Below are positions 1 through 32,000 of a DNA stretch of 32,000 nt, piece after piece. A program made the position numbers and the translations under genes. Every line of letters starts with the position of its first letter. Within the stretch, counting starts at the first letter, position 1. The notes beneath the pieces are model-generated. The model was not told the origin of the DNA. It did no database searches and saw nothing but the letters and a program-made list of their open reading frames with translations. This stretch comes from Raphidiopsis brookii D9. Lineage in GTDB: Bacteria > Cyanobacteriota > Cyanobacteriia > Cyanobacteriales > Nostocaceae. The stretch covers positions 54,084-86,083 of the forward strand of contig ACYB01000019.1 in NCBI GenBank assembly GCA_000175855.1. Direction: 5' to 3'.

Positions 1-296
1 CTAGCATTAATATCCAGTGTATCCTTGTGCCTTACCAAAGATAAACCTAAAGCAGTTAAAACTTGACCCATCCTTTCTACGTCCGCTAACAAAGGGACAT
101 TACTAATCCGACAATCTCCAGAGCAAAGCAAAGCTCCAGCCATGATTACCAGGGCTGAATTTTTGGCCCCGCTAATTCTTACATTCCCTTCCAGGGAATA
201 TCCACCACAAATTTTTAAGACTGAGGAGTCTAATTGGGTATCTGACAGGGTGCTAGGAGAATTAATAAGCCTACCTCCTTTAAGATTTACAGTCAT
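1..296 (-). CDS. murA: UDP-N-acetylglucosamine 1-carboxyvinyltransferase, N-terminal part (gene continues past the left edge)
   Basis: Minus-strand ORF absent from the supplied track because it runs off the window. ATG is at 296-294. My translation is [69 protein letters not shown], which matches the conserved MurA N-terminus (ISGAKNSAL motif). Confidence 0.75.
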
Positions 297-345
297 AGGT
301 GTTCGCGTTCAGTTTTAGATTCTACAGCAAAGTTTACTAGTTCTC

Positions 346-374
346 TTGACAATCCCCAAGATTTACGTCATCAT
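346..374 (+). promoter_or_regulatory. Candidate sigma70-type promoter for tRNA-Leu
   Basis: Perfect TTGACA at 346-351, a 17-nt spacer, then a weak -10 (CATCAT, 369-374) about 25 nt upstream of the tRNA 5' end. Sequence pattern only. Confidence 0.25.
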
Positions 375-399
375 ATTAGTTCAGTAATAAATGTAATGT

Positions 400-481
400 G
401 CGGAACTGGCGGAATTGGCAGACGCGCTAGATTCAGGTTCTAGTGCCGCAAGGCTTCCGGGTTCAAGTCCCGGGTTCCGCA
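400..481 (+). tRNA. tRNA-Leu, anticodon CAG (class II, long variable arm)
   Basis: Hand-folded cloverleaf. Acceptor GCGGAAC/GTTCCGC with discriminator A. Anticodon stem CTAGA/TCTAG with loop TTCAGGT (CAG). Variable arm GCC-GCAA-GGC. T arm CCGGG-TTCAAGT-CCCGG. D loop contains GG. No encoded CCA. Confidence 0.85.
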
Positions 482-511
482 TTTGGGCAGTTATTAGTCC
501 TTGGGAGTGTT

Positions 512-1303
512 GTGCTGACCAGTTTACAAAATCCTCTAGTTAAGCAGATCCGTAAGTTACACTCCGCTAAGGAGAGACATAAACAACAGTTGTTTGTGTT
601 GGAGGGAACCCATTTAATTGCAGAGGCTTGTAGTGTAAATTACCCATTGGAAACGGTTTGTTGCACTATAGATTGGCAAAATTCCCATTCGGAATTGTGG
701 CAAAATGTTTGTAATGCTTGTCATCGTGTGGAAATAGTCAGCCAAGAGGTTTTAGCAGCTATGGCCACCACGGTCCAACCGGATGGTGTGGTGGCCATGG
801 TCAAACGTTGTGAAGAAAACCCTATTCCCATAACGGGGTTGGCCCTGGCCCTGGAAACTATTCAGGATCCAGGTAATTTGGGAACTATCATCCGTACTGC
901 TGCTGCTGTGGATGCTTCCGGTTTATGGTTAAGTAATGATAGTGTGGATTTAGACCACCCCAAGGTCTTGCGGGCTTCTGCTGGACAGTGGTTTCGCTTA
1001 AAAAAGCAGGTGAGCCACAACCTAAAGGACACTGTACAAGATTGTCAACGGGGGGGTATGCAAGTGGTTGCTACCCTACCAACAGCTGAGTTAACCTATT
1101 GGCAAGTGGACTGGTCTTTACCAAGTCTTATTTTACTGGGCAATGAAGGTGCTGGTTTATCAGATGACTTGGCCACAATGGCAAATATACAAGTTAAAAT
1201 ACCTCTTAGCCCTCAAGTTGAATCCTTAAATGTGGCTATATCTGCCGCTTTAATATTATATGAGGCGCAGCGACAAAAAGCTTGTGGAAAAAATACAAAC
1301 TAG
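512..1303 (+). CDS. TrmH/SpoU-family RNA 2'-O-methyltransferase (RlmB-like, group 3)
   Basis: Track ORF 443..1303. C-terminal SpoU motifs are LILLGNEGAGLS and IPLSPQVESLNVAISAALILYE. The 5' 69 nt of the track ORF overlaps the tRNA, so I place the start at GTG 512 (VLTSLQNPLVKQIRKL...). The exact start is uncertain. Confidence 0.8.
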   Translation: MLTSLQNPLVKQIRKLHSAKERHKQQLFVLEGTHLIAEACSVNYPLETVCCTIDWQNSHSELWQNVCNACHRVEIVSQEVLAAMATTVQPDGVVAMVKRCEENPIPITGLALALETIQDPGNLGTIIRTAAAVDASGLWLSNDSVDLDHPKVLRASAGQWFRLKKQVSHNLKDTVQDCQRGGMQVVATLPTAELTYWQVDWSLPSLILLGNEGAGLSDDLATMANIQVKIPLSPQVESLNVAISAALILYEAQRQKACGKNTN

Positions 1304-1321
1304 TATTTGACAGGAAAGAGA

Positions 1322-1888
1322 ATGAGTCAGTTTTTGATTAATACTTTTACTAGTCTGAGTATGTTGGCAGCGTTTACCGTGATATCGGGTTGTAACATGT
1401 CCTTATTTGAGAATACAGATATTAAGGATGTTGTAGAGAAAGTAAGTGATGGGGACACACTGATATTAAGAGAAGGTGGTGGAGAAAAACACAAAGTACG
1501 ACTGGGTTGTATAGATGCACCAGAGATACCCCATTCCTCTACGCAAAAGAGGAGTAAGAAAAGGCGGGATATGAATCAGTTTAATTGGGGGGTAAAGGCA
1601 AAAAATCGTCTGGCACAATTGATTAAAAATTCAGGGGGTAGGGTGAAAATAAATGTTGTTGACCAAGACGAATATGGTAGAAAAGTTATAGAATTGCGGT
1701 TGAGAGATGATACTTTAGTACAAGAAGTTTTATTGACAGAAGGCTTGGCAAAAGTCTATCCGGAATACATGAAGCTATGTAGTAGTAAAGATATTATGCT
1801 ACGGGCGCAAACCCAGGCCCAAAGACAAAAAATAGGAATCTGGGGTGATGATGAATTTATTAATCCCTGGGAATATCGCAAACTATAG
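1322..1888 (+). CDS. Staphylococcal-nuclease (SNase/thermonuclease)-like lipoprotein
   Basis: Track ORF 1307..1888 (TTG). ATG 1322 is preceded by GGAAAGAG. Signal peptide with lipobox-like VISGC. SNase hallmark DGDTLILR..VRLGCIDAPE. Confidence 0.75.
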   Translation: MSQFLINTFTSLSMLAAFTVISGCNMSLFENTDIKDVVEKVSDGDTLILREGGGEKHKVRLGCIDAPEIPHSSTQKRSKKRRDMNQFNWGVKAKNRLAQLIKNSGGRVKINVVDQDEYGRKVIELRLRDDTLVQEVLLTEGLAKVYPEYMKLCSSKDIMLRAQTQAQRQKIGIWGDDEFINPWEYRKL

Positions 1889-1956
1889 GGATAAGTGGAT
1901 GGCAACCCGGGTTTTTAAAAACTACAGTAGGATATATAATCTACAATTAATTTACG

Positions 1957-2796
1957 ATGAATAACAAATTACCCAAGTACGAATCCTTAGTGAAAACATC
2001 CGGTAGCTTGTCGGACCAACCGTTGATTGAACTCAGAGGTGTTTCTAAATCATTTGGAAGAACTAGGGTTTTAGACAGTGTAGATTTACAAATTTACAGA
2101 GGAGAAGCGCTGGGAATTATTGGACCATCAGGAACGGGAAAATCAACCATCCTAAGAATTATAGCAGGCCTACTAGAACCCGATGCAGGAGAAATTTATA
2201 TTCAAGGAAAAAAACGCAATGGTTTAATTGAGGATAATAAAGACCCCATTGGCATTGGCATGGTATTTCAACAGGCGGCCTTGTTTGATTCCTTAAATGT
2301 AGATGAAAATGTGGGATTCCTATTATATCAAAAATCAAAACTAGCCCCCAATCGAATTCGCAACCTAGTCAACGAAAAATTAGAAATGGTGGGGTTATCA
2401 GCTGAAATTGCTAATCTTTACCCTTCGGAACTTTCCGGTGGGATGCGAAAAAGGGTAAGTTTTGCCCGTGCTATCATGTCCAATCCTGACTACCCTCGTG
2501 ATACTCCGGAAGTTCTACTATACGATGAACCCACTGCTGGGCTTGATCCAATCGCCTCTACCGTTATAGAGGATCTGATCCGTAACTTGCAACATACTCA
2601 GGGCGTTTGCAGTACTTACTGCATTGTTACCCACCAAGATAGCACAATCAGACGCACAGCGGATAAGTTAATATTTCTTTACCAAGGCAAGGTACAATGG
2701 CAAGGTAAAATAAGTGAAATAGATTACACTGATAATCAGTTAATCAGACAATTTATGAGTGGTAGTATCCAGGGACCAATTCAGGTGATTGGCTAA
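1957..2796 (+). CDS. ABC transporter ATP-binding protein, MlaF/TGD3-like
   Basis: Walker A GPSGTGKST, ABC signature LSGGMRKRVSFARA, Walker B LLYDEPTAGLD. Sits directly upstream of an MCE-domain gene. Confidence 0.85.
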   Translation: MNNKLPKYESLVKTSGSLSDQPLIELRGVSKSFGRTRVLDSVDLQIYRGEALGIIGPSGTGKSTILRIIAGLLEPDAGEIYIQGKKRNGLIEDNKDPIGIGMVFQQAALFDSLNVDENVGFLLYQKSKLAPNRIRNLVNEKLEMVGLSAEIANLYPSELSGGMRKRVSFARAIMSNPDYPRDTPEVLLYDEPTAGLDPIASTVIEDLIRNLQHTQGVCSTYCIVTHQDSTIRRTADKLIFLYQGKVQWQGKISEIDYTDNQLIRQFMSGSIQGPIQVIG

Positions 2797-2820
2797 TAAC
2801 CAGTATGAGAGGGGGATTGA

Positions 2821-4239
2821 ATGAGTGGATTCAAAACTACAAGGACTTTTAGAGAAGGTGCAGTAGGATTAATTTTCCTAATTGGTTTGGGAGCATTTGG
2901 TGTGATTTTTTTATGGTTAAATCGAGTCACCCCAGGTCGTAGTTCCTATCAGGTAATAGTGGAATTTGCTGATGCTGGAGGTATGCAAAAAGGCGATCCG
3001 GTCCGCTATCGGGGGGTGAAAGTGGGTAGTATTGCCAGGATGACTACTAAACCAAATGCGGTGGAAGTCGAGCTGGAAATCAATGACCCCAATTTACTCA
3101 TTCCTGCAGATTCAAGAATAGAAGCTAATCAAAGTGGTTTAATCAGTGAAAGTATTGTTGATATCACTCCCATAGGCGATGTTACCTTAGATCCTAACAC
3201 TGCTAAACCCCTGGATAAGGATTGTAATCCCGGTTTGATCATCTGTCATCAGTCCGGTAAGTTAAGGGGTCAAATTGGCACTAGTGTTGACAGACTGATT
3301 AGACAGTCGTCGGATTTTGCTGATAAATACGGAAATAAGGAATTTTACGATAATGTTAATCGGTTGTTAATTACTTCAACAGATGCAGCAGCTAGTATAG
3401 CTAAGCTAAGTCGAGAATTACAAGTTGCTAGCAGAAGTTTTCAGGGAGAAGTGGGAAAATTTTCTGATACTGCTGTGACTATTCAACGTGCAACTAATGA
3501 ACTTACTGCTACTACTAAACAAACAGCAGCACAGATTAATACAACCGCTGGTGATTTTAGTACAACGGCAAAGCAAGCAGGTAAACTAATTAACAATCTC
3601 GATGATTTATTGACCACAAATCGTTCAGCATTAGTCAGTACTTTGAATAATATTAATGAAACAAGTAATCAATTGAGGCAAACAGTTAATGCGCTCTCAC
3701 CAGCTGTAACCAGATTAACCCAAGGAGATATACTCAAGAACCTGGAGATTCTGTCAGCTAATGCAGCAGAGGCTTCGATTAGTTTAAAAGATGCTAGTAA
3801 GACATTGGCAGATCCTAAAAACATAGTTTTATTGCAGCAAACACTGGATGCAGCAAGAGTCACCTTTGAAAATACTCAAAAAATCACATCTGATTTAGAT
3901 GAGTTAACGGGAGATCCTAAATTCCGGCAAAATTTGTTGCAACTGGTCAATGGCTTGAATAAGTTGCTATCTTCCACAGGGGATATGCAGGAACAAACAA
4001 AAGTGGCCTTGACTTTGGACTCGATTAAACTATCAATCAATCAGGGTTCTAGTCAGTCTAAGTCAGAAACGACTTCCGATTTAGGAGTTAGCAATCATGG
4101 AGTAAAAGCAGAAAAGTTGGAAAAACAAGAAAATCGAGTGGTTCCTTCCGTTATTGTAACTCCTAATCCGGTGATAGAAATTACCCCTGTACCCGAGTTA
4201 TTGCCAGAGCCAGTTTTGCCATCCTCCCAGGAACCCTAG
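2821..4239 (+). CDS. MCE/MlaD-family (TGD2-like) substrate-binding protein with a long low-complexity C-terminal extension
   Basis: ATG preceded by GAGAGGGGGA. N-terminal TM helix (GAVGLIFLIGLGAFGVIFLWL). MCE core YQVIVEFADAGGMQKGDPVRYRGVKVGSI. About 300 further residues are T/A/N/Q/L-rich helical sequence with a Pro-rich tail. Confidence 0.8.
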   Translation: MSGFKTTRTFREGAVGLIFLIGLGAFGVIFLWLNRVTPGRSSYQVIVEFADAGGMQKGDPVRYRGVKVGSIARMTTKPNAVEVELEINDPNLLIPADSRIEANQSGLISESIVDITPIGDVTLDPNTAKPLDKDCNPGLIICHQSGKLRGQIGTSVDRLIRQSSDFADKYGNKEFYDNVNRLLITSTDAAASIAKLSRELQVASRSFQGEVGKFSDTAVTIQRATNELTATTKQTAAQINTTAGDFSTTAKQAGKLINNLDDLLTTNRSALVSTLNNINETSNQLRQTVNALSPAVTRLTQGDILKNLEILSANAAEASISLKDASKTLADPKNIVLLQQTLDAARVTFENTQKITSDLDELTGDPKFRQNLLQLVNGLNKLLSSTGDMQEQTKVALTLDSIKLSINQGSSQSKSETTSDLGVSNHGVKAEKLEKQENRVVPSVIVTPNPVIEITPVPELLPEPVLPSSQEP

Positions 4240-4241
4240 AC

Positions 4242-4538
4242 CTAGTTCCAATCTTCTTCCTCTCTTTTAGCATGACTTTTGTAAATCCCGCCCAGATGGT
4301 GAATGGCTCGTGTTTTGACAAAGAGTTCTTCCGTAGTTAAACCCCAGAGTTGTAAAATGCGGTCTAAATCATTCTGTAGGTCTCGAGCTCCTGGAAAACC
4401 CTGATATCTGATTTTTAGTCGAGCCAGTTCCGCTAAATTGTAATCTGTTTTCTCCTCAGATAGTAGACTATTAATAGTCAGGCGATCGCGGTGATAGCGG
4501 GGGTGATTTTGTTCTTTGGAGGGAGAAGTGTCTGTCAT
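4242..4538 (-). CDS. Small conserved cyanobacterial protein (I recall DUF3288; family name from memory only)
   Basis: 98-aa ORF convergent with the MCE gene, with only 2 nt between the stops. Contains a HIP1 site. Sequence HPRYHRDRLTINSLL..LARLKIRYQGFPGARDLQNDLDRILQLWGLT. Confidence 0.5.
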   Translation of the reverse strand: MTDTSPSKEQNHPRYHRDRLTINSLLSEEKTDYNLAELARLKIRYQGFPGARDLQNDLDRILQLWGLTTEELFVKTRAIHHLGGIYKSHAKREEEDWN

Positions 4539-5079
4539 AAATATTACTTAAATATTACAGGTTTAAGTGGGAGAGGTGAATAATTGAGGATTGTTATATT
4601 ATGTTATACCATTATAACAAATACAAAGCATACCATACCAGACCTATAATATGGGGATAGGAGTTAATGACGGCTACCACATCCAGGTTAATACGGCTCT
4701 CACCACTGCCAAATATGCTCAAATAAGGATATTCTGGATGTAATTCCAGTGTCTTTAAGACTATTGCCCAATTTCGGATCAAAGTGGTACTATTAAACCA
4801 ACAACCCAAGAATAACCATCTGCGGTGAGGATTCATCTTAAGTATGGAGAAATGCCAGCAGAAGCTTGGTTTATGTTAGTTCAGTACATCAGTACGAAGG
4901 ATATGCTTGATAACTTTATTCCTTCAACCTCTAGGGATAGGCAATATCAGGTTAACTCTAGGAACCGAAATTGGTCTACGAGGAGTTTACCCACTTATGC
5001 TAATTGGCACAGGTTGAATAAAATCGATTAGTGTATTTGTTAGCAGTAGTTAGCAAAAATATCGGAGAAAGAACCCGCT

Positions 5080-7532
5080 ATGTTTGAACACTTTACATCC
5101 GAAGCCATTAGGGTAATTATGTTAGCGCAGGAGGAGGCACGCCGCCTGGGTCATAACTTTGTCGGCACAGAACAGATTCTCCTGGGCTTAATAGGGGAAG
5201 GAACAGGTGTTGCGGCGAAGGTTCTGACAGATTTGGGTGTGACCCTCAAGGATGCGCGTCGGGAAGTTGAAAAATTATTGGTAGGGGTTCTGGTTTCGTC
5301 CCACCCGAAATCCCTTTCACCCCGAAAGTCAAGAGTCTATTTGAGCAGTCTTTTAGAGAAGCTCACGGTCTTGGTCACAACTACATAAACACAGAACACT
5401 TATTGTTAGGATTAACTGATGCGGGAGAAGGGGTTGCAGCCAAGGTATTAAAGAGCCTTGGGATTGAACTACAGACAGTCCGCAGTAGAGTGATGAGTAT
5501 ATTGGGTGAAGATAATAGAGTGGTTGCTGGTCGTCAAGACAACCCCAGGCGCAACCAGAATCTCAGTATAGAAGAATTTGGACGTAACCTCACCAAGTTG
5601 GCCCAACAGGGGAGGTTAGATCCGGTAGTGGGTCGACAAACGGAGATTGAACGCACCGTACAAATATTGGGTCGTCGTACCAAGAATAATCCTGTGTTAA
5701 TTGGTGAACCTGGGGTGGGGAAAACCGCAATTGCTGAAGGTTTAGCCCAACGGATTGTGAACCAGGATGTTCCCGAAATATTGCTGAATAAACAGGTAAT
5801 TAGTCTGGATATGGGCTTGCTGGTTGCGGGAACACGCTTCCGGGGAGATTTTGAAGAGCGTCTGAAAAAGGTGATGGAGGATATTCGCTCCGTCGGCAAT
5901 ATTATCTTGGTGATTGATGAAATTCACACTATTGTAGGTGCTGGCGGTACGGAAGGAGGTTTGGATGCGGCCAACATACTCAAACCCGCCCTGGCCAGGG
6001 GTGAACTACAATGTATCGGTGCCACCACTTTGGATGAATATCGGAAGTATATTGAGCGGGATGCAGCTTTAGAAAGACGTTTTCAACCAATTTTGGTAGG
6101 GGAACCATCAGTGGCAGAAACCATAGAAATTCTTCGAGGTCTGCGCAGTGCTTATGAGCAACATCACAAGGTAAATATTTCCGATGATGCGGTTATTGCT
6201 GCAGCTGAGTTATCAGATAGGTACATCAGCGATCGCTTTCTGCCTGATAAAGCCATAGACCTAATAGACGAAGCTGGTTCTCGGGTAAGGTTAAGGCACT
6301 CCCGAATCATTGATAACAAAGAGCTGAAACAACAACTGAAAAATACCAGCCAGGAGAAAGCGGAAGCGGTAAGAGTTCAAGACTTTGGCAAAGCTAGTAA
6401 ACTCCGTCAGGAAGAGCTAGATTTACAAACCCAACTAGCGATCGCGCAAAATTTGCCCAGGATTACCATTCCCCAGGTAGACGAAGAGGATATTGCCGAA
6501 ATAGTGTCCTCCTGGACGGGAGTACCTGTCAATAAACTGACTGAATCTGAATCTGAGTTGTTGTTGCATCTAGAAGATACACTGCATAAAAGACTAATTG
6601 GACAGGAACAAGCGGTTACAGCAGTTTCCCGTTCTCTTCGTCGCGCCCGCGTGGGGTTAAAAAGTCCTAATCGTCCCATAGCTAGTTTTATCTTCAGTGG
6701 ACCTACAGGGGTGGGGAAAACCGAACTAGCTAAGGCTTTAGCAGCCTACTTCTTCGGTGCGGAAGATTCCATGATTCGTTTAGATATGTCCGAATACATG
6801 GAAAGCCATAATGTTTCCAAATTGATTGGTTCGCCTCCAGGTTACGTAGGGTACGATGAGGGTGGACAACTGACGGAGGCGGTAAGGCGTAAACCCTACA
6901 CATTGCTGCTGTTTGACGAAATTGAGAAAGCACATCCCGATGTGTTTAATATGTTGCTGCAAATCCTAGATGACGGTCATCTTACGGATGCTAAAGGTAG
7001 GAAAGTGGACTTCAAGAACACCCTAATTATCTTGACATCCAACATTGGGTCTAAGTTAATTGAAAAGGGTGGTATGAGTTTAGGTTTTGAATTTGATAAT
7101 CAGGCCAACGCTAGTTACAATCGCATTCGCAATCTGGTCAACGAAGAACTTAAGTCCTATTTCCGTCCTGAATTTCTCAATCGAGTAGATGAGATTATCG
7201 TCTTCAGTCAGTTGAATAAAGACGAGGTCAAAGAAATTTCCCAGATCATGCTTGAGGAAGTTGCTAAGCGTCTTCAGGAGAAAGGGATTAAGTTAGAGGT
7301 GACAGAAGCATTTAAAGACCTAGTAGTTACGGAAGGCTATGATCCTAGTTATGGTGCTAGACCATTACGTCGGGCCATAATGAGACTATTAGAGGATTCC
7401 TTAGCGGAGGCCATTTTGTCCGGTGAGATTGGAGAAGATGACCAGGCCATTGTAGATGTTGATGACGATGGTTTGGTGAAGGTGAAGAAAGCAGAAACGC
7501 GTGACTTGGTACTAGTTAGTGCTCCTGCTTAA
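5080..7532 (+). pseudogene. clpC: ClpC-type Clp protease ATP-binding subunit (class I AAA+ chaperone), interrupted by a one-base frameshift
   Basis: Track ORFs 5080..5388 and 5403..7532. The N-terminus [49 protein letters not shown] is canonical ClpC up to ..REVEK. The conserved continuation [47 protein letters not shown] is read in the -1 frame starting at the A5 run 5270-5274. Both AAA modules are present ([18 protein letters not shown]), with a UVR-like middle region. Confidence 0.85.
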
Positions 7533-7560
7533 TATTGGTAATGGTTAGTCCTTATCTTTC

Positions 7561-7593
7561 ACAATTCCCATAGATTCTATCCATGGGAATTGT
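7561..7593. terminator. Hairpin between convergent genes (possible bidirectional terminator)
   Basis: Perfect 11-bp inverted repeat ACAATTCCCAT (7561-7571) / ATGGGAATTGT (7583-7593) with an 11-nt loop. It lies between the clpC stop (7532) and the stop of the minus-strand ORF (7613). There is no strong U-tract. Confidence 0.4.
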
Positions 7594-7612
7594 CACTGGT
7601 GGGATTAAGTAA

Positions 7613-8686
7613 CTATAGTGCAAAGTCCATGGTCTCAATAAACTCCAAAATATTCTGCTTCATGTCCTCAGCTTCATCTAGAATGGAACCTCGAAGGTCA
7701 CCAGTAAAAAATGTTCGTTGACTGCTAACTATATACAAAAAATTTCCATTCGTGAAAGTCAATAATCCACGGTATGCATCTAGTCTTGTTGGGTTACCAT
7801 TGTTTTTTCGTTGGGAAATGCTTGAACCTTTAGGCATGTCCACTAGCACATAATAGTAACTACTTAAAGTATCTTGGAGTAAGCTATCCTGTAGGTACTC
7901 AGTGTACTTTATTTCTGCACCTAGGATATGTTTCAAAATAGCTTGGGGTAAATATCTTTCAATTAAAACAGAGTGGAGATATGTTTCTTGTCCTTGTTCC
8001 TCCATGGTTTCTAAATGTTCTTTAGTAAGGGGATAGTAATCAATTCTGATAAAAGTTCCCCCACTGTCAGAGAAACCAACCATTCCCTGTTGACTAACTA
8101 TCTTCCCCCCTCGTTCTGATGTTACAGGTACAACAACTCGGAAATTATTTGAAGGAGATTGGTATATTTCCTGTCCCAATTCATCTACTATAATTTCCGG
8201 TTGTTTTAATTCTTGTGTATCTTCTATATTTTGTGGGTCTTCTATTACTGCTATTACCTCTCTAATAACTTCCTCAGCTTCTATATCCTGCAATTCTAAG
8301 GCTTGTTGTAGTTGTTTGATGTATGACTGTTTTTCCTTAGGTATGGTCATACTCTCTTCTTCCAGTAGCATTACTACACCAGCAGCAAACGCGTCCAAGA
8401 CTATATCACTTTTTAAACTTGTATTGGCAGTATTAAATAGGGAACCTAATCCTTCCTCCTGAGCAATAATTACTAGTCTATTGACCATTTCTAAGATTTC
8501 CTCTTGGGAGTACCCATCAAAAACCTGAAATTCCAGTAAGATATCCGCTAAACTTTCCGTGTCTATATCTTCTATAGTACAGTCAACAGCTGCACTAATA
8601 ATTGCTATAGCTGCTACTGCTTCCTCTGAATTTAGGGATTCAGTTGTAAATGCTGAGGAATTAAAAATTTTATCATACTTGGTCAT
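7613..8686 (-). CDS. Hypothetical protein, acidic, 357 aa
   Basis: Long uninterrupted ORF with an ATG start. No motif I can assign with confidence. The N-terminal ~110 aa is a helical acidic region and the C-terminal ~190 aa is of unknown fold. Confidence 0.6.
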   Translation of the reverse strand: MTKYDKIFNSSAFTTESLNSEEAVAAIAIISAAVDCTIEDIDTESLADILLEFQVFDGYSQEEILEMVNRLVIIAQEEGLGSLFNTANTSLKSDIVLDAFAAGVVMLLEEESMTIPKEKQSYIKQLQQALELQDIEAEEVIREVIAVIEDPQNIEDTQELKQPEIIVDELGQEIYQSPSNNFRVVVPVTSERGGKIVSQQGMVGFSDSGGTFIRIDYYPLTKEHLETMEEQGQETYLHSVLIERYLPQAILKHILGAEIKYTEYLQDSLLQDTLSSYYYVLVDMPKGSSISQRKNNGNPTRLDAYRGLLTFTNGNFLYIVSSQRTFFTGDLRGSILDEAEDMKQNILEFIETMDFAL

Positions 8687-9023
8687 AATGATAGATCACC
8701 CTTATTAATTGGTAATATCCCGGTCAGAAAAAATTGACTTTTTATGCTCTCACCAGAAAATTCTGGATTTTTGATTTGACCTTGAACTGGTATATACCCA
8801 GAGAGTTATACTCTGGGTTATCTATAGAGCGCGGTAATAGATCATTAACACCCCAATTAAAATCTGCTGTATTATCTCAAATTATGGTTAATTTTTCTCG
8901 GTTATCCCAGGGAAAAATTGATAGCTTTAGCGAGAATAGGACAGAGTTGATAGATAACGGTGCTTCATTGTATCACAAAAAAGCCAAGTTAGGATTAAAT
9001 TTAACTTAACCACGAAAAAAATA

Positions 9024-10499
9024 ATGACCAAAAGAGCATTTCGTCTTAGTATACTAGGAATATTTATATTCGCCGTCAGTTTACGGTTTTGGGGATTGGC
9101 TAGATTTAATACCTTGGTGTTTGATGAGGTTTACTTTGCACAATTTGGTAATAACTATTTAACAAAAACGCCATTTTTTAATGCTCATCCTCCCTTGAGT
9201 CAGTACATAATTGGTCTAGGAATTTGGATAGGTAGTCATATTCCCTTCTGGCAAAATAGTGTTAATAGTTTGACGGGTTCCCTATTATCTTCTTGGAGTT
9301 ATCGTTGGGCAAATGCCTTAATAGGTTCTTTGATTCCGGTGATAGCTATTTTTTTGAGTTATCAGTTAAGTTATCGTCGTGGTTTTGCACTATTAGCAGG
9401 TTTATTTACAGCTTTAGATGGTTTATTTTTAGTAGAATCTCGTTATGCTTTGAGTAATATATATATAGTACTATTTGGCTTACTTGGGCAATGGTTTTTA
9501 TTTTTGGCATTAGAAAAAAGGCCTGGGCAAAAGTGGGGGAAATTAATAAAATTACTAGTAGCAGGAATTAGCTTTGGTGCTTCCTTAGCCACAAAATGGA
9601 ATGGATTGTGGTTTTTACTAGGTGTTTATGGAATATGGATAGTGGGCTGGATAATTAGGTGGTTACAACCTCGGGAAAATGGATCAAACGAAGAATCAAG
9701 GATGAAAACCGAGCAAGATATGGTGAGAATTCCCCTGGCAAAAATTACCCAGATTAATATTTGGCAGATGGGATTTTTTTTAGGAATTATTCCCCTGATT
9801 ACATATAGTTTGATTTGGATTCCCCACCTCCAACTTGATCGTCGTTATGGATTTATAGAAGTTCATCGACAAATTTTGAACTTTCATCTTCATTTAGGGG
9901 GTAATGATTCTAGTGTTCATCCTTACTGTGCTCCATGGTATAAGTGGCCATTAATGACTCGACCCATGGCTTATTTTTATCAGAAAAGCCAAAGTTTTCA
10001 GGATCCCCTACCTGTGTTTGGACCACCCTTACCAGCTGCATCTGGCAAAGTAATTTATGATGTTCACGCTATGGGTAATCCTCTTTTGTGGTGGTTTGGA
10101 GTTACTGCAATTATATTGTTGTTACAAATTGTATTTATTGGCATTGTTCTTCCATCAATTCAACAAAAACGATTATTTATCCCCAGGAATATCAGTGTCG
10201 ATACTTGGATTGGTTTATACGTAGTTATTAATTATGCTGCTAATTTATTGCCTTGGGTGAGGGTGAGTCGCTGCGTATTTATTTATCACTATATGAGTGC
10301 TTTAGTATTTGTATTTTTGGCTCTAGCTTGGTTTGTGGACTGTTGTTTACGCAGCAGTTACAAGTCAATGCGTATTTTAGGTTGGACTGTTACCGGTTCC
10401 ACAATAGCTGCTTTTATTTTTTGGTTACCAATTTATTTGGGGTTACCACTTTCATCAACAGATTATTGGCTACGTATGTGGTTTAGGAGTTGGATTTAG
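9024..10499 (+). CDS. Dolichyl-phosphate-mannose-protein mannosyltransferase-like (GT39 / PMT family) membrane glycosyltransferase
   Basis: Polytopic membrane protein. N-terminal loop motif FDEVYFAQFGNNYL..FFNAHPPLSQY is typical of the PMT/GT39 family. Confidence 0.8.
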   Translation: MTKRAFRLSILGIFIFAVSLRFWGLARFNTLVFDEVYFAQFGNNYLTKTPFFNAHPPLSQYIIGLGIWIGSHIPFWQNSVNSLTGSLLSSWSYRWANALIGSLIPVIAIFLSYQLSYRRGFALLAGLFTALDGLFLVESRYALSNIYIVLFGLLGQWFLFLALEKRPGQKWGKLIKLLVAGISFGASLATKWNGLWFLLGVYGIWIVGWIIRWLQPRENGSNEESRMKTEQDMVRIPLAKITQINIWQMGFFLGIIPLITYSLIWIPHLQLDRRYGFIEVHRQILNFHLHLGGNDSSVHPYCAPWYKWPLMTRPMAYFYQKSQSFQDPLPVFGPPLPAASGKVIYDVHAMGNPLLWWFGVTAIILLLQIVFIGIVLPSIQQKRLFIPRNISVDTWIGLYVVINYAANLLPWVRVSRCVFIYHYMSALVFVFLALAWFVDCCLRSSYKSMRILGWTVTGSTIAAFIFWLPIYLGLPLSSTDYWLRMWFRSWI

Positions 10500-10628
10500 G
10501 AAGGATCAACACCCAAAGCGATCGCACGGTTACTTAAATTTCATAATCCAGTTCCACAACAGCTTATAATTTTACCAAGAGTGGGTAAACATTTAAATCA
10601 AGTGCATTAAAATCCATCTTTACCTGAT

Positions 10629-11624
10629 ATGACAACTAATCAATTAATATCATTACCCAGTATGGGATGTGGGACATGGTCTTGGGGGAATCAACTGCTT
10701 TGGGGATACAAACAAAGCATGGATGAGCAATTACAAGAAGTATTTAATCTTTGTGTAGATAATGGTGTCACCTTGTTTGATACAGGAGATTCCTATGGAA
10801 CGGGAAAACTGAACGGAAGAAGTGAACTACTTTTAGGAAAATTCACCAGAGAGTATGAGCATTCTGATCCACAGGGATTGAATCAACGTGATATTTGTAT
10901 TGCGACAAAATTAGCAGCTTATCCTTGGAGATGGACGAGAAAATCCATTATTTCTGCTTGTGATGCTTCTGCTAAAAGACTAGGTAAAAATGTTGATTTG
11001 GTTCAGATGCACTGGTCAACAGCTAATTATGCACCTTGGCAAGAATTAGGTTTATTGGATGGTTTGGCTGACTTATATGCACAGGGTTTGGTCAAAGGTG
11101 TGGGACTGTCTAATTACGGAACCAAAAGACTTTTATGGGTACACAAAAGATTTGCCCAAAGAGGTATACCTATAACAAGTCTACAGGTACAATATTCTTT
11201 GTTATCAACCTATCCAGTAACGGAATTGGGTTTAAAAGATGTTTGTGATAGCTTGGGGATTAAACTAATTGCCTATAGTCCCTTAGCATTAGGTTTACTT
11301 ACGGGTAAGTTCCGAGAAAACGGCCAATTGCCCAAAGGAATACGGGGAATTTTATTTCGACAAATGTTACCGGGTATTAAGGGACTTTTGGGAACTTTAG
11401 AAGAAATAGCAAATAGTCGGGGTAAAACTATGGGTCAGGTAGCTATTAATTGGTGCATCTGTAAGGGAACAATTCCTATTCCTGGTGCTAAAAATCGAGA
11501 GCAAGCACAACAAAACCTGGGAGCTTTGGGTTGGTTTTTAAATGATGGTGAGATAGCTGAATTAGATATTGCAGCTAGCAAGAGTAAGAAAAAAATGGTG
11601 CAGAACATTTTTCAAACTAATTGA
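10629..11624 (+). CDS. Aldo/keto reductase family oxidoreductase
   Basis: GCGTWSWG..., LFDTGDSYGTG, and AKR catalytic-tetrad context (D..Y..K..H: DTGDSYG, ATKL, QMHW). Length 331 aa. Confidence 0.85.
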   Translation: MTTNQLISLPSMGCGTWSWGNQLLWGYKQSMDEQLQEVFNLCVDNGVTLFDTGDSYGTGKLNGRSELLLGKFTREYEHSDPQGLNQRDICIATKLAAYPWRWTRKSIISACDASAKRLGKNVDLVQMHWSTANYAPWQELGLLDGLADLYAQGLVKGVGLSNYGTKRLLWVHKRFAQRGIPITSLQVQYSLLSTYPVTELGLKDVCDSLGIKLIAYSPLALGLLTGKFRENGQLPKGIRGILFRQMLPGIKGLLGTLEEIANSRGKTMGQVAINWCICKGTIPIPGAKNREQAQQNLGALGWFLNDGEIAELDIAASKSKKKMVQNIFQTN

Positions 11625-12877
11625 CAAGGTGGTTCAAGGTGAAAATAATACCAGACAAAAATAATATAAATTTTGATCCTCATGGAAGCAACCCCTATTT
11701 GTGGAAGTTTTGGGGTGTTCTCCCTCTTTATCCCTATAATCAACGTCGCACTGTTCGTCAAGAGGTGGTTAAGGATACTATCTGGACCTTTGATCAAATC
11801 CAGGGAGTTTTTTATGTGGTTGTACCCATCCGCATGACGGTGATTAGATTGGCACAGGGTGGTTTATTAGTGTATGCACCTGTTGCTCCCACTCAGGAGT
11901 GCATTAAATTAGTAAATGAACTAGTGGCCTTGCATGGAGATGTGAAGTACATTATTTTGTCTACAGTCTCTGGACTTGAGCATAAGGTGTTTGTGGGACC
12001 GTTTGCTAGGGAATTTAGTCAAGCAAGGGTTTTTGTAGCTCCTGGACAGTGGAGTTTTCCCCTGAATTTACCTTTGAGTTGGTTAGGTTTACCAGGGAAC
12101 CGCACCCAAATATTACCTGAAGATCCTCATGAGACCCCTTTTAGTGATGAGTTTGATTATGCTATCCTTGGACCAATTAATTTGGGACTAGGCAAATTTG
12201 GGGAAGTGGCTCTCTTACATAAGCAGTCCCGCACCTTAATGGTTACGGACACAATAGTTTCCGTTTCTGTGGATTCACCAGCAATAATTCAATTGGATCC
12301 ATTCCCCTTACTCTACCATGCTCAGGAAAAAAGTGGTGATACTGTTCCTGATAACTTACAAAACCGACGGAAAGGATGGCGAAGAATTACTCTCTTTGCC
12401 TTTTATTTCCGTCCCAGTGCAGTGGATGTACCTCCATGGAAGGATATATGGCAAGATGCCAAAAATGTGTCCCAGCGCAATTTGAGAAATTATTTTGGTT
12501 TTTTCCCCTTTCACTGGAAACCAGACTGGGAAGAATCTTATGAGTTGCTAACCAGGGGGGGAGAAATTTTTGTTGCTCCTGTTTTGCGAACCCTGATTTT
12601 AAACCGAGCTCCCCAGGTAACTATAAATTGGGCAGATCGGGTAGCAAAATGGGATTTTGCATGGGTTATTCCCTGTCATTTTGATGCACCTATTTCTGTT
12701 ACTCCCCAACAATTTAGAAGAGCTTTTAGCTTTTTGGAAAAAGGTTCCACAGACTATTTACCTCACAATACTAAGGTGGAGGAGGATTTACAGGTTTTGA
12801 GGGATATTGACCAGGGATTAAATAATTGGAACATCGTTCCACCCGCTCTCCCTAACCCGAATTCCAGGGTTCGGTAA
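11621..12877 (+). CDS. Conserved cyanobacterial/plastid-lineage protein (I recall DUF4336; family name from memory)
   Basis: 418-aa ORF overlapping the AKR stop by 4 nt. Conserved-looking blocks WTFDQIQGVFYVVVPIRMTVIRL and LLVYAPVAPT. The track start is TTG, and GTG 11639 is an alternative. Confidence 0.55.
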   Translation: MTRWFKVKIIPDKNNINFDPHGSNPYLWKFWGVLPLYPYNQRRTVRQEVVKDTIWTFDQIQGVFYVVVPIRMTVIRLAQGGLLVYAPVAPTQECIKLVNELVALHGDVKYIILSTVSGLEHKVFVGPFAREFSQARVFVAPGQWSFPLNLPLSWLGLPGNRTQILPEDPHETPFSDEFDYAILGPINLGLGKFGEVALLHKQSRTLMVTDTIVSVSVDSPAIIQLDPFPLLYHAQEKSGDTVPDNLQNRRKGWRRITLFAFYFRPSAVDVPPWKDIWQDAKNVSQRNLRNYFGFFPFHWKPDWEESYELLTRGGEIFVAPVLRTLILNRAPQVTINWADRVAKWDFAWVIPCHFDAPISVTPQQFRRAFSFLEKGSTDYLPHNTKVEEDLQVLRDIDQGLNNWNIVPPALPNPNSRVR

Positions 12878-12900
12878 ACCGAACCTTATATTCTACTATT

Positions 12901-13212
12901 CTACCGAAAATCCTCATCCACAAAAAAGTCCCCTTCCTCATCAGCGGAATTCCCAGATCCCCCCATGTTGCCCAACAATTGCCCAAATGATACGGTAATT
13001 AAACCCACCACTACCCAAAAGGCTAACATTAACCCAAAGGGAACTTGTATAGATTGAAAAACTAAAAATCGTAGGGATATTGATGCGGTATTTTGTACGG
13101 AAATTAACGCGATCGCTAGAATCCAAGTAGCTAGAACTACTGATATAAATAGTGTAAATAAACTGGGGAGGTTTTTCATGGTTGAGGAATTAAAAAGGAG
13201 TTGGGGGGTCAT
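12901..13212 (-). CDS. LapA-domain (DUF1049) small membrane protein
   Basis: Two predicted TM helices with an intervening QNTASISLRFLVFQSIQVPFGL, typical of LapA_dom proteins. The start may instead be the internal MKNLPS. Confidence 0.6.
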   Translation of the reverse strand: MTPQLLFNSSTMKNLPSLFTLFISVVLATWILAIALISVQNTASISLRFLVFQSIQVPFGLMLAFWVVVGLITVSFGQLLGNMGGSGNSADEEGDFFVDEDFR

Positions 13213-13236
13213 CGCTGGTGACCCAATCCCTATTGA

Positions 13237-14664
13237 CTATGCTAACTGAGCAATTTCTGCTTCCATGGTTTTAGCAATCTCACCCAGTTTTTCTGGGGAG
13301 TTAGTTTCTATATAAACTCTGACCAGGGGTTCTGTACCTGATGGACGCAATAGGATCCAACTACCCTCTGCTAAATACAGTTTAATTCCATCCTTTCTAC
13401 CTACTTCCTTAACCCTAATACCAGCTACTTGGGAAGGGGGATTTTGGGTGTAGGATTGAATGACAGCATTTTTGTGAGCTTCCGTTAGGTGTAGGTCTAA
13501 ACGGTTGTTGTATAGCGGTCCATCTGCTTCTGCTATAGCTTCCTGAACTAATTGACTTAATGGTTTACCCTCGTATGCTATAGCTTCTGCTACTAACATA
13601 TCAGCTAATACACCATCCTTTTCCGGAATATGCCCAATCACACTTAAACCACCGGACTCTTCACCTCCAATTAACACGGTGGTTTCCCGCATTTTTTCGC
13701 CTATGTACTTAAAACCCACAGCAGTTTCATAAATTGGCAGACCATATTTGGCTGCAAAATTATCTAATAGGTGGGTAGTCGCTACGGTTCGGACTATGGC
13801 ACCACTTTTACCTTTATTTTTGATTAAATGTCTGGCTAAAACCAATAATACTGTATTAGGGGTCAGCACATTACCCAGCTCATCTACAATTCCAAAGCGA
13901 TCGCTATCACCATCCGTTGCTAAACCTAAATCAGCTTTGTCGTTTTTAACAGCTGTCACCAGTTCTACCAGTTGGTCACCCTTAGGTTCTGGCATACCCC
14001 CGCCAAATAACACATCCCTCCAGGTGTGGAAACTTTCCAGTTGGGTTCCACAATACTGCAATACCTCATCTAAATAACCCCGGGATGTGGAATACAGGGC
14101 ATCATATTTAACCTTTAAATTGGCACTCCTAATTTTTCTTACGTCCAGTAATTTGTAGATGAAATCAAGGTAATCAGGTTTAGGATCAAAGGTGGAAACT
14201 GTACCTGATGGATTAGATCCTGGTAATTCTTCTGATGCTGTCTCTATATTAGCGACAATCGTATCCGTAATTTCTGGGGTAGCTGGACCTGCATAATCTG
14301 GTATGTATTTAATCCCACAATAGGGAGCTGGATTATGACTAGCGGTAAACATCAAAGCACCTGCGGAATTCAGGTGTTTTGCATTGTAAGCTATGACTGG
14401 TGTTGGACAGTCTCGAACAGTAATTTTCACATTCCAACCTAAGTCAGCCAAGACTGCTCCAGAGGTTCTGGCAAACTCGTCAGCGAGAAATCTTGTGTCG
14501 TAGGCGATTAAAACAGGTCTACTCTTATCGTAGGCAGTTTCTAGATAGGCTGCTATTGCTCTAGTTACTTTTCTAACATTAGAAAAGGTAAAATCATCGG
14601 CAATAATTCCCCGCCATCCGTCTGTACCAAATTTGATTTTACCAGAATTGCTAGGGTTACTCAT
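13237..14664 (-). CDS. Alpha-D-phosphohexomutase family enzyme (phosphoglucomutase/phosphomannomutase)
   Basis: Catalytic-serine loop TASHNP, metal loop DGDSDR, sugar loop GGEESGG, and C-terminal RPSGTEP. Confidence 0.85.
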   Translation of the reverse strand: MSNPSNSGKIKFGTDGWRGIIADDFTFSNVRKVTRAIAAYLETAYDKSRPVLIAYDTRFLADEFARTSGAVLADLGWNVKITVRDCPTPVIAYNAKHLNSAGALMFTASHNPAPYCGIKYIPDYAGPATPEITDTIVANIETASEELPGSNPSGTVSTFDPKPDYLDFIYKLLDVRKIRSANLKVKYDALYSTSRGYLDEVLQYCGTQLESFHTWRDVLFGGGMPEPKGDQLVELVTAVKNDKADLGLATDGDSDRFGIVDELGNVLTPNTVLLVLARHLIKNKGKSGAIVRTVATTHLLDNFAAKYGLPIYETAVGFKYIGEKMRETTVLIGGEESGGLSVIGHIPEKDGVLADMLVAEAIAYEGKPLSQLVQEAIAEADGPLYNNRLDLHLTEAHKNAVIQSYTQNPPSQVAGIRVKEVGRKDGIKLYLAEGSWILLRPSGTEPLVRVYIETNSPEKLGEIAKTMEAEIAQLA

Positions 14665-14766
14665 TTTGCTACTCTCTCTTGTAGATTATGATTGCTCTAC
14701 TGTTCTTGATTATTCCAGATGTTGATCAAACCATTCCACTGGGACTGATATTTTCTTCCCGGTCGC

Positions 14767-16446
14767 TCACAAGAATTCTATGGGTGGTAATTCGTTGAGG
14801 ATGGTAAACCGAATGTGGTTAATGGCTAATTCCCCAATGGATAACTCTTCCTTGGTTAATCTTTGACCATTACTGCTTATGGTTTCAAAGGAAACCCCTT
14901 TACCAATTTCAATGTGGTACCAACACAGACCCATAAAAAATCTGGTGGGGTAGGGACCATAATCTCCAATGTCGTCCGGATTGGATTCCATAGGTAACCA
15001 ACCAAAATTGGGAATGTAAAACTCTAACCACACATGATTAAAGTCCGGTTGCAGGGGAACGCCTTTTAATTCGGGGTACGGTGGACATTTATATCTACCT
15101 ACTGTGCGACAAGGAATGCCATTTAAACGACATAAAGCTAGTAATACACCCACGTATTCTCCACAGGAACCAACTCCTCGATCTAGCACTATATCAGGTG
15201 TGTCTATATGAGGCTTTATTCCATAAGACAGTTCATCATAAACGTAGTTGCGAATGCTATACATTTTGCGCAGCAGGTTGGTTTCTGAACCCACAGCTTC
15301 ATGAGCAGCACGCCGCACAATGACAGTATTCATTGCCAAATCGTCGTCATCTACTAAGTAGCGTGTTTGTAATTCCAAGGTTGGTTCTGGTATTTCTTCC
15401 GTATCTTTGGGAGTAATACGATACTTAATACCTCGTACTTCCAATAGTGCTTTCCACCCAAATATGTGCCTTTCGCCAGGAACAAGGGTATCAAATTTGA
15501 ACACTGCAATCCTTTGTCCAGAAATTACCTCCTCGGTAAAGGGTAAACCAATGGGATCCACCTGTTTGACCTTTTGGCGCTCAGTCTCCGATGGAAGGGC
15601 AATACGCCATTCAATATCGGTTAAGTAAACTTCTTCTAGAGGAGCAATTTCTTCAACGTATGACATTTCCACTAAATAACCATTAGATAGTCCATATCGT
15701 TTATCTGGATCATAATGGTATTGCAGTGGATGAATAAAGGTTACATCCCGATAGGTTAACTCGTGATTAGGATCAGCATTAGGATTGTCACGAATGTAAG
15801 GCTCCTCCAAAGAGTAGGAGACGTATAGGGTATCTTTATTTGTGTGGTCTTGATGGTATATGGCAATACCGGTTGGGGAGGCAAAGGGAGTAAGGACACT
15901 AAAACGAACTTCTCCAGTAGCCCTATCCATTGAGTAGACAGTTTGTTCTATTTTATCGCAGATCCAAAGGGTTTCCTGACTGACTGCTAAATTTTGTTGA
16001 CCTACTCCAGGGGCGTAGAACCGGGTAATTTCTTTACGTGTGTCTCTGTCAAAAATCAGGATATAACCCATTCTCTGACAGCTAATATAAACAGTGGCAT
16101 CCCAAACAGCAATACCATCAGCATTATATGGTAGAGTGGCAAAGTGTTCCAAACCCAGGGAGTTTAGTTTACATAAATAGACGCTATTACCACGGGTAAC
16201 CCAAAGGGTGTCTTCCCAGACTGCTAAACCAGTGACATCTGTAAATTCTTTTACCTGGTGAGGATTAAGAATTTTACTATTGTCGGAAACCGGGTCAATT
16301 TGGAGTAAATGTCCCTTGAGGGAGTCAATGGCAAGAAGTTGATCTTTAATAAAAGCGATACCATAGATGGTAGCAGCAGTCACTGGTCGAATTGTTTTTT
16401 GCCCAAACATCTGGCTAACATTGAAATTAGGGAGTATTAAACTCAT
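14767..16446 (-). CDS. Transglutaminase-like domain protein with an N-terminal repeat (propeller-like) region
   Basis: C-terminal transglutaminase core GVGSCGEYVGVLLALCRLNGIPCRTVGRY...FNHVWLEFYIPNFGWLPMESNPDD (Cys-His-Asp arrangement). The N-terminal ~200 aa has repeated hydrophobic/Trp-containing strands. Confidence 0.75.
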   Translation of the reverse strand: MSLILPNFNVSQMFGQKTIRPVTAATIYGIAFIKDQLLAIDSLKGHLLQIDPVSDNSKILNPHQVKEFTDVTGLAVWEDTLWVTRGNSVYLCKLNSLGLEHFATLPYNADGIAVWDATVYISCQRMGYILIFDRDTRKEITRFYAPGVGQQNLAVSQETLWICDKIEQTVYSMDRATGEVRFSVLTPFASPTGIAIYHQDHTNKDTLYVSYSLEEPYIRDNPNADPNHELTYRDVTFIHPLQYHYDPDKRYGLSNGYLVEMSYVEEIAPLEEVYLTDIEWRIALPSETERQKVKQVDPIGLPFTEEVISGQRIAVFKFDTLVPGERHIFGWKALLEVRGIKYRITPKDTEEIPEPTLELQTRYLVDDDDLAMNTVIVRRAAHEAVGSETNLLRKMYSIRNYVYDELSYGIKPHIDTPDIVLDRGVGSCGEYVGVLLALCRLNGIPCRTVGRYKCPPYPELKGVPLQPDFNHVWLEFYIPNFGWLPMESNPDDIGDYGPYPTRFFMGLCWYHIEIGKGVSFETISSNGQRLTKEELSIGELAINHIRFTILNELPPIEFL

Positions 16447-16598
16447 ATTATTCCGTCATATTATTCATATTATTTTATTGGTGACCTCCACTGTTTACAG
16501 TAACTAGTCACCAATGGGGTATTTGATGGAATTTCTGCCATCACTCAATTATGATCGAATTTTGTAACCATTTCCCGTAACTTACACAAACTTACACA

Positions 16599-19460
16599 AT
16601 GTCTGCCCATTCTTTGCCTGAAGATGCCGCAGTTTGGCATAGTTTAGAGATAGATAAAGCTTTAGAGCTGCTTGACAGTAATGCTGATGATGGCTTAACA
16701 CCATCCCAAGTTGAAGAACGTTTACTCAAGTATGGTTCTAATGAACTGGAAGAACAGGGTGGACGTAGTCCCTGGCAAATTCTCCTCGACCAGTTCACTA
16801 ACATCATGTTGTTGATGCTGATTGGTGTGGCCTTCATTTCTGGTTTTTTGGACTTTTTAGCCCTACAACAGGGTACTTTAAAGTTAGGAGAAGTTCCTTT
16901 TAAAGATACAATTGCAATTATGGCAATTGTGATTCTTAATGGTGTACTTGGATATGTCCAAGAAAGCCGAGCAGAAAAAGCTTTAGCAGCTTTGAAAAAG
17001 CTATCATCTCCCTCAGTGCGTGTACTTCGCAATGGCAAATTAGCGGATATAGCAGGGAAAGATCTTGTACCCGGTGATGTGATGTTGCTGGAAGCAGGAG
17101 TGCAGGTAGCTGCTGATGGAAGGTTGCTGGAACAGTCCAATCTGCAACTCCGAGAGTCCGCATTGACCGGTGAAGCTGAAGCGGTAAGTAAACAAGCTAT
17201 ACTTACCTTGCCTAAGGATGTTGCATTGGGCGATCGCCTAAATTTAGTTTTTCAGGGGACAGAAGTAGTCCAAGGTCGTGCCAAGGTTGTGGTCACTAAT
17301 ACTGGGATGACAACAGAGCTCGGAAAAATAGCTGCTATGCTGCAATCAGTGGATAGTGAACCCACTCCTTTACAGCAGCGCATGACCCAATTGGGTAATG
17401 TATTGGTCAGCGGGTCTTTGGTATTAGTAGGGATTGTTGTCGTTGCTGGCATTATCCAAGCGCGTGGTTTTAGCAATATACAAGAACTGCTGGAAGTGTC
17501 TTTAAGTATGGCCGTGGCGGTAGTTCCAGAAGGGTTACCTGCGGTAATTACTGTAACTCTAGCTTTGGGTACTCAACGTATGGTGCGCCATAAGGCGTTA
17601 ATTCGCAAACTGCCAGCGGTGGAAACTCTTGGTTCGGTAACGACTATCTGTTCGGATAAAACTGGGACTTTAACCCAAAATAAAATGGTCGTCCAGTCAG
17701 TTTATACTAATCAAAGGAGTTTTCGCGTCACGGGGGAGGGTTATGCTCCTGTAGGTAATTTTCAATGGGAAGGGCAAAATATTGATTTGGAAGACCATCC
17801 AGAAATATCCGGTTTGTTGGTAGCTTGTGCTGTATGTAATGACTCCGTACTACAAAAAGAAGCTGGAGAATGGGCAATTTTGGGAGACCCCACTGAAGGA
17901 GCTTTAATGACCTTGGCGGGGAAAGCTCGTATTGAAAGAGATCAGTGGAATAGTAAATTACCCCGTGTTTCTGAGTTTCCCTTTTCTTCTGAACGCAAAC
18001 GCATGAGCGTGATCTCTCAAATACAGGAAGTGGCCACTGGCAATCCTGGCATTAGTGATGTTGACCCCATAATAGCTGGATTTGTCAGTTCAGAACCCTA
18101 TCTAATGTTCACTAAAGGTTCCCCGGAATTAACTTTAGCTCGCTGTCATCAAATTTACTTGGGTAATGGAAGTTTTCCCATAGAAGAGGAGCAACGTAGT
18201 GAAATTCTAGCTGCCAATGACCAAATGGCTTCCCAAGGTTTACGAGTTCTGGGTTTGGCCTATAAACCTTTAAGGGAAATTCCACCAGAAGCATCGGAAG
18301 ATACCTCAGAAAATGAGTTAGTGTGGTTAGGGTTGGTGGGTATGTTGGATGCACCCCGCCCAGAAGTGCGTGCAGCTGTCGCAGAATGTCGTCAAGCTGG
18401 AATTCGCCCTATTATGATTACTGGTGACCACCAGTTAACTGCACGGGCGATCGCTGTGGATTTGGGTATTGCTGATAAGGATGCTAGGGTGGTTACCGGT
18501 CAAGATTTACAACGGATGACTGACAAGGAAATAGAAGACCAGGTAGATTTAGTCAGCATTTACGCTAGAGTTTCCCCAGAACACAAATTGCGCATTGTTC
18601 AAGCATTACAAAGACGCGGTAGATTTGTCGCCATGACAGGTGATGGGGTTAATGATGCTCCTGCTCTTAAACAGGCTGATATTGGTATTGCAATGGGCAT
18701 TACTGGTACTGATGTCAGCAAAGAAGCCAGCGATATGGTGTTGTTAGATGATAACTTTGCCACCATAGTAGCAGCTACTAAAGAAGGTAGAGTGGTTTAT
18801 ACGAATATCAGGAGGTTTATTAAGTATATCCTGGGTAGTAATATCGGTGAGGTTCTCACCATTGCAGCAGCACCAATTTTGGGTTTGGGTGGTGTCCCCC
18901 TCACTCCTTTACAAATTCTGTGGATGAACCTGGTAACTGACGGTTTGCCAGCTCTAGCTTTAGCGGTGGAACCACCGGAACCAGATGTGATGCAACGTCC
19001 CCCCTTTAGTCCTCGTGAAAGTATTTTTGCTAGGGGTTTGGGAGCTTACATGGTTCGAATTGGTATTGTGTTTGCTGTTATCACCATTATTCTCATGGAA
19101 TGGGCTTATTTCCACGTTCGGTCCGCAACCGGAGAGGGGCTGAGTCCTGAACGTTGGAAAACTATGGTTTTCACCTCTTTATGTATCGCCCAAATGGGCC
19201 ATGCGATCGCCATTCGTTCTAATAACCAACTGACAATTGAAATGAATCCCCTATCCAATATATTTGTGTTGGGAGCTGTAATTGCAACAACTATTTTACA
19301 GTTGTTATTAATCTATGTTCCGCCTCTAAGGGATTTCTTTGGTACCCATTATTTACCTTTACATGAGTTGCTTATCTGTATAGGTTTTAGTGCCTTAATG
19401 TTTGTTTGGATCGAATGCGAAAAAATCTTCTTCCGGGTTATGGGTAAGAAGAATGTTTAA
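16599..19460 (+). CDS. Cation-transporting P-type ATPase (P2A, Ca2+-ATPase-like)
   Basis: TGES-like actuator motif LTGEAE, phosphorylation site CSDKTGTLT, hinge [17 protein letters not shown] in TM4, and 10 TM-type topology. Length 953 aa. Confidence 0.9.
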
Positions 19461-19500
19461 TTAGTAGTCGGGGAAATGGGGGTAAATCTTATAGGTTAAA

Positions 19501-20616
19501 ATGTATTTACAATCTTTAGAGCTGCGCAACTTTCGCAATTACCAAGAACAAAAAGTTGAGTTTACAGCACCTAAAACTATCTTGGTTGGTAATAACGCTC
19601 AGGGAAAATCTAATTTATTGGAGTCAGTAGAATTACTAGCTACATTGCGATCGCATCGTTTAGGCAAAGATAGTGATTTTATTCAGGAAGGTCAAGACAT
19701 GGCGCGAATCAATGCCATATTAGACCGGACAACGGGAATTAGTAATTTAACCCTGAATTTGCGTCGGAATAGTCGTCGCACGGTGGCAATTAATGGTGAA
19801 ACAGTGCGTAGACAAATGGATTTTCTGGGCATTTTAAATGCTGTCGAATTTTCTAGTTTAGACTTAGAATTAGTTAGGGGTAGTCCCGCCATTCGTCGGA
19901 GTTGGCTAGACACTCTGTTAGTACAGTTGGAACCCGTCTATGCCCATATTTTGCATCAATATAACCAGGTTCTGCGTCAACGTAATGCGTTTTTAAAAAC
20001 CATTCAACAGAAGGGAATCAAAAATCATGATTCTGAATTAGCAATTTGGGATGCCCAGTTAGTTACTACGGGAACAAAAGTTATGAGAAGGCGAAATAGG
20101 GCAATTCAGAGACTTGGTCCCATTGCAACACATTGGCATTCTAGTATCAGTGGTAAAATGGAAAAACTAGAGATAAATTATATGCCCAATGTGCCAATAC
20201 TAATAGATGAACAACAGGAATTACTACAATTTTTTTTGGACAGAGTGCAAGAGCATTCTGCTATAGAATCATATCGAGGTACAACTTTAGTTGGACCTCA
20301 CCGAGACGAAATAGAATTAGTAGTTAATGGAACTCCCGCTCGTCAATATGCTTCCCAGGGTCAGCAGCGTACATTGGTTTTAGCCTTAAAACTGGCGGAA
20401 TTACAGTTAATTGAAGAAGTGGTTAATGACACTCCCTTATTATTATTAGATGATGTTTTAGCCGAATTGGATCTTTCACGCCAAAATCAACTATTGGATG
20501 CTATTCAAGACAGGTTTCAGACATTAATTACCACCACCCATTTAGGAGCATTCGATGCTCAATGGTTAAATTCCTCACAAATTCTTTTTGTCAAATGTGG
20601 GTCTATTTCCCAATAG
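19501..20616 (+). CDS. recF: DNA replication and repair protein RecF
   Basis: MYLQSLELRNFRNY.., Walker A GNNAQGKSNLLE, signature ASQGQQRTLVLALKLAE, Walker B LLLLDDVLAELD. Confidence 0.9.
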   Translation: MYLQSLELRNFRNYQEQKVEFTAPKTILVGNNAQGKSNLLESVELLATLRSHRLGKDSDFIQEGQDMARINAILDRTTGISNLTLNLRRNSRRTVAINGETVRRQMDFLGILNAVEFSSLDLELVRGSPAIRRSWLDTLLVQLEPVYAHILHQYNQVLRQRNAFLKTIQQKGIKNHDSELAIWDAQLVTTGTKVMRRRNRAIQRLGPIATHWHSSISGKMEKLEINYMPNVPILIDEQQELLQFFLDRVQEHSAIESYRGTTLVGPHRDEIELVVNGTPARQYASQGQQRTLVLALKLAELQLIEEVVNDTPLLLLDDVLAELDLSRQNQLLDAIQDRFQTLITTTHLGAFDAQWLNSSQILFVKCGSISQ

Positions 20617-20677
20617 GAATTGGATAGGAATTCATAGTACACTCTTTGATGGTGAGGATGGTGACTTTAACAGTAAT

Positions 20678-23098
20678 TTAACCACTAAGAAGACCTATTA
20701 TTCTATCCTCTGTAGAACATCCTTCAATCAGTTCCCGAAAATAGTCATTTAATGACCTCTCACGGCTGATTGTTTGCAGAATAATTCTATCATTTTGAAA
20801 ATGATTAATTACTGCTTGCGCCAATGCAATTTCCTGGGAACCAGTTTGACAGAAGTTATTATTGTAAGCACGAAAAGTCAAGAGATAAATTAGGGATAAA
20901 AAAGCATTCTGCTTATATTGAGGATCCAAGTCTTGATAATTTCTACTGAGTAAATAATTAAGAATTTTTATAAAGTGTTCCTGATAATTTAGAGAGATTG
21001 AAGCAACATTAAAATCAAAATTATAGTACCAAAGTAAAATTCTGCCATATCCCCATAGATATTTTTCCAGATTATACATGGAATCAAATAACATGAAATA
21101 CCTATCCTGCAATTCTTGACTTACTGCAATTCTAGAGAAACACTGTAGATACTCATTTGATAAACCGTTATCATACCTGGTATAAAGACATCTTAATTGG
21201 GATAGAGAAAATAATCGATCTAATAGCAGATTCTGCGAACATATATATTGGGAGAATCGATACAATTTGCCAGTGAAAATTATTAAACTAAGCAGTAAAC
21301 CTCTTTCATAAGAATTTAGTCTTCTTCTATGGCGATCGCATGCAGAAAACACTTTAGATATTAAATTAATCATTCTATGGAGTTGAGCATTTTCCAACTG
21401 TTGGGCCAACAGAGTAACATTGGGATCATGGGATGAGATATCTACAAACTGTAGTAAATCAGGTTGTTGACTTAGGCATTGATAAGCATTTCTAAAACTA
21501 GCAGTTAACTCCTCATACTGATTCCTAGATTGATCCAGTCCAGTGGCAATTGCATTTAAATAAGTGGGGAAATCTTGAAACCTATGATTAACTGTCAATC
21601 GCCCAATTTGGGATAAAGATCTTTGTTGACGATTTTGATTAATGTTTTCAGGTGGAATATAACTGTAAAATGTACTTTCACTATGTCTATCCACCAAACT
21701 AGTTTGAATAATGTACTGATTATCCAAATCCCTAACGATCAATTTAGGAAAAGATCCTGGTTGTAAACGAAAATTAATCTGAACTAAAATCTCTTGAGGA
21801 TTTTCATTATCTTCATAGTTTTGAATTTCAATTTTATAGTCTTGAGGAATACCATTTATGCAGTAATCACTATCATTTACCCTGATAGGTAATTTGGCAA
21901 TTCTTGTCCCACTGGGAATTCTCATAAAATCCTGATTTCTATTAGGAATACTTCCCACTAATACCGTTTCTCTCCCCTCAAAAGAAATAGCATCTCTTTC
22001 CTCCGATAGTTGAATCCAGACCTCCTGATTATCAATAGCGATAGCAAATTCAATTGTATCCAGATAAATACCAAACAGAGGGAAACCTTGTCTATTTCTA
22101 TCTATCCATAGTTCTGAAAAGTTTTGAATATTGGGTTTAAGCACCATAAACCTAGATAAGTCTTGATCACTTACTTGTGGTCTTAATCTCTCAAAAATAT
22201 TATATTGACCAACTAACACAAACTGATATTGGGAGTACTGATGGGCAATTTGATTGAGTGGAGCAAGATTAATTTGTCGATAAACGACTTCGGCAATGTC
22301 TAATATGCTGACGGTAATTCGTTTATAAAAAATCTCCTGATTATGGTATATTTCAATAATCAAACTGATGGACTTCTCATCAATATGAGATTGAACTATT
22401 TTGAAAAAGTTAATTCTCTGTAAATAATTAGATAAATGGCTAATGGTTTCCAGGTTATTTGACAATTCAGGAAACTGTCTTAAAAAGATTCTTGATATCT
22501 GAGAACATATCTGATTATATATTGCTTGACAATCATAGTTATTACTAAATGGAATTCTATTTCTGGTGTCGAGAATAGGAATTAAATGGGGAGTATTTTC
22601 TTGTCTTTGAAAACTAACAGGAATCAAAGTAGAAGTATCAAAACTGTCCAAATCGACAAATACTAGTGGTTGATAAGATTGACTACGAGCTTGATATTCA
22701 GAAATTTCCCCATAGTGGTTCCAATAATGATAAGCACTAGCATATAAATATCCATCCCTAGATCCAATAATATTACTCATACTCAAAGTCAATAAATCCA
22801 ATGTATCACTGACTATATATAGACGCTCCTTGTCCCCTGTAAATAATTCAATTCCCAGGTGAAGATAATCTGGTTCTTGTGGGTTATCTTGTAGGTGACT
22901 AGTATTAGTAGTTAAATGAGATGGAAGATCATTATTAGCTACTGGTGCAGATAAATAGGGGTAAGCAGAATACCTATCCAAAATCCTAGTTTTATACTCT
23001 TGGCTGGATTGGGGGATTATTGCTTCAGATGTACCTCCAAACTGATGAGCATACTCACAAGCATCAATATAAGATTGCAAATTAAATAACTTAGTCAT
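20678..23098 (-). CDS. Large hypothetical protein (806 aa), last gene of the island; function unknown
   Basis: ATG 23098 preceded by AAGGAA, 14 nt after the PLD stop. N/Q/Y/I-rich. I see no P-loop, HKD, PD-(D/E)xK or other motif. Contains the only perfect HIP1 site in the island (21332-21339). A 37-nt piece of its 3' end recurs at 31356-31392. Confidence 0.7.
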   Translation of the reverse strand: MTKLFNLQSYIDACEYAHQFGGTSEAIIPQSSQEYKTRILDRYSAYPYLSAPVANNDLPSHLTTNTSHLQDNPQEPDYLHLGIELFTGDKERLYIVSDTLDLLTLSMSNIIGSRDGYLYASAYHYWNHYGEISEYQARSQSYQPLVFVDLDSFDTSTLIPVSFQRQENTPHLIPILDTRNRIPFSNNYDCQAIYNQICSQISRIFLRQFPELSNNLETISHLSNYLQRINFFKIVQSHIDEKSISLIIEIYHNQEIFYKRITVSILDIAEVVYRQINLAPLNQIAHQYSQYQFVLVGQYNIFERLRPQVSDQDLSRFMVLKPNIQNFSELWIDRNRQGFPLFGIYLDTIEFAIAIDNQEVWIQLSEERDAISFEGRETVLVGSIPNRNQDFMRIPSGTRIAKLPIRVNDSDYCINGIPQDYKIEIQNYEDNENPQEILVQINFRLQPGSFPKLIVRDLDNQYIIQTSLVDRHSESTFYSYIPPENINQNRQQRSLSQIGRLTVNHRFQDFPTYLNAIATGLDQSRNQYEELTASFRNAYQCLSQQPDLLQFVDISSHDPNVTLLAQQLENAQLHRMINLISKVFSACDRHRRRLNSYERGLLLSLIIFTGKLYRFSQYICSQNLLLDRLFSLSQLRCLYTRYDNGLSNEYLQCFSRIAVSQELQDRYFMLFDSMYNLEKYLWGYGRILLWYYNFDFNVASISLNYQEHFIKILNYLLSRNYQDLDPQYKQNAFLSLIYLLTFRAYNNNFCQTGSQEIALAQAVINHFQNDRIILQTISRERSLNDYFRELIEGCSTEDRIIGLLSG

Positions 23099-23112
23099 TG
23101 GTTTTTGTTCCT

Positions 23113-24291
23113 TTATCGTAATAAGTAAAGTTGGTTAATAAGTTGGTTAATTTTATTAACATCAGTGGTTTTATACATTAAATCATATAGGGTCGAATTA
23201 GAGTTAGAATTATAATATGAATTAAAACTAAAATTAATTCCCCCGATATAAGCTACTCGATTGCCTAAGATGGTAATCTTAGCATGGAGATTATCAACAG
23301 CGTGAAAGTTCTCAAGATTAAATCTTTCGATATAAAACCTTCGATTGTTTTCAGATACACTAGAATTAATAAAAACACTGGTATTTGAATTTAGATAAAC
23401 TGCCATTTCCTGTGAAGGTTTGAAATCACGACTGTAAATTCTGACCTCCATATCTCGTGGAAGATTGCGCCAATTTTCGACCACGTCCCTTTGATATTGC
23501 GCTGGAGTTAAAAAGTTTGATTCTACGGAAAATTCAGCGCCATATCTCTTTTGGGGAGAATACATCACAGAACGTAATCTAAAACCGCAACCGTTAGGCT
23601 CAGGAAAGACTTGATATTTGCTCCGGGTGTACCAAAAAGTTTGAAAAAAATTAATCAAATTTTGATGTTCAAAATTATTACTAAAAATTATTCCCGCCTC
23701 CTTATTAAAATCTAAACTTCCTCGTGTGAGATTAGAGGAACCTAAATAAGCGGAGCGATCAGAAATATAGGTTTTTAAATGAAAAGCACCACTCCGAATA
23801 GATACATTACTATTCAACAGCATTTTCAAACAAGATTTTTTCCGTTCATCACTTATTCTATATCTTTCTGGAATGCTAATATGTTCTAATATCTGTTCAT
23901 CAATACGATCTAAAAGCTCATTGTTCAAATCTGTTAAAATCCAGACTCCTTTTGGTAACTCTAATGATTTTTGACAAATTAATTCTGTTAATTCTTCATC
24001 CTCTATAATATAACTAGAGACCAGTAGAAATTCACTAGCTTCCTGAATGATTTTGTAAATAGTATCCCGACTTTTACCATGATTTCTACCATTATGAATT
24101 ACAAATTCAAATTGGGAACCATGGGTAGTATCTGGTTGTAATTCACTGGGTAAGTTTATGGTTGGATATATGTGACGCTCATGTCTTGACCGATATTGTT
24201 CGACTAAATAACTAACATCCTCTGACAAAGTTGATATGTGGTCTTGCTGGGTATTATCTCTTATATGACTATCTTCATTTAAGCGCAGCAA
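23113..24291 (-). CDS. Phospholipase D (HKD)-family nuclease-like protein, two PLD repeats
   Basis: First motif HLKTYISDRSAYLGSSN (His codon 23779-23781) fits HxK(x)4D..GSxN. Second motif HAKITILGNRVAYIGGIN has HxK but Gly in place of Asp. The track start is TTG, and there is no in-frame ATG until residue 157. Confidence 0.8.
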   Translation of the reverse strand: MLRLNEDSHIRDNTQQDHISTLSEDVSYLVEQYRSRHERHIYPTINLPSELQPDTTHGSQFEFVIHNGRNHGKSRDTIYKIIQEASEFLLVSSYIIEDEELTELICQKSLELPKGVWILTDLNNELLDRIDEQILEHISIPERYRISDERKKSCLKMLLNSNVSIRSGAFHLKTYISDRSAYLGSSNLTRGSLDFNKEAGIIFSNNFEHQNLINFFQTFWYTRSKYQVFPEPNGCGFRLRSVMYSPQKRYGAEFSVESNFLTPAQYQRDVVENWRNLPRDMEVRIYSRDFKPSQEMAVYLNSNTSVFINSSVSENNRRFYIERFNLENFHAVDNLHAKITILGNRVAYIGGINFSFNSYYNSNSNSTLYDLMYKTTDVNKINQLINQLYLLR

Positions 24292-24397
24292 TGTAATAGC
24301 AGATCTTAAGGTTAAAGATAATTCGTCTACAGAAATCCAAATCTTGACTTTTTGATGAGTTTCATTTGATAGATAACAATCCCAATTGATAAAAAAA

Positions 24398-24949
24398 TTA
24401 ACTCAATTCATGAGATTTTAAAGCATAATCTATTTTTTCAATATCAGATAATTTTTGCCAGTATTGCCAACTATTATTCCATATTATCTGTATAAAATCT
24501 AAGTTTAGATCTGGATAGTTAGGTTCTGAAATTGTTATAATGTAACTTCCCATCTGTTCACAAACATCACTTGAAAAAACTGGGAGTTGTGGATCCCTAG
24601 GTGTTAGATTCAGATTTCCCTGTTCACAGATAAAATTATAGGCATATTGATAAATATCCAAGTTATCCAATTGAGATTTTAGGGGTTTTAATAATTTCAG
24701 AGGTGGTACTTGGTAAATATCACTTTCCTTAGTAACACCACGGGAATTCTTGCATAAGTTAATTAGCACCGGTTCCGGAATGAAATCTAACCCAAAAGAC
24801 TGACGTAACAATTGAGGTGTTCTGCGGTGATATCGTGTTCCTATTGCTTGTACCTCATGGATTAAATGGTTTAAAGTCCTGGGTATAACTTCTGTTGCAT
24901 TTAACAGTGACCTTGCAAATTTTCCCGATAGTTCAATTTGAATTTTCAT
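24398..24949 (-). CDS. Hypothetical protein (183 aa)
   Basis: ATG-initiated ORF on the same strand as the island genes, with about 105-125 nt gaps on either side. No recognisable motif. Confidence 0.5.
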   Translation of the reverse strand: MKIQIELSGKFARSLLNATEVIPRTLNHLIHEVQAIGTRYHRRTPQLLRQSFGLDFIPEPVLINLCKNSRGVTKESDIYQVPPLKLLKPLKSQLDNLDIYQYAYNFICEQGNLNLTPRDPQLPVFSSDVCEQMGSYIITISEPNYPDLNLDFIQIIWNNSWQYWQKLSDIEKIDYALKSHELS

Positions 24950-25073
24950 ATTTTCAAGTTGGTTTTTTAAGTTGGTCTTGTGAGTTACTTATAGACTATT
25001 GAAATTAGTTGTCGATTAAGCATATGGGTCACAAACTGGAATCTAGATATAATAACATAAATGAGATCATAAC

Positions 25074-26787
25074 CTAAATAACAACTTGAGTTTCTATAGA
25101 TAAAGAGGATTGATATAATAGTGATCTGATGGGAGAACGAGATTCCTGCCATAAAACATGATCACCAACTAAAAATAGCTGATCTTTTGCTCTTGTCAGT
25201 GCTATGTTAATATCTTCCAAGGCAATATTGTTAGGACCACCAGAACAAGCAGTCATACAATTCACAATGATAATTCTTCTTTCCGCACCACTCCATTCTT
25301 TGGCTGTACCAATAAATATGGGACTAAATTGAGGATGGTTTGCAGTTAAAACCTCCCTGAGATTATCTCTCTGTGTTTCAGAAAATGTAATGATGCCAAT
25401 TTCCGAGATAATTTCTGAACTCAGAGTCTGAGTCAAGTTTTCTACGAGTTCGTAAATTTTCTCTCCGACTGATTGACTTACCGTCAACCTTTCAGACATA
25501 TTTTTCCAAGTTACTCCCCTGGCAATTTGACTCAGATTAGAAACATTATAATCAATATTGGGGTAATGAGTATATACCCAATGATCACAAATAACAGGAT
25601 AAACTGTCTCAGCTATTTTTGGATGTAGTCTAAACTGTTCTCGCAATTTGTAAACATAAGCTGGAGACAAGTTTTCTTGCAACCATTGAAAACAGTTAAA
25701 AAACTTACCGGAAAAAAGAATTTCTTCTAGAATTATGATTTTCTTGATGTTGTTGTATGTGTGAATAACATGAAAAATATCTTCTGGGGATATCCTCACC
25801 AAATAACACCAGTTTTTGACACAATCCTGATAAAAAGATTAATTCTCTCCAATTCAGAAGATTCGCTTCCTCCACTATGATCAAATCAAAATCACTATCC
25901 CATAAAGGTTTATTTTCCAGTTGCATAAAGTCAGAAACAGTTCCCATAATAGTCACCTGCGGATTTGCCACAAGTTGATTGGCAAGTTCTTCAATTTCTA
26001 CTTCCGAAAGATTGTTATAAATTTGCATCAATCTTAACTGCTCTTGAAGAAAAGGTAATAATTGCTGGAGACGATGGGCCAATAATTGTAACCGGGGCTC
26101 TGCTAGATGGGCAAATTCTGTAAATTCGGATCGTAATATTTCCATTATTTGCTCATTTGTTTTATCTACAATTTCTGGCAATAATGTCTCTAATATAGCT
26201 GGTGTTCTCAACTTGGCTAATTCTCCGTCTGGTAATAAATATAATGGCAAATAGTCCATTCTTGTTCGCGCCAAATTATGCAGGATATGATCCCGTAACT
26301 GATTTACCATCCGTTGAGAATAATTTTCTTGTTGAGACAATAAAAATGGATAAGTTGTGAGATTGTAATAGGGGTTTAAAGATGCCAAATTATGAGCTAA
26401 AATCAAAACCTTATAGGAACAGTCTATAGCAGCTTGGACAAGATTTTTGGCAATAGCAGTTTTTCCCGTTGCTGCTGTTCCAGAAATCAGAGTAATAGGG
26501 CTATTGGAAAGGGCCATTTCTAGCGCTATTTGTTGACTTGCACTGAGAAAGGTTTTATATTTAATGGAAGGAAAGTTTAAAGATGCTCTCTTCTGTGAAT
26601 AATATCCTTGGTTACATAGTGTTTCGATGATTAAATTTGTGGGTAATGATGGAGAGTTATAAATATAGTTATAAATTTCGACCAGTTTTTCCGATTGTGC
26701 TTGGCTAATTGGTGAAATTTCATCTGATTCATATATTAAATTTTGTAATTGCTGTCGTAAGTTTTGTCTAGTAATTCTATTAGTCAT
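25074..26787 (-). pseudogene. Superfamily-1 helicase, Upf1/DNA2 (AAA_11/AAA_12)-like, split by a frameshift
   Basis: Track ORFs 25705..26787 and 25074..25802 overlap by 98 nt in different frames. The N part has Walker A GTAATGKT (26458-26481) and Walker B DLIIVEEA. The C part has LREQFRLHPKI (YRMHP-like), TAKEWSGAERRIIIV (QG.E-like) and NIALTRAKDQLFLVGD. Its start overlaps the stop of the 125-aa ORF (ATGA). Confidence 0.8.
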
Positions 26788-27161
26788 AATGTAAATCCTC
26801 CAACTACTTCAATTAAGGTATTAAAAATTATTTCCACTGTTTGAGAAAATCCCTGTTCTGTAAAATTCTCAGGTAACTTTACCAATCTCAAGTTGGGGAA
26901 TAGTTCCTCATAGCTTGGACTATCATCTAGACTATAATTTTGAGTGTGATCTTGTAAATATAAGACTATTGCTCCGGCGAATAAACCATTATTTTCTAAT
27001 TCCTGATTCCTTAAATTATGCAAATAATAATAACCCATTTGATTGATTACATCTCGACTGGGAAGATACCAAAATACCCAGATAGGAAATTGTAACTTAT
27101 TGGAATTTAGCTCCATGGAATCTAGCTGATGAATTTCTAAAGTCAACATCCAATCACCCAT
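26784..27161 (-). CDS. Hypothetical 125-aa ORF (possibly the detached C-terminal part of the McrC-like gene)
   Basis: ATG 27161, with no convincing RBS. Its reading frame is open upstream to 27218 and overlaps the end of the preceding fragment. Its stop overlaps the helicase start. Confidence 0.45.
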   Translation of the reverse strand: MGDWMLTLEIHQLDSMELNSNKLQFPIWVFWYLPSRDVINQMGYYYLHNLRNQELENNGLFAGAIVLYLQDHTQNYSLDDSPSYEELFPNLRLVKLPENFTEQGFSQTVEIIFNTLIEVVGGFTL

Positions 27162-27181
27162 TGCTATATTAGACGGTTTTT

Positions 27182-28407
27182 CTAACCCAAATACACAAAC
27201 CCGGGTTTGTAAAACACCCTAACCTTAATATTTTGATCTGGACTTAGATAACGTCCCTGGTCAGGAATTAACTTGCAGCTCACACCTACGGTTGGATCTA
27301 TATTTACCCCTTGTAATCTTAGCAGACCGACTATCAAATAAATATAGATAGCATCTGCCAACAAATAATTTCTAAACCCCACAAATTCTCTTTTTCATGC
27401 TTTTTTCGTATGTATTCCAAATAAGCTTGATAAAAACTCTTGTATATGGTATTTTGCTGTAAAACATAATTTGGCTTGGTGAATTGATAACCTCTGTTTT
27501 GAATAGTCTTAACTGTTGGCAGTTGTTGAAATAAATCAATTACTAATCTGATTTTGTTAATTTGTGATCTAAACTGATTAGCGTTACTTATTTCATATTG
27601 AACACAATTCAAATGGAAAATTCGGGCAAAATAAACCAGGAATTTATTTTCAGGGGTGTTGAAATCTTGATAGCGTTTAATACCCATAAGTTCTTGTTTT
27701 GAACCTGCTTTTTCTTCAGGAGTTGAGCCAGGTCTGCGAATATAATCACGTAAACAATAACTATCCATCTCCTGAATTTTACCCACAGGAATAAGTTCCG
27801 CTTTTCTTGTAAGTTGATGACGCAATCTAGAACCGATTAATTCTAATTTTTGATGCAGTTGATATTTGTTATCTAAACTAATGACAATTGGCAAATTAGC
27901 GTCTTCTATATTTACAGAGTCTAGTTTTTGGGATAGTCCACTCAGTAAAATATTAGCTTCAGAGTTGATCCTAGTTGTTCCACTAGATATATGTGTAAAC
28001 ATGCCAATAAATAACCGGACTAATTCGGATGCTGTTCTATCCAAACGATTTCCTAATCTGTGTTCCCATTCCGGGATTTCCACTTCTTCTTTAATCGTTT
28101 CTAAGTCTAAAACATCAGTAATAGATAAATTATAGCCTTGTCCGGGAATTGCCAAACTTAACACATATCTTAAACTTGCATGATGGTCATGATCATAGTG
28201 TAAATCAGTTGGTTGTAAGTAAGGAAATCCCACCTCATAAATTCCTTGACTAATGGGAATAAACCAAGATGGTAGGGATAGAAGTTCATCTTCATCTAAT
28301 TCCAGTACAAGAATTGGACGGTGACTAGCTTCCAGGGCGAAAATATCTGATATCAGGGGAGATTGATGTTGATTAAGATAAGCAAACAAACTGGGATATA
28401 TTCTCAT
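27182..28407 (-). pseudogene. McrC-like / DUF2357-type partner of the McrB-like NTPase, apparently frameshifted
   Basis: Track ORFs 27334..28407 and 27182..27382 overlap by 49 nt. The start ATG shares one base with the upstream stop (TAATG at 28405-28409). The internal block RYQDFNTPENKFLVYFARIF resembles the (D)TPEN(R)F signature of McrC/DUF2357 proteins. The second fragment contains YLSPDQNIKV, a possible PD motif of a PD-(D/E)xK fold. Confidence 0.6.
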
Positions 28408-30521
28408 TATGCTTCCTCATCCTCATACACCAAACCTTGCCAACTAAATTGTCCGTAACGTCCTTCTTTGGCTTTGTCAAAAGCCTTAATCAATGGTTGG
28501 TCATTGATTTTATCGATAATTTCCTTCATTTCTTGCAGTTGTTGATGTGCTTCATCAACCATCACACCCCGTAATTTTGGCAATAATTTTTGTCCAAACT
28601 GATCCGCAAGAGCAAATTTAAAGGACTCGGAATCAATACCATTAACTTCTGGATAGTTAACAACATATTGAGCAATAGCTTGATATACACGATGGGCGAA
28701 GGGATGTCCCATTTTTTCCATGACTTTATTGGCTTCATTCAGGTAAGATTCGACCTCTTTAACCACATCCGATTCAGGAACTGGAGTTCTCACCCAGTTT
28801 TGAAAATCAGAATAGGTTACGTAACTGGAATCCCGATTATTAACCAGATTATCAGAATGTTGATTAACAGTTATTTGTTGACCCGATCTTTGACGCAATT
28901 TTAAATTTTGGGGTCTACCAAAAGTTAAAACATTTGCTTTATCCAAGACCTTATCTGACAAGGTTTGTGTAGTTTCATCCTCATTCATGGTTCCCACAAA
29001 TAAAAAGGCTTTAGGAATTTCTAACCGCCGTTCGCTTTCAGCAATTGGCAGACTACCAACATCGATTTCTAAATAGGTGGCATGATTGCGACGACTTTCT
29101 AATTTAGACAAGAACTCACTGAAATAATATTCTACCCTAGCCAAGTTCATTTCATCCAGTAATACTATAACTATTCTATTACTCATTTCTGGATCTTTAT
29201 ACTGATAGAGTCCTCTCATTAATTGGGTGGGTTTAAATTTCTTTTCCAGATAGTTATAAAACCCCTGTAAATCTTGAGGAGAATCCCAGCGTGGTTGTAC
29301 AGCTAATGTGAGTAATTGGGCTCCAATATAATTGGCGTATCTTTGGGGAAGTTCACTTTTACCGGTACCACTAATACCCGCTAAAATCACTAGAGCAGAA
29401 ATATCTTGTACCTTTAAAGATGTATGAAAAGCCTTAATTGTTCGGCTTGAAAAACTTAATCCTTCACTCCTGAGACTGGTAATAAAGTTTTGTATAAACT
29501 GGGTTTCTCCTTCTAGTTGTCTAACTTGTCTAGGTAAGTTGGTCCATAATTTCTCCCGTAAAGGTTCTAGGGCAACTCTACCACTATTTTCTATCTCTCT
29601 AATTTCTCCTCTGAGGTTGGCAATTGTTGTCTCAATCTCCAGTTTTGTTTGCTGTAAGTTATCAGTTTCAGTTTGTAGGTTATGATTCCTAGTTTGTAAA
29701 TTATTTCCTTCGTTTTCCAATTCTCTTAATCTTGATTCTTGATCTCTAATGGTTAGTGTTAAGCTACGGTATTGTTCTCTTAATTCTATCAGTTTTTGAT
29801 AGTTATTTTGATTTTCCTCAATAGTTTGTAAAATCCGCTGTTTCTCTAATTCTAATCTGTCTATTTCAGGGTTTAGTTGACTCACTTTTGCTTCATAATC
29901 TTGTTTTTGACTAAGAATTGCATCATAGGTAAAACGTAATAGTTCTAATTCAGCAGCACGTTGTTCCAATTCCTGAGACTGATTTGTTAGTTCTTGAACC
30001 CGTGCATTTAACCTATTTAAATCAGCTTTTTGAGAAACTATTTGTGACTCAACCGAATTAAGTTGTAATCTTTTAGAGTCTAAAGATTCGACTTGAGAGT
30101 TGAGTTGTGTAATTCTTGCTTCTAAATTGTTTCTATCAATTGTAGATTCTTCAATACTAGTACGCAGTGACCTTAAGTCAGCTTTAGATGCTTCAATTCT
30201 TCGTCCGAGTTCTTCCAATTCAGACAAATTGGGATTTTCCTGATTAATTACACGAATACAATTTTCCAGTTTTTGTTTTTCTTGTGTCAGAGTGGCGATC
30301 GTTTTATTGAGTTTTTTTTCCTCCAACTTACTGACAACAGAAGCTCCCATGATTGCTCCTGTGGTAATTCCCAATACTCCCACTCCAATTCTTCCAGTAA
30401 TACCACCCACACCAGCGATACTAATTCCAAATATAATACCACAGCTAAGCCCACCAACTATCATCCAATCTTTCATATTAATCAATACCTTTTTGAATGT
30501 AAAAGTAACTGTTTGTAGCAA
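28407..30521 (-). CDS. McrB-like AAA+ (AAA_5) NTPase with N-terminal glycine-zipper membrane segment and long coiled coil
   Basis: P-loop GISGTGKS (29355-29378). LAVQPRWDSPQDLQGFYN, Walker B VLLDEMNLARVEYYFSEFLS and FVGTMNEDE are all arranged as in McrB-family GTPases. Residues ~18-65 are Gly/Ile/Val-rich (GxxxG spacing). Residues ~66-345 are heptad-like and Q/E/L/N/R-rich. The track start is TTG 30521, and ATG 30476 (MKDWMIVGG) is more likely. Confidence 0.8.
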   Translation of the reverse strand: MLQTVTFTFKKVLINMKDWMIVGGLSCGIIFGISIAGVGGITGRIGVGVLGITTGAIMGASVVSKLEEKKLNKTIATLTQEKQKLENCIRVINQENPNLSELEELGRRIEASKADLRSLRTSIEESTIDRNNLEARITQLNSQVESLDSKRLQLNSVESQIVSQKADLNRLNARVQELTNQSQELEQRAAELELLRFTYDAILSQKQDYEAKVSQLNPEIDRLELEKQRILQTIEENQNNYQKLIELREQYRSLTLTIRDQESRLRELENEGNNLQTRNHNLQTETDNLQQTKLEIETTIANLRGEIREIENSGRVALEPLREKLWTNLPRQVRQLEGETQFIQNFITSLRSEGLSFSSRTIKAFHTSLKVQDISALVILAGISGTGKSELPQRYANYIGAQLLTLAVQPRWDSPQDLQGFYNYLEKKFKPTQLMRGLYQYKDPEMSNRIVIVLLDEMNLARVEYYFSEFLSKLESRRNHATYLEIDVGSLPIAESERRLEIPKAFLFVGTMNEDETTQTLSDKVLDKANVLTFGRPQNLKLRQRSGQQITVNQHSDNLVNNRDSSYVTYSDFQNWVRTPVPESDVVKEVESYLNEANKVMEKMGHPFAHRVYQAIAQYVVNYPEVNGIDSESFKFALADQFGQKLLPKLRGVMVDEAHQQLQEMKEIIDKINDQPLIKAFDKAKEGRYGQFSWQGLVYEDEEA

Positions 30522-30909
30522 TAAGACTATTTCAGTATAGGACGGGTCTAACGCACTCCTGTTGTATTGTTTTTACAAGATTCTGAGGAATCTGACAATG
30601 AGGGTAATATAAATAACTACAAAACACTCCCGCATCTATCAAAAGATAGATATTTAGGAAATTTTAAGGTAATATCTGAGTCAAGACTCGTTAAGACCTC
30701 CAGCAATAGGGATTGCTGGTGGTTTGGTCACTTCTACCATCCTTCAGTTTTTCTACCGGTGTTCTATGCTATTCTGGAGGGTTACTCCCCCAGAAACTTT
30801 CGCTGACATCAATTGTGAATAATTGGATAATTTGAGTTGTTGTAGAATGACATGTTGTACAATGGGTAACTATCAAAAATTTTACCTACAATAAGGAACC
30901 CCGGGAATT

Positions 30910-31050
30910 ATGGCGCGTCTAGCATTGCTGAGTGTATCAAACAAAACAAATATAATTAATCTGGCTCGAACCCTAGTAGAAGAATTTGATTTTGATATCA
31001 TCAGTAGTGGAGGAACTGCTAAAACCCTCAAAAATCCTGGGATACCTGTA
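30910..31050 (+). pseudogene. purH: purH 5' fragment (bifunctional AICAR transformylase/IMP cyclohydrolase, first ~47 codons only)
   Basis: [47 protein letters not shown] matches the PurH MGS-like N-terminus. Similarity stops after GIPV, and the ORF then reads through unrelated sequence to a stop at 31104. Confidence 0.7.
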
Positions 31051-31081
31051 AATGGCAGGTTGTTACTAAAGTTAAACCTAC

Positions 31082-31357
31082 TCCAGATTGACGAGTTCCC
31101 ATGACCTCTCCTGGACCGCGAAAGCGCATATCCATTTCAGAAATAAAAAACCCATCTTGTGACTGCTCTAAAACCTTCAATCGTTGTTGAGCATCCGGGT
31201 TTCTGGAACTACTCATTAAGAGAAAATAGGACTGGGCCATACCTCTACCTACGCGCCCCCGTAGTTGGTGTAACTGGGATAGTCCAAATCTCTCCGCATG
31301 TTCAATTAACATAACAGTAGCATTAGGTACGTCTACCCCTACTTCTACCACAGTAGC
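31082..31357 (-). pseudogene. recG: recG 3' fragment (SF2 helicase motifs V-VI region only)
   Basis: Track ORF 31028..31351 reads (T)[37 protein letters not shown]...[17 protein letters not shown], which is the RecG C-terminal helicase core. The upstream ~600 codons and the normal C-terminal tail are both missing. An in-frame TAA lies immediately upstream. Confidence 0.75.
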
Positions 31358-31392
31358 TGATTATTTGCAGAATAATTCTATCATTTTGAAAA
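31356..31392 (-). repeat. 37-nt duplicate of the 3' region of the 806-aa gene
   Basis: GCTGATTaTTTGCAGAATAATTCTATCATTTTGAAAA matches 20765-20801 with one mismatch. In the intact gene this encodes HFQNDRIILQTIS. Confidence 0.85.
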
Positions 31393-32000
31393 GGTCTTCC
31401 AATTCAGGTAAATTGGGATTTTGTTGATTAATGACAAGAACGCGATGTTCCAATTCCAGGGACTGATTTGTTAATTCCTGAACCCGTGCGTCTAACCTAT
31501 TTAAATCAACTTGTTGAGAAACTATTTGCGACTCAATCGAATTAAGTTCTAAGCTTTTAGAGTCTCTTCTGGATTCTAAAGATTCAACTTGAGAGTTGAG
31601 TTGTGTAATTCTTGCTTCTAAATTGTTTCTATCAATGGTAGATTCTTCAATACTAGTACGCAGTGACCTTAAGTCAGCAGCACGTTGTTCTAATTCCTGA
31701 GACTGATTTGTTAGTTCTTCAATCCGCGCGTCTAACCTATTTAAATCAGCTTGTTGAGAAACTATTTGCGACTCAACCGAATTAAGTTCTAATCTTTTAG
31801 AGTCTAAAGATTCAACTTGAGAGTTGAGTTGTGTAATTCTTGCTTCTAAATTGTTTCTATCAATTGTAGATTCTTCAATACTAGTACGCAGTGACCTTAA
31901 GTCAGCAGCACATTGTTCTAATTCCTGAGACTGATTTGTTAGTTCTTCAATCCGCGCGCCTAACCTATTTAAATCAGCTTGTTGAGAAACTATTTGCAGC
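31361..32000 (-). pseudogene. Partial coiled-coil ORF paralogous to the N-terminal half of the McrB-like gene; open to the window edge, with a chimeric 3' end
   Basis: Not in the supplied track because it is open at the right edge. My translation of the minus strand is ..ADLRSLRTSIEESTIDRNNLEARITQLNSQVESLDSKRLELNSVESQIVSQQADLNRLDARIEELTNQSQELEQRA (repeated) ..LELEHRVLVINQQNPNLPELEDLFKMIELFCK*, with stop TAA at 31361-31363. The last ~12 codons are the 806-gene fragment read out of frame. Confidence 0.6.
31449..32000 (-). repeat. In-frame tandem repeat, 228-bp (76-codon) unit, about 2.4 copies visible
   Basis: Unit starts at 31675 and 31903 (period 228). The first copy (~31449-31674) carries a 12-nt in-frame insertion. 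Unit 31675-31902 differs from 29951-30178 of the intact gene at about 10 positions by my hand alignment. Confidence 0.85.

Follow-up and report, generated by a model that had tools for sequence, protein, structure and literature searches.

Type III-C CoCoNuT systems were described by comparative genomics (Bell et al., eLife 2024; PMC11090510), and RNA or ribosome-associated targets were predicted in that study. Type II CoCoNuT is the only one for which we found experimental evidence of protection: it shields Pseudomonas aeruginosa from RNA phages and from one DNA phage (bioRxiv 10.64898/2026.04.06.716636). No experimental test of any Type III-C system was found in the literature.

The window analysed here is a stretch of 32,000 nucleotides from Raphidiopsis brookii D9. 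It contains a low-GC minus-strand block (20678-30476; GC 0.33–0.37 versus 0.40–0.46 in the flanks), which lies between recF (downstream) and a purH remnant (upstream). A sequence-only reading had recognised the unusual composition, the neighbours and the minus-strand orientation of all sizeable ORFs from 20678 to 30521, and these observations were reproduced. Its assignment to the McrBC-derived CoCoNuT class (coiled-coil McrB, McrC, Upf1-like helicase and PLD nuclease) was also correct. The number of genes is five and not seven. With a probability of roughly 90%, the block is the five-gene operon of Type III-C CoCoNuT (cnuB-cnuC-cnuH-cnuE-cnuD) as carried by D9. An McrBC-derived defence operon of this kind is already known, and the novelty of the system is refuted. 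The features of the operon are as follows.

cnuB, 28407..30476, minus strand: McrB-like GTPase of 689 aa; hydrophobic N-terminus, long coiled coil
CnuB N-terminal segment, 30333..30464, minus strand: approximately aa 5-48, glycine-rich, hydrophobic, almost uncharged
CnuB Walker A (GISGTGKS), 29355-29378, minus strand
CnuB Walker B (VLLDEMN), 29145-29165, minus strand
CnuB GTPase NxD signature (N-E-D-E), 28974..28985, minus strand: 'FLFVGTMNEDETTQ', identical in 15/15 CnuB sequences
cnuC, 26784..28407, minus strand: beta-rich N-terminus, DUF2357, nuclease-like C-terminus; split in the assembly
CnuC conserved D..E-x-H without Lys, 27129-27155, minus strand
cnuH, 25074..26787, minus strand: Upf1/DNA2-like SF1 helicase; broken into two ORFs of 360 and 242 aa
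CnuH Walker A, 26458-26481, minus strand
CnuH Walker B, 25864-25887, minus strand
CnuH motif VI, 25182-25202, minus strand
cnuE, 23113..24949, minus strand: N-terminal domain, linker, then a pair of HKD/PLD nuclease domains; split in the assembly
CnuE HKD motifs, 23731-23781 and 23233-23286, minus strand: H, K and N invariant
cnuD, 20678..23098, minus strand: predicted Hsp70-like NBD/SBD, then helical (HEAT-like) repeats; intact

The start of cnuB is likely the ATG at 30476 (MKDW...), which is shared with the sister strains and UPI0002D700BC, and not the TTG at 30521, from which the ORF is 704 aa long. Pfam AAA_5 matched this 704-aa ORF (E = 3.2e-8), and residues 67-350 gave coiled-coil matches to SMC/Rad50. 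The coiled coil is approximately 139 aa shorter than that in the 828-aa CENA303 protein. The membrane-like segment that had been noted on the NTPase is a real and conserved feature: the hydrophobic N-terminus was kept in 8/8 N-termini tested, and the other seven looked similar by eye. Its Kyte-Doolittle 19-residue maxima are 1.5–2.1, and small-xxx-small motifs recur in it. No Pfam family matched the segment, and this glycine-rich hydrophobic N-terminus is absent from the main text of Bell et al. (PMC11090510). From hydropathy, the segment is predicted to be membrane or glycine-zipper-like. cnuB and cnuC are joined by a TAATG junction.

CnuC is a single ORF of 516-545 aa in all relatives. In the window, tblastn placed it in three frames, as ORFs of 357, 66 and 125 aa. 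The first lesion is a one-base deletion near 27381 (G5 to G4), where the supposedly continuous McrC ORF (27182-28407) changes frame. The second is a one-base deletion near 27215 (T5 to T4), which severed the C-terminal quarter as the 125-aa ORF. Pfam DUF2357 was detected on the 357-aa ORF (2.8e-8). The AF2 model of CnuC (pLDDT 85.5) had E. coli McrC (6hz4_M, E = 1.2e-4) as its top Foldseek match. The lysine of the PD-(D/E)xK motif is lost.

The ATGA junction reported between the 125-aa ORF and the helicase is present, as is the TAATG at the other gene pair. The helicase ORF (25074-26787) had also been taken as continuous; it changes frame near 25707, where an added T with an adjacent C-to-G change creates a TAA stop. 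CnuH is a single ORF of 517-570 aa in relatives. Pfam AAA_11/AAA_12 matched the two halves (AAA_12, 4e-17), and only Upf1-like helicases (8ftm, DNA2, SEN1, IGHMBP2, UPF1) matched the CnuH profile in the PDB. Motifs I, II, IV and VI are intact and conserved.

CnuE is a single ORF of 565-611 aa in relatives. An added T near 24401 (T1 to T2) creates a TAA stop and severs the N-terminal third, which is the 183-aa ORF. The supposed free-standing PLD gene, a 392-aa ORF, is the C-terminal two-thirds of CnuE and carries Pfam PLDc_2 (6e-18) and PLDc (2e-8). The Pfam results back the earlier McrB, McrC, helicase and PLD assignments. RNA targeting is a prediction of Bell et al. (PMC11090510), but PLD-family nucleases cut DNA as well. 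The N-terminal domain of CnuE is a winged helix-turn-helix (wHTH) in Bell et al. (PMC11090510).

The 806-aa protein, described before as an orphan, is the subtype-defining CnuD, with an Hsp70-like predicted fold. It is identical to EFA73804.1 of R. brookii D9. The AF2 model (pLDDT 77.6) comprises an alpha/beta region (117-340), a beta region (343-470) and helices (483-805). All 50 PDB matches listed by Foldseek were structures of Hsp70/Hsp110/DnaK or of complexes that include one of them (best E = 1.5e-7). CnuD homologues formed 71 clusters, 27 of them with an organism name, and all named clusters were cyanobacterial except one MAG labelled Obscuribacterales.

The region upstream of the operon is visibly rearranged and contains the following features.

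purH 5′ fragment of 215 bp, 30835-31049, plus strand: MGS on a 64-aa ORF
Patchwork between two cnuB copies, 30835..31351, no strand assigned: recG and purH fragments
recG 3′ fragment, 31028-31351, minus strand: RecG_dom3_C and Helicase_C on a 107-aa ORF
cnuD 3′-end piece of 37 nt, 31356-31392
Truncated second cnuB-like copy, 31361..32000, minus strand: coiled-coil part only; runs off the window

The purH and cnuD pieces matched L027 at 910-1124 and 12289-12325 in blastn. The second cnuB copy, with its stop at 31361-31363, consists of tandem repeats of 228 bp (TRF: 2.4 copies, 91% match) and has 88–94% DNA identity to the cnuB coiled-coil DNA of the sister strains. In strains L028 and L029, a complete extra cnuB of 914 aa occupies the position of the truncated copy.

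The nine ORF fragments of the window correspond to CRD_01120-01128 of R. brookii D9. They collapse, with order kept, onto five ORFs at the loci of 26 other cyanobacterial genomes. The order was invariably cnuB, cnuC, cnuH, cnuE, cnuD in these genomes and in the sister strains. The complete operon is present at most of the 26 loci, and a contiguous five-ORF operon was confirmed at 12/12 loci checked, as well as in CENA303 and JAPTYE01, two strains whose DNA is 99.2% and 98.7% identical to the window over 17.3 kb. The CENA303 orthologue of CnuE is OSO89773.1. A Calothrix homologue with 45% identity to the window CnuD is MBD2218435.1. These two accessions are the Type III-C CnuE and CnuD representatives in the table of Bell et al., whose Type III-C systems have a matching domain composition and cyanobacterial distribution (PMC11090510). 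The Type III-C identity is further based on the fit of the NxD motif, both HKD motifs, the Upf1-like helicase and the McrC-like CnuC without the ExK lysine. The locus, which the sequence-only reading could not map to a subtype, is therefore a direct orthologue of a published one.

The catalytic motifs of the CnuB GTPase (Walker A, Walker B and NxD), CnuH and both CnuE HKD sites are intact. We infer the target, trigger and outcome of Type III-C, and the mechanism of the operon as a whole is offered tentatively, at somewhat less than even odds. A CnuB hexamer may be held by the coiled coil, perhaps tethered to the membrane via the glycine-rich N-terminus. CnuB would bind CnuC through DUF2357, as McrB binds McrC, and would act as a GTP-driven switch or motor. 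Since CnuC has lost its nuclease, cleavage may have passed to the helicase-nuclease pair CnuH-CnuE. CnuD may recognise the target through its degenerate Hsp70-like module. As the outcome, the nucleic acid of the invader (RNA and/or DNA) would be degraded, possibly with abortive infection.

We considered and rejected the reading that the locus is a new system of seven genes, derived from McrBC, with three unknown proteins and outside any described subtype. PADLOC v2 and NCBIfam gave no system-level assignment and no match for the 806-, 183- and 125-aa ORFs, and the D9 annotation enters the fragments as separate hypothetical proteins. On CnuB, PADLOC gave a partial PDC-M26A match (4e-42). In all relatives the fragments are joined and the genes number five; the 125- and 183-aa ORFs are parts of single ORFs of approximately 520 and 570 aa. 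The orthologues are those published as representatives of Type III-C, and the 806-aa protein is predicted to adopt the Hsp70-like CnuD fold. The extra unknown genes are one-base-frameshift pieces of five genes, and there is therefore no new system; we leave the seven-gene interpretation almost no chance. The existing subtype covers the full gene set, which does not refute a defence function. We also give little credence to the idea that the module is not antiviral but a housekeeping RNA/protein quality-control machine of filamentous cyanobacteria. An Hsp70-like protein and a Upf1-like helicase would suit such a role, as would the fixed chromosomal position beside recF in C. raciborskii. This is opposed by the patchy distribution (26 loci among 185,579 species representatives), the low GC of the operon relative to its flanks, and the variation among strains in copy number, length and integrity. 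The descent from McrBC and the phage protection by the related Type II CoCoNuT also favour defence.

Four one-base indels in the assembly split cnuC, cnuH and cnuE; therefore, as written, the operon encodes only CnuB and CnuD intact. It is quite conceivable, although we rate it below an even chance, that living D9 carries an intact, functional operon and that the four frameshifts are errors of the 2010 assembly, which was made from 454 GS20 reads (27x) with few Sanger reads for correction. A lesion of this kind (A6 read as A5) also interrupts the essential clpC of the window, and one added A restores its 817-aa ORF. Of the four lesions in the operon, the two in cnuC are undercalls of 5-nt homopolymers and look like 454 miscalls. 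The divergence of the frameshifted cnuC and cnuE from CENA303 is 0.11–0.12% of sites, below that of the housekeeping flanks, with no sign of relaxed selection. Most other C. raciborskii strains have full-length genes, in frame at all lesion sites. Against this, the cnuH and cnuE lesions are not homopolymer-length changes, are atypical consensus errors at 27x, and each creates an immediate TAA. Five single-base indels relative to the sister strains fall inside the operon and none in 7.8 kb of directly comparable flank. The operon has four coding frameshifts in 9.8 kb, and the flanking coding sequence has one in 18.4 kb. By our own calculation, the statistic for their clustering is marginal (approximately 0.05) with clpC counted. 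The independent L029 assembly carries other frameshifts (A5 to A6 in cnuB, T6 to T8 in cnuH), and the upstream rearrangement also counts towards real decay. The L029 and D9 lesions in cnuH are a few bases apart, and the G5 and T5 lesions of D9 and both L029 lesions lie in or beside homopolymers, which would speak for reversible on/off phase variation of a costly defence operon. Typical contingency-locus tracts are much longer than 5-6 nt. With tracts this short, two lesions outside tracts, most strains in frame at every site, and sequencing error as the simpler source of the homopolymer lesions, phase variation is very improbable. By a modest preference, the lesions in cnuH and cnuE at least are probably real, which would leave the system inactive in D9. 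Given the 454 reads and the split clpC, we lean only slightly towards partly real decay of the operon.

Classical McrBC, the type IV restriction enzyme of E. coli K-12, shares with the D9 locus the AAA+ McrB-type GTPase core and the DUF2357 McrC partner. Its motif is NxxD, whereas that of D9 CnuB is NxD. Pfam finds no DNA-binding domain at the N-terminus of D9 CnuB, which has the hydrophobic segment and the coiled coil instead; the catalytic lysine of CnuC is lost, and the D9 locus has three extra proteins. Type II CoCoNuT, the Obs system of Pseudomonas aeruginosa, follows the same CnuB-CnuC-CnuH-CnuE logic (bioRxiv 10.64898/2026.04.06.716636). Unlike D9, it has a HEPN RNase effector, SmpB-like and RelE-like domains on CnuH, and a TerY-P kinase/phosphatase triad, and it lacks CnuD. 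Type III-B CoCoNuT, mostly of Alphaproteobacteria, shares CnuB with NxD and a coiled coil, the inactive-nuclease CnuC, the separate CnuD and the absence of TerY-P. In III-B the helicase is fused to the effector, a Vsr-like PD-(D/E)xK nuclease, whereas the D9 effector is a separate two-HKD PLD protein, and the separate coiled-coil CnuA of III-B is absent from the D9 locus. The D9 copy departs from Type III-C CoCoNuT (PMC11090510) in that four one-base frameshifts break three of its genes, its coiled coil is shortened and a truncated second cnuB adjoins it. It shares with Type III-C all the defining features of the subtype: the coiled-coil CnuB bearing an NxD GTPase motif, a CnuC that has DUF2357 and whose nuclease domain is inactivated, the Upf1-like CnuH, CnuE with two PLD domains, the separate Hsp70-like/HEAT-like CnuD, the lack of a TerY-P module, and cyanobacterial hosts.

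The block at 20678–30521 on the minus strand is a Type III-C CoCoNuT (coiled-coil nuclease tandem), whose type, gene set and even sister-strain orthologous locus have already been published (Bell et al., eLife 2024, PMC11090510). All sizeable ORFs of the block lie on the minus strand, and its GC content is 0.33–0.37, compared with 0.40–0.46 in the flanks. The nine ORF fragments of the block, annotated as the R. brookii D9 proteins CRD_01120-01128, were assigned to five genes.

Window ORFs of the minus-strand block 20678–30521 and the genes to which they belong
cnuB: 704-aa ORF; relatives about 720–830 aa
cnuC: 357-, 66- and 125-aa ORFs; relatives 516–545 aa
cnuH: 360- and 242-aa ORFs; relatives 517–570 aa
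cnuE: 183- and 392-aa ORFs; relatives 565–611 aa
cnuD: 806-aa ORF; relatives 772–803 aa

Stop-to-stop ORF maps of 12 loci showed five contiguous ORFs, and the gene calls of two Cylindrospermopsis raciborskii strains gave five genes of 828/833, 541/545, 570, 611 and 803 aa. The operon occupies the same chromosomal site in both strains, adjoining recF, and the window is 99.2% identical to one of them, CENA303, across 17.3 kb. When the nine fragments were searched by tblastn against 26 genome loci, their order was identical in all. The sequence-only reading had described a seven-gene, undescribed McrBC-derived system with three orphan proteins. Its single-strand block, distinct composition, linked gene order, domain assignments and system class held, whereas the novelty and the count of seven genes did not, the window pieces being fused into five genes in relatives. 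The TAATG and ATGA junctions are both present, but the proposed McrC and helicase genes are not continuous ORFs, since each switches reading frame. Seven proteins labelled hypothetical (CRD_01120, 01122-01125, 01127 and 01128), the PLD ORF and the 66-aa ORF thereby become five named genes. As a discovery the block carries little weight, because the system was already described.

Representative accessions were taken from the domain table in the preprint of Bell et al. According to that table and an exact look-up, the CENA303 orthologue of CnuE (OSO89773.1) is the III-C PLD representative, and MBD2218435.1 (P0034), which shares 45% identity with the 806-aa protein, is the III-C CnuD representative. 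The Calothrix operon encoding MBD2218435.1 has MBD2218432.1 as its CnuC. The 183-aa fragment aligned to the N-terminal region of CnuE, in a family whose member MBD2218434.1 is the wHTH representative in the same table. Type III-C systems are described as lacking the TerY-P module and as having mostly cyanobacterial hosts (PMC11090510). The TerY-P module (VWA, PP2C, kinase) was absent among the neighbours of the operon, which are recF, a P-type ATPase, a transglutaminase-like protein, a phosphoglucomutase and purH/recG fragments. Motif and fold tests on CnuB, CnuC, CnuH, CnuE and CnuD independently agreed with the Type III-C assignment.

Pfam searches supported the domain assignments: AAA_5 in the 704-aa ORF, DUF2357 in the 357-aa ORF, AAA_11 and AAA_12 in the two helicase pieces, and PLDc_2 and PLDc in the 392-aa ORF. 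The 806-, 183- and 125-aa ORFs had no match in Pfam, NCBIfam or PADLOC. Type III-C CnuB comprises a coiled coil and a McrB-like GTPase with a shortened NxD signature, which usually precedes E or D (PMC11090510). The MNEDE motif of CnuB was invariant in the window and 14 relatives. Its Walker A (GISGTGKS) and Walker B (VLLDEMN) motifs are present, its AAA_5 match exceeds the Pfam cut-off, and residues 67–350, N-terminal to the GTPase, matched profiles of SMC/Rad50/ASRP coiled-coil regions.

CnuC of Type III-C carries an IG-like domain, DUF2357 and an inactivated PD-(D/E)xK domain (PMC11090510). The DUF2357 match was over the Pfam gathering score (E 2.8e-8 to 6e-8). The AF2 model (pLDDT 85.5, pTM 0.84) is beta-rich at the N-terminus (about residues 1–100) and has an alpha/beta domain at the C-terminus (375–540); its best Foldseek match was E. 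coli McrC (6hz4_M, E 1.2e-4, probability 0.99), and weak fold matches were found to MspJI, MUS81 and EcoT38I. PDB chains searched with a CnuC sequence profile gave nothing meaningful, so the link to McrC comes only from Pfam DUF2357 and the fold search. Where the catalytic ExK is expected, alignments of 14 and 55 sequences showed a conserved D419...E425-x-H427 and no lysine. By this model and these alignments, CnuC keeps a PD-(D/E)xK-like fold without the catalytic motif. The 125-aa ORF, formerly regarded as an orphan, starts exactly at the conserved GDW.L.LEIH core of this nuclease-like domain. The CnuC cluster also contains a 1066-aa protein (P0232; Tolypothrix, BAY90680.1/EKF01436.1) that is about as long as CnuC and CnuH together, which may be a CnuC-CnuH fusion or an annotation reading through the ATGA overlap.

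In the Upf1-like helicase CnuH of Type III-C, Walker A is followed by a large helical insertion (PMC11090510). CnuH matched AAA_12 (E 4e-17) and AAA_11, a profile search of the PDB returned Upf1-like helicases only, and the ATPase/helicase motifs are conserved. About 190 conserved residues separate Walker A (aa 103–110) from Walker B (aa 301–308). For CnuE, an elongated and distorted wHTH at the N-terminus is described, then a coiled coil and two PLD domains (PMC11090510). PLDc_2 (6e-18) and PLDc (2e-8) matched CnuE, and both HKD (HxK...N) motifs were invariant in 14 sequences; the supposed 183-aa orphan is its N-terminal domain. The separate gene cnuD encodes an Hsp70-like NBD/SBD and HEAT-like repeats (PMC11090510). 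The 806-aa protein, the third presumed orphan, is this Hsp70-like CnuD: its AF2 model has a pLDDT of 77.6, and among the Foldseek matches listed against the PDB, 50/50 were Hsp70, Hsp110, DnaK or complexes with one (best E 1.5e-7). The Hsp70-like part of the model is followed by about 320 residues of helical repeats (483–805).

We propose a mechanism based on Bell et al. and on McrBC biochemistry, the latter as reported in a paper citing Niu et al. 2020. A CnuB hexamer with CnuC would serve as a switch or motor driven by GTP, its own nuclease being inactive. The CnuH-CnuE pair would couple ATP-driven unwinding to HKD cleavage, CnuD may recognise RNA or ribosome-associated features, and the coiled coils would keep the assembly together. 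In Pseudomonas aeruginosa, a type II CoCoNuT gave protection from RNA phages and from one DNA phage (bioRxiv 10.64898/2026.04.06.716636). No experiments on Type III-C CoCoNuT were found in the literature; the intact CENA303 operon (OSO89770-OSO89773 and OSO89846; locus tags B7O87_11520-11540) offers a ready construct for them.

The D9 operon differs from that of both sister strains, against which indels were called, at the following sites.

Indels in the minus-strand operon of D9
~27381: one G lost (G5 to G4) in cnuC; frameshift
~27215: one T lost (T5 to T4) in cnuC; frameshift
~25707: extra T and adjacent C-to-G in cnuH; frameshift with immediate TAA
~24401: extra T (T1 to T2) in cnuE; frameshift with immediate TAA
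23099: extra A, intergenic; no effect
~21193 and ~21064: in-frame indels in cnuD; no frameshift

The cnuD indels, a 15-nt insertion and a 6-nt deletion in D9, lie within the helical-repeat region and give 806 aa in D9 against 803 in the sister strains; these in-frame length changes look real. The cnuB of D9 is in frame, with about 139 coiled-coil codons fewer than in CENA303.

The frameshifts could be sequencing errors, as the D9 genome was sequenced by 454 GS20 at 27x with little Sanger correction. Both cnuC lesions are classic homopolymer undercalls, and only about 0.1% of the sites of cnuC and cnuE are different in CENA303. The essential gene clpC (window 5080–7532, plus strand) is also split: its Clp_N part lies on a 102-aa ORF, and its AAA_2 and ClpB_D2-small parts, in another frame, on one of 709 aa. 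With a single A inserted in the A5 run at 5270–5274, an unbroken 817-aa ClpC resulted. The likeliest cause of this split is a miscalled homopolymer in the 454 assembly of D9. However, neither the cnuH nor the cnuE lesion is a change in homopolymer length, and five single-base indels fall within the operon and none across 7.8 kb of directly comparable flank. Coding frameshifts number four in the 9.8 kb of operon and one in 18.4 kb of flank, a clustering that is not decisive at about p = 0.05, revised from about 0.015 once the clpC frameshift was counted. Also on the side of real decay, an independent Cylindrospermopsis-like assembly (L029; GCA_002321935.1, NPIK01000051.1) carries frameshifts of its own at 3898 and 7994: its cnuB has A6 in place of A5, and its cnuH has T8 in place of T6, the latter within a few bases of the D9 cnuH lesion. 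The DNA upstream of the D9 operon is rearranged as well. We consider it slightly more probable than not that the D9 operon has undergone at least partial real inactivation. Since homopolymer frameshifts occur even in clpC, apparent pseudogenes of D9 need re-sequencing before genome decay is inferred.

The rearranged region includes a second copy of cnuB.

31361–32000, minus strand: truncated second cnuB-like gene, coiled coil only, with 228-bp repeats, continuing past the window edge

A complete extra cnuB of 914 aa was found at the corresponding position in L029 and in another relative (L028). The coiled-coil DNA of C. raciborskii is made up of 228-bp (76-codon) tandem repeats, and its length is variable. 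The segment 30835–31392 between the two cnuB copies contains a piece of the cnuD 3′ end (37 nt), a recG 3′ fragment (RecG_dom3_C, Helicase_C) and a purH 5′ fragment (MGS domain), and the corresponding site of CENA303 has a complete purH and a 90-aa ORF. This patchwork suggests a repeat-driven rearrangement. Scans of the AT-rich DNA for promoters (61 promoter-like sites, 46 expected) and terminators (3 terminator-like sites, 5.8 expected) were uninformative. Amid housekeeping genes, another 357-aa ORF (7613–8686, minus strand) had no Pfam match.

The N-terminal segment of CnuB (about 45 residues) was glycine-rich and nearly uncharged, with small-xxx-small repeats, in 8/8 N-termini tested. The Kyte-Doolittle maxima of these eight were 1.5–2.1, and seven further N-termini were similar by eye. 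The segment did not match any known Pfam glycine-zipper family. The main text of Bell et al. (PMC11090510) mentions transmembrane helices only for other systems and not the hydrophobic N-terminus of CnuB. This conserved hydrophobicity is the basis of a membrane reading, and it provides one concrete new hypothesis. We regard it as rather unlikely that the segment truly anchors the protein in the membrane or forms a glycine-zipper pore and that the machine works at the membrane. If so, such a machine might sense genome entry, or might serve as an abortive-infection arm that kills the cell by permeabilising it; in Cylindrospermopsis, the tandem cnuB copies and the variable-length 228-bp coiled-coil repeats would then tune the membrane apparatus.

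A search with the 806-aa protein returned 71 homologue clusters. The 27 organism-named clusters were all unannotated, and all were cyanobacterial except one MAG labelled Obscuribacterales. The alignment of CnuD homologues gave the 26 genome loci, from Anabaena, Dolichospermum, Nodularia, Calothrix, Tolypothrix, Arthrospira/Limnospira, Planktothrix, Lyngbya and others; 26/26 loci and all named protein matches were cyanobacterial, barring the MAGs labelled Obscuribacterales. Operon copies labelled Candidatus Obscuribacterales, non-photosynthetic Melainabacteria, were seen at L024 (DATNRE010000552.1) and in the proteins P0071/P0215. Because their gene coordinates equal those of two Planktothrix loci (L018, L021), the label may reflect a mis-binned contig rather than transfer beyond Cyanobacteria.

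The operon was also compared with other defence systems. The PLD domain matched DrmC models of DISARM (E 1e-11), but the other DISARM components (DrmA, DrmB, methylase) were absent; Mokosh, suggested by a MkoA HMM match, was likewise rejected as a domain-level similarity only. The PADLOC model PDC-M26A matched CnuB only (profile positions 113–435 of 724, E about 1e-42), and PDC-M26 models did not match the other operon genes, intact or fragmented. Classical McrBC (type IV restriction) has an active PD-(D/E)xK in McrC, whereas CnuC is without the catalytic lysine. The GTPase signature is NxxD in classical McrBC and NxD in the window CnuB. Classical McrB also has an N-terminal DNA-binding domain, while CnuB, which has none by Pfam, carries a hydrophobic segment and a coiled coil instead.

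Follow-up and report, generated by a model that had tools for sequence, protein, structure and literature searches.

The window analyzed here, a 32,000-nucleotide stretch of DNA, carries on its reverse strand an operon of five genes, listed with their domains in Table 1, the first of which, cnuB, encodes an McrB-family protein. From the N-terminus onwards, this protein consists of a 45-residue, glycine-rich hydrophobic stretch, a heptad coiled coil of about 255 residues, and an intact McrB-type GTPase domain. The gene is contained in an open reading frame (ORF) listed at 28407..30521 (-), and its likely start, judging from sequence comparison, is the ATG at position 30476 (MKDWMIVGG...), giving a product of 689 amino acids (aa): the same ATG is the first codon in the aligned homologues, and comparison with another C. 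raciborskii strain (locus L081, 92% identical) reveals a 1-nt indel at position 30505 that disrupts the frame upstream of it. The hydrophobic block translates exactly as quoted in the initial annotation, where it was numbered from a TTG codon as residues 18-65; counted from the ATG, it comprises residues 4-48 (nt 30333-30467). A true start downstream of the glycine-rich region, the caveat raised in that annotation, is at odds with both the homologues and the strain comparison.

Table 1. Genes and features of the cnuB locus, in window coordinates (aa numbered from the ATG at 30476)
Feature	Position	Strand	Remarks
Upstream CnuB-like coiled-coil ORF, 3' end, 228-nt repeats in 2.4 copies	31361..32000	-	5' end lies past the window
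cnuB, full gene	28407..30476	-	McrB-family NxD GTPase with N-terminal membrane element and coiled coil; homologues start at MKD
Hydrophobic segment 1, residues 4-23, WMIVGGLSCGIIFGISIAGV, GxxxGxxxGxxxA	30408..30467	-	Predicted transmembrane helix, from hydropathy and low-confidence AlphaFold2
Short Gly-rich turn, residues 24-29, GGITGR	30390..30407	-	Holds R29
Hydrophobic segment 2, residues 30-48, IGVGVLGITTGAIMGASVV, GxxxGxxxG	30333..30389	-	Marginal as a transmembrane helix
Coiled-coil region, residues 52-307	29556..30323	-	AlphaFold2 helices, heptad periodicity, conserved columns, heptad-multiple indels
21-nt tandem repeat (one heptad), 2.5 copies, in the coiled coil	29653..29704	-	Strains differ in length by 21 nt here
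AAA+ GTPase core, residues 356-520	28917..29411	-	Pfam, conserved motifs
CnuB C-terminal helical domain, residues 521-689	28410..28916	-	Alignment and AlphaFold2
cnuC (McrC homologue, DUF2357)	26784..28407	-	Three frames; 1-nt deletions at ~27380 (G run) and ~27214 (T run)
cnuH (SF1 UPF1/DNA2-like helicase, AAA_11 + AAA_12)	25074..26787	-	Split by a 1-nt insertion at ~25707
cnuE (N-terminal domain + two PLD nuclease domains)	23113..24949	-	Split by a 1-nt insertion at ~24401
Conserved fifth gene, 806 aa, in the cnuD position	20678..23098	-	Intact; no sequence-level family match

The GTPase domain is recognized by Pfam AAA_5, which covers residues 363-507 above the cut-off (3e-8), and the cnuB product matches PADLOC PDC-M26A at 4.5e-42. 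The Walker A motif GISGTGKS occupies residues 367-374 (nt 29355-29378), and the signature is of the NxD type followed by E, namely, NEDE (N498-E-D500-E501; nt 28974-28985); GISGTGKS, the Walker B motif LDEMN, and MNEDE are invariant in an alignment of 45 sequences. Hydrophobic residues in the coiled coil recur with a 3.5-residue periodicity of 0.815, compared with 0.186 +/- 0.059 for shuffled sequences (above 500/500 shuffles, about 10 SD), and protein-family scans of CnuB return coiled-coil-type matches. AlphaFold2 predicts helices at residues 57-77 and 86-307, with conserved N-P motifs at 81-82 and 202-203 breaking the coiled-coil helices and a further conserved motif (R181/Y184/D185/P203) in mid-coil. 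Both length differences from the other strain in this region (+42 and -21 nt) amount to whole heptads. The AAA_5 match, the periodicity, and the predicted helices all agree with the initial description of an McrB-family NTPase with a coiled coil where the DNA reader normally sits.

A DUF2357 domain (2.8e-8) was detected in the ORF directly downstream of cnuB, and this pairing is kept in most of 80 loci. The frameshifts in cnuC, cnuH, and cnuE may be assembly errors; cnuC is intact in L081, where it encodes 541 aa, and the N-terminal 183-aa part of the split cnuE is homologous to intact CnuE. Across 16 orthologues, no (D/E)xK motif in the C-terminal domain of CnuC is conserved at the level of at least 90%, and CnuC of this clade appears, from its sequence, to lack the nuclease catalytic residues. 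The cnuH ORFs match AAA_12 at 4e-17 and AAA_11 below the Pfam cut-off, and cnuE matches PLDc_2 at 6e-18 together with a second PLDc motif at 1.9e-8. The fifth gene has no match in Pfam, and a profile built from 16 of its sequences gave chance matches alone against PDB sequences, so that neither search confirmed an Hsp70-like nature. The order cnuB-cnuC-helicase-PLD-800 aa gene recurs in those cyanobacterial loci whose length suffices to reveal it, in C. raciborskii L081, and on the Synechocystis plasmid pSYSX. Elsewhere around the locus, the upstream CnuB-like ORF terminates without a GTPase domain, and Rfam and tRNA scans found nothing relevant.

Because of the NxD signature and the conserved operon of cnuB, cnuC, helicase, PLD nuclease, and 800-aa partner, the gene is assigned by sequence to the CnuB of the cyanobacterial Type III-C CoCoNuT type IV restriction system and does not represent a new kind of protein. 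This family was defined by Bell, Sahakyan, Makarova, Wolf, and Koonin (eLife 2024; PMC11090510); CoCoNuTs are a large McrBC branch known from sequence analysis alone. As described there, members of the NxD clade have a shortened signature, usually with E or D next, and a coiled coil replacing the DNA reader is the family hallmark; Type III-C is mainly cyanobacterial and lacks the TerY-P kinase/phosphatase/VWA module, its CnuC keeps a nuclease-like domain that has lost the PD-(D/E)xK catalytic motif, its CnuE starts with a wHTH-like region followed by two PLD nuclease domains, and its CnuD, encoded by a separate gene, combines an Hsp70-like NBD/SBD with HEAT-like repeats (PMC11090510). The operon in the window resembles this description in the NxD signature followed by E, the long coiled coil where a DNA-binding domain would be expected, the adjacent DUF2357 CnuC without a conserved nuclease motif, the SF1 UPF1-like helicase, the double-PLD effector, and the presence of a separate, large fifth gene. 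The host is cyanobacterial, as are the close homologues of CnuB, and no TerY-P module is present, with no kinase, phosphatase, or VWA family among the window ORFs scanned. The departure from the published text lies at the N-terminus: Type II/III CnuB is described there as 'only coiled-coils' and the text is silent on a CnuB transmembrane element (PMC11090510), whereas in most members here a two-segment, glycine-rich hydrophobic element precedes the coiled coil.

Canonical McrBC of E. coli K-12 shares with this pair the AAA_5 core, with its Walker A and B motifs and sensor Asn, and the McrC partner immediately downstream, but differs in the signature (NxxD versus NxD), in the N-terminus, which is a soluble reader of modified DNA in McrB as opposed to a membrane element and coiled coil in CnuB, and in its active PD-(D/E)xK nuclease, apparently inactive in the CnuC considered here. 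The nearest relatives of the GTPase domain (~50% identity) form a sister clade that we take to be Type III-B because it combines a helicase fusion with a Vsr/DUF559-type nuclease and a separate coiled-coil protein, read as CnuA. Both clades have the coiled coil and CnuC, and in both, cnuC is followed by a large gene occupying the CnuD position; they differ in that Type III-C pairs the helicase with a separate PLD protein and in that Type III-B has the extra CnuA, which also contains a transmembrane helix. Type III-B CnuB has an N-terminal membrane element at the equivalent position as well, found in 119/131 representatives and 29/31 loci, and it is of a different make: one strong, very hydrophobic transmembrane helix (Wimley-White octanol median -10.7 kcal/mol) that follows an acidic N-tail and lacks a glycine zipper. 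Among published systems, the one precedent for an McrB with both a membrane anchor and a coiled coil is CoCoPALM, an NxD McrB GTPase with an FtsB-like transmembrane segment and coiled coil that is accompanied by signal-peptidase or pilus-assembly partners (PMC11090510). Membership of cnuB in that group was rejected, the partners here being a helicase and a PLD nuclease; no signal-peptidase families occur among the cnuB neighbors scanned, and of the 38 homologue N-termini, 3 matched DivIC/FtsB, weakly and below the cut-off (best E 0.013), with no match for the CnuB of the window. Both CoCoPALM and the strong helix of Type III-B argue that coiled-coil McrB relatives are not all soluble, contrary to the initial annotation.

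Within residues 4-48 of CnuB there are 13 glycines (29%) and a single charged residue, R29, and the spacing is that of a glycine zipper: residues 9-21 follow the pattern GxxxGxxxGxxxA, and residues 36-44 the pattern GxxxGxxxG. Kyte-Doolittle means over a 19-residue window reach 2.11 in segment 1 and 1.86 in segment 2. The Wimley-White octanol values mark segment 1 as membrane-competent (-4.6 kcal/mol) and segment 2 as marginal (+0.6), and the Hessa sums are +0.8 and +2.1, respectively; across the Type III-C clade, the Wimley-White median for segment 2 is +0.9, and 28% of the members fall below 0. In the consensus of homologues, LGSxTGAxxGA, within segment 2, is the most conserved part of the N-terminus. 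Full-length AlphaFold2 modeling with 45 sequences left residues 1-63 at pLDDT 25-34, without confident structure, and modeling of residues 1-120 with 38 sequences yielded a helix at 4-17 alone (pLDDT ~51), with 21-48 as low-confidence coil and segment 2 at pLDDT 40-46. A confident hairpin thus appeared in neither run, an outcome that, as a modeling result, we would count as neutral to weakly negative for such a fold.

Several Pfam families resemble the element in having two short, hydrophobic, Gly/Ala/Ser-rich helices with GxxxG motifs, namely, Gly-zipper_Omp (PF13488), Gly-zipper_YMGG (PF13441), Rick_17kDa_Anti (PF05433), and CyanoTRADDas_TM (PF20712). To our knowledge, the first three are represented mostly by small toxins or lipoproteins of the outer membrane and not by the N-terminal parts of NTPases in the cytoplasm. 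None of the glycine-zipper families reached its curated cut-off in CnuB or in 38 orthologue N-termini. The sub-threshold matches among the 38 comprised Gly-zipper_Omp and Gly-zipper_YMGG (7 members each) and CyanoTRADDas_TM, a 2TM domain of cyanobacterial conflict systems (5 members); the top orthologue, at 23.6 bits, fell short of the cut-off of 25, and the CnuB of the window had no match. When 10 Type III-B N-termini were scanned along with these, the yield was confined to sub-threshold glycine-zipper, CyanoTRADDas_TM, and DivIC matches and coiled-coil noise, which do not place the element in any family.

Of 120 close homologues, 102 possess the hydrophobic N-terminus, and, counting one locus per species, it is fused to CnuB in 39 of 49 cyanobacterial loci, so that the segment is a consistent property of the homologues and not, as the initial annotation had allowed, something they lack. 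In a few further loci, it is not fused but encoded separately: a 103-aa gene upstream of cnuB (L083, 7647-7958) consists of the hairpin and a short coiled coil, and in L026 the hairpin is likewise the product of a separate upstream gene. Some clade members, such as P0042/L084, have no such element, and the one Klebsiella plasmid CnuB examined, from a Type II/III-A-like locus that includes a kinase and a PP2C phosphatase, has no hydrophobic segment. Within the Type III-C operon, a hydrophobic segment of this kind is restricted to CnuB. The glycine-zipper motif occurs in 82% of the close cyanobacterial homologues versus 8% of Type III-B representatives. Mean pairwise identity among homologues is 32-36% in the transmembrane region, 44-49% in the coiled coil, and 87% in the GTPase. 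Together, the motifs, the hydropathy, and the homologues bear out the earlier view of the N-terminus as a membrane-type element with glycine-zipper spacing, one that is both conserved and translated.

The best reading of the N-terminal element is that of a membrane anchor and oligomerization module, and the joint interpretation, a Type III-C CoCoNuT CnuB of a Cylindrospermopsis/Raphidiopsis-like cyanobacterium that is anchored in the membrane by its first 48 residues, is in our judgment probably correct. Segment 1 would form a transmembrane helix, and segment 2, rich in small-xxx-small spacing, would most likely supply the other arm of a helical hairpin (N-in/C-in) and so bring the chain back into the cytoplasm, with the conserved GxxxG faces packing the two helices against each other and also the hairpins of neighboring subunits. 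From there, the coiled coil would lead to the NxD-type AAA+ GTPase, which, by homology to McrB, is expected to form a hexamer and bind CnuC; the effector is probably the helicase CnuH with the double-PLD nuclease CnuE, accompanied by the conserved 800-aa partner in the CnuD position. Insertion, topology, and hexamer formation, as well as the membrane used (plasma or thylakoid) and the purpose of anchoring, are what we infer from these features: anchoring could place the system at the site of phage entry, hold the nuclease off the nucleoid, or couple it to translation taking place at the membrane. By analogy alone, the arrangement recalls Shield ShdA and the tail of Zorya ZorA, in which a transmembrane helix followed by a long coiled coil leads from the membrane to a cytoplasmic nuclease. 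ShdA, whose coiled coil carries the nuclease as a direct fusion, is unrelated to CnuB in sequence; Zorya is a proton-driven motor, and the ZorA tail, a membrane-tethered coiled coil, likewise bears no sequence resemblance to CnuB.

The topology of the anchor could also be another, with segment 1 as a single N-out/C-in pass, as in Type III-B, and the Gly-zipper segment 2 not crossing the membrane but located at the cytoplasmic interface or packed between subunits as a juxtamembrane oligomerization helix. We regard this arrangement as unlikely, although it would accommodate the marginal free energies of segment 2, the lone AlphaFold2 helix at 4-17, the single pass of the sister clade, and the turn, which often bears R or K in orthologues and contains R29 here, a residue that would fit a cytoplasmic loop with the N-terminus out. 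The N-tails point the other way. In Type III-C they are neutral to basic, some strongly so (e.g., MTNKPENALVNKVVKKVPSW), with a mean net charge of +0.55 and 44% positive, whereas those of Type III-B average -0.70 and are never positive; behind the hydrophobic span, both clades have a positively charged flank. Neutral-to-basic N-tails speak for an N-terminus on the inside, and a second membrane crossing is then needed. Also against one pass are the length of the almost uncharged span, about 37 residues in Type III-C versus 22 in Type III-B, and the Kyte-Doolittle mean of 1.86 for segment 2. Of the two membrane passes for which the initial annotation saw room, the first thus stands as membrane-competent, while the second is marginal, and the hairpin is unconfirmed by AlphaFold2.

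A further proposal concerns function: the 12 helices contributed by the hairpins of a CnuB hexamer could constitute a latent pore or membrane-disrupting effector whose opening or release, once activated, would bring about abortive infection. Homo-oligomeric channels with a glycine-zipper lining include VacA and MscL, and McrB assembles into hexamers; the conserved GxxxGxxxG motifs, chiefly those of segment 2, and the sub-threshold matches to Gly-zipper_Omp, Gly-zipper_YMGG, and CyanoTRADDas_TM would suit a channel. The CoCoNuT authors themselves propose an abortive-infection back-up for the family (PMC11090510). Nevertheless, we give this proposal little credence, given that the Type III-B equivalent is an ordinary, very hydrophobic single helix with no zipper, that sequence conservation of the element is low, that the operon has its own dedicated nuclease effector with two PLD domains, and that a cleavage or release signal is not apparent. 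The low identity of the transmembrane region and the zipper-free helix of Type III-B instead fit an anchor constrained by composition, rather than a specific effector. Of the two mechanisms offered by the initial annotation, tethering at the envelope survives in the general sense of anchoring, and the released pore or toxin is neither supported nor refuted by the present evidence.

Equally improbable, in our estimate, is that the glycine-rich N-terminus is not membrane-associated at all and forms a flexible or self-associating soluble segment, such as a hydrophobic plug that bundles the coiled coils or a low-complexity linker. The very low AlphaFold2 confidence over residues 1-63, the marginal free energies, the unmet family thresholds, and the glycine content are all compatible with it. 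However, 45 residues with one charge and a Kyte-Doolittle mean of about 2 would be unusual for soluble disorder, the Wimley-White value of segment 1 favors the membrane, the flanking charges fit a positive-inside pattern, Type III-B has an unmistakable transmembrane helix in the equivalent place, and the split-off element is retained as a small gene of its own. Finally, it is extremely unlikely that the hydrophobic stretch is untranslated, as the annotation of one database entry (P0006) from an internal Met might suggest, or is a cleaved export or lipoprotein signal, as the faintly lipobox-like 'LSC' tripeptide might, because the amino-acid pattern is kept across genera and a 3-nt indel inside segment 1 is in frame, and because the Cys is not conserved beyond Cylindrospermopsis, the n-region has no net positive charge, and export of a GTP-dependent AAA+ protein, which must remain cytoplasmic, is implausible; the lipoprotein/Sec signal was rejected on these grounds.

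Returning to the membrane anchor, a more far-reaching form of that reading, which we consider quite unlikely, would have the CnuB hexamer rest on 6 to 12 bundled transmembrane helices, which in Type III-C would make up a channel-type glycine-zipper ring, with the motion of the GTPase and coiled coil coupled to the membrane. Such coupling might allow the hexamer to sense phage genome entry or envelope damage, or to gate a pore as an abortive-infection output, and would amount to a membrane-coupled form of type IV restriction. The conserved N-terminal membrane anchor proposed for CnuB goes unmentioned in the text of the family-defining paper, the coiled coil itself being already published. If CnuB is indeed membrane-anchored, this places a concrete constraint on where and how CoCoNuTs act, and otherwise similar subtypes would be predicted to differ in localization.

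For annotation, genes labeled 'AAA family ATPase' or 'hypothetical' become a recognizable five-gene defense operon. The model cyanobacterium Synechocystis PCC 6803 has the full operon, in two copies on pSYSX. The Synechocystis Grad-seq supplement records detection of the proteins from slr6012/slr6071 and slr6014/slr6073; going by gene order and by the strand in the gene names, slr6012 would be the Synechocystis cnuB.

The five-gene operon to which cnuB belongs (listed in the table with all other coordinates) recurs in the same order in the one-per-species cyanobacterial loci long enough to show it, in an intact Cylindrospermopsis raciborskii locus (L081), and on the Synechocystis PCC 6803 plasmid pSYSX. 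In CnuB the GTPase signature is MNEDE, that is, NxD followed by Glu; like Walker A and Walker B, it is invariant in an alignment of 45 homologues. A shortened NxD motif defines a major McrB branch, and those of its members whose GTPase carries a long fused coiled coil are the CoCoNuTs (Bell et al. 2024, PMC11090510). The subtype Type III-C is described there as mainly cyanobacterial, with a CnuE containing two PLD domains, CnuD encoded by a separate gene, and no TerY-P module; judged by its sequence, the window operon matches this description. The CnuC nuclease of Type III-C is stated to be inactivated (PMC11090510), in agreement with the lack of a conserved (D/E)xK motif in the CnuC C-terminal domain among 16 orthologues. 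For the fifth gene, whose position in the operon is that of the Hsp70-like CnuD, there was no Pfam match of any kind, nor did a sequence profile find anything in the PDB. The PADLOC entry for the GTPase is the candidate PDC-M26A. The coiled coil that the initial annotation noted in place of the McrB DNA reader is indeed present, but it is a known hallmark of the published CoCoNuT family; CnuB is a member of that family, known only from sequence analysis, and this domain exchange is not new.

In the ORF listing of the window, cnuB comprises 704 aa counted from a TTG. We took the downstream ATG as the start (689 aa, N-terminus MKDWMIVGG) because the N-termini of all close homologues lie at this position or a few residues upstream, and because the frame farther upstream is disrupted by a 1-nt indel relative to another Cylindrospermopsis strain. 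The glycine-rich region thus lies within the protein and not, as the initial annotation had allowed, ahead of the true start. Residues 4-48 (WMIVGGLSCGIIFGISIAGVGGITGRIGVGVLGITTGAIMGASVV) translate exactly as first quoted and include 13 Gly, with R29 as the sole charged residue and small-residue spacing within residues 9-21 (GxxxGxxxGxxxA) and 36-44 (GxxxGxxxG). The coiled coil is indicated by a local 3.5-residue hydrophobic periodicity of 0.815 (shuffles, 0.186 +/- 0.059; above 500 of 500), by length differences of +42 and -21 nt from a second strain, each corresponding to whole heptads, and by a tandem repeat with a 21-nt unit. With AlphaFold2 helices at residues 57-77 and 86-307, the P-loop GISGTGKS at 367-374, and a Pfam AAA_5 match at 363-507, the proposed layout of hydrophobic N-terminus, coiled coil, and P-loop was confirmed.

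Coordinates of features in the window and at homologous loci
Locus	Feature	Coordinates	Strand	Remarks
Window	cnuB, from ATG	28407-30476	-	ORF listing: 28407-30521
Window	cnuC (McrC homologue)	26784-28407	-	DUF2357 match
Window	cnuH (SF1 helicase)	25074-26787	-	AAA_11/AAA_12
Window	cnuE	23113-24949	-	two PLD domains
Window	fifth gene	20678-23098	-	806 aa, no family match
Window	CnuB residues 4-48	30333-30467	-
Window	Asn-Pro motif	30231-30236	-	residues 81-82
Window	Asn-Pro motif	29868-29873	-	residues 202-203
Window	21-nt-unit repeat	29653-29704		cnuB coiled-coil part
Window	indel upstream of cnuB ATG	30505		1 nt
Window	cnuC indel	27380		G run
Window	cnuC indel	27214		T run
Window	cnuH indel	25707		not homopolymer
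Window	cnuE indel	24401		adjoins a T
Window	purH fragment	about 30910-31087
Window	recG 3' region fragment	31078-31356
Window	end of CnuB-like ORF	31361-32000		ends at about 31361
Window	tRNA-Leu (CAG)	399-482	+
Window	staphylococcal-nuclease-like ORF	1307-1888	+
Window	ClpC-like gene	5080-7532	+	split near 5270-5275
L081 (C. raciborskii)	first cnuB	5721-9683		1320 aa
L081	second cnuB	10001-12052		683 aa
L082 (pSYSX)	five-gene operon	11348-20500
L083 (Pleurocapsales-type)	separate hydrophobic gene	7647-7958		103 aa
L026 (Pleurocapsales-type)	same arrangement	about 2648-3020
L085 (Klebsiella plasmid)	cnuB	7657-10320
L049 (Type III-B)	proposed CnuA	8130-9740		TM helix
L063 (Type III-B)	proposed CnuA	8206-9639		TM helix
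L064 (Type III-B)	proposed CnuA	8100-9713		TM helix
L066 (Type III-B)	proposed CnuA	8342-9742		TM helix
L078 (Type III-B)	proposed CnuA	8376-9713		TM helix
L086 (Type III-B)	proposed CnuA	6680-8020		TM helix

Far from being consistently absent from homologues, an N-terminal hydrophobic segment was found in 102 of the 120 closest ones. Among 49 one-per-species cyanobacterial loci, the element is fused to CnuB in 39, three are at contig edges, and a few encode it just upstream; within Type III-C operons, CnuB is the sole carrier of such a segment. A search with the CnuB GTPase domain in 1.84 billion cluster representatives brought up first a compact cyanobacterial group (60-74% identity) and then a large group at about 50%. 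The latter was identified by gene content as the sister subtype Type III-B: one of its loci (L049) encodes a helicase fusion with a Vsr-like MTES_1575/DUF559 nuclease, has the gene of a separate coiled-coil protein ahead of cnuB, and continues with cnuC and an 861-aa gene. The number of strongly hydrophobic N-terminal helices is exactly one in 119 of 131 Type III-B representatives and in 29 of 31 loci. The stand-alone coiled-coil protein, our proposed CnuA, itself possesses a single N-terminal TM helix at each of the six Type III-B loci checked, a feature not found in the published text of PMC11090510. A CnuB with the NxD motif MNQDE, encoded on the Klebsiella quasipneumoniae plasmid pKqs_SB610_4, contains no hydrophobic segment anywhere in the protein (maximum KD19 0.78). 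A neighbouring kinase and PP2C phosphatase (the TerY-P context), together with a CnuH-like protein and a putative CnuE, suggest a Type II or III-A-like locus; cnuC is interrupted there by IS1. On this sample, the membrane element appears to mark the III-B/III-C branch. Related copies are found on many enterobacterial plasmids, where they carry the annotation 'ParA'.

The N-terminal element of CnuB is probably membrane-associated, and its length and charge differ between the two subtypes. The median hydrophobic span is 22 residues in Type III-B and 37 in Type III-C; the median WW-octanol value is -10.7 kcal/mol in III-B, compared to -4.0 for segment 1 (residues 4-23 of CnuB) and +0.9 for segment 2 (residues 30-48; below 0 in 28% of members) in III-C. 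A glycine-zipper motif occurs within the first 80 aa in 8% of III-B proteins and in 82% of 120 close III-C homologues. A positive flank follows the hydrophobic region in both subtypes, consistent with coiled coil and GTPase being on the cytoplasmic side. The best argument on topology is the change in N-tail charge: the mean is -0.70 in III-B, with none positive, and +0.55 in III-C (44% positive, 15% negative). Thus, the III-B N-terminus looks N-out/C-in, with one pass, and that of III-C looks N-in, so that a second crossing would be needed to regain the cytoplasm. Provided that the element is membrane-associated, a hairpin is the probable arrangement, and a single pass followed by an interfacial zipper helix is the less likely one. 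Three results count against a confident hairpin and would be accommodated by the single pass: the marginal free energy of segment 2, the R or K often present in the turn between the segments, and the failure of AlphaFold2 to yield a confident structure (pLDDT 25-34 over residues 1-63 in the full-length run; only a low-confidence helix at 4-17 in a run of residues 1-120). The single pass is at odds with the neutral to positive III-C N-tails. Of the two passes originally suggested, the one by segment 1 of the window protein (-4.6 kcal/mol) is compatible with the membrane, and the one by its segment 2 (+0.6 kcal/mol) is marginal.

As to function, a role in anchoring and oligomerisation is favoured. 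GxxxG faces classically mediate helix-helix packing, and the best-conserved N-terminal feature, LGSxTGAxxGA, is in segment 2; GxxxG-packed hairpins on a hexameric McrB-type ring would form a bundle of 12 helices. Helix bundles of this kind can also act as channels, as would be expected of the pore or abortive-infection effector envisaged in the initial annotation. This reading seems improbable and anchoring preferable because the III-B counterpart lacks a zipper and is simply a hydrophobic helix, because identity in the TM region (32-36%, with composition and small-xxx-small spacing conserved) does not reach that of the coiled coil (44-49%) and is much lower than in the GTPase (87%), and because the operon already encodes a dedicated nuclease arm.

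At locus L083, which is of Pleurocapsales type, two hydrophobic segments and a short coiled coil are encoded by a gene of their own. It lies 43 nt upstream of the gene for an 890-aa coiled-coil GTPase, which begins directly with the coiled coil and lacks a TM segment; the same arrangement is present at L026. The arrangement has the look of a gene fission with retention of the hairpin module, and the separate gene resembles the TM-plus-coiled-coil CnuA of Type III-B. Because the element is retained as its own gene when split off, it is unlikely to be a spurious extension of CnuB.

AlphaFold2 renders residues 86-307 as a single helix, with a confidence dip at 190-240. The coiled coil is interrupted by two conserved Asn-Pro motifs, NQxNPxLxxLE (residues 202-203) and SQLNPEIDRLE (residues 81-82), and R181, Y184, D185, and P203 form an invariant motif midway. 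This region may be an elbow or a hairpin apex; given the dip and the conserved residues, the coiled coil could, instead of extending as the long stalk envisaged in the initial annotation, fold back on itself, which would place the GTPase ring at the membrane. Coiled-coil length itself is highly polymorphic and, from the alleles compared, repeat-driven: the two tandem cnuB genes of L081, identical over their first 60 residues including the hairpin, differ by expansion of the longer one through 240-nt (80-aa) repeats (6.5 copies), and database alleles of C. raciborskii CnuB span 660-914 aa.

The observation on CnuB in the initial annotation is real and well made. No transmembrane element of CnuB is mentioned in the text of PMC11090510 or the latest preprint, where TM helices are reported only for CoCoPALM, EssC, ShdA, and a 4-TM accessory protein, nor was discussion of it found elsewhere in the literature searched. 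The conserved membrane element is a modest but real addition, as are its division into a likely hairpin (III-C) and a single pass (III-B) and the lack of it in the Type II/III-A-like relative; together, these results make a CoCoNuT localisation hypothesis directly testable. The full operon of the model cyanobacterium Synechocystis, with a second GTPase match elsewhere on pSYSX, probably corresponds to slr6012-6016 and slr6071-6075 by inferred locus-tag mapping; slr6071;slr6012 and slr6073;slr6014 are among the proteins listed as detected in a Grad-seq supplement.

Compared to L081 (98.3% identical over 12.3 kb), single-base indels break three of the five operon genes in the window, cnuC, cnuH, and cnuE; cnuB and the fifth gene have in-frame indels only. 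A ClpC-like gene (Clp_N, then AAA/AAA_2/ClpB_D2-small) is likewise split into two ORFs, where an A5 run appears to have lost one A (GAAAAATT is present; GAAAAAATT restores the reading). The clpC gene is reportedly essential in cyanobacteria, which leads us to suspect assembly errors at homopolymers more than gene decay; the defence-operon frameshifts may be artefacts too.

Upstream of cnuB lies a mosaic of short purH and recG fragments, beyond which a CnuB-like coiled-coil ORF with 228-nt repeats (2.4 copies) ends, lacking a GTPase domain; L081 carries recG, purH, long cnuB, and short cnuB in this order, all intact. Otherwise the window holds housekeeping genes (ABC/MlaD, PMT-type glycosyltransferase, aldo-keto reductase, phosphoglucomutase, P-type ATPase, and a 371-aa SMC_N/AAA_15 ATPase ORF), so that a multi-system defence island is not obvious. 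A SpoU-type methyltransferase ORF, whose predicted start is overlapped by the tRNA-Leu gene, is followed by the staphylococcal-nuclease-like ORF.

Follow-up and report, generated by a model that had tools for sequence, protein, structure and literature searches.

The tandem array at the edge of the window (the whole stretch of 32,000 nucleotides of Raphidiopsis brookii D9 DNA that was analyzed) is very probably the membrane-proximal coiled-coil region of cnuB#1, a gene of a Type III-C CoCoNuT locus, in which modules have been gained and lost by recombination and which is present here as a relic. The initial annotation, in which the array was considered to reflect repeat-driven variation of coiled-coil length, is partly supported as a whole.

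Tandem array of coiled-coil modules

The array lies within a minus-strand open frame and is followed by a short linker:

31446-32000, minus strand: array of 228/240-nt (76/80-aa) coiled-coil modules, 2.4 in-frame copies visible, running past the window edge (Tandem Repeats Finder, unit identities, repeat families D1-D3)
31392-31455, minus strand: linker HRVLVINQQNPNLPELEDL, start of the next higher-order repeat, with the breakpoint at its end (translation, repeat finder)
31361-31999, minus strand: open frame, 3'-truncated cnuB#1 remnant, 212 codons visible, TAA at 31361-31363 (six-frame translation; comparison with P0001 and L003 cnuB#1)

The existence of a 228-base repeat array, far beyond chance, was confirmed. 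By far the strongest repeat of the window is the region 31446-31997, for which Tandem Repeats Finder (TRF) gave a period of 228, 2.4 copies, 91% matches and a score of 902; a separate repeat finder paired the copies 31565-31769 and 31793-31997 (97% identity) at a spacing of 228 nt, in agreement with the exact in-frame period described initially. The unit 31675-31902 translates to a 76-residue peptide, which matches exactly the one originally quoted. The third unit does carry the 12-nt insertion that had been noticed in it (cttctggattct, at 31567-31578), and it is therefore a 240-nt (80-aa) variant; its span is nevertheless 31435-31674 instead of approximately 31449-31674, and its last codons extend into the linker segment.

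When the other units were compared with unit 31675-31902, we counted 2 mismatches in 96 nucleotides for the partial unit 31903-31999, 17 mismatches plus the 12-nt indel for unit 31435-31674, and 10 mismatches in 228 (95.6% identity) for the unit of the neighboring intact gene (29951-30178), the last value being the one that had been estimated from the letters alone.

The locus resembles a Type III-C CoCoNuT

The following features were recognized next to the array:

28407-30476, minus strand: intact cnuB, 689 aa from ATG (Pfam AAA_5; PADLOC PDC-M26A)
29951-30178, minus strand: single 76-aa module of intact cnuB (one HMM domain, residues 99-174)
29653-29704, minus strand: a small additional in-frame repeat within the coiled-coil part of intact cnuB, unit of 21 nt, equal to one heptad (NHNLQTE; TRF period 21)
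26784-28407, minus strand: cnuC (McrC-like, DUF2357), split into three ORFs (Pfam DUF2357)
25074-26787, minus strand: cnuH (UPF1-like SF1 helicase), split by a 1-bp insertion at ~25707 (Pfam AAA_11/AAA_12; NCBIfam IGHMBP2-family helicase)
23113-24949, minus strand: cnuE (two PLD nuclease domains), split by a 1-bp insertion at ~24401 (Pfam PLDc_2 and PLDc)
20678-23098, minus strand: candidate cnuD, 806 aa, last gene of the operon and source of a 37-nt patch described below (position and size fit the Type III-C description)

The product of the intact cnuB gene is composed of a Gly-rich, doubly hydrophobic N-terminus, a helix of ~250 residues and an McrB-like AAA+ GTPase with the Walker A motif GISGTGKS and the NxD motif MNEDE (residues 497-501), in which N498, E499, D500 and E501 do not vary among 46 cyanobacterial homologues. 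The helix was predicted to be unbroken over residues 85-307 (AF2, mean pLDDT 70.6); the coiled coil, which shows heptad periodicity, matched the SMC, Rad50 and crescentin families, and one member of the protein cluster is named 'McrB family protein' in one source. The protein is identical to P0002, and over the C-terminal 519 residues it also matches CRD_01128 of R. brookii D9 without a difference. A Foldseek search with the CnuB model returned generic AAA+ matches on top, none of them McrB-specific, and a PDB sequence profile search returned coiled-coil proteins only. The unit HMM found a single domain in this protein, just as had been stated for the intact gene, and the small heptad repeat has one copy fewer in the window than in locus L003 (a 21-nt indel).

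CoCoNuTs are described in the main text of Bell et al. (eLife 2024, PMC11090510) as predicted McrBC-derived anti-phage systems; their defining feature is an McrB-like GTPase that is joined to a coiled coil and has NxD, in CnuB usually followed by E or D, instead of the longer NxxD signature. According to the same text (PMC11090510), Type III-C occurs mainly in Cyanobacteriota and comprises CnuB, CnuC, CnuH, a CnuE with two PLD domains and a separate CnuD, the latter being an Hsp70-like NBD/SBD plus HEAT-like protein. Judged by gene content and motifs, the window locus (cnuB-C-H-E-D) would be a Type III-C CoCoNuT in every testable feature: an NxD GTPase with a long N-terminal coiled coil, a DUF2357 CnuC encoded directly downstream, CnuH and a double-PLD CnuE. 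The DUF2357 match of cnuC (E 2.8e-8) is over the gathering score, and the start of this gene overlaps the cnuB stop. In cnuH, AAA_12 (4e-17) passes its cutoff and AAA_11 (2.8e-4, 21.2 bits) lies under the cutoff of 27, and in the 392-aa ORF of cnuE, PLDc_2 covers residues 80-220 and the PLDc active-site motif residues 333-357. The candidate cnuD is a gene of 803-806 codons in the expected last position, whose product had no match in Pfam, NCBIfam, PADLOC or PDB sequences.

The locus thus belongs to a described kind of system, one predicted purely computationally, with some undescribed details. It has in common with the Type III-C systems of Bell et al. (PMC11090510) the coiled coil plus NxD GTPase, the DUF2357 protein, the UPF1-like helicase, the double-PLD effector, the large fifth gene and the cyanobacterial host. 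In contrast to the main-text description, cnuB of the window and its sister strains forms a tandem pair in some strains, encodes a conserved hydrophobic N-terminal segment rich in Gly and varies by entire modules of 76-80 aa; in the window genome, moreover, one cnuB copy is a truncated relic. The main text of that paper (PMC11090510) contains no mention of 'tandem repeat' or 'paralog', nor of 'membrane' or 'transmembrane' concerning CnuB. In the literature searched, the Cnu gene names were used for these proteins only by Bell et al. and its preprint, no experimental study of a CoCoNuT was found, and a search for comparable repeat-variable coiled coils yielded nothing relevant. The E. coli McrBC system (Type IV restriction) is alike in having an AAA_5 GTPase and an McrC-family partner encoded immediately downstream, whereas E. 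coli McrB carries an N-terminal DNA-binding domain and NxxD in place of the coiled coil and NxD of the window CnuB.

Three genes of the operon look disrupted in the window genome. cnuC has, in comparison with the 541-545-aa gene of the sister strains, which is intact in L001-L006, two 1-bp deletions (at ~27380 and ~27214); cnuH and cnuE carry the insertions listed above, and cnuE encodes 611 aa in the sister strains. These 1-bp indels could alternatively be 454 homopolymer errors. Should the system still be active, its functional cnuB would be the one-module gene 28407-30476.

The array belongs to the upstream cnuB paralogue of sister strains

Six related loci, obtained by exact-protein look-up, were compared with the window. 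In GCA_026929835.1 the gene order is recG, purH (opposite strand), cnuB#1 (914 aa), cnuB#2 (833 aa), cnuC, cnuH, cnuE, cnuD, recF (the last gene named from the orthologous ORF of the window); cnuB#1 is the upstream member of a tandem pair. GCA_002027345.1 has the same gene order, with a cnuB#1 of 1320 aa and a cnuB#2 of 683 aa. Both are sister Cylindrospermopsis strains, and in each of them the array is part of a full-length cnuB#1. Strain CENA303 (GCA_002114155.1) contains a single cnuB of 828 aa, the 5' part of which matches cnuB#1 (97%) and the 3' part cnuB#2 (97.5%). Two other assemblies break or are tangled within the array. Locus L004 appeared to contain three cnuB copies; this reading was rejected, as the end of its contig coincides with an internal junction (both correspond to window position 29028), which suggests an assembly tangle.

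The window array is collinear with positions 7076-7697 of L003, inside the 1320-aa cnuB#1 (96.1% identity), and for its last unit the identity to L003 7414-7653 reaches 99.6%. The 'second copy' of the initial annotation is therefore the orthologue of the upstream paralogue cnuB#1, and its description as a second, partial copy of the coiled-coil gene is upheld by this collinearity. Derivation of the array from the unit of the intact gene was also considered and rejected, in view of the sequence differences and of the orthology of the array with cnuB#1.

The same comparison accounts for the linker. The identity of the two VINQxNPNLxELExL segments (30208-30271 and 31392-31455) is 81%, and their different placement relative to the units had been taken as a permuted segment order. 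The linker (...VLVINQQNPNL(S/P)ELE...) occurs, however, two or three times in full-length cnuB#1 of the sister strains, and that of 31392-31455 reappears at residues ~76, ~240 and ~646 of L003 cnuB#1; the apparent permutation is therefore a higher-order repeat periodicity, and the relic breaks off where the next super-unit starts.

A comparison of copy number among related strains, which had been suggested at the outset, gave the following numbers of modules (unit-profile count):

1 module: intact gene of the window, P0005, P0006
2 modules: P0004, P0007
3 modules: P0003, P0123
4 modules: P0001
9 modules: 1320-aa cnuB#1 of L003

Outside the coiled coil, the loci are 98.6-98.9% identical. Thus cnuB has the form of a protein VNTR, with head-to-tail units of 228/240 nt (multiples of 3) that number from 1 to 9 among close relatives, as counted in draft assemblies, of which L003 has exact repeats of >400 nt. 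The R. brookii D9 genome is a 454 assembly, and its authors state that repeats tend toward collapse; therefore the absolute module counts, including that of the window, may be wrong.

Module structure and evidence for recombination

Autocorrelation of hydrophobicity gave peaks at 7, 14 and 21, and also at 38 and 80 residues, and the heptad phase shifts by +3 every 38 residues. The 76-aa module is therefore made of two 38-aa halves, each consisting of five heptads and a three-residue discontinuity. In the 80-aa variant, the 4 additional residues are placed precisely at the discontinuity in the middle of the unit, and the heptads then continue without interruption for 86 residues. Two 240-nt units of L003 are identical.

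Synonymous divergence is distributed unevenly along the gene. Between the window cnuB and L003 cnuB#2, pS is 0.17-0.19 in residues 51-174 and 0-0.008 in the other ~515 codons, a difference of about 20-fold between the module region and the remainder of the gene; pN/pS in residues 51-174 is 0.43-0.80 (two comparator strains). This contrast indicates that residues 51-174 are of different ancestry, and not merely faster-evolving. Furthermore, array unit 31675-31902 and the single unit of intact cnuB are mutual best matches (95.6% identity versus at most 93.8% to the units of five other strains) and have the NSVESQ variant in common. The mosaic divergence, the mutual best-match units and the fused paralogue gene of CENA303 bear out the initial proposal that the repeats act as a recombination substrate, and such comparisons support the view that recombination has probably taken place among cnuB modules and paralogues.

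The process appears not to be confined to this group of strains, as 18 of 125 cyanobacterial CnuB representatives have recent internal duplications of their own, with offsets of 76 to 293 residues, among them a Limnospira protein with an exact 87-aa duplication. In-frame length change is therefore a recurrent property of the coiled coil of the CnuB family. The stalk-length changes are thus shown to be frequent and tolerated; selection on length is not shown by these data.

Unequal homologous recombination or replication slippage would add or remove whole modules, in frame, because neighboring modules are 88-100% identical over 228-240 nt, and segments may also have been exchanged between the two cnuB paralogues. 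Module gain and loss together with paralogue exchange would then explain why a strain has one cnuB gene or two, and why the modules of a gene number from 1 to 9. Change of copy number of long in-frame repeats by homologous recombination would be an ordinary and familiar mechanism. Size-variable repeat surface proteins are well known in Gram-positive cocci, e.g. the streptococcal M proteins and the alpha C protein of group B streptococcus (246-bp repeats). CnuB resembles these proteins in that near-identical in-frame units of ~230-250 bp vary in number between isolates via homologous recombination, thereby altering the length of an elongated protein; in contrast, the streptococcal proteins are secreted antigens under immune selection, and CnuB would be part of a predicted defence system, located in the cytoplasm or anchored to the membrane.

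We consider it unlikely that module number is a selected, adaptive trait, i.e., that the stalk serves as a ruler between a membrane anchor and the GTPase/nuclease motor, or that its variation permits escape from phage inhibitors. The range of 1-9 modules in loci otherwise 98-99% identical would fit such a role, as would the maintenance of frame in every variant, the placement of the 4-aa insertion exactly on a heptad discontinuity with restoration of the register, and the independent recurrence of duplications of other unit sizes across cyanobacterial CnuB. However, recombination of whole units and simple purifying selection are enough to preserve the frame, and pN/pS is below 1 in the module region; the counts themselves, moreover, come from drafts.

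Truncation of cnuB#1 and the patchwork downstream of the breakpoint

Read on the minus strand with 31999 as first codon base, the sequence contains no stop between the window edge and the TAA at 31361-31363. The relic is cut directly after ...VINQQNPNLPELEDL, and its frame closes 9 codons further on, without a GTPase domain; these last 9 codons (FKMIELFCK) are foreign. In P0001 and L003, cnuB#1 goes on with ...PELEDLMLKIGAS... into the GTPase domain; in other words, the full-length proteins continue as ...PELEDLMLKIGASTIERATLEG... to the GTPase domain, whereas the window reads ...PELEDLFKMIELFCK followed by the stop. The frame of the array-bearing copy therefore does not run from the coiled coil into a GTPase domain, and, as judged from this frame, the relic cannot make a GTPase. 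Since this copy is truncated inside the window and lacks the distal coiled coil as well as the GTPase domain, the two paralogues do not differ 'mainly' in module number, as had been supposed. The 5' end of the relic lies beyond window position 32000, and its start codon and promoter are outside the sequence examined.

Between the breakpoint and the intact cnuB gene we identified a series of short patches:

31356-31392, minus strand: patch of 37 nt from the 3' region of cnuD (source at window 20765-20801, 1 mismatch), giving the premature stop (12-mer tracing and source sequence)
31078-31356, minus strand: internal recG fragment, 279 nt, roughly codons 681-773 of 829 (98.6% identity to L001 7529-7807 and L003 3250-3528, within the annotated 829-aa RecG gene)
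31049-31082, plus strand: internal purH patch, 34 nt (exact match to L001 8350-8383 within purH)
30910-31049, plus strand: purH 5' fragment, 140 nt, the first ~47 codons (window 31049-30183 aligns to L001 9410-10297 and L003 5131-6017)

They are followed by the native purH-cnuB divergent intergenic region (30477-30909) and then by the intact cnuB. All of the patches are collinear, with order and orientation as in the native locus, and 1-5 nt are shared at the joints between them (12-mer tracing, BLAST): just 1-3 nt at the junctions of the cnuD patch, and the microhomology AGTAG between the 34-nt purH patch and the recG fragment. This mosaic is absent from four sister loci that span the region.

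The relic carries a unique R-to-C change at a conserved position of the module, and in comparison with its L003 orthologue it has a pN/pS of about 1.1, which is weak evidence for decay, as it is based on 12 differences only. Searches for the sequence beyond position 32000 gave none. Two genome-collection scans, one for a degenerate pattern of the unit and one for the N-terminal protein of cnuB#1, produced no match, the relic/cnuD junction and a conserved unit 23-mer had none in two metagenome scans, and a plasmid search also produced none; a protein search with the 212-aa relic peptide returned two unrelated fragments only, and exact-product look-ups (the 689-aa and 704-aa cnuB versions, the cnuC ORF and CRD_01128) returned no record.

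From these features the relic is presumably non-functional. It is improbable that the truncated gene still specifies a membrane-anchored, coiled-coil-only protein that pairs, in the manner of CnuA, with the coils of CnuB, CnuC, CnuD, CnuH or CnuE. The visible 203 codons up to the breakpoint are indeed open and keep regular heptads, and Bell et al. describe, in the main text (PMC11090510), a separate coiled-coil CnuA in other subtypes and propose coil-coil interactions of the subunits. The relic, if expressed, would have the architecture of CnuA of Type I-B and III-B CoCoNuTs, a coiled-coil-only product encoded next to cnuB/cnuC. However, CnuA is a conserved gene, while the relic is strain-specific and ends in an accidental read-through of 9 codons into the cnuD patch; the absence of the mosaic from the sister loci, the R-to-C change, a pN/pS close to 1 and the frameshifted appearance of cnuC, cnuH and cnuE in the window genome all speak against a function.

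It is more doubtful still that the relic has been kept as a useful silent reservoir of modules, resetting the stalk length of the neighboring cnuB, or as a CnuA-like partner, with module number being adaptive and rapidly switching against cyanophages. In Neisseria, the silent pilS cassettes act as donors to pilE in antigenic variation. The arrangement described here is alike in that a truncated, promoter-distal paralogue adjoins an expressed gene with which it has recombining segments in common, and the unit of the intact cnuB is most similar to a relic unit. In contrast to pilS/pilE, the locus contains only one relic, and shows neither evidence of programmed or frequent conversion nor a dedicated recombination signal.

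Assemblers are known to mis-join reads at long shared repeats, and both the 454 draft status of R. brookii D9, with its unresolved repeats, and the breaks or tangles of other draft assemblies at the array would be compatible with an artefact in which the array, or the whole partial copy, arose from mis-joined reads of the single unit of the intact gene; there is, however, hardly any chance of this, given that the array units differ from the intact-gene unit by 10 to 19 substitutions plus the 12-nt indel, that the array matches collinearly (96-99.6%) the cnuB#1 array of an independently assembled strain, including the 80-aa variant and the P-variant linker, and that no more than 1-5 nt are shared where it joins foreign DNA. 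The short joints, together with the finding that the array is not a copy of the intact-gene unit, thus make an artefact unlikely, although the number of modules could still be collapsed.

Possible origin of the relic

In the preferred reading, i.e., decay of a recombining cnuB#1, the simplest history would begin with a tandem duplication of ~16 kb, extending from within recG to near the end of cnuD, the cnuD-to-recG joint representing its junction. Later deletions mediated by microhomology may have removed the larger part of the first copy of the system, together with the bulk of the duplicated recG and purH. An identical outcome could have come from one episode of template switching during replication, with multiple jumps. 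No intermediate of duplication and decay was found among the loci compared. Both histories predict that further modules, the 5' end of cnuB#1 and then intact purH and recG are located beyond position 32000.

The locus offers a clean example of the reshaping of a defence island via tandem paralogues and long repeats, with paralogue fusion, truncation and patches joined at microhomologies. Since the array breaks or distorts short-read assemblies, CnuB lengths found in databases need to be treated with caution. Coiled coils are the hallmark of CoCoNuTs. The natural CnuB alleles with 1 to 9 modules, together with the conserved hydrophobic N-terminus, provide a ready series for testing stalk length and membrane tethering in defence; if the coil forms a straight helix, each module would correspond to an estimated ~11 nm (76 residues at ~0.15 nm per residue).

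Length variation among CnuB homologues

Independent, recent internal duplications were found in P0053, P0016, P0089, P0056, P0058, P0014, P0026 and other homologues of CnuB, the coiled-coil protein of the predicted Type III-C CoCoNuT locus; they occur in Limnospira, Dolichospermum, Mastigocoleus and uncultured cyanobacteria, and the duplicated units differ in length from the 76-aa module of the window, comprising 80, 87, 94, 105, 162, 167, 188 or 293 aa. Full-length homologues span 608-1036 aa (median 746), and cnuB#1, one of the tandem paralogues of the sister strains, encodes as many as 1320 aa, in L003 (GCA_002027345.1).

Two draft assemblies of related loci, L004 (1-2600) and L006 (position 1), have a contig end or a suspicious junction within the array of coiled-coil modules; in L004 the contig end and one internal junction both correspond to window position 29028. 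The CnuB lengths found in databases can therefore depend on assembly.

Structure and divergence of the intact cnuB

CnuB residues 1-48 (30333-30476) form a conserved, Gly-rich, double hydrophobic segment (MKDWxIVGGLSCG...GVGVLGxTTGAIxGA), which suggests a membrane hairpin. The segment had no Pfam match and AF2 confidence is low over it; the main text of Bell et al. (eLife 2024; PMC11090510) mentions no membrane segment in Type III CnuB.

Synonymous divergence (pS) from the sister strains is 0.17-0.19 in residues 51-174 (30023-30326), as against 0-0.008 in the remainder of the gene (28407-30476), i.e. the presumed membrane-proximal coiled coil has a pS approx. 20 times that of the rest. The mosaic boundary is sharp and lies close to position 30182. 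The coiled coil also contains a second, small repeat, whose count in the window genome is one fewer than in L003 and in the homologues P0004 and P0005:

29653-29704, minus strand, in-frame repeat of a 21-nt unit equal to one heptad, NHNLQTE

In C. raciborskii CENA303, the purH-cnuB intergenic region (L005, 8940-9646) carries an insertion of approx. 707 bp with a 90-aa ORF, which has a signal-peptide-like start and short Lys/Pro-rich repeats (KPEATKKPE...).

Patch mosaic and apparently disrupted reading frames

Beside the truncated cnuB copy, region 31049-31392 is a mosaic of short templated patches that share microhomologies of 1-5 nt at their joints and are collinear with the native gene order; cnuD contributes 37 nt, recG 279 nt, and purH one patch of 34 nt and another of 140 nt. 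We infer that it is the trace either of a decayed tandem duplication of approx. 16 kb or of serial template switching. Its purH and recG pieces are truncated, and intact copies of both genes must therefore lie elsewhere.

Three further genes, unbroken in all sister strains, are each broken up in the window by single-base indels:

~27380 and ~27214, cnuC
~25707, cnuH
~24401, cnuE

These indels are located at short homopolymers (G5 to G4, T5 to T4, additional T's), and reflect either decay of the whole system in this genome or 454 pyrosequencing errors.

Compared with L003, the candidate cnuD has a 15-nt insertion (~21193) and a 6-nt deletion (~21063), both in frame.

Near the beginning of the window, the ORF listed at 443-1303 for a SpoU-type rRNA methyltransferase has its first codons inside a tRNA gene; this ORF probably begins at a point downstream of 443. 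The tRNA gene is:

399-482, tRNA-Leu (CAG)
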